From contig NZ_JBFNEO010000001.1 of NCBI RefSeq assembly GCF_040797585.1, positions 1-33,166 of the forward strand: a stretch of 33,166 nucleotides of DNA. The letters run 5' to 3'. This document shows, piece after piece, positions 1 to 33,166 of the stretch. The translations under genes were made by a program, and so were the position numbers. Within the stretch, counting starts at the first letter, position 1. Each line of letters starts with the position of its first letter. The notes below the pieces were generated by a model. That model saw only the letters and a program-made list of their open reading frames with translations, made no database searches and had not been told where the DNA came from. Source of the stretch: Clostridium sp. GTDB taxonomy: Bacteria > Bacillota > Clostridia > Clostridiales > Clostridiaceae.

Positions 1-214
1 TAAGGGTAGATTTAGTATGAAAGTTAGCTATATAGTTTTTAGCATGTACTCCTGTATCTGTTCTTCCACATCCTATTAATTGAATTTCTTCTCCGGTCAT
101 TTTACATAGTACATCTTCTATCTTCCCTTGTATAGTTGGTACATCTCCTTTTTGTCTTTGCCACCCTCTATATCTAGTTCCATCATAAGATATTGATATC
201 TTTAAATTTCTCAT
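1..214 (-). CDS. truA: tRNA pseudouridine(38-40) synthase TruA, N-terminal part (runs off the window)
   Basis: Not in the ORF track. Manual translation from ATG at 214 gives [36 protein letters not shown]...[11 protein letters not shown], with the YDG..GWQ and GRTDxGVHA TruA motifs. RBS AAAGGTGA upstream. Confidence 0.95.
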
Positions 215-317
215 ATTACTTCACCTTTAATTCCTTCTATTATTACTTCCCTATTCTTTTGCAAAAGCACTATATAATTATATCTTGTCTAGTTAAACAA
301 AGCTATAAATTTTATAT

Positions 318-416
318 TTTATCTGATGGCTAGGAGCTGTAGACCCCTGATTCACTAATAGAGTTTTAAATCACTCTTCATCATAGTTTTATGACAATAA
401 ATACAGACCTCTTAGC
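318..416 (+). repeat. Dispersed structured intergenic repeat, copy 1
   Basis: TTTATCTGATGGCTAGGAGCTGTA at 318 nearly matches 14637 and 25108. GCTAGGAG-CTGTA can pair with TACAG..CTCTTAGC (402-416). Confidence 0.6.
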
Positions 417-656
417 ATTATTTTTTTGTAATTACCTTACCTTTAATATAATTGCCAGATTCATAGAAATCCTACTTCTAAGATATCTTAATATTACAAT
501 GTACAGAACTTTAGCTGGTTTATCTTTGTTACATGTACTGAGTAATACCAGAGTGGTTCTTAATGATATTATTTCTTAAGACTATCTAAAATATTTATTT
601 ATATAATAATTGTATAATATATAAAGTATATATATTGTTTTCTTAAAACAAAGTTT

Positions 657-692
657 AAGTCCAGTAAACCTTATAAAAGCTTTACCGGACTT
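657..692 (-). terminator. Probable terminator hairpin downstream of the methyltransferase
   Basis: Minus strand AAGTCCGGTAAAGCTT-TTAT-AAGGTTTACTGGACTT, followed by AAACTTTGTTT (weak U tract). Confidence 0.5.
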
Positions 693-750
693 ATTATGTG
701 TAAACAAAAATAAATATTAAAGTTTTAAGTACCTCTATTTAATTTATTAA

Positions 751-1371
751 CTAATAAATTTCTAAAATTCCTGCACATGGAGAAATCTGTGTATATCTTG
801 AGTTAATACCTTTATCACTCAACTTAGAGATAATTTCTTCCCCAACCATATATATTTCCTCATCATCCCATATACTATCATTATCACTTTTACATTTAAT
901 TAATTCATTTTCTGTTTTGAATGCAACATCGGCAATTATTATTTTGCCGTCTTCATTTAACAAGCCTTTTAATTCATTTATAAACTGGAATTTTTTATCA
1001 TTATCTAAATGATGAATTGCATAAGAAGATATAATATAATCGAATTTTTCAGTTTTCAACTGAGAAGGTACTCCTAAATTAAAATCCCATTGTATAAATA
1101 TTCCTTTAGGCATTTTTTCTTTTGCAATGTGAATCATGTTCTGTGAAAAATCCATTCCATAAATCTTTGCCCCATCTATATATAATCTATTTGTTAATAA
1201 TCCAGTTCCAAATCCTACATCCAATATTTTCTTTGATTCTTTTCCATTAATTAAATTGTAAACACACTGTAATACCTGATAATATCCATGAAAAGGATAC
1301 TCTTCATCTCCTATTTCTACGCTTTTATCATACTCTTTTGCCCATATGTCAAACCCCTTACTATCTAACAA
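751..1371 (-). CDS. Class I SAM-dependent methyltransferase
   Basis: Motif I ILDVGFGTG, post-I GMDFS, FDYIISSYAIHHL. TTG start with GGAGGG RBS. Confidence 0.85.
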   Translation of the reverse strand: MLDSKGFDIWAKEYDKSVEIGDEEYPFHGYYQVLQCVYNLINGKESKKILDVGFGTGLLTNRLYIDGAKIYGMDFSQNMIHIAKEKMPKGIFIQWDFNLGVPSQLKTEKFDYIISSYAIHHLDNDKKFQFINELKGLLNEDGKIIIADVAFKTENELIKCKSDNDSIWDDEEIYMVGEEIISKLSDKGINSRYTQISPCAGILEIY

Positions 1372-1842
1372 TCAATTCCCTCCATGTAATGTAACTTTAC
1401 TAATACTTACTATAATTTTTCTTATTATATAAATAAATTATACATGTTATTACCTTTTATTTCAATTTCTACATATAATTATATATATCTATTCTGTCGT
1501 CTATTTTTTTATTCTTTTCACATTATATTTTAGTCTATTTATTACTTTTAAGGAATTAAGTATATGTATGAGTTAATATTCAACTTAAAATCATAATATT
1601 ATAGTGTTACTACTCTAATGGATAACTCATCAGATACCATTTAAATTGAGTTTTGGAATGGTTTATGTATGGATATACCACATGCTATCTTAAACTAAAC
1701 CTCAAGATCTCCTGATATAAAAGGTGTTTAAATATTGAGTCTGAAAATAGTATATCTATATATATACTCTATATAATATAAAGAGTAAGAATTTAATCTA
1801 TGGTAAGAAATCAATTTATATATCTTTAATTAATCTAATATA

Positions 1843-1890
1843 TAAAAATGTGGAGTAATAAGTATATTACTATACTTATTACTCCACATT
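1843..1890 (-). terminator. Rho-independent terminator at the end of the prd cluster
   Basis: Perfect 20-bp inverted repeat AATGTGGAGTAATAAGTATA (1847-1866) / TATACTTATTACTCCACATT (1871-1890), with a T-rich run on the minus strand. Confidence 0.8.
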
Positions 1891-1927
1891 CATTGAAATA
1901 TATTTACTTAATCCTTAAGCATTTAAT

Positions 1928-2806
1928 TTATTTAGCTACTTTTGCTTTATTACTATAAGATTTAAACATTGTTATAGATGTATATAGTATAACTATTACC
2001 ACAAGCCACTTTAATATTTCAAGTGGTAAACTCTTTACAAGATAAGCTGCTATAAATACACCTATAGATCCAAATATAGTTATTGCTATAGCTGCCTTCT
2101 TATCATAGGCTCCTTCTTTAACAAACTTTAATGAAGCTGATGGCATTAAAAATGCACAAGATCCCATCATTATTGGGAAGGCAACTGCTGGACTCATACC
2201 TAAAGCATAAACTAACGCCATACATGGCGCATATAATCCTATTCCAACAGTCATTAATGCTCCTAATATAAAGTTGGCTACTACTGCAAATATAAGCTTA
2301 CCTCCAGTTAATCCTATTGCCTCTCCACCTATTGGCATTAATCCTAACTGTGATGCTAACATAATTAATGAAACTGCTAGTAATGCTATTGCCATAAATA
2401 GTTGTATCTTCTTTTCATCAAGTTTAGAAACAAAGCCAGCTCCAACTACAGCTCCTATAGCAGCTGCTGCAAGCATACTTATAAGAGTTACAGGTTCAAC
2501 CTCTATACCATCTATAAATATAAAAGCTTCTAAAACAACTGGTATTGTACAAGACACATTTAATGTTCCAGGTATGTACTTATCTCTTGTTAGCTTAAAA
2601 CCCTTTAATAAAGCTGTTAATGGTGCAAAAGCTCCTATGCCTAAAGTATCAAAAAAGTTTACTACAAACCCTGATACTCCTGCTATTACAAAATTTCCTT
2701 CTCCAAGGCTCCCTTGCTTTTTTGCTGCTATAACATCTTTTATATAAAAAACTGCAAATATTAATGTAATAACTCCTAATGCTGCAAGGACTATATTGGT
2801 TAACAT
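1928..2806 (-). CDS. TauE/SafE (TSUP) family membrane transporter
   Basis: Very hydrophobic 292 aa protein with repeated FDTLGIG / LMTVGIG halves and a PGTLN motif. GGGGGA RBS. Confidence 0.8.
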   Translation of the reverse strand: MLTNIVLAALGVITLIFAVFYIKDVIAAKKQGSLGEGNFVIAGVSGFVVNFFDTLGIGAFAPLTALLKGFKLTRDKYIPGTLNVSCTIPVVLEAFIFIDGIEVEPVTLISMLAAAAIGAVVGAGFVSKLDEKKIQLFMAIALLAVSLIMLASQLGLMPIGGEAIGLTGGKLIFAVVANFILGALMTVGIGLYAPCMALVYALGMSPAVAFPIMMGSCAFLMPSASLKFVKEGAYDKKAAIAITIFGSIGVFIAAYLVKSLPLEILKWLVVIVILYTSITMFKSYSNKAKVAK

Positions 2807-2970
2807 ATATCTTCCCCCTATATTGTATTTAGATACTTTTTCGTAATTATATTATTTTAAATTAATTATATTCCATAAATTTTTATGTGCTAACTTTATC
2901 TCATTACTTTTAGCCTGCTTGATATTGTTTAACTTCTAAAATTCTAATATTATTCCTTATGTTCTTTTAA

Positions 2971-2999
2971 TTAATAGAGGGATATTATCCCTCTATTAA
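2971..2999 (-). terminator. Hairpin after prdF (terminator or mRNA-stabilising stem)
   Basis: TTAATAGAGGGAT-ATT-ATCCCTCTATTAA, a 13-bp perfect stem immediately after the prdF stop. Poor U tract. Confidence 0.55.
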
Positions 3000-3001
3000 G
3001 C

Positions 3002-4006
3002 TTAGCCTAAGCTAAATCCGTGCTTTACAGGATCATTTTCATCTATAACAAAATGATTAAATCCTGTTATATATGCACTTCCTGTTATCTCTGGAATTAC
3101 TGCAGTATATTCTCCTACCTTAGTAGTTCCTAAAATTTTCCCTCTAAACATTGTTCCAAGAATACTTTCATATATGAAGTCTTCTCCCTCTTTAAGTTCT
3201 CCTTTTGAGAATAATGTAGCCATTTTTGCACTTGTACCAGTTCCACATGGTGATCTATCAACTTGACCTTCTCCAAATATAACAACATTCTGATATGTCG
3301 CCTTTTCATTCTTCGGTGGTCCATATATTTCTACTAAATCTACAGTAGTTATATGAGATAAAGTTGGATGCTTTATTTCCACTGTAGAGTTTATTATGTC
3401 TCTTATATTTAGACCAACCTCTGTAAGTTTTGTAGAGTTCTTAGGGTCTATTTCTAAACCTAGTTCCTTAGAATTTACTATAGCAAAAAAGCTTCCTCCA
3501 AAAGATATATCCACATTAACCTTCCCTATTTCAGGAACTTCTATTTCTACACTTTTGTATAAAAATGATGGAACATTAACTATTGATGCTTCAATAGCTT
3601 TCCCATTCTCAACTTTAACCTTAGACTTAACAAGTCCAGCTGGTGCTTCTAAAACTATTTCAGTATATGGTTCCTTAACCTCTACCATTCCTGTTTCTAC
3701 TGCAACCGTAGCTGCTCCTATGGAACCATGTCCACACATATTTAGATATCCGCCACCATCCATGAAAATTATTCCAAGATCTGCTTCTTCATGAGTTGGA
3801 GCTGTTATTATAGATCCAAACATATCTTTATGTCCTCTTGGCTCATGCATTATAGCTGTTCTTACATAGTCTAGATTCTCTTCAAGATATGCCTTTTTTT
3901 CTGGCATTGTGTTTCCCTTTATAACAGGTATTCCACCTACTACTATTCTTGTAGGCTCTCCCATAGTATGAGAGTCAACTGCTTGAATTGATTTTGAAAA
4001 TTTCAT
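3002..4006 (-). CDS. prdF: Proline racemase
   Basis: DSHTMGEPTR, EPRGH, and both catalytic Cys motifs MCGH and DRSPCGTG. Lies in the prd operon. Confidence 0.96.
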   Translation of the reverse strand: MKFSKSIQAVDSHTMGEPTRIVVGGIPVIKGNTMPEKKAYLEENLDYVRTAIMHEPRGHKDMFGSIITAPTHEEADLGIIFMDGGGYLNMCGHGSIGAATVAVETGMVEVKEPYTEIVLEAPAGLVKSKVKVENGKAIEASIVNVPSFLYKSVEIEVPEIGKVNVDISFGGSFFAIVNSKELGLEIDPKNSTKLTEVGLNIRDIINSTVEIKHPTLSHITTVDLVEIYGPPKNEKATYQNVVIFGEGQVDRSPCGTGTSAKMATLFSKGELKEGEDFIYESILGTMFRGKILGTTKVGEYTAVIPEITGSAYITGFNHFVIDENDPVKHGFSLG

Positions 4007-4010
4007 TGTA

Positions 4011-4481
4011 CTATTCCCCCACTTTCTTCATTTTAAGTTTAAGAAAAGCTAAAGCCTTCCTTGCATCTTTTATACCAATAGTATTTTCTCCTACAACCTC
4101 TGTCTCTATTCCTTCTTTAGATTTATTAAAATCCACTATAGTATCCATATATTTATTTGTCACTACAAACTCTCCTTGAGTTCCTACAAAACTTAATCCT
4201 ACTACAGGAATATTTCTTTTACCTATCTCTTCAATAGTATTTGCAAAATCTACATGGCTATTTCCCCATCCATCTAAGGATACTATAGCTCCATCTGCTC
4301 TCATAGCTTCAACTAATGTGCCTACTCTTTTCCCTACAAAAAGTTTATCTTCATTAGCTTGTGGTGTTCCAACTATAATTACTCCAAGTAAATCTACATC
4401 ATCATCCTTATCTACTATATCAAGTAGAGGATCTCTAAAATGATGAAGGGTTGTTTCCTTTGTAGATGGTCCTATTCCCAT
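4011..4481 (-). CDS. prdE: Proline reductase cluster protein PrdE (homologous to the PrdA C-terminal part)
   Basis: MGIGPSTKETTLHHFRDPL parallels PrdA CIGPASKECSRHYWREPL; DGWGNSHVDFA parallels EGFGNNHIDFA. Confidence 0.88.
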   Translation of the reverse strand: MGIGPSTKETTLHHFRDPLLDIVDKDDDVDLLGVIIVGTPQANEDKLFVGKRVGTLVEAMRADGAIVSLDGWGNSHVDFANTIEEIGKRNIPVVGLSFVGTQGEFVVTNKYMDTIVDFNKSKEGIETEVVGENTIGIKDARKALAFLKLKMKKVGE

Positions 4482-4495
4482 AACTATCCTCCTAA

Positions 4496-5254
4496 TTAAT
4501 GCATTGCTCTTAATGCTCCATCTCTGTATTCATTAGGTGATACTATTATTGGGACATTTCCCATATCTATTATTGATCTACTCCCTAAGGCACCACCGGG
4601 CTCTTTTCCGAATAAAGCAGTATCATACATAGCTCCCTGACCTGCTACTTGCTTTACTATAACTACATTTTTTCTATGCTTTTTAATTTTGTCATAATAC
4701 TCATGTTTTTCATCACATAGTCTTCCGTTTATTGTTTTTAAATATTCTCTTATCTCTTGTATAATAGAATCTGAAGCTTTATGAACCTCTGTTATAGCCT
4801 CTCTTAAGCTTCCCATACCTTTATTTAATACAAAATCTAAATGAATAATTATATCTTCTTTTCTTGGTGTCCCTGCTCTATCAAATACAATTTGCTCCTC
4901 TAAAATTCCTTCAGATGAACCAAATTCTGCGACCTGAACACCCTCTTCGTCAACTCCTGTAAGCATAACATTAACTCCTGTAAGTACATGAGTTATTCCC
5001 TCCCCTATAGTACCTAAAACCTTAGTTGCAATAGGTGAAAAATCCATTATAGAGTTTATGAATATATTATGATTATTAGGTTGTATTAGGTTTATCTTTA
5101 AACCGTTTATGTGGTCTTTGTTAAATTCTAAATTATCTATTCCATGCCTCAAGTAAAGAGTTCTATTCTTTAAAAAAGTTTTATCTGAAAATTCAACCTT
5201 TTCAACGTGAAAAGTCTTTATTACAAGCTTTCTTAACTCTTTTATTTCTCTCAT
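4496..5254 (-). CDS. prdD: Proline reductase cluster protein PrdD
   Basis: QVAEFGSSEGILEE, GQGAMYD and DMGNVP parallel the central part of PrdA. Position after prdB. Confidence 0.88.
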   Translation of the reverse strand: MREIKELRKLVIKTFHVEKVEFSDKTFLKNRTLYLRHGIDNLEFNKDHINGLKINLIQPNNHNIFINSIMDFSPIATKVLGTIGEGITHVLTGVNVMLTGVDEEGVQVAEFGSSEGILEEQIVFDRAGTPRKEDIIIHLDFVLNKGMGSLREAITEVHKASDSIIQEIREYLKTINGRLCDEKHEYYDKIKKHRKNVVIVKQVAGQGAMYDTALFGKEPGGALGSRSIIDMGNVPIIVSPNEYRDGALRAMH

Positions 5255-5286
5255 AACTTAATCCTTTTAAATAAATAATAGTTAAC

Positions 5287-5323
5287 AAATACCGACCTCT
5301 CTAAAAAGAGAGATCGGATATTT
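5287..5323 (-). terminator. Intercistronic hairpin between prdB and prdD (attenuator or stabiliser)
   Basis: Minus strand CCGATCTCTCT-TTTT-AGAGAGGTCGG, followed by TATTTGTT. Confidence 0.6.
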
Positions 5324-5328
5324 TTCAA

Positions 5329-6054
5329 TTAAACTTTAGCAACATACTCGTATGGAAGAGATACTATCTTTCCAGGTGTATCTATTGTAACTAAATAATT
5401 TAAACTGTCCTTTAATATTGCAGTTTGCATTTCTTTGTTATTAGGCTCTCCAGCATTAGCTCCCATTGGAACTAATGGAGCAACTGATCTTGGTGTACCA
5501 GTCTGTCTAACAACTGGTGGTAATGCCGCTATACATATTGTAGGAATCCCCGATTCCTCTATCGCTCTCTGTACTAAAACAGCAGAACGGTGGCAAGTTC
5601 CTCAGCCAGCGGTTAAAACTACAGCATCTACATTTTCTTCTTTTAAAATTTTAGCTATTTCTGGGCCAGTTTCATTAGCAAACTTTTCTTGGTTTCCACC
5701 ACCACCCATGAATCCTATATGAGTTTCAGCTACTTCTTTTATAAATCCTTCAGCTGCTAATTCTCTTAATCTATCTATAGGGAACATGCAGTTGATGTCC
5801 TTATTAACATCTGCATTATCATATCCTCCATGGGATACCATCATATCAGATACTGGTGCATCTCCTGGTATTCTTCTAAAAGTGAAATCTCCTGCTAAAT
5901 TAAATCTCTTATCAGATTTTAAGTGTACTCCAGCAGCTGTAGCAAAAGCTATTTTCATATCTTTTAATTCTTTTGTTACAGGTGTCCATACTGGAGGAGG
6001 AGTTATTGGTACAAATATCTCAGATTGTAAACCCTTAACTACAGTATAATCCAT
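5329..6054 (-). CDS. prdB: D-proline reductase selenoprotein subunit PrdB, 241 aa, Sec at codon 151 (UGA 5602-5604)
   Basis: The ORF track stops at TGA. Reading through gives VLTAG-U-GTCHRSAVLVQRAIEESGIPT...PYEYVAKV with TAA at 5329-5331. UxxC motif, SHGGYD and DINCMFP are typical of PrdB. Confidence 0.96.
5563..5589 (-). promoter_or_regulatory. SECIS-like hairpin of prdB
   Basis: Begins 12 nt after the UGA: CGTTCT-G-CTGT-TTTAGT-ACAG-AGAGCG (6 bp, bulged G, 4 bp, G-containing loop). Confidence 0.7.
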
Positions 6055-6055
6055 A

Positions 6056-6307
6056 TTATTTTCCTTCCTTTCTATTTCTTATCTCTAGGTTGCTTACATA
6101 TTTTTCATTAACCTCTTCTGATACAACTTCTGGAAAGCTCATATTAAAAGCTATCTCTTGCCCTACCTTTAGAGGATAATCTGTTATAAGCATTCTCATA
6201 GGAACCTTTAAATATCCTAGTCTTCCCTTAAGGTCCATAGCTACAGCTCCATCTTGAACTTCGACTATAACACCTTCCATTTTTATAATTTTATCACCAT
6301 ATTTCAT
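6056..6307 (-). CDS. Small conserved protein between prdA and prdB (CBO2463/CBO2479-like domain)
   Basis: 83 aa, DLKGRLGYLKVPMRMLITDYPL, AGAGAGG RBS, tightly packed between prdA and prdB. Family name recalled, not searched. Confidence 0.75.
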   Translation of the reverse strand: MKYGDKIIKMEGVIVEVQDGAVAMDLKGRLGYLKVPMRMLITDYPLKVGQEIAFNMSFPEVVSEEVNEKYVSNLEIRNRKEGK

Positions 6308-6329
6308 ATTATGGCCTCTCTTTATCTAA

Positions 6330-8459
6330 TTACTTTGTAGAATATTTCTCTAATCTTTTTTCACTCATTGGGATTGTAGTTTCATTTGGAACTCTATCAA
6401 TCTTACTTCCATAAGCTTTTTCTACTGCTTCTAAGTTATTTTCCTTAACATTTGGATTCCACTTTCTTTCAGCAGTCTTTACATCTTCACCAGCTATAGC
6501 AGATTTCACCATTGATAAAGCTCTTATAGCATCTTCTTTACATAGAGTGTTACAAGAAAGAACTTCATTCTCTATTCCACCCTCTGATTTATTATTATCA
6601 ACCATGTATTTCATGTGCTTGTTACCAACAACTAAAGCTCCTTGAACTGCACAGAATGACATTCCAACTGCTGGAACTCCTCTCATTCCTATTTGTTCTA
6701 TATGAGATGCAAAATCTATATGGTTATTTCCAAAACCTTCAGTTGTAACTATAGCACCATCAACATCCATGAACTCAATCATCATTCCTAATCTTTCAGA
6801 TACATAGAACTTTTCAGCATTTATTTGTGGAGATCCAACAAATATAACTCCTGCGAAGTCTATTTCCTCATCATGTAAAGCCTCTGCTACAAGTGGCTCT
6901 CTCCAGTAGTGTCTTGAACATTCCTTAGATGCTGGTCCTATACAAGTTAATGCGTGGATTCCTCCATCTAATACTTCAAGTGGAGATAACATTACAGGAA
7001 CATTACCAAGGTCAACGTTTGGTTTACCTCCAAGTACTCCAACTGGTTCAACAGGTAATATTAAGTTATCGTGCATTGCACCTTGACCCATTATTTCTTT
7101 AACTATAACTACTTTTTTCTTACCTGGTCTTCTGTACTCTACAAGTTCTTCAGTATCAACAACTAATGATTCATCAAGCTTCTTAAGAGCTTCTCTTATT
7201 TCTTGAGTTATAAAGTCAGTTGCTGCGTGAGCTGCTAGAGGACCTGGTCTTTCCATGTTCATTCCTCTTGCTATAACCACTTCTGTCTTTATAAATATTT
7301 CACCCTTATCAGGTGCTCCTGGTCTTCCCCACATAATGTTTTCTTCTAGTATTCCTTCAGAAGATCCAAATTCTCCGATTTGTACTCCATCAGCATCTGT
7401 ACCAGTTACCATTACGATAGCTCCATCTATAACTCTCGTAACTCCATTACCTATCTTAGCATCATCTTCTTTAGTAGCTATTGGTTGAACATCCATTATA
7501 GTTTCAGAATAAGTGTTATACTTATCTGGAGTTATTATGTCAAGTTTTATAGATTCAACTAAGTGGCTTTGCTTTACAGCGTCTTCACATACATTTTCTC
7601 TTATGTAAAGAGTTGTTCCTTCAATCTTAGTTTCATTTCCTTCAACCTTAACATTTTCTATTTTAAAATGTTTCTTTATTAAAGATCTTACTTTCTTTTC
7701 TGCTAAAGTTTTATTAGCTTCTACTTTTTCTTCACTCTTAACTTGCCCCTTAACTTCAGCAGCCTTAACTGCTACTGGTGTAGCTGGCTTTGCCATTGGT
7801 GGCACTGGAGCTGCTCCATTTAATGTTAATGGAACTTCAATGTCAATTCCCTTACCCTCTGCGATTTTTATCTTAAGAACTGAACCGCTTAGGCTTGTTA
7901 CAACGTTTTGTTGGTTCGGCATTATTTCTTCCTCCTCATATCCTTCTAGGATTGAACTTGTTATAGGAGTTAGAGCTGAAGCATCAACGCTTAATGTCTT
8001 TCCTACAGCCTCTTGTCTTGTTAAAACATCATCTCCTAAATTAACAAGTAAAGAATCCTCTAATTGCTCAAAATACATTGGGTTTTCTAAGTCTTCATTA
8101 GTAATTGTGTTTCCAGCCTTCTTATTAAACTTAAGAACAGCTTTTTCCTCCGGGCAGCAAAGTTCATTAGAAACTTCTTCTTTTTCTTCCTTTGCTCCAC
8201 TTAACTCTTTATATCCTTCAACTATATCGGAAGTTATTGGTGTCAAAGAATCTATTGTTTTTGTGAGCTTTGCTCCAATTATTTCCCCTATTTTAAGGCA
8301 ATTGTCAGGTATTGATAGTAATCCTGAGTCAACCATATCTGGGAATATATCAGGATCCTCTAAATTGTCTGCTGAAATTATAGTTCCAGCTTCTGTTCTA
8401 CAACAAACAACAGCATACTCATTCCTAAGAGCTTCTGCATGTTCAGCACTCATTGACAT
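6330..8459 (-). CDS. prdA: D-proline reductase proprotein PrdA (pyruvoyl-forming)
   Basis: AVVCCRTEAG N-terminus, GEFGSSEG, GQGAMHDN, self-cleavage site HALT/CIGPASKE (Cys506, 6942-6944). AAGGAGG RBS. Confidence 0.96.
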   Translation of the reverse strand: MSMSAEHAEALRNEYAVVCCRTEAGTIISADNLEDPDIFPDMVDSGLLSIPDNCLKIGEIIGAKLTKTIDSLTPITSDIVEGYKELSGAKEEKEEVSNELCCPEEKAVLKFNKKAGNTITNEDLENPMYFEQLEDSLLVNLGDDVLTRQEAVGKTLSVDASALTPITSSILEGYEEEEIMPNQQNVVTSLSGSVLKIKIAEGKGIDIEVPLTLNGAAPVPPMAKPATPVAVKAAEVKGQVKSEEKVEANKTLAEKKVRSLIKKHFKIENVKVEGNETKIEGTTLYIRENVCEDAVKQSHLVESIKLDIITPDKYNTYSETIMDVQPIATKEDDAKIGNGVTRVIDGAIVMVTGTDADGVQIGEFGSSEGILEENIMWGRPGAPDKGEIFIKTEVVIARGMNMERPGPLAAHAATDFITQEIREALKKLDESLVVDTEELVEYRRPGKKKVVIVKEIMGQGAMHDNLILPVEPVGVLGGKPNVDLGNVPVMLSPLEVLDGGIHALTCIGPASKECSRHYWREPLVAEALHDEEIDFAGVIFVGSPQINAEKFYVSERLGMMIEFMDVDGAIVTTEGFGNNHIDFASHIEQIGMRGVPAVGMSFCAVQGALVVGNKHMKYMVDNNKSEGGIENEVLSCNTLCKEDAIRALSMVKSAIAGEDVKTAERKWNPNVKENNLEAVEKAYGSKIDRVPNETTIPMSEKRLEKYSTK

Positions 8460-8483
8460 ATCTAAGTTCCTCCTTCTAAGTTG

Positions 8484-9785
8484 TTATTCAACCTCTAATC
8501 TTCTACTTAATTTATGATCTACTGTTCTGAAGATGTGATCTGTTGCATGGTATACACCTACGCCCATCTTTGGAGCACAATTCATAACAGTATTTGAACA
8601 ATCGCTACAGTTAGATATTAATATTCTTTCTGCACCCATTTTCTTTAGCTGCAAAACTACAGCTGTTTGACCTGGTCAGTCACCTGGTGTCTTACATTTT
8701 AAAGCTGTTTTTATGTGTTCTACATTTTTACATTCCACAGCTCCAACTACTTCTGAATTCATTTTTCCAGCAATTTCTCTTAATCTATCTTCATTTGCAC
8801 CACAAGCACAAACTAATAATCCAAGCTTTCCTTTAAATTCTGGAAGTTCTATAGTTGGTATTGCTCCTCCTGAAGTTTTAGTGACATGGGCATCTTTAAG
8901 GTTGTCTGATTTACCAGTATATGGTCCACCTATAACAAGCTCTCCATATGCACCGTCAATTCCTCCAGCTCTTTCTATAAGCTCTTCTACCTTACTTCCT
9001 ACTGGAACATCGAAGAAAACAACTGTTTCTTTTCCACTCTTAAGCTTTCCAGCTACTGAGAAGTCTTTGTCTATAACTGGTTTCCTATCTTCAACTGCTC
9101 TCTTTATATTTGCAAGAGTTTCAGTATTTAAAACTACACATTTAGCTTCTAATGGAAGTTGGTCTGGTCTTAACCACTGTCCAAATATTCCATTTATAAG
9201 AGCTCTCTCTTCTCCCATTGGATATAAATCTTGAAGCTCTTTAACTTCTATATCATTTATTCCATTTAATGCTTTATTTAAAGATTCTATTGCTTTTTTA
9301 TTTTTTATCTTTATTCCTATGTATGCCTTTGGAGCTTTTGTAGCTTCCATTGCATATCTTATACCCTTTATAACTATCTCTGGATTCTCTTCTAAAAGTC
9401 TTACATTGTGCTTTAATAATGGTTCGCACTCAACACAGTTTGCTATTATATAACCATCTGGAATCTCAGCTTTAAGTTTTACATGGGCTGGAAAGCCTGC
9501 TCCACCTGCTCCTACTATTCCTGCTTCGAATACATAGTCTATAACTGAATTGCATTCCTTTATCTTTACATAATCCTTGCTTTGATTATCATCAGCCAAA
9601 ATTATTATTTCACTTTCATTAACCTTTGATACCACTCCAGTAACACTTGTATGTATCTTAGCCCCTAAACCTTTAGTTGGCTCTGCTATACATTCCCCTC
9701 TTTGAACCTTAGTACCTTCCTTCACAATTGGTTCACACGGTGCACCTACGTGCATCTTTAGAGGAAACTTGAACATCTTGTCCAT
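8484..9785 (-). CDS. prdC: Proline reductase-associated electron transfer protein PrdC (RnfC-like), 433 aa with probable Sec at codon 370 (UGA 8676-8678)
   Basis: RnfC motifs HVGAP, AGIVGAGGAGFP, CVECEP and YPMGEE. The frame stays open past the TGA: KCKTPGD-U-PGQTAVVLQLKKMGAERILISNCSDCSNTVMNCAPKMGVGVYHATDHIFRTVDHKLSRRLEVE to TAA at 8484-8486, just before the prdA RBS. Confidence 0.9.
8647..8664 (-). promoter_or_regulatory. SECIS-like hairpin of prdC
   Basis: Begins exactly 11 nt after the UGA: AGCTGTA-GTTT-TGCAGCT (7-bp stem, loop starting GU). Confidence 0.72.
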
Positions 9786-9820
9786 GTACTCACCTCCGAT
9801 TGAATTACAATATTATTTAT

Positions 9821-9837
9821 AGCAACTATCGTGCCAA
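9821..9837 (-). promoter_or_regulatory. Sigma-54 (SigL) -24/-12 promoter of the prd operon
   Basis: TTGGCACGATAGTTGCT matches TGGCAC-N5-TTGC. It lies about 35 nt upstream of the prdC ATG, next to a sigma-54 activator gene. Confidence 0.93.
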
Positions 9838-9925
9838 GTTTATAAATATCGAAAAAAATTATTATACTTCCCTTTAGAATAGGTATGTGCAATAGTAAAG
9901 ATTTTTATTCAAAATTTAAATTCCA

Positions 9926-10072
9926 AATATAAAATTCAACAAAAGCGTTGAATTTTAGACACTTTTTTTCGCCATGTTTTGTTAAGAATATGTCAATCCA
10001 TTGCGAATTATCGCCTAACCATATTTTTCTATGGATTGTCAAAAAACAAACACACCTGTCAAATTATTGACA
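9926..10072. promoter_or_regulatory. Candidate PrdR upstream activator sequences
   Basis: 16-bp TGT-N10-ACA-like sites at 9946-9961, 10037-10052 and 10057-10072, plus an 11-bp inverted repeat at 9930-9957. Confidence 0.5.
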
Positions 10073-10077
10073 GGTGT
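10041..10077 (-). terminator. Terminator overlapping the prdR stop codon
   Basis: Minus strand ACACCTGTCAA-TAAT-TTGACAGGTGT followed by GTTTGTTTTTT. The TAA stop is in the loop. Confidence 0.65.
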
Positions 10078-11836
10078 CTATAAGTCCATATTGTTTTAAT
10101 TTATAATATAATGTAGTTCTTTTAATTTTTAATATCTCAGCAGCCTTTGCTTTATTCCCCTTAGTTATTTCCATAACCTCTTTAATTATATTATATTCAA
10201 GGGTTTTAACCCTTTCTTCTATATTGTATTTATCATCTTTATCTATCTCTATTTTTTCTTTAACCTTAGAGTTATTAAGGATATATTCAGGTATACTATT
10301 TATAGATATATGCCCCTTATTAGAGAGTACTACCATTCTTTGAATTACATTTTTTAACTCTCTTATATTTCCTTCCCATGTATAGTTTAAAAGGATTTCA
10401 TATATTTCATCATCTATATCATTAATTAAAATACCTTCATATTTTGATATGTTATTAACAAAATAATTGATTAATTCCTTAATATCTTCTTTTCTTTCTC
10501 TAAGGGACGGAAGTTCTAACTGAACAACTGCTAATCTATAAAATAGATCATCTCTAAAAGTCTTATCCTTTATAGCTTCTCTTAAATTCTTATTTGTAGC
10601 TGCAATTATTCTAGTATTAGTATGAATAGCTTTTTCACTACCTAATCTATATACAATACCATCTTGAAGAACTCTTAAGAGCTTACTTTGCATACCAATT
10701 GGCATATCTCCTATCTCATCTAAAAATAAAGTTCCATTATTAGCAAATTCAAACATACCAATTTTACCTTTTTTCACTGCTCCAGTAAATGCACCTTCCA
10801 CATATCCAAAAAGCTCACTTTCAAGAAGATGCTCTGGTATAGCACTACAGTTAACTGCTACAAACTGTCCTTGTCTTCCACTAGCTTCATGAATTGCCTT
10901 TGCAAAAACCTCTTTTCCAGTTCCACTCTCTCCTGTTATAAGAACTGATGCAGTTGTTGATGCCACCTTTTGACAAAGGGCTATAGCATCTATCATTTTT
11001 TTACTTTTCCCTATTATATGAGAAAACTTATAGTTATTGGCAATCTCTCTATTATACGCATTGCTTAAAAGTTCCACTTTCTCATTTGCACTCTCTAGTT
11101 CCTTAGATAATGCAACTACCTCAGTTATATCTCTATCTGTAGATACAACTGCAATAATTTGCTGTTTAGAATTATATATAGGAACTGCGCTTAATATAAC
11201 TGACTTTCCCTTTATAGGTTCATGTCTTATATTTTCTATAATTTCTCCATCTTTTAAGGCTTTTAAAATTATTGCATTAGTAAAATGATTTTCTATAGGT
11301 CTTCCAATAACATCTTTTGCTTTTAGTTTGTAAAGCTTTTCTGCACTCTTGTTCCAATAGCTTACTACACCTTTTTCATCACATATGCATACTGCCTCAT
11401 GGATATTATCTAAAATATTATTTTGTAGATCAAACATCTCATCTATTTTTAAATAAAAAGTATCTCTAAGATTATTAGAAGTTATAACTCCTATAACCTT
11501 ATCATCTTTTACTACTGGTATTCTTCCAATACCCTTATCAACCATAATATCTCTAGCTACTCTTGCAGATTCATCCGGTCCTATGGTTATTAGACTCTCT
11601 ATCATGTGATCCTTCATAGAATCTTTCATAGAATCATTTTTTCTTGATACTCTAGCTAAATCTTTTCTTGTAAACATTCCACGTAGTTTATCATATTTAT
11701 CTACAACAATAACTTCATCTAGATTATTATTTATAATAAGATCTGCTATATCACTTAAATTACTCTTTTCTTCTACTTTTACAAAATTTACATTCATTAT
11801 ATCCTTTACTCTATAAAGTAACTCAGATAAATTCAT
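10064..11836 (-). CDS. prdR: Sigma-54-dependent activator PrdR (CBS pair-PAS-AAA+-Fis HTH)
   Basis: Walker [29 protein letters not shown]-terminal [21 protein letters not shown]-terminal CBS and PAS domains. Upstream of prdC. Confidence 0.93.
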
Positions 11837-11850
11837 TTAAATCTCCACCT

Positions 11851-12366
11851 TTATTTTCTAAGACCATAACCTCCATAGACTACTTTTGTATCATTTATAG
11901 ATACTACACAATTGTAGCTGGACTCTTCTAATAATGACAATATCTCATTCTTTCTCTTTCTTTTTAAGTGTACTATTAGCATTTTTTTATGCTCAATCTT
12001 ACCTTCACCATCCATTGTGGTGACCCCTACTTGCTTTTCACGAAGCATAGAAGCTATGGCATCGCCTTGTTCCTTGGATGCTATTATATTTAAGGTTATT
12101 AGCCCTAAAGCTAATTTCTCCTCAATCATAGATCCTACATAGTTTCCAAGAGAAAACCCAAGAGAATAAAATATTACCTTAATAGGATCCTCAGTTACAT
12201 TAGAAATAATGGCTCCTATTAAGTAAAGCCAAATTACAACTTCAACAAATCCAATCACTGAGCCCCAGAACTTTTCTCCTCTAGTTATAAGAACTGTCCT
12301 AACTGTTGCTAATGAAACCTCTAAAATCTTAGCAAAAAAGATAGCAAAATAACTAAGTATAACCAT
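11851..12366 (-). CDS. DUF2179/UPF0316-like membrane protein
   Basis: Three N-terminal TM segments (AKILEVSLATVR...GFVEVVIW...GFSLGNYVG) plus a soluble C-terminal domain. GGAGGGG RBS, 14 nt upstream of prdR. Confidence 0.8.
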   Translation of the reverse strand: MVILSYFAIFFAKILEVSLATVRTVLITRGEKFWGSVIGFVEVVIWLYLIGAIISNVTEDPIKVIFYSLGFSLGNYVGSMIEEKLALGLITLNIIASKEQGDAIASMLREKQVGVTTMDGEGKIEHKKMLIVHLKRKRKNEILSLLEESSYNCVVSINDTKVVYGGYGLRK

Positions 12367-12716
12367 GAATCCCCCTCCATACTTAAAAGCATTTGTTATA
12401 TTTTGTCCATTAAAATATTATTCTATATATAATTAATCTATCCTAAAATCCTATTATAAAAGGTTCGTATAATTCCTCTTTTATAATTAAAATAACTAAC
12501 TATAAATGGACATACTAAATAGAATACACTATCTTTTTATTAGCATACCCTACATTCCGCTCTTAATTTAATATTTTTACATTTTTCTCTGTTTATTTTA
12601 TTAAATTATTAATTTTGCTACAGAATTAATAATTATTCGTGTAATTTTCTTTATATATTTTCTTATTTCTTCTATTTAATTATACTATTTAAAGATAAAT
12701 ACTTTTTTTAATACAC

Positions 12717-12745
12717 TTGACAACCACTACCTTATATTATATGAT
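12717..12745 (+). promoter_or_regulatory. SigA promoter of the T-box/proS transcript
   Basis: TTGACA-17 nt-TATGAT. Confidence 0.8.
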
Positions 12746-12772
12746 ATATGCATAAAAATTTAACACTTTATA

Positions 12773-13008
12773 AACTATGATAAGGACTAGTAAAAAATCA
12801 CTATTTTTTAAGAGAGGGAATAATTTTGGTGAAATATTCCTAAAAATAAATTTTTGAACCTACCTTGGAGTTCTGTAGTGAATAAGCTACAGCGGTTTTT
12901 ACCGTTACATATTCTAAAGCCGAATATAACTTATTTAGTTATATTAACTAGGGTGGTACCGCCGATATTTAAGCCTCGGTCCCTTTATTGGGATTGAAGG
13001 CTTTTTTT
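12773..13008 (+). promoter_or_regulatory. Proline T-box riboswitch with terminator
   Basis: AGTA box, AGAGA box, GGTGAA, specifier GAA-CCT (Pro codon, 12859-12861), T-box AACTAGGGTGGTACCGC (12946-12962), terminator AAGCCTCGGTCCC...GGGATTGAAGGCTTTTTTT. Confidence 0.93.
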
Positions 13009-13133
13009 ATATTTAAAAATCTTTTCGTTAAGTCTAGGGGAACATTAAAACTTCTTTTAGAAAAGATTCATTTTATGTAAAAATATATTAATCTTAATCA
13101 ATTATATTTGTTATTATTTAAGGAGGTATTAAT

Positions 13134-14573
13134 ATGTCAAAAGATAAGAAGTTAGTTGAAGCAATTACTTCTATGGATGTGGATTTTACTCAATGGTACA
13201 CTGATGTTGTTAAAAAAGCTGAGCTTGTGGATTATGCTCCTGTTAGAGGATGTATGGTAATAAGACCTTACGGTTATGCTATATGGGAAAATATTCAAAA
13301 GACATTAGATGGAAAATTTAAAGAAACAGGTCATGAAAATGTATATATGCCACTTTTAATACCAGAAAGCCTACTAAAAAAGGAAGCTGATCACGTAGAA
13401 GGTTTTGCTCCTGAGGTTGCTTGGGTTACACATGGTGGTTCTGAGGAACTTACAGAAAGGTTATGTGTAAGACCTACTTCTGAGGTTCTATTCTGTGATC
13501 ATTATAGCAATGTAATTCAGTCTTATAAGGATCTTCCAAAGTTATATAATCAATGGTGTTCAGTTATAAGATGGGAAAAGACTACTAGACCATTTTTAAG
13601 AAACCTTGAATTCTTATGGCAAGAAGGTCATACAATGCATGCCACTAGAGAGGAAGCTGAAGAGGAGACTCTAAAGATTTTAGACATATATGCAAACTTC
13701 TGTGAAGAAACCTTAGCAATTCCTGTAGTTAAAGGAAAGAAAACAGAGAAAGAAAAATTTGCTGGTGCTCTAGCTACTTATACTATAGAAAGCTTAATGC
13801 ATGATGGTAAGGCTCTTCAATGTGGTACATCTCATAACTTCGGAGATGGTTTTGCTAAAGCTTTTGATGTAACCTTTACTGATAAGGATGGAAAAATAAA
13901 GCACTGCTTCCAAACTTCTTGGGGAGTTTCTACTAGAATTATGGGAGCTATAATAATGGTTCATGGAGATGATAATGGTCTTGTTCTTCCTCCAAGAATA
14001 GCTCCAACAGAAGTTGTAATAATTCCTGTTGCTATGCATAAGGAAGGAGTTCTTGAAAAAGCTACAGAACTTAAAGACAAATTAAGTAAGTCTCTAAGAG
14101 TTAAATTAGATAGCTCTGATAAGAGTCCTGGTTGGAAATTCTCTGAATACGAAATGAAGGGGGTTCCTCTAAGACTTGAAATAGGACCAAAGGATATTGA
14201 GAAAAATCAATGTGTTCTTGTTAGACGTGATACAAGAGAAAAAATCTTTGTATCCCTTGATGATTTAGAAACAGAAATCCCAAGAATACTAGATGAAATC
14301 CATAATTCATTACTTGAAAAAGCAAGAACTTCTCAAAATAGTAAGACTTCTGATGCTAAAAACTTAGATGAGTTTAAAGAGAGTCTTGACACACAACCTG
14401 GTTTCGTTCGTGCTATGTGGTGTGGTGATGTAGAATGTGAAAATAAGATTAAAGAAGTTGTAGCTGCTACTTCTAGATGTATGCCATTCCATGATACTGA
14501 AAGAATATCTGAAACTTGTGTTTGCTGTGGAAAAGAAGCTAAGTCCTTAGTTTATTGGGGTCGTGCTTATTAA
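13134..14573 (+). CDS. proS: Proline--tRNA ligase, archaeal/eukaryotic type (no INS editing domain)
   Basis: [47 protein letters not shown]-terminal Cys cluster ending GRAY. AAGGAGG RBS and Pro T-box. Confidence 0.97.
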
Positions 14574-14589
14574 TATAATTATACTGAAG

Positions 14590-14624
14590 AATGTGTGGTA
14601 GTTTATAGCTACTACACATTTTTT
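14590..14624 (+). terminator. proS terminator
   Basis: AATGTGTGGTAG...CTACTACACATT followed by TTTT. Confidence 0.8.
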
Positions 14625-14636
14625 ATTATACTACCC

Positions 14637-14770
14637 TTTATCTGATGGCTAGTAGCTGTAACACCCACTTCTCTTAAAAGGTGGGTGATAACAGCTACTA
14701 CTCCCCTAGATTAACTCATCTAACCTTCAGATGGTGGAAAGAATACCATCTGAGGAAAGATTCGTTCTAT
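14637..14770 (+). repeat. Dispersed structured intergenic repeat, copy 2 (most intact)
   Basis: TTTATCTGATGGC leader. Hairpin 1: TAGTAGCTGT/ACAGCTACTA with CACCCAC/GTGGGTG. Hairpin 2: TCAGATGGT/ACCATCTGA. Tail AAAGATTCGTTCTAT. Confidence 0.75.
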
Positions 14771-14797
14771 AACTTCTCAGCCTACTTTACCATAAGT

Positions 14798-14826
14798 AAC
14801 AAATATACCATATAATTCATATTATA
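14798..14826 (+). promoter_or_regulatory. SigK-like (late mother-cell) promoter
   Basis: AACA-16 nt-CATATTATA fits the AC(A)-N16-CATA-NNN-TA consensus, 30 nt before the ATG. Confidence 0.5.
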
Positions 14827-14856
14827 TGTAGTGTAAATAATTCTTAGGAGTATTAT

Positions 14857-15477
14857 ATGAACTTTTTTTATCCTGATGATTTAGATGAGTTCAATGGTGT
14901 TAGATTTTTTAGAGAATATGAGGGAGATGTTGGAGAATACGAGATTGAAGTTTCAAATCCCAATAAGCAAAATTTTCACATGATGAATAATAGAGCTAGA
15001 GGATTTATGCCACCACGCCCACCAAGTGGAAGGCCTCCTGATCAGACGCCTCCTGGCGGAATGACTCCTGGTCAAATGCCTCCTGGTGGGATGGCTCCTG
15101 GTCAAATGCCTCCTGGTGGGATGGCTCCTGGTCAAATGCCTCCTGGTGGGATGGCTCCTGGTCAGATGTCTCCTGGCGGAATGACCCCTGGTGGTAGTTC
15201 TTCTCAAGCACCTCAGTCTCCTCCACCTCCTTTTACCCCAACTAAAACACAAAGTGGAGTAAAATCTATGGGTCCAGGTGCTAAAGCAATAGATACTGGT
15301 TCTATAAGACCTTGCCTATATAGATATACTTATATTTGGCAATCTAATGGACGAGGGTATTGGGCATATCTAACCTATGTAGGACCAAAATCTATAGCTG
15401 GCTGGAGATGGATGGGATGGAGATGGGTTTATTTCGGTCTAGATCTAAACAGAATTGATAGTTTTTACTGCGTTTAG
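14857..15477 (+). CDS. Pro/Gly/Met-repeat protein with aromatic-rich C-terminal domain; possible spore coat protein
   Basis: AGGAG RBS, xPGxM repeats, C-terminal AIDTGSIRPCLYRYTYIWQSNGRGYWAYLTYVG...AGWRW domain. Function is inferred only from the SigK-like promoter and composition. Confidence 0.7.
   Translation: MNFFYPDDLDEFNGVRFFREYEGDVGEYEIEVSNPNKQNFHMMNNRARGFMPPRPPSGRPPDQTPPGGMTPGQMPPGGMAPGQMPPGGMAPGQMPPGGMAPGQMSPGGMTPGGSSSQAPQSPPPPFTPTKTQSGVKSMGPGAKAIDTGSIRPCLYRYTYIWQSNGRGYWAYLTYVGPKSIAGWRWMGWRWVYFGLDLNRIDSFYCV
15034..15195 (+). repeat. Intragenic tandem repeat, 30-bp unit made of two 15-bp subunits
   Basis: CCTCCTGGTGGGATGGCTCCTGGTCAAATG repeated about 5 times. Central copies are identical, outer ones diverged. 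Confidence 0.95.
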
Positions 15478-15495
15478 ATACTTAAAATTAAATTT

Positions 15496-15550
15496 AAATA
15501 GACTTTATTACTAAATAACTGAATAATTTTTAGTAATAAAGTCTTTATTT
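15496..15550. terminator. Bidirectional terminator between convergent genes
   Basis: Perfect 16-bp inverted repeat AGACTTTATTACTAAA (15500-15515) / TTTAGTAATAAAGTCT (15529-15544), with A/T-rich flanks. Confidence 0.75.
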
Positions 15551-15556
15551 ATTAAG

Positions 15557-16177
15557 CTATATATTATTTATATAATTACTTACATTATTAATCACATTAT
15601 AATCTCCCACCACAAGAATTGTATCTCCTTCTTCTATAGTAGCATAAGGCCCTGGAGATATTATAAGATTTTCTTCTCTTCTAATTCCAACAATCGTTCC
15701 ACCAGTATTTTGCCAGAACTTAAGATCTTTTATTGTATCTCCGCTTTTCTTCCATGGTTTTGGTATTTGAACTTCTACAGTATTTAATGGATTTACATTC
15801 TTAAGTCTATCTGATAAATCTGTTATCCTATTTACTAATTCATTTACCTCTCCATCTATCTCCCTTTTTTTATTAATCAATGCTTCTAATTGATTTTTCA
15901 TTATGCCAAGGCTCTCTACATCTTGAAACCTTTCTATAAAAGAATAGGCTTTATCCTTAGATAATACAGTTATTCCACTTCCCTTAGATACTGTCAATAC
16001 ATTCATATCTTCAAGAAGCTTTATAGATCTTCTTATTGTCTCTGGAGATACATTATATTCCCCCGCTAAGGTAGACCTACCATGAATTTTTTCCCCCTCA
16101 TTTATTGATCCATGGTATATTCTATTTGCAATATCCACAGCTATTTGTTTATATCTTGGAGAAACTACTTTATACAA
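15557..16177 (-). CDS. GntR-family regulator with C-terminal RCK_C (TrkA-C) domain, BusR-like
   Basis: PRYKQIAVDIANRI...GRSTLAGEYNVSPETIRR wHTH, a coiled coil, then LKFWQNTGGTIVGIRR...SPGPYA RCK_C. TTG start with GGGGGGAG RBS. Confidence 0.88.
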   Translation of the reverse strand: MYKVVSPRYKQIAVDIANRIYHGSINEGEKIHGRSTLAGEYNVSPETIRRSIKLLEDMNVLTVSKGSGITVLSKDKAYSFIERFQDVESLGIMKNQLEALINKKREIDGEVNELVNRITDLSDRLKNVNPLNTVEVQIPKPWKKSGDTIKDLKFWQNTGGTIVGIRREENLIISPGPYATIEEGDTILVVGDYNVINNVSNYINNI

Positions 16178-16289
16178 TTTTTCTCCCCCCTATGATAATT
16201 ATGTATATTTCATCTCATTATTTTACATATTAAGAATAACATAAATATCTCAATAAACAACTACTTTTGTTAAAATTTACATACTTTTT

Positions 16290-16318
16290 TTGACAACTAA
16301 AAACTTGTATATTATAAT
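16290..16318 (+). promoter_or_regulatory. Consensus SigA promoter of ceo
   Basis: TTGACA-17 nt-TATAAT. Confidence 0.85.
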
Positions 16319-16362
16319 TAAGTTGTTACTATTCGTTGTAAAAAAGAAAGGAGCGTGAATTA

Positions 16363-17301
16363 TTGAAGCTAGGATTTATAATTCCAAATCACCCACAAGA
16401 ACGTCGCGTAGCACTTTTACCAGAGGACATATACAATTTTGAAAATCAAATCTTCATAGAAAAAGGATTTGGAAACCCCTTAGGTATAGATGATGAAGAG
16501 TATGAGAAAAAGGGATGTTCTGTTCTAAGTAAAGAAGAAATATTCAAAACCTGTGATGGCATATTCTCATTGAAAAATATAAAAAAAGATGACTATCATC
16601 TTATTAAAAATGAACAGATAATAATAGGTTGGACTCATCCTTACGGTTCAGGTCGTGATTTCATGAAAGACATTGCAATTCCTAAAGATCTTTTAGTAGT
16701 TGATCTTGATAATATCCACCCTGCAGTATTCTATAAAAATCATGAACTTCCCTTAAACTGGGTACCAAAAAACTTTATTTATGAAAATAGCTTCATTGCA
16801 GGATATTCTTCAACTATCCATGGACTTTTAAGCCACGGATTAATACCTAATAGTGACACTAACGTGGCAATTTTAGGTTCTGGTAATGCCTCCCAAGGAG
16901 CTTTCAAGGCAATTTCTATGTTTAATGTAAACTTAAGAATGTTCTATAGAAAAACTATGGATGAATTCTATGATAACATAAATAATTTCCATATAATAAT
17001 AAACGGAATAGAAATTGAACCAGGTAGTAATCCTATAATATCTAATGAAGATAAAAAGCATCTAAAAAAAGGTGCACTAATTATAGATGCAGCTGCCTGT
17101 GCTGGTAGAACCATCGAAGGTTCAAAACACACCTCTTATGAAAAACCTCTATATATGGAAGACGGGGTTTATTATTATGCAATAAACAACTCACCTTCTA
17201 TATTTTACAGAGAGTCTAGTAAATTTATAAGCAAATCCTTTAGTAAATACATCTATTCTAAGGATCTTAATGTTTATAGAGAAATGTGTATAGATCTTTA
17301 A
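16363..17301 (+). CDS. ceo: N5-(carboxyethyl)ornithine synthase (AlaDH/PNT superfamily)
   Basis: ERRVALLP, IEKGFG, IIGWTHP, ENSFIAGY, AILGSGNASQGA Rossmann motif, IIDAA, NNSPS. 312 aa, AAAGGAG RBS. Confidence 0.85.
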   Translation: MKLGFIIPNHPQERRVALLPEDIYNFENQIFIEKGFGNPLGIDDEEYEKKGCSVLSKEEIFKTCDGIFSLKNIKKDDYHLIKNEQIIIGWTHPYGSGRDFMKDIAIPKDLLVVDLDNIHPAVFYKNHELPLNWVPKNFIYENSFIAGYSSTIHGLLSHGLIPNSDTNVAILGSGNASQGAFKAISMFNVNLRMFYRKTMDEFYDNINNFHIIINGIEIEPGSNPIISNEDKKHLKKGALIIDAAACAGRTIEGSKHTSYEKPLYMEDGVYYYAINNSPSIFYRESSKFISKSFSKYIYSKDLNVYREMCIDL

Positions 17302-17325
17302 TATTTTCACCCCATTTTTTACCAC

Positions 17326-17362
17326 TAAAAAAGAGATGCCTTTCTTTTAGCATCTCTTTTTA
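17326..17362 (+). terminator. ceo terminator (potentially bidirectional)
   Basis: AAAAAGAGATGC...GCATCTCTTTTT. Confidence 0.8.
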
Positions 17363-17673
17363 TATTTAGAGCCATTCTAAATTCTTTTACTTATCCAGAG
17401 TTTTACAATTATAATATCTAAGCTTTTTAAAGCTAATTATAAAAATTATAAGACTCTAAATTCATTAACCTACAATCCATCTGGAGTAAAACTTCATATG
17501 GATTTAGTTTTAATTTATCCTTAATAATGATTTTTATCAGTAGAGAAAATTTCTTATTAATATTTTAATTATATTTCTAATGAACTATGTGATGCATGGA
17601 TATATTATAAGGCTATGCAAAATGTTCTTTTGACTCATGTAATCCTTAGTAAATTAATTACTGAAATATAAGA

Positions 17674-18462
17674 TTATGCTTTAAACTTATGCTTTCTTAT
17701 AATTTCTTTTCCTTTTTCACTTTCAATGAATTTCATGAATTCATCTCCTAGATCTTTCTCTTTAGAGTTTGTAGCCATCCAATACTCTGCTTTTTCATTT
17801 AACTCTTCTTTAATCTGGATTTGCTTTATGCTATCCTTAACATCATCTGTTACATCTGTTACATATACAAAGGTAGCGTCTCCCTCTTTTATCTTAACTT
17901 TGTTCAATGCCATTTTAACGTTAGCTTCATTAGAAACTACCTTAGACATTACCTTGTCTTTATATCCCTTATTTATATTATCTACCTTGTCTATAATCTT
18001 TCTTGAATACTTTCCTATCGGTACTTCCTCTGCACACATTACAAGTTTTTCTACAGATGTTAAATCTTCTAAGGATTTTATGGTTTCATTATCCTTATTA
18101 ACAACCAAAACCACTTCATTAAATGCCATTACTTTTCCTTCATTTACTAAAGATTTCTCCTTAAGTTTTGAATAATGACCATTGTCTGCAGATACGAATA
18201 AATCAAAATCAGCACCACTTTCTATTTGTGTTCTTAAGGTACTAGATCCTCCAAAATTTAAAACTATTTCTCTATTCTTGTTTTCCTTTTCAAATTCTGT
18301 CTTTAACTCTTCCATAACCTCTGTTAAAGAGGAAGCTGCAAATACTGTAATCTTCTCTTTTTTACCCTCTGTCTTTGATTCCTCTTTTTTACTTCCACTT
18401 CCACAAGCCACTAGTGACAACATTAAAACTACTGAAATAATAACTGATAAAAATCTTTTCAT
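17674..18462 (-). CDS. modA: Molybdate ABC transporter substrate-binding lipoprotein
   Basis: Lipobox LVAC, VFAASSL, NFGGSSTLRTQIESGA, VPIGKY, VYVTD. Confidence 0.92.
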   Translation of the reverse strand: MKRFLSVIISVVLMLSLVACGSGSKKEESKTEGKKEKITVFAASSLTEVMEELKTEFEKENKNREIVLNFGGSSTLRTQIESGADFDLFVSADNGHYSKLKEKSLVNEGKVMAFNEVVLVVNKDNETIKSLEDLTSVEKLVMCAEEVPIGKYSRKIIDKVDNINKGYKDKVMSKVVSNEANVKMALNKVKIKEGDATFVYVTDVTDDVKDSIKQIQIKEELNEKAEYWMATNSKEKDLGDEFMKFIESEKGKEIIRKHKFKA

Positions 18463-18465
18463 TTT

Positions 18466-18897
18466 TTACTTTACCTCCTGAATTTCATCTCCAACTTTTA
18501 CTTTTCCACCTTTTAATACCTTTGCAAATATACCATTAGTTGGCATTATACAGCTTCCTACAGTATAGAAAATATTACAAGGTTTATGACATTGTTTACC
18601 TATTTGGGTAACCTCAAGTAGAGTCTCCCCAATTGAAAGCTTAGTTCCTATTGGAAGATTAACTAAATCTACGCCTTCTGTAACTAAGTTTTCACCAAAA
18701 TCCCCTAGTTCTACCTTCCCTCCTTTTTCTCTAAATTCTGTAATCCTCTCCATTGCAAGAAGGCTTACTTGTCTATGCCAATCACCTGCGTGAGCATCAC
18801 CTTTAAGACCATGATTTTCGACAAATACACATTCCTTAACATCTGTTTTTCCAATTCCCTTTTTATCACTTGTACACACTGCTAAAACTTTACCCAT
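18466..18897 (-). CDS. MOSC domain-containing protein
   Basis: GLKGDAHAG..HRQVSLL, FGENL, LEVTQIGKQCHKPC, CIMP..GIFAKVLKGG. Confidence 0.88.
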   Translation of the reverse strand: MGKVLAVCTSDKKGIGKTDVKECVFVENHGLKGDAHAGDWHRQVSLLAMERITEFREKGGKVELGDFGENLVTEGVDLVNLPIGTKLSIGETLLEVTQIGKQCHKPCNIFYTVGSCIMPTNGIFAKVLKGGKVKVGDEIQEVK

Positions 18898-18903
18898 AAA
18901 CTT

Positions 18904-19890
18904 TTATCCTCCTATTTGAGACATAAATCTAATGTCTGCGTTATCCTTTTTTTCTCCAAAATTATGATTAGTTGGTTTATTGTATATTGTATCTTTTATG
19001 ATTTCCTTAACTTCTTCATAGGTTTTACCGTCTCTAAGTATAGGTCTTAAATTAGTACCACTATTCCAATGAAGGCACTGCTTTAAGAACCCATCGCAGG
19101 TAAGCCTTATCCTATTACAATCACTACAAAAGCAACTGCTCATAGGACTTATGAACCCTATGGTAGAAGTCTTACCATTACTTTCGTTATAAAAGCTTTT
19201 GTATAACGCTGGTCCTCTTAGGCCATTTTTTTCTGTTTCTTTCTCTATGTAAGTCCTTTCTTTTTTTATGACCTCTTCTATTTCCCCTGAAGTCATTCCT
19301 ATGAAATCTTTACCTTTTCCTATTGGCATAATCTCAATAAACCTAACTTTAATACCTTTTTCCTCTGAAAATCTTATAAAGTCCATTATCTCATCTTGAT
19401 TTTTTCCTTTAACTATTACTACATTAAGGCTAACTTCAATTTTATGCTCTATTGCCATATCTATAGCCTTAAGAACTTTTTTAAGATCTCCATTATTAGT
19501 TATACTTTTAAATCTATCTTCTTTAAAAGAGTCTAGACTTATATTTACCCTGTCTAATCCACTTTCTTTTAACTTCTTAATTTTTTCTGGTAACAATATT
19601 CCATTAGTGGTTATTGCAATCTCATTAACTCCAGGTAACTTCTTTACCTTTTTTATTAGATTTTCTATACCTTCTCTTACTAAAGGTTCTCCTCCAGTAA
19701 ATCTAAATTTACTTATTCCAAGTTCTGATCCTATCTGAGCCACAGTATATATCTCATCAAGAGATAACATATCTTCTTCCTTAAAGAAATTATCGTATCC
19801 TGGAGGCATACAATAATTGCACCTTAAGTTACACCTATCTGTTAAAGATATTCTCATATAATTTATTTCTCTTCCTAAGTTATCTTTCAT
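18904..19890 (-). CDS. moaA: GTP 3',8-cyclase MoaA
   Basis: RISLTDRCNLRCNYCMP, TGGEPL, FCSDCNRIRLT..G.LKQCL, C-terminal IGG. Confidence 0.96.
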   Translation of the reverse strand: MKDNLGREINYMRISLTDRCNLRCNYCMPPGYDNFFKEEDMLSLDEIYTVAQIGSELGISKFRFTGGEPLVREGIENLIKKVKKLPGVNEIAITTNGILLPEKIKKLKESGLDRVNISLDSFKEDRFKSITNNGDLKKVLKAIDMAIEHKIEVSLNVVIVKGKNQDEIMDFIRFSEEKGIKVRFIEIMPIGKGKDFIGMTSGEIEEVIKKERTYIEKETEKNGLRGPALYKSFYNESNGKTSTIGFISPMSSCFCSDCNRIRLTCDGFLKQCLHWNSGTNLRPILRDGKTYEEVKEIIKDTIYNKPTNHNFGEKKDNADIRFMSQIGG

Positions 19891-19906
19891 ACAATCCCCT
19901 CTTTAA

Positions 19907-20674
19907 TTAATACATTTCATATTTTTTTACTCCAAGGATTACAGCTAAAGATATTATAACAAGTACCATAGAAATAGAAACTGACAAATTCAAATCTTTC
20001 TCTAGTGCCATATAAATAGCCAGTGGCAATGTTTGAGTTTTACCAGTTAGGTTACCTGCAAATATTATGGTAGCCCCAAATTCTGATAAGGCTCTTGCCC
20101 AACAAAGTATACTTTGAGTAACTATTGGCTTTTTGCACATAGGTAATGTTAATTTATAAAAGACTTGATAAGGCTTAAGTCCTAAATCCATTGCTGCATC
20201 TTCTAAAGTTTTATCTACCCCTTTAAAAATATGAGTAGTTGCTGTAATAAACTGAGGAAGGATTATAAAGGTTTGAGCCATTACTACTGCTATAAAAGAA
20301 AAAGATATATTTATTCCATAAAGATCTAAATACTTCCCTATAAAACCTGCTCTTCCAAAGCATAAAAGTAATAATACTCCTGCCACAGAAGGTGGTAATA
20401 CAGTTGGAAGTCTAAATACTATATGAAGAATTCCCTTTCCCTTAAAGCTATATCTTGCCATAAGCCATGATATTGGTATCCCTAGAATTAATGTTGCTGC
20501 AAGGGATATAAGTGTACTTTCAAGACTTATAACTATTGCCTTTAAAACATAATCACTTAGCATTGTTTCTATAGAAAATGTTGAATAAAGTAATATGGAT
20601 AACATAGGCAAAAATAAAAATCCTGCCCCTAAAATTGTTATAATCACTATTATTATTAAAGGCTTATTTTTCAT
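19907..20674 (-). CDS. modB: Molybdate ABC transporter permease
   Basis: [14 protein letters not shown]-like [29 protein letters not shown]. Start placed at ATG 20674, overlapping the moaC end. Confidence 0.9.
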
Positions 20675-21137
20675 AAATGTAGTGACCACTCTTTCCTCCA
20701 ATCTTCTCTCTTAAATGTATCCCCTCTATAACCATTGCCTTATCTACTGCCTTACACATATCATATATTGTAAGTGCTGCAATAGATACCGCTGTTAATG
20801 CCTCCATCTCCACTCCAGTCTTACCTGTAGTCTTAACTTTGGATCTTATTATAACTGAATTGTTTTCATCATCTATTTCAAAATCTACCTCACATCCATT
20901 TATCATAATCGGATGACAAAGTGGTATTAAATCAGATGTTCTCTTGCTCCCCATTATGGCAGCTACCCTTGATATTCCAAGAACATCTCCCTTTTTCATA
21001 TTTCCTTCTTTTATAAGGTTTAATGTTTCTTTCTTCATGGTTATTTTGCCTTCTGCAAAAGCTATTCTCTCAGTTTCATTTTTATTTCCTACATCCACCA
21101 TTATAGCTTTTCCATCTCTATCAAAATGAGTAAGCAT
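20664..21137 (-). CDS. moaC: Cyclic pyranopterin monophosphate synthase MoaC
   Basis: MLTHFD...[32 protein letters not shown]. Start at ATG 21137. Confidence 0.96.
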
Positions 21138-21138
21138 A

Positions 21139-22161
21139 TTAAACACCCTTTCCAAAATTACAATGTGGAAAACTACAAATCTCACAGTCTAGACATAATC
21201 CTCCATGACCATAAGCTGCTATATCTTCCATAGTTAGTTTCTCCTCTATTAAAACTCTTGGAAGAACTAAATCAAAAGCTGTTCTTTTCGAATACATAAC
21301 ACATCCTGGAAGTCCAAGTATAGGGATATCCCCCTTATAAGCAACTAATAACATAGCTCCTGGAAGTATTGGTGCTCCGTATGTACAAAGTTCTGCCCCT
21401 GTACTCTTTATAGCTGTAGGAGTTAAGTCATCTGGATCTACTGACATTCCACCTGTACATATAACTATATCTGCTCCCTTTACAATCCACTGCTCTATAG
21501 CTTCTTTTATTCTATTTTCATTGTCATCAACTATAACCTGTCCTAAAACCTCACAGTCGTATTCCTCTACCTTTTTTCTTATAACAGGACCAAAAGCATC
21601 TTTTATTCTTCCATGGTATACTTCATTTCCAGTGGTTACTATTCCAATCTTCTTTGATTTAAAAGGTATAACTTCTACTATACTTTGTCCACTTGCTATT
21701 TCCTCAGCCTTCTTTAACTTTTCATCTTCTATAACTAGAGGAATTATTCTAGTTCCTGCAACCTTCTCTCCTTTTTTCACCGGGGTATTATTATGAACTG
21801 TTGCCATCATAATTTCACCTAATGCATTTACTTTAAATAGAAGGCCTTTATTTATCTTCAGAAGTCCATCATATTCAGCATAAAAGTCTATCTTACCTTC
21901 CTTTGTCTCCCCAAAGGTAAGCCCTGACCCTGCACTTAAATTTCTTAATCTTTCTGCTGCATCATTTTCATGAACTATACCTTCTGTTTGCTCCCAAACA
22001 TATATATTATCCTTACCACAAGATAATAATCTCTGAATATCCTCTTCTTTTATTATATGTCCCTTTTTAAATGCTCTTCCCTTAAACTCTCCCGGAATAA
22101 TTTGAGTTATATCATGACATAACACACATCCTACTGCATCTACTGTTCTTATCTTTTTCAT
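21139..22161 (-). CDS. MoeA-like molybdopterin-binding protein with C-terminal 4-Cys motif
   Basis: [33 protein letters not shown], ending [20 protein letters not shown]. Start at ATG 22161 after a GGGGAAG RBS. Confidence 0.82.
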
Positions 22162-22177
22162 ATATCTTCCCCCTAGA

Positions 22178-22669
22178 TTATTTCCTTGCACACTCTGTAG
22201 CATTAGCTTTTAATATGTCAATACCATGTTTAATACTTGGCATAATATAATCTATAACTTCTTTAACTGCCTTTGGGCTACCTGGCATGTTTATAATAAG
22301 AGTTTCTCCTCTTATCCCACTAGCTGCTCTTGAGAGCATAGCTCTTTCAGTTATCTTTAAGCTATACATAGTTATAGCTGTACTTATACCTTGTGCTTCC
22401 TTCTCTATAACCTTTTTTGTAGCCTCTGGGGTTACATCCCTTTTACTAAATCCAGTTCCTCCTGTTGTTAGGATAAGTTCTACTTTAAGATCATCACACA
22501 TATATTTCATTTCTTGTATAAGATCCTTCTCCTCATCAGGTACTATTACATATCTCTCTACCTTGTACCCAAGCTTTTCTACTTCTTCTACTATCACTTT
22601 TCCACTTATATCTTCACGTTCTCCCCTTGATCCCTTGTCACTTGCTGTAATTACTCCAACCTTATACAC
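22178..22669 (-). CDS. mogA: MogA/MoaB-family molybdopterin adenylyltransferase
   Basis: ITASD...DISG, VPDE, TTGGTGFSKRDVTPEAT, AMLSR, NMPGSPKA. GTG start with GGAGGG RBS. Confidence 0.88.
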   Translation of the reverse strand: MYKVGVITASDKGSRGEREDISGKVIVEEVEKLGYKVERYVIVPDEEKDLIQEMKYMCDDLKVELILTTGGTGFSKRDVTPEATKKVIEKEAQGISTAITMYSLKITERAMLSRAASGIRGETLIINMPGSPKAVKEVIDYIMPSIKHGIDILKANATECARK

Positions 22670-22955
22670 AATATCTCCCTCCCCTTATATCTTTTATGTG
22701 TTCTAAAGTTCTCTTATTTTCCATAAGTAATACTTATACTGAAATCTATTAGAAACCTTTACATAAAGTTTTATAGATAAGACCTTATGTAAACTTTTAG
22801 AACCTATCTTTATTTAAAACTATTTCCTAGAATTTATAATTACTACATTAAACCCTATTATATTTATTATATTATAAAAAGAAAAATCATCATAGATACA
22901 CTTTTTAATTATTGAAACATTATATGTATTTTTTAAGTATGGCTTATTCTATAAA

Positions 22956-23759
22956 TTAAAAACGTTCTTTTTCCAATATAAGTACAGCTTCTAAAACACT
23001 TCCAGCTATGCATCTAGCTTTATCAGAAATTGTAAAACAGTTTTTAAATTCTGAATCTCTAGGGTCTATATCAGCTACTTTAAATTTCTCTGTAACCAAA
23101 TATCCATCTCTTATAATTCCTCTAAGAATACCATCTATAGAAGCTAGGATTTTATGTTCTCCTATGGTTGCTATAACCTGTCCTTTTTCTACCTTATCTC
23201 CAATTTTACCTATGGTTTTTATAATACCATCCTTACCACTATAGATAACTCTTTCTTTAGTACAACCTCTAATATCTCCTGGCACTCCTGTGTTTTCTAA
23301 AGGTTTGCCTTTTAAAATTATACGTCCAAGGTCATGTCCTCTCATGGTCTCTATTACTACATCTACATCTACCCCGGCTTCAAATCCTGGTCCAAGTCCT
23401 ATAGTTATTGGCGCCATATTTTTGTTAGTTCCTAAGTTTTTCTTAGCTAATATAGCATCTACCAATACCTTTGGCTTTAATTCTTCTATAAGATCTCCAT
23501 TTTCATCTACAGCTATAGGAATGAATCCATTCTGCCAAGCTTCTTTAATCTCCTTAAAATCTTTAACCCTTACTGCTTTTAAATTTTCTACTACAGCCTC
23601 TCCATCATAAATAGCCTCACTAAATGCAACACTACGTCTTATTGCTGATGGTTTTTCTATGTCAAGAACAACTACTTTAAACCCACTTCTGTAAAGTTTA
23701 TGAATAGTTCCAGAAGCTATATCTCCGCCACCTCTTACTACTATTATATCTCTATACAT
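22956..23759 (-). CDS. yqeB: Selenium-dependent molybdenum hydroxylase system protein YqeB (EF2563 family)
   Basis: VRGGGDIASG, AIRRSVAF, DAILAKKN, GLGPGF, ETMRGHDLG, DIDPR, ISDKARCIAG. Confidence 0.92.
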   Translation of the reverse strand: MYRDIIVVRGGGDIASGTIHKLYRSGFKVVVLDIEKPSAIRRSVAFSEAIYDGEAVVENLKAVRVKDFKEIKEAWQNGFIPIAVDENGDLIEELKPKVLVDAILAKKNLGTNKNMAPITIGLGPGFEAGVDVDVVIETMRGHDLGRIILKGKPLENTGVPGDIRGCTKERVIYSGKDGIIKTIGKIGDKVEKGQVIATIGEHKILASIDGILRGIIRDGYLVTEKFKVADIDPRDSEFKNCFTISDKARCIAGSVLEAVLILEKERF

Positions 23760-24336
23760 TTTTAAATACCCCTTTTATAAGATTTAAGTACTCCTCATTA
23801 GTGTCAATATCAATGAAAGGAAGCCCATCTTTCATGTCTACCTCTTTAACCCTATGAGGATATTTTTTTATGACAGCCCGTCCACCAGTATCCCCTTCTA
23901 TAGATAATAAATCCTCTCTGTATAACCTGGGAAATATGGTTGGGTGTGCTCTATGCCCTTGTACTCTAGGAATTATTATATAATCTTTATGTCTTTTACC
24001 CTCATTAATAAGAGTCTCAATAACTTCCTTATTTAATAGAGGCTGATCTCCAGTAAAGAACATATAATCTCCTTCCTTTAAATACTCTACCCCAAGTTTA
24101 AGACTTTCACTTTGTCCAAGATAAGGTTTCTTATTTTCTATGACTATGATACCTTTTTCTTTTCCTATACTTAAAACCCTTTCATCTTTAGCTACAAGAA
24201 CTATGTTACTAAAATTTAAAGAGATTAATGTATTTATAAGGTGCTCTATAAAGGTCTTCTCCTTATAGTTTAGTAATAATTTATTCTGCCCCATTCTCTT
24301 TGAATAACCAGAAGCCATTATTACAGCATTAATCAT
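23752..24336 (-). CDS. mocA: Molybdenum cofactor cytidylyltransferase (MocA/YgfJ family)
   Basis: IMASGYSKRMGQNKLLL, GQSESL, GDQP, GDTGGR, DIDT. Located between yqeC and yqeB. Confidence 0.88.
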   Translation of the reverse strand: MINAVIMASGYSKRMGQNKLLLNYKEKTFIEHLINTLISLNFSNIVLVAKDERVLSIGKEKGIIVIENKKPYLGQSESLKLGVEYLKEGDYMFFTGDQPLLNKEVIETLINEGKRHKDYIIIPRVQGHRAHPTIFPRLYREDLLSIEGDTGGRAVIKKYPHRVKEVDMKDGLPFIDIDTNEEYLNLIKGVFKNV

Positions 24337-25051
24337 ATATTACCGTCCCCTTCTTTAGACTTACTCCAACTACTTTATCTATGTAATTTTTATTTCTTTT
24401 TTCTACTAATTCTTTAAGTTTATAATACTTATGTTTATCCTCCTCATTATCGACAGCGTTTATAACAAGGATTCTTTCTCCCCTACTATTTTTAAATAGC
24501 CCATCTTCATTAAAAATCATATTAACTAAATGGTTATAATTTACCTTTTCAGACTCTATACCTTTAGAGATTTGTAAAAACTTATCTAATCTATGTACGT
24601 TTTCATAATCAATAAACACATCTAAAGCCTTAAGAGAAATAACCCCTAAAGTCTTTGTAGTTATATTAGGTACTAAAGGTTCATCTTCTCTCCATCCCTT
24701 TAAAATCTTCCTTTTTGACCCATCCCCCTCTATAAAAATATAGTTAAAACTTTCAGCTAAATAACCTAATTCTCTATCATTTATGCCAAAAATCTTATTT
24801 TCTTTATTTACTTCGACACCAATTACCCATATACCTTTTTTATTGTAATTAAATTCTTGTATATTTTCTGTTATATGTAAATAATCATAATCTTTAGACT
24901 CTGGTATGAATATCTTAGTTGTAGTAGTTACTAAAGTTTTTTCATCTCTAAACTCTTTAGAAAGAGCCATCATAAGGGATGTTTTTCCCCCTGCCCCTAT
25001 AATAGTTACAATATCCTTCCTTCTAATATGGAATAAATCCTTTAAGTTCAT
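24329..25051 (-). CDS. yqeC: Selenium cofactor biosynthesis / hydroxylase accessory protein YqeC
   Basis: IIGAGGKTS, VTTTTKI, IEGDGSKR..LKGWREDEP, VHR. Start moved to ATG 25051 because AGGAGG abuts the 25057 ATG. Confidence 0.9.
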   Translation of the reverse strand: MNLKDLFHIRRKDIVTIIGAGGKTSLMMALSKEFRDEKTLVTTTTKIFIPESKDYDYLHITENIQEFNYNKKGIWVIGVEVNKENKIFGINDRELGYLAESFNYIFIEGDGSKRKILKGWREDEPLVPNITTKTLGVISLKALDVFIDYENVHRLDKFLQISKGIESEKVNYNHLVNMIFNEDGLFKNSRGERILVINAVDNEEDKHKYYKLKELVEKRNKNYIDKVVGVSLKKGTVIYD

Positions 25052-25107
25052 GTTCATCCTCCTTTTAAATATGAAGAACTTATATTTCCTCAGTTCTTAA
25101 ATTAAAT

Positions 25108-25280
25108 TTTATTTGATGGCTAGGATATGTAACACCCCCATCCTCTTAAAAGGTAGGGGACAACACCTTCTACAAGTTGGATATAAAAGACGTTACACCC
25201 CTAAATAAGTTCTTCTAAGTTCCAGTGGGAATATGGTATTCCCTTAGTCAAACTCCCACTGAAGCTAAGAATCATTTCAT
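25108..25280 (+). repeat. Dispersed structured intergenic repeat, copy 3
   Basis: TTTATTTGATGGCTAGGATATGTAACACCCCCATCCTCTTAAAAGGTAGGGGACAACA aligns with 14637-14693. Second hairpin CAGTGGGA/TCCCACTG, tail AAGAATCATTTCAT. Confidence 0.72.
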
Positions 25281-25281
25281 A

Positions 25282-27564
25282 TTACTTATTTACATTCATT
25301 GCATTAAAGACCTTTTCCGGGAACATTGGAAGATCTCTAAGGTTTACTCCTACAGCATTATATATAGCATTCGCTATGGCCGGAGCTGGAGTATTTATAA
25401 CAATTTCTCCAATGGATTTGGCTCCAAAAGGCCCTGTCGACTCATAGCTTGGTATAAATTCTACTTTTATATTTCCTATCTCTTTTCTGCATGGAATCTT
25501 ATATTGCATAAAAGTATTAGTCTGAAGTTTTCCTTTTTCATCGTATCTTACATCTTCATATAAAGCTACTCCTATACCTTGTACAATCCCTCCCTCTACT
25601 TGAACCTTTGCAAGTTTTGGGTTTATAAGTGTACCACAGTCAACTACTGCTACATAATTAATTATATCAGATTTTCCTGTTTCTTTATCAACTTCTATCT
25701 CTGCAAATCCTACCATATATGGAGATGGAGATGTATCACTACCAAAAGTTCCATGACCTTGAAGCTGTTTTCCTTCTGACCCTAATACACTATTAACTGC
25801 TATATCCTTAAGGGTTATCTCTTTCCCAGTAGTACTCTTTAATATTTTCCCATCAAACTCCAAATCTATCTTATCTACCTCTAAATATCTAGCCCCTGCT
25901 TCATGGATTTTCTCTATAATTTCATCACAGGCCTTTATTACTGCCATTCCTGTTACATAAGTGGTAGAAGAAGCATAAGAGCCTCCATCATAAGGAACAG
26001 TATCTGTATCTGCCACATTTAAAACTATATTTTCAAATTCTGTCATTAACTTATCTGCTGCTATTTGAGTAAGGATTGTATCACATCCTTGTCCCATATC
26101 AGTTCCAGCTAAGTATAAAGTGTAAAAACCATCATCTCCAAGCCTTACCGCAGCAGATGCACAATCAACATTTGCTATACCTGATCCTTGCATTCCAAGG
26201 GCCATTCCTACACCCCTTACCTTTGTATCAGATGTATGAACCCTTGGATATTTATCCTTCCATCCTATAAGTTCCTTTCCTTTTTCTATACACTTATCAA
26301 GAGTAGAGCTTGTTAATGGTGTTTCAAGAAGATGCATTTTTTCTCCTACTTTACATAAGTTCTTTAACCTAAGCTCTATTGGATCCATATTAAGCTTTGT
26401 TGCCATTTCATTCATAGCTGATTCTAATGCATAATCTCCCTGAGTAGCTCCATATCCTCTAAGAGCTCCCGCTGGCACTTTATTGGTATATACAACATTC
26501 CCTTGAAATCTTGCTGCATTTGATTTATACATTGGAATACTCTTCTTACCAGCTGCTCCAAGGACTGTAAACCCATGATCTCCAAAAGCCCCTGTATCAG
26601 ATAACCCCTCCATATCTATAGCTTTTATATTTCCTTTATTGTCAGCACCAATTCTCACTCTTATTTTCATAGCGTGTCTTGTACTAGTACATCCAAAGGT
26701 TTCTTTTCTATCATATATTATTTTTGATGGTTTTCCAGTTCTCCAGGTAACTAAGGCGGTAAATAATTCAACTGCCACTGTTTGTTTTCCTCCAAAACCA
26801 CCACCTATTCTTGGCTTTATGACCCTTACCTTAGTTGAAGGTATTTCTAAGGCTCTAGATACATGTCTTCTAACATGAAAAGGGATTTGAGTTGAACTTA
26901 CAATTACTAGTCTTCCAATATAATCAACATAGGAAAAAGCTCTATAAGTCTCCATCATTCCATGGGCCTGTGCCTGCATTGAGTAAGTTTCATCTACAAC
27001 TACTTCTGAATTCTTTAATTCTTCCTCAACATCTCCCCCTGTAGCCATATAAACACTACCTACTATATTTCTCTTAGGATTAAATCCACATATTTTTTCA
27101 AGTCTTTCTTCGTTTTCTATATCATCCTCATCATGTATAACTGATGGATTATCTATTGCCTTTTCTGGATCAAGTACTGGCTCATAAACTTCATACTTAA
27201 CCTTTATAAGATTCACAGCTTTTATTGCAGTTTTTTCGTCCTTTGCTGCAACTATAGCTACCTCATCTCCTACATATCTAACTATAGGATCTAGTATCAA
27301 TCTATCATAGGGAGATAATTCTGGATAAGATTGTCCTGCTAAAGCAAAACGAGTTTTAGGTACATCTTTATAAGTTAATATACATTCTACCCCTTCAACT
27401 CTCTCAGCTATAGACGTGTTTATATCTAGTATTTTTGCAAAAGCATGGGGACTTCTAAGTATCTTTACAACTAATGCATCTTTCATTACTAAATCATCTG
27501 TATATGCTGGTTTTCCAGTAGTTATTCCAATAGAATCAACCTTATCAATACTCTTTCCTATCAT
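25282..27564 (-). CDS. Xanthine dehydrogenase-family molybdopterin-binding subunit (paralog 1)
   Basis: LRSPHAFA, SSTQIPF, PRIGGGFGGKQ, ALRGYG, DMGQG, SYASSTT, QVEGG..QG, GPFGAKSIGE. Confidence 0.93.
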   Translation of the reverse strand: MIGKSIDKVDSIGITTGKPAYTDDLVMKDALVVKILRSPHAFAKILDINTSIAERVEGVECILTYKDVPKTRFALAGQSYPELSPYDRLILDPIVRYVGDEVAIVAAKDEKTAIKAVNLIKVKYEVYEPVLDPEKAIDNPSVIHDEDDIENEERLEKICGFNPKRNIVGSVYMATGGDVEEELKNSEVVVDETYSMQAQAHGMMETYRAFSYVDYIGRLVIVSSTQIPFHVRRHVSRALEIPSTKVRVIKPRIGGGFGGKQTVAVELFTALVTWRTGKPSKIIYDRKETFGCTSTRHAMKIRVRIGADNKGNIKAIDMEGLSDTGAFGDHGFTVLGAAGKKSIPMYKSNAARFQGNVVYTNKVPAGALRGYGATQGDYALESAMNEMATKLNMDPIELRLKNLCKVGEKMHLLETPLTSSTLDKCIEKGKELIGWKDKYPRVHTSDTKVRGVGMALGMQGSGIANVDCASAAVRLGDDGFYTLYLAGTDMGQGCDTILTQIAADKLMTEFENIVLNVADTDTVPYDGGSYASSTTYVTGMAVIKACDEIIEKIHEAGARYLEVDKIDLEFDGKILKSTTGKEITLKDIAVNSVLGSEGKQLQGHGTFGSDTSPSPYMVGFAEIEVDKETGKSDIINYVAVVDCGTLINPKLAKVQVEGGIVQGIGVALYEDVRYDEKGKLQTNTFMQYKIPCRKEIGNIKVEFIPSYESTGPFGAKSIGEIVINTPAPAIANAIYNAVGVNLRDLPMFPEKVFNAMNVNK

Positions 27565-27566
27565 GT

Positions 27567-28022
27567 TTATTTCACCTCCAAGTATGTTTTTATAGCTCTA
27601 AGCTGAGATTCATAGCCTGTACATCTACATAAATTACCTGCTAAATATTGACGAATCTCATCATCACTTGGCTTGTTAAGTTCTTTTTTCATAGCTATAA
27701 CTGTCATTATAAAGCCTGGACTACAATATCCGCATTGATCTGCCCCTTGCTCTGCTAAAAGTTTTGCGAAGCTTTTAGCCTCCTCTTCAATTCCTTCTAT
27801 GGTGGTTATTTCTTTTCCATTAACTCTTACAGCTAAATAACTACAAGATAAGGTTGGTTTACCATCCACCCATATGCTACACAATCCACAGCACCCAGTA
27901 TCACATCCACGTCTAACACTTAGGTTTCCAATACCTCTAAGTACATCAACTAAAAAGGCATCATCTTCCACAGTTAACTTTGTGTTTTTTCCATTTAAAA
28001 TAATATCTATTATCTTTGACAT
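27567..28022 (-). CDS. Xanthine dehydrogenase-family 2x[2Fe-2S] subunit (paralog 1)
   Basis: GCDTGCCGLC..SC, TTIEG, QCGYCSPG, GNLCRCTGY. Confidence 0.93.
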   Translation of the reverse strand: MSKIIDIILNGKNTKLTVEDDAFLVDVLRGIGNLSVRRGCDTGCCGLCSIWVDGKPTLSCSYLAVRVNGKEITTIEGIEEEAKSFAKLLAEQGADQCGYCSPGFIMTVIAMKKELNKPSDDEIRQYLAGNLCRCTGYESQLRAIKTYLEVK

Positions 28023-28819
28023 GATAACCCCTCCATTATAGCTCTCTTAACTAATACCTTGCATAGACTTTTTCTATATTCTGCTGAGGCTCTCATATTA
28101 GATCCAAAGTTTAATTCCTCAGCTGCTATTTCAGCTGCTTTTTTAGCTATATCTTCATCTACCTTATTCTCCGATAAAAATGATGAAGCCTTTTCTGATT
28201 CTTTAGCTACTGCTGGTCTTGCTCCAACTACAACCTTCCACTTCCCATCTAAAAAGCTCACTCCAATATTAATTAAAGGATAATCGTTTATTTCATTTCT
28301 CATATCTTTATATACAGCTATTTTTGAGTTCTTTTTTATAAATATTCTAGTTAGAAGATCCTTCTCATTTTCTTCATAGGGCCTTTGAAGCCACTTCTCT
28401 AATGTTATTCTTCCTCGATTATATAGCTCTACCTCAGTATCCAAGGTTAAAAGCGCTGTTATAAGATCTGAAAATCCATATCTTGAATAAACTGTAGCTC
28501 CTACTGTTACAACATTTCTAAACTGTATCCCTACTATATTCCCTAATGCTTTCTCTAGAAATCTATTAAATTCTTTATTAAGCCCCTCATGGGTCTCTAA
28601 AGTCCTAAATGTTGTCATTGCTCCAATTTCAAAATAATCCTCAGTTTCCTTAACATAATCTAAGTCTAATTTAGATAATTCTACTGCTGTTCCTATTCTC
28701 TTTTTTCCCATTCTTAAAAAACCACAACCAGCTAAAATAGTATTTATCTTCTTTGCCTTAAGAAGTTTATAAGCCTCTTCTATACTTTCTGCTTGTACTA
28801 GCTCCATTAACGTAAACAA
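28010..28819 (-). CDS. Xanthine dehydrogenase-family FAD-binding subunit (paralog 1)
   Basis: IGAMTT, QFRNVVTVG, SDLITALL, MRASAEYR. TTG start with GGGGGA RBS; 13-nt overlap with the next gene. Confidence 0.9.
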   Translation of the reverse strand: MFTLMELVQAESIEEAYKLLKAKKINTILAGCGFLRMGKKRIGTAVELSKLDLDYVKETEDYFEIGAMTTFRTLETHEGLNKEFNRFLEKALGNIVGIQFRNVVTVGATVYSRYGFSDLITALLTLDTEVELYNRGRITLEKWLQRPYEENEKDLLTRIFIKKNSKIAVYKDMRNEINDYPLINIGVSFLDGKWKVVVGARPAVAKESEKASSFLSENKVDEDIAKKAAEIAAEELNFGSNMRASAEYRKSLCKVLVKRAIMEGLSCQR

Positions 28820-28928
28820 GTCTATTCCCCCTAATTAATATATTTGTTTTATTTGAAATTCAACTTTCGTCTTTTATGTTTATTTATTGAAAAATACTTA
28901 ATAATTTGGAAACTTTTTTTAATTTTAG

Positions 28929-28956
28929 ATTATATCACTTTACTTTCTTATTACAA
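28929..28956 (-). promoter_or_regulatory. SigA-type promoter for triad 1 / yqe operon
   Basis: TTGTAA-16 nt-TATAAT with an extended -10 (TGA-TATAAT). Confidence 0.55.
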
Positions 28957-29274
28957 CAAACTAATTATTGTTATTAGTAATAGATATTATTAATAGAATG
29001 GATACTAAATATATTTTTTAAATTTTGCTGATATTCACTTATTAATAATTTTTTTCATTTGTATATTTACGAATGTTTTCTTTATGAGTCATATAATAAT
29101 CAACATAATGTATTATAAATGGACATCATATATTTTCCGAATCTTCCAACTTTTATTCTTATAAAGCATAAGTTTTTATTATATGAAGTTTCTTAAGTCG
29201 AATATTCTTTTATAAATAACACTTAATATTCAAAAAAATTACCTAACTTAGTCACCCTATTGAATTTATTGACT

Positions 29275-29451
29275 TTTATAAATTCAAATTAGCCATTGTA
29301 CCCGTTTTAATATTTAACTATCATAAAAGTTTAAATTGATTCCTTATACCATTTAAATGAGCCTCTTGAAATTATTAGCTTTTATATGCTTAATCTTTGT
29401 GCTTTATAATTGAAAATTAACTATTGTTCCTATTTTAATAGTTAACTATCA
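29275..29451. repeat. Two-copy 49-bp direct repeat
   Basis: 29275-29323 versus 29403-29451: 40 of 49 identical without gaps (manual count), period 128 bp. Confidence 0.8.
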
Positions 29452-29474
29452 CAACATATTAAATTATATATTTG

Positions 29475-29507
29475 AATAAAAAATGCTGACTTAAGTCAGC
29501 ATTTTTT
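29475..29507 (-). terminator. Terminator after triad 2
   Basis: Perfect palindrome AAAAAATGCTGACTTAAGTCAGCATTTTTT directly after the stop codon. Confidence 0.85.
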
Positions 29508-31771
29508 TATTTATTTAGCATTGCCATAAAAACTTTCTCCCCAGTTATTGGTAAGTTCCTTATGTTAATTTTTGCTCCATTATAAACTGCATGAGCTATA
29601 GCAGGTGATGGTGTATTAACAACAACTTCTCCTACAGATTTTGCTCCAAAGGGACCAGTTTTCTCAAAACTAGGAACAAAGTCTACTATTATATTTCCCA
29701 CATCTTTTCTATTAGGTATCTTATATTGCATAAAAGTATTAGTGTCGAGTTTTCCTTTAGGGTTATAGTGTACCTCTTCATAAAGAGCAAGGCCTATGCC
29801 TTGTACAATTCCACCTTCTACCTGAACTCTTGCAAGATTAGGATTTATAACTGTTCCGCAGTCAACTACTGCTACATAATCTATTATATCTATTTTTCCT
29901 GTTTCTTTATCCAACTCTATTTCAACGAATCCAGCTATAAATGGTGGTGGAGAAACCTCACTTCCATGACTTCCAATACCAGTAAGATGTTCTGTCCTTG
30001 GTCCTACAGTTAGAATCTCTGCAAGATTTTTTAAATACATAGTTTTTCCATCCTTAGTAATAACCTTATCTCCAATAAAATCTATATCCTCTATGCTAAC
30101 TTCTAAAACTTCTGCTGCCTTAGAAATTATTTTACTCTTAAGATTTTCTGCGGCCTTAATTACAGCCATTCCTGTTACATAGGTAGTAGAAGATGCGTAG
30201 GATCCTGGATCATAAGGTGTTACATCTGTATCTGATGAAACCACTACTATATTATCTACTGTAGTTTCTAAAACCTCCGCTGCCATTTGGGCAAGTATAG
30301 TGTCACTTCCTGTTCCCATATCTGTTGACCCTATAAATAATATATACTCTCCACTATCTGAAAGCCTTATTTCTGACGATGAAGTATCTATGCCAGCTAT
30401 TCCTGATCCCTGCATCGTTACTGCCATTCCAACTGATCTTACCTTATTGTCTCCAATATCTACACACGGATATTTTTCATCCCATTTTATAAGCTCTTTT
30501 CCCTTTTCTATACACTTGTGTAAAGTGGAACTTGTCATAACCTTATTGTATGGATAAGTCATTTCCCCTTCCTTACATAAGTTTTTAAATCTTATCTCTA
30601 TGGGATCCATATTAAGTTTTTCTGCTAATTCATTAACAGCACACTCTATTGCAAAACATCCCTGAGTTGCTCCATACCCTCTAAAGGCCCCCGCTGGAAC
30701 CTTGTTAGTATAAACAACTTTTCCATGATATCTTCCTGCATTTATTTTATTATATAAAGGTATTGTTTTTTCCCCTACTACTCCAAAAACTGTGGAACAG
30801 TGCTCTCCGTAAGCTCCTGTATCTGATAACCCTTCTATATCTATTGCCTTTATATATCCTTCTTTATCTGCTCCTAATCTAACCTTAAATCTCATCCCAT
30901 GTCTACTAGTTGAACATTGGAATGTTTCTTTTCTATCATAGACAAGCTTAGCTGGCTTTCCTGTTTTTAGAGTAACTATAGCTGTGAAGATTTCAACACA
31001 AGCAGTTTGTTTTCCCCCAAATCCTCCACCTATTCTTGGTTTTATTACTCTTATTTTACTACCTGGTATTTGAAGAGCCCTAGATAGATGTCTCTTAACA
31101 TGGAAAGGTATTTGAGTTGAACTTACAACCACTAGTCTTCCCATATGATCCATGTAATTAAAAGCTCTGTAAGTTTCCATCATACAATGAGCCTGAGCTT
31201 GAGTGTAATAGGTTTCCTCTACTACATAATCACATTTTTTAAGTTCTTCCTCTACATTTCCGTGTTCAACGTATTCCTTAGAAGCTATATTTTTTTCCTT
31301 TTCCATTCCTATATTAAAATTACATTTTACTTCTTCCTCATGAACTATAGAACTATGGCCTTCTGCTGTTTCAAAATCTAGAACCGGCTCATAAACTTCA
31401 TACTTAACCTTTATAAGATCCATTGCCTTTAAGGCAGTTCTTTCATCTTTAGCAGCTATTATAGCTACCTCATCTCCTACATATCTAACTATTTCATCTA
31501 ATATAAGTCTATCGTAAGGAGATGGCTCTGGATAACTCTGTCCTGCTAAAGTAAATCTTTCCTTAGGCACATCTTTATAGGTTAATATACACTCTACTCC
31601 CGGAACTTTTAAAGCTCTTTCTATATCAATATCTAATATTTTAGCGAAACTATGGGGACTTCTTAAAAGTTTTACAACTAATGCATCCTTCATAGCTAAA
31701 TCATCAGTATATACTGGCTTACCAGTAGTTATTGACATAGCATCTATCTTTTTTATATTTTCCCCTATCAT
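29507..31771 (-). CDS. Xanthine dehydrogenase-family molybdopterin-binding subunit (paralog 2)
   Basis: LRSPHSFA, SSTQIPF, PRIGGGFGGKQ, AFRGYG, DMGTG, SYASSTT, GPFGAKSVGE. Confidence 0.93.
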   Translation of the reverse strand: MIGENIKKIDAMSITTGKPVYTDDLAMKDALVVKLLRSPHSFAKILDIDIERALKVPGVECILTYKDVPKERFTLAGQSYPEPSPYDRLILDEIVRYVGDEVAIIAAKDERTALKAMDLIKVKYEVYEPVLDFETAEGHSSIVHEEEVKCNFNIGMEKEKNIASKEYVEHGNVEEELKKCDYVVEETYYTQAQAHCMMETYRAFNYMDHMGRLVVVSSTQIPFHVKRHLSRALQIPGSKIRVIKPRIGGGFGGKQTACVEIFTAIVTLKTGKPAKLVYDRKETFQCSTSRHGMRFKVRLGADKEGYIKAIDIEGLSDTGAYGEHCSTVFGVVGEKTIPLYNKINAGRYHGKVVYTNKVPAGAFRGYGATQGCFAIECAVNELAEKLNMDPIEIRFKNLCKEGEMTYPYNKVMTSSTLHKCIEKGKELIKWDEKYPCVDIGDNKVRSVGMAVTMQGSGIAGIDTSSSEIRLSDSGEYILFIGSTDMGTGSDTILAQMAAEVLETTVDNIVVVSSDTDVTPYDPGSYASSTTYVTGMAVIKAAENLKSKIISKAAEVLEVSIEDIDFIGDKVITKDGKTMYLKNLAEILTVGPRTEHLTGIGSHGSEVSPPPFIAGFVEIELDKETGKIDIIDYVAVVDCGTVINPNLARVQVEGGIVQGIGLALYEEVHYNPKGKLDTNTFMQYKIPNRKDVGNIIVDFVPSFEKTGPFGAKSVGEVVVNTPSPAIAHAVYNGAKINIRNLPITGEKVFMAMLNK

Positions 31772-31774
31772 TGG

Positions 31775-32224
31775 TTACTCTCCCCCTAAATATTTCTTTA
31801 CTGCTCTCATTTGCCCCATATAACCAGTACATCTACATAGATTTCCTGCTAGATATTCTTTTATCTCTTCATCACTAGGATTATCTAATTCCTTTTTCAT
31901 AGCTATAACTGTTATTATAAATCCTGGACTACAAAATCCACACTGTTCAGCTCCCTCTGCTGAAAGTATTTCTGCAAACTCTCTAGCTTTATCTTCTAAT
32001 CCTTCAATAGTTACTATTTTAGAACCAACTGCTCTAGTTGTTAAATAACTACAGGATAATGTTGGCTTTTCATCTATTAAAATAGAACAAAGACCACATG
32101 ATCCTGTATCACACCCTCTTTTAACACTATAATTTCCAAGACCTCTTAATGTATCAACTAAATAATCATCTGGTGATATTTGAACCTTAACATCTATATT
32201 ATTAATATTTAAAATTACTTCCAT
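31775..32224 (-). CDS. Xanthine dehydrogenase-family 2x[2Fe-2S] subunit (paralog 2)
   Basis: GCDTGSCGLC..SC, QCGFCSPG, GNLCRCTGY. Confidence 0.93.
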   Translation of the reverse strand: MEVILNINNIDVKVQISPDDYLVDTLRGLGNYSVKRGCDTGSCGLCSILIDEKPTLSCSYLTTRAVGSKIVTIEGLEDKAREFAEILSAEGAEQCGFCSPGFIITVIAMKKELDNPSDEEIKEYLAGNLCRCTGYMGQMRAVKKYLGGE

Positions 32225-32227
32225 TAT

Positions 32228-33013
32228 CTATACCTCACTTACTGCTCTTTTTAATAATATTTTACAAACTTCTCTTCTATAGGAAGCAGAAGCTCTCATA
32301 TCACTTCCAAAAGAAACTTCCTCTTCAATAAGCTGGCACATCTTCTTTAAATTTTCTTCATTAATAGGATTTTCACTTATAAACTTACTAGCATCTTTTG
32401 CAATTATTGCATTAACTGGTCTTGCCCCTACTACAACTTTAAACTCATCATTAAATTTACTTACTGATAGGTTTAAAATAGGATAATCACTACTAGATTT
32501 CCTTATATATTTATATACAACTTGTCTACTATCCTTTTTTATACATATACTAACTAAAATATCTTTTTCATAAGGTCTTTTCATAAACTCGCAAAGTTTC
32601 ATTCTTCCACCCTTATAAAGATTCACTTCTACATCTAGAGCTAGTAATGCTGTTATTAAGTCTGAAAAACCATATTTAGAAAATACAGTAGCTCCTACAG
32701 TTACTACATTTCTAAATTGAACCCCTATAATTCCTTTTAAAGATTTACCAATTATTCCATTAAAATAACTATTTAACTCTTTATGAATTTCAATATCTCT
32801 AAAAGTTGTCATAGCTCCAATTTCAAATTCATCCTGACCTTCTTTTATGTATCTTAGATTAAGATTTGAAAGCTCTATGGCTGTTCCAATCCTTTTTCTT
32901 CCCATTCTTAAAAAAGCACTTCCCCCAATTAATGTGTTATTTTTCTTTTCCACTAATATGTTATAGGCTTCCTCAATTGAATTTGGTTGAACAAAATTCA
33001 TTAGTTTAAACAC
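32228..33013 (-). CDS. Xanthine dehydrogenase-family FAD-binding subunit (paralog 2)
   Basis: LIGGS, IGAMTT, QFRNVVTVG, SDLITALL, DMRASASYR. GTG start with GGGGGA RBS. Confidence 0.9.
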   Translation of the reverse strand: MFKLMNFVQPNSIEEAYNILVEKKNNTLIGGSAFLRMGRKRIGTAIELSNLNLRYIKEGQDEFEIGAMTTFRDIEIHKELNSYFNGIIGKSLKGIIGVQFRNVVTVGATVFSKYGFSDLITALLALDVEVNLYKGGRMKLCEFMKRPYEKDILVSICIKKDSRQVVYKYIRKSSSDYPILNLSVSKFNDEFKVVVGARPVNAIIAKDASKFISENPINEENLKKMCQLIEEEVSFGSDMRASASYRREVCKILLKRAVSEV

Positions 33014-33166
33014 TACATTTTCCCCCTAATGCCTTATTTAAGTCATCACTCTTAATATTTTTAAAAATTTATTTATCATTTAATTCATTATTAATATATC
33101 ACATAAAATAGAATAATACAAACAATTATATATTCAAATTTCTTATTGTTCGTATATATAAGAAGT

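Follow-up and report, generated by a model that had tools for sequence, protein, structure and literature searches.

The proline reductase operon of this Clostridium sp. raises the question of whether the TGA that interrupts prdC ends the protein or is read as selenocysteine. The window, i.e., the whole stretch of 33,166 nt that was analysed, carries the gene order prdR-prdC-prdA-CBO2463 family gene-prdB-prdD-prdE-like-prdF (Table 1), where the prdE-like gene (4011-4481) resembles PrdA in its C-terminal part. As predicted from sequence comparison, the TGA at 8676-8678 very likely encodes selenocysteine 370 in a complete PrdC of 433 aa, the already catalogued form 2.

Table 1. Features of the prd locus, in window coordinates.
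Feature	Coordinates	Strand	Remarks
prdC, 433 aa, predicted Sec at residue 370 (PrdC form 2, UPGQ)	8484..9785	-	TIGR04481, 636 bits
In-frame TGA, predicted Sec370	8676..8678	-	Column is C or TGA in 115/115 distinct genes
RnfC-like N-terminal part of PrdC: RnfC_N barrel, FMN/NADH-binding Complex1_51K, SLBB	8832..9785	-	
PrdC C-terminal alpha/beta domain, about aa 319-433	8487..8831	-	Takes the place of the RnfC C-terminal part
SECIS-like hairpin, 7-pair stem, GUUU loop	8647..8664	-	Stem from 11 nt, loop 18 nt after UGA
prdA proprotein, 709 aa	6330..8459	-	Own RBS 8468-8475
prdB, 241 aa, Sec at TGA 5602-5604 (TAG-U-GTC), own downstream hairpin	5329..6054	-	
prdR, sigma-54 activator	10064..11836	-	NF041552, 831 bits, over cut-off
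prdD, prdE-like gene, proline racemase prdF	3002..5254	-	PrdD and proline racemase over cut-off
Sigma-54 -24/-12 promoter-like site upstream of prdC	9821..9837	-	Exact match

Reading the minus strand from the ATG at 9785, codon 370 is TGA (8678-8676) in the context KCKTPGD-U-PGQ, followed by 63 sense codons (8675-8487) and a TAA at 8486-8484, just before the RBS of prdA, as the original prediction had described. Residues 369-373, D-U-P-G-Q, correspond to the UPGQ motif of selenoprotein form 2, and the read-through product reaches 636.4 bits against TIGR04481 (cut-off 490), with an alignment from profile position 1 to 424 (of 425). A genuine stop codon, or a read error leaving prdC truncated or a pseudogene, could appeal to the 369-aa product, which by itself scores 518 bits, above the same cut-off, with the alignment ending at profile position 362, and to the chance background: of the 145 long TGA-ended frames examined in the genome, 13 run on past the TGA for 63 codons or more. 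Against it, the 63 residues after the TGA retain the invariant residues of the family, the same TGA occurs in 28 other distinct prdC genes from several parts of the tree, and the genome (96% complete) yielded this one PrdC match and no other. Besides, a second contig of 151 nt, from another study, covers the TGA with only two differences, both elsewhere (8562 and 8670). In a third contig, which differs at 43 positions, none of the differences listed falls on this codon. Since the 151-nt contig and the 28 other genes carry the TGA, it is not an assembly error, nor is it private to this assembly.

Regarding the relatives, one of the searches behind the homologue sample retained the 80 best out of 125 confirmed stretches, so that the sample leans to close relatives; the nearest named one among those 80 is Clostridium hydrogeniformans DSM 21757 (94% identical). 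The 110 C-terminal matches of the sample correspond to 99 distinct DNAs, window included, in which the codon at column 370 is TGA in 29, TGT in 55 and TGC in 15. Adding a class-wide search, where 18 of 400 genomes matched, brought the set to 115 distinct genes, with 86 Cys, 29 TGA and no other residue at this column; the U column is shared with C. sporogenes and C. botulinum loci, which carry U at the window's position. Counting both selenocysteine sites of the family, 29 genes have U370, seven have U396 and 79 have Cys at both, and the combination of U370 and U396 was found in none of the 115. Because relatives in this sample have Cys at both sites, Sec370 or Sec396 but never both, selenium in PrdC is an optional upgrade at one sulfur position and not a switch.

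The hairpin downstream of the UGA, AGCUGUA-GUUU-UGCAGCU (8664-8647), has the seven pairs, the loop and the 11-nt distance that had been predicted, one of the pairs being a U.G wobble. The original prediction gives the minimal SECIS of E. coli fdhF the same 11-nt spacing, for which literature searches found no statement. With a stem of 7, a loop of 4 (GUUU) that lies 18 nt after the UGA and -8.4 kcal/mol as local MFE, the hairpin of prdC agrees with all constraints of the bSECIS model, which asks for a loop of 3-9 nt, a stem of 4-16 bp, a G within the first two loop positions, a UGA-to-loop distance of 16-37 nt and an MFE of -7.5 or lower (PMC13188914). Compared with dinucleotide shuffles, the z-scores are just -1.1 to -2.2, weak taken singly, and this modest signal is what a plain stop codon could still draw on. 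The hairpin is unusual against two other nulls: among synonymous recodings of the same peptide (n = 5000), 0.42% fold as well, 1.9% reach 7/7 pairs and 14.5% at least six, and an equally good fold is seen at only 36 of 5130 coding positions.

More telling against a plain stop, the hairpin tracks the TGA. In the register of the window, at least six of the seven stem pairs form in 29/29 TGA genes and in 2/70 Cys genes among the 99 distinct genes, a contrast whose independence is overstated by the kinship among prdC genes; in the larger set of 115, the same is seen in 4/86 genes lacking U370. The mean local MFE is -9.3 kcal/mol in the TGA genes vs -1.6 in the Cys genes, and the loop begins with G in all 29 of the former. 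When 24 of these 29 were aligned, 97.4% of the cells were paired, with two-sided changes in two of the pairs (G-C to A-U, and C-G to U-A via U-G); three measures of covariation were better than shuffles (reached by 2/500), and two that count pairs or pair types were no better (249/500). Together with the codon being present in the independent contig, these results make a truncated or dead prdC very improbable.

As for the history of the codon, a quick-method tree of 106 proteins out of the 115, built after masking the codons of Sec and SECIS, needs four changes of the U370 label and gives no direction for them; the nine proteins left out had no usable start (three U370, one U396 and five Cys). 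The hairpin follows the U370 codon in 4/4 independent pairs, only four pairs, corresponding to p = 0.125. Its sequence is near-identical across U370 genes and partial stems are kept in Cys sister clades (L046-L048, L108-L109), from which we infer a probable single origin of U370 and its hairpin, followed by repeated loss or exchange, instead of separate inventions.

Concerning the selenocysteine machinery, whose possible absence had been raised as an objection, selA, selB and selD are located on contig C43 and tRNA-Sec(UCA) (selC) on C109, all over cut-off. SelB with Sec-tRNA would bind the GUUU hairpin and insert selenocysteine at the UGA of prdC. With only Cys or Sec at the column in 115/115 genes, a hairpin that accompanies the TGA and this machinery at hand, the original idea of a predicted Sec in the place of a Cys is well supported. 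Other likely selenoproteins of the genome are selD, with an in-frame TGA (G000 C43 near 14043), and two GrdB-like frames with TST-U-GTC (C187 near 3370 and C55 near 11759). In addition, genes for the molybdenum cofactor and for molybdenum transport lie on the minus strand of the window at 17674-33013, along with yqeB, mocA, yqeC and, in tandem, two xanthine-dehydrogenase-like sets of three genes, so that the selenium-cofactor molybdenum hydroxylase trait shares the contig with the prd operon. At the other extreme, two loci (L117, L118) have Cys in both PrdC and PrdB, with TGC at the Sec position of PrdB, being selenium-free proline reductase operons.

The UPGQ form of PrdC is already described in print, so the novelty that the original prediction left uncertain is none. 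As described by Fonknechten et al. in 2010 (PMC3091704), PrdC of Clostridium sticklandii is a selenoprotein with a C-terminal CxxU, the Sec position deviates in C. botulinum PrdC, and C. difficile has Cys; Poehlein (2015) noted that C. sporogenes has PrdC copies with Sec as well as with Cys (PMC4517662). The reviews of 2022 (PMC9312934) and 2026 (PMC13188914) separate 'PrdC form 1' (CxxU) from 'form 2', the latter exemplified in the tables of both by WP_245122565.1; the 2026 review gives UPGQ as the motif of form 2 and lists both forms as 'predicted with high confidence', not verified. PMC4118067, PMC11229817 and PMC5029168 add little to this.

The window's protein shows no difference of substance from form 2, as the family (TIGR04481), the U-P-G-Q motif and the operon are all alike, and a C. 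sporogenes copy is 66% identical to it. C. sporogenes-like genomes carry Sec and Cys prdC paralogues side by side, whereas this genome has one prdC, and their PrdC has a 4-residue insertion before KCKTPG that is absent here. Form 1, as in C. sticklandii, is the same protein with the same C-terminal domain, one Sec and the same proposed role, but its Sec is at the position matching 396 and not 370, and its conserved hairpin in seven genes lies about 20 nt after the UGA, compared to 11 in form 2; the C-terminal CxxU of form 1 is not found in the window's PrdC, which reads C393-S-D-C396. The form 1 genes (L133-L137, L139, L140; U396) share this distinct hairpin, of the type CUCCUA-GGU-UAGGAG, with -7.5 kcal/mol or lower in 7/7 of them vs 9/108 Cys genes.

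Regarding expression, the sigma-54 site at 9821-9837 is the sole exact match in the window, where 0.56 would be expected allowing one mismatch, and since it lies upstream of prdC, this is likely the first gene of the operon, as had been proposed; the site agrees with the PrdR regulon of PMC6615313, which also gives the sigma-54 consensus. The original prediction added that UGA read-through could make the downstream genes sensitive to selenium through polarity. In such a reading, a failed insertion at a genuine Sec370 would cause an early stop, and Rho, or lost coupling, would cut prdAB expression. A likely first position of prdC, prdA lying within 400 nt after prdC in 29/29 U370 loci and a rho gene in the genome are in line with that proposal, but prdA has its own strong RBS (AAGGAGGA at 8475-8468), 8 nt after the prdC stop, with its ATG at 8459, and the genes do not overlap. 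Moreover, no terminator-like site was found within 8484-8678, and C is scarce (30, against 49 G) in the 219 nt between the UGA and the start of prdA, unlike in Rho loading sites; polarity is also probably weak in Firmicutes, to judge from B. subtilis. The same gene order occurs in 74/79 Cys/Cys loci and a TGA in prdB in 40/42 of those with readable prdB, so most such operons carry no selenium sensor in prdC. A sensing role by polarity is accordingly unsupported and quite unlikely.

Other features surround the operon. The gene after prdF (1928-2806, minus strand) encodes a TauE/SafE-family membrane protein, which may be the PrdG exporter of PMC3091704. The end of prdR holds an inverted repeat of 11 perfect pairs (10052-10077, minus strand), which is scored as a terminator and contains TGT-N10-ACA, the pattern of the PrdR activator site (PMC6615313); it could be both. 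PrdA has its N-terminal domain of about 72 aa twice (7905-8459, minus strand), 40% identical and with VVCCR in the first copy, while several relatives have a stand-alone ORF of this domain, of 137-145 or 212-220 aa, next after prdC, and one public protein call (P0018) fuses PrdC to it; this domain may be a docking or redox partner of PrdC. Plasmids also carry PrdC homologues, with 48-53% identity, namely those of 21 kb in Terrisporobacter and one of 146 kb in Paraclostridium (hits H1-H8).

The relationship to RnfC that had been recognized holds for the N-terminal part of PrdC. Its first 320 aa or so share the barrel, the FMN/NADH domain and SLBB with RnfC (7zc6_C, 9eri_C, 8ahx_C), with a Foldseek E-value of 4e-29 to 9eri_C, but these matches end at about aa 305-321 with none beyond, and the RnfC profile TIGR01945 covers residues 3-308 only, with 205 bits, below its cut-off of 246. 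While RnfC has a ferredoxin-type C-terminal domain, PrdC has instead a different, Cys-rich alpha/beta domain with seven invariant Cys/Sec (326, 328, 352, 364, 370, 393 and 396) in the pattern CxC-x23-C-x11-C-x5-U-x22-CxxC, besides H413 and D416. The seven thiol positions are invariant in 65/65 aligned domains. Foldseek gave no match to this domain at E 0.001 or better, the VIA list is headed by generic alpha/beta folds, and the profile search found no Fe-S family over cut-off.

Two families were compared with this domain. The CGGC domain (PF08821) is the most frequent weak Pfam match, in 12/65 members (best E 0.028), and hhalign gives 37% (E 3.5e-4, 28 columns), placing Cys/Sec370 of CPG on the second Cys of CGGC-PG. 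The signals are weak, as the window's own domain has no match even at E 10 and the global alignment is not significant, and the CGGC motif is absent from PrdC, which has PGD-U-PG instead; a remote relationship is possible. A tested function of the CGGC family was not found in the literature search. The CCG domain (PF02754) of HdrB/EtfD, which binds noncubane [4Fe-4S] clusters, has an hhalign probability of 4.6%, with unrelated alpha/beta folds scoring equal or higher; this is a resemblance only. PrdC also lacks the adjacent CC pair of the EtfD cluster D2 ligand pattern, C-x(34)-CC-x(35)-CxxC, and the CCG motif. The CCG/HdrB-like reading seems about as well supported as the CGGC-like one of the original prediction.

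PrdC is proposed to be the electron-transfer protein that re-reduces D-proline reductase. NADH would reduce the FMN in its RnfC-like part, from where electrons would travel to the Cys/Sec centre of the C-terminal domain, which would in turn reduce the PrdB selenide-sulfide; this final step follows the published proposal that PrdC uses NADH to reduce its own sulphide-selenide and then that of PrdB (PMC3091704). Considering the seven conserved thiols, we lean slightly towards Sec370 as a metal/Fe-S ligand, or an active-site selenol beside a cluster, over half of a CxxU-type pair. A domain without cluster, where Sec370 would form a selenide-sulfide with a nearby Cys and be reduced directly by the flavin, has a substantial chance, short of even: it agrees with the thiol/selenol exchange model published for the CxxU form (PMC3091704), with the lack of any Fe-S family over cut-off and with no fold match standing out, but seven invariant positions (65/65) are more than one redox pair needs, Sec370 lies outside a CxxC/CxxU motif and selenium is found at either of two positions in the thiol set. 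In addition, PMC3091704 cites older work that reported an iron-sulfur cluster for PrdC, yet the RnfC match ends at about residue 320. Within the preferred cluster-side reading of Sec370, the domain might be a diverged CCG/HdrB-type module with an unusual Fe-S cluster and selenium on the alternative ligands 370 or 396, which is rather doubtful. If true, PrdC would be a one-chain NADH:selenosulfide reductase, with an RnfC flavin head and an Hdr-like catalytic cluster, cleaving the Se-S bond of PrdB as HdrB does the heterodisulfide, and selenium would sit on two different cluster ligands (never both in the sample), each with its own SECIS spacing.

This finding adds one genome to a catalogued selenoprotein form, and its practical point is annotation. 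The table-11 ORF of prdC has 369 aa and would be named PrdC without a flag; it looks complete because it passes the family cut-off, but of the seven conserved thiols it lacks those at 370, 393 and 396. The expectation that gene callers truncate prdC is borne out in part: besides this ORF, profile position 77 is where eight predicted proteins in public data stop, the two inspected doing so just before the form 1 Sec, and the reviews give a WP_ accession for form 2. The remaining interest in PrdC is biochemical, since its Sec is still listed only among predictions and the C-terminal domain has no Foldseek match among solved structures. The natural Cys/Cys, Sec370 and Sec396 variants of PrdC are a ready series on the electron route to proline reductase.
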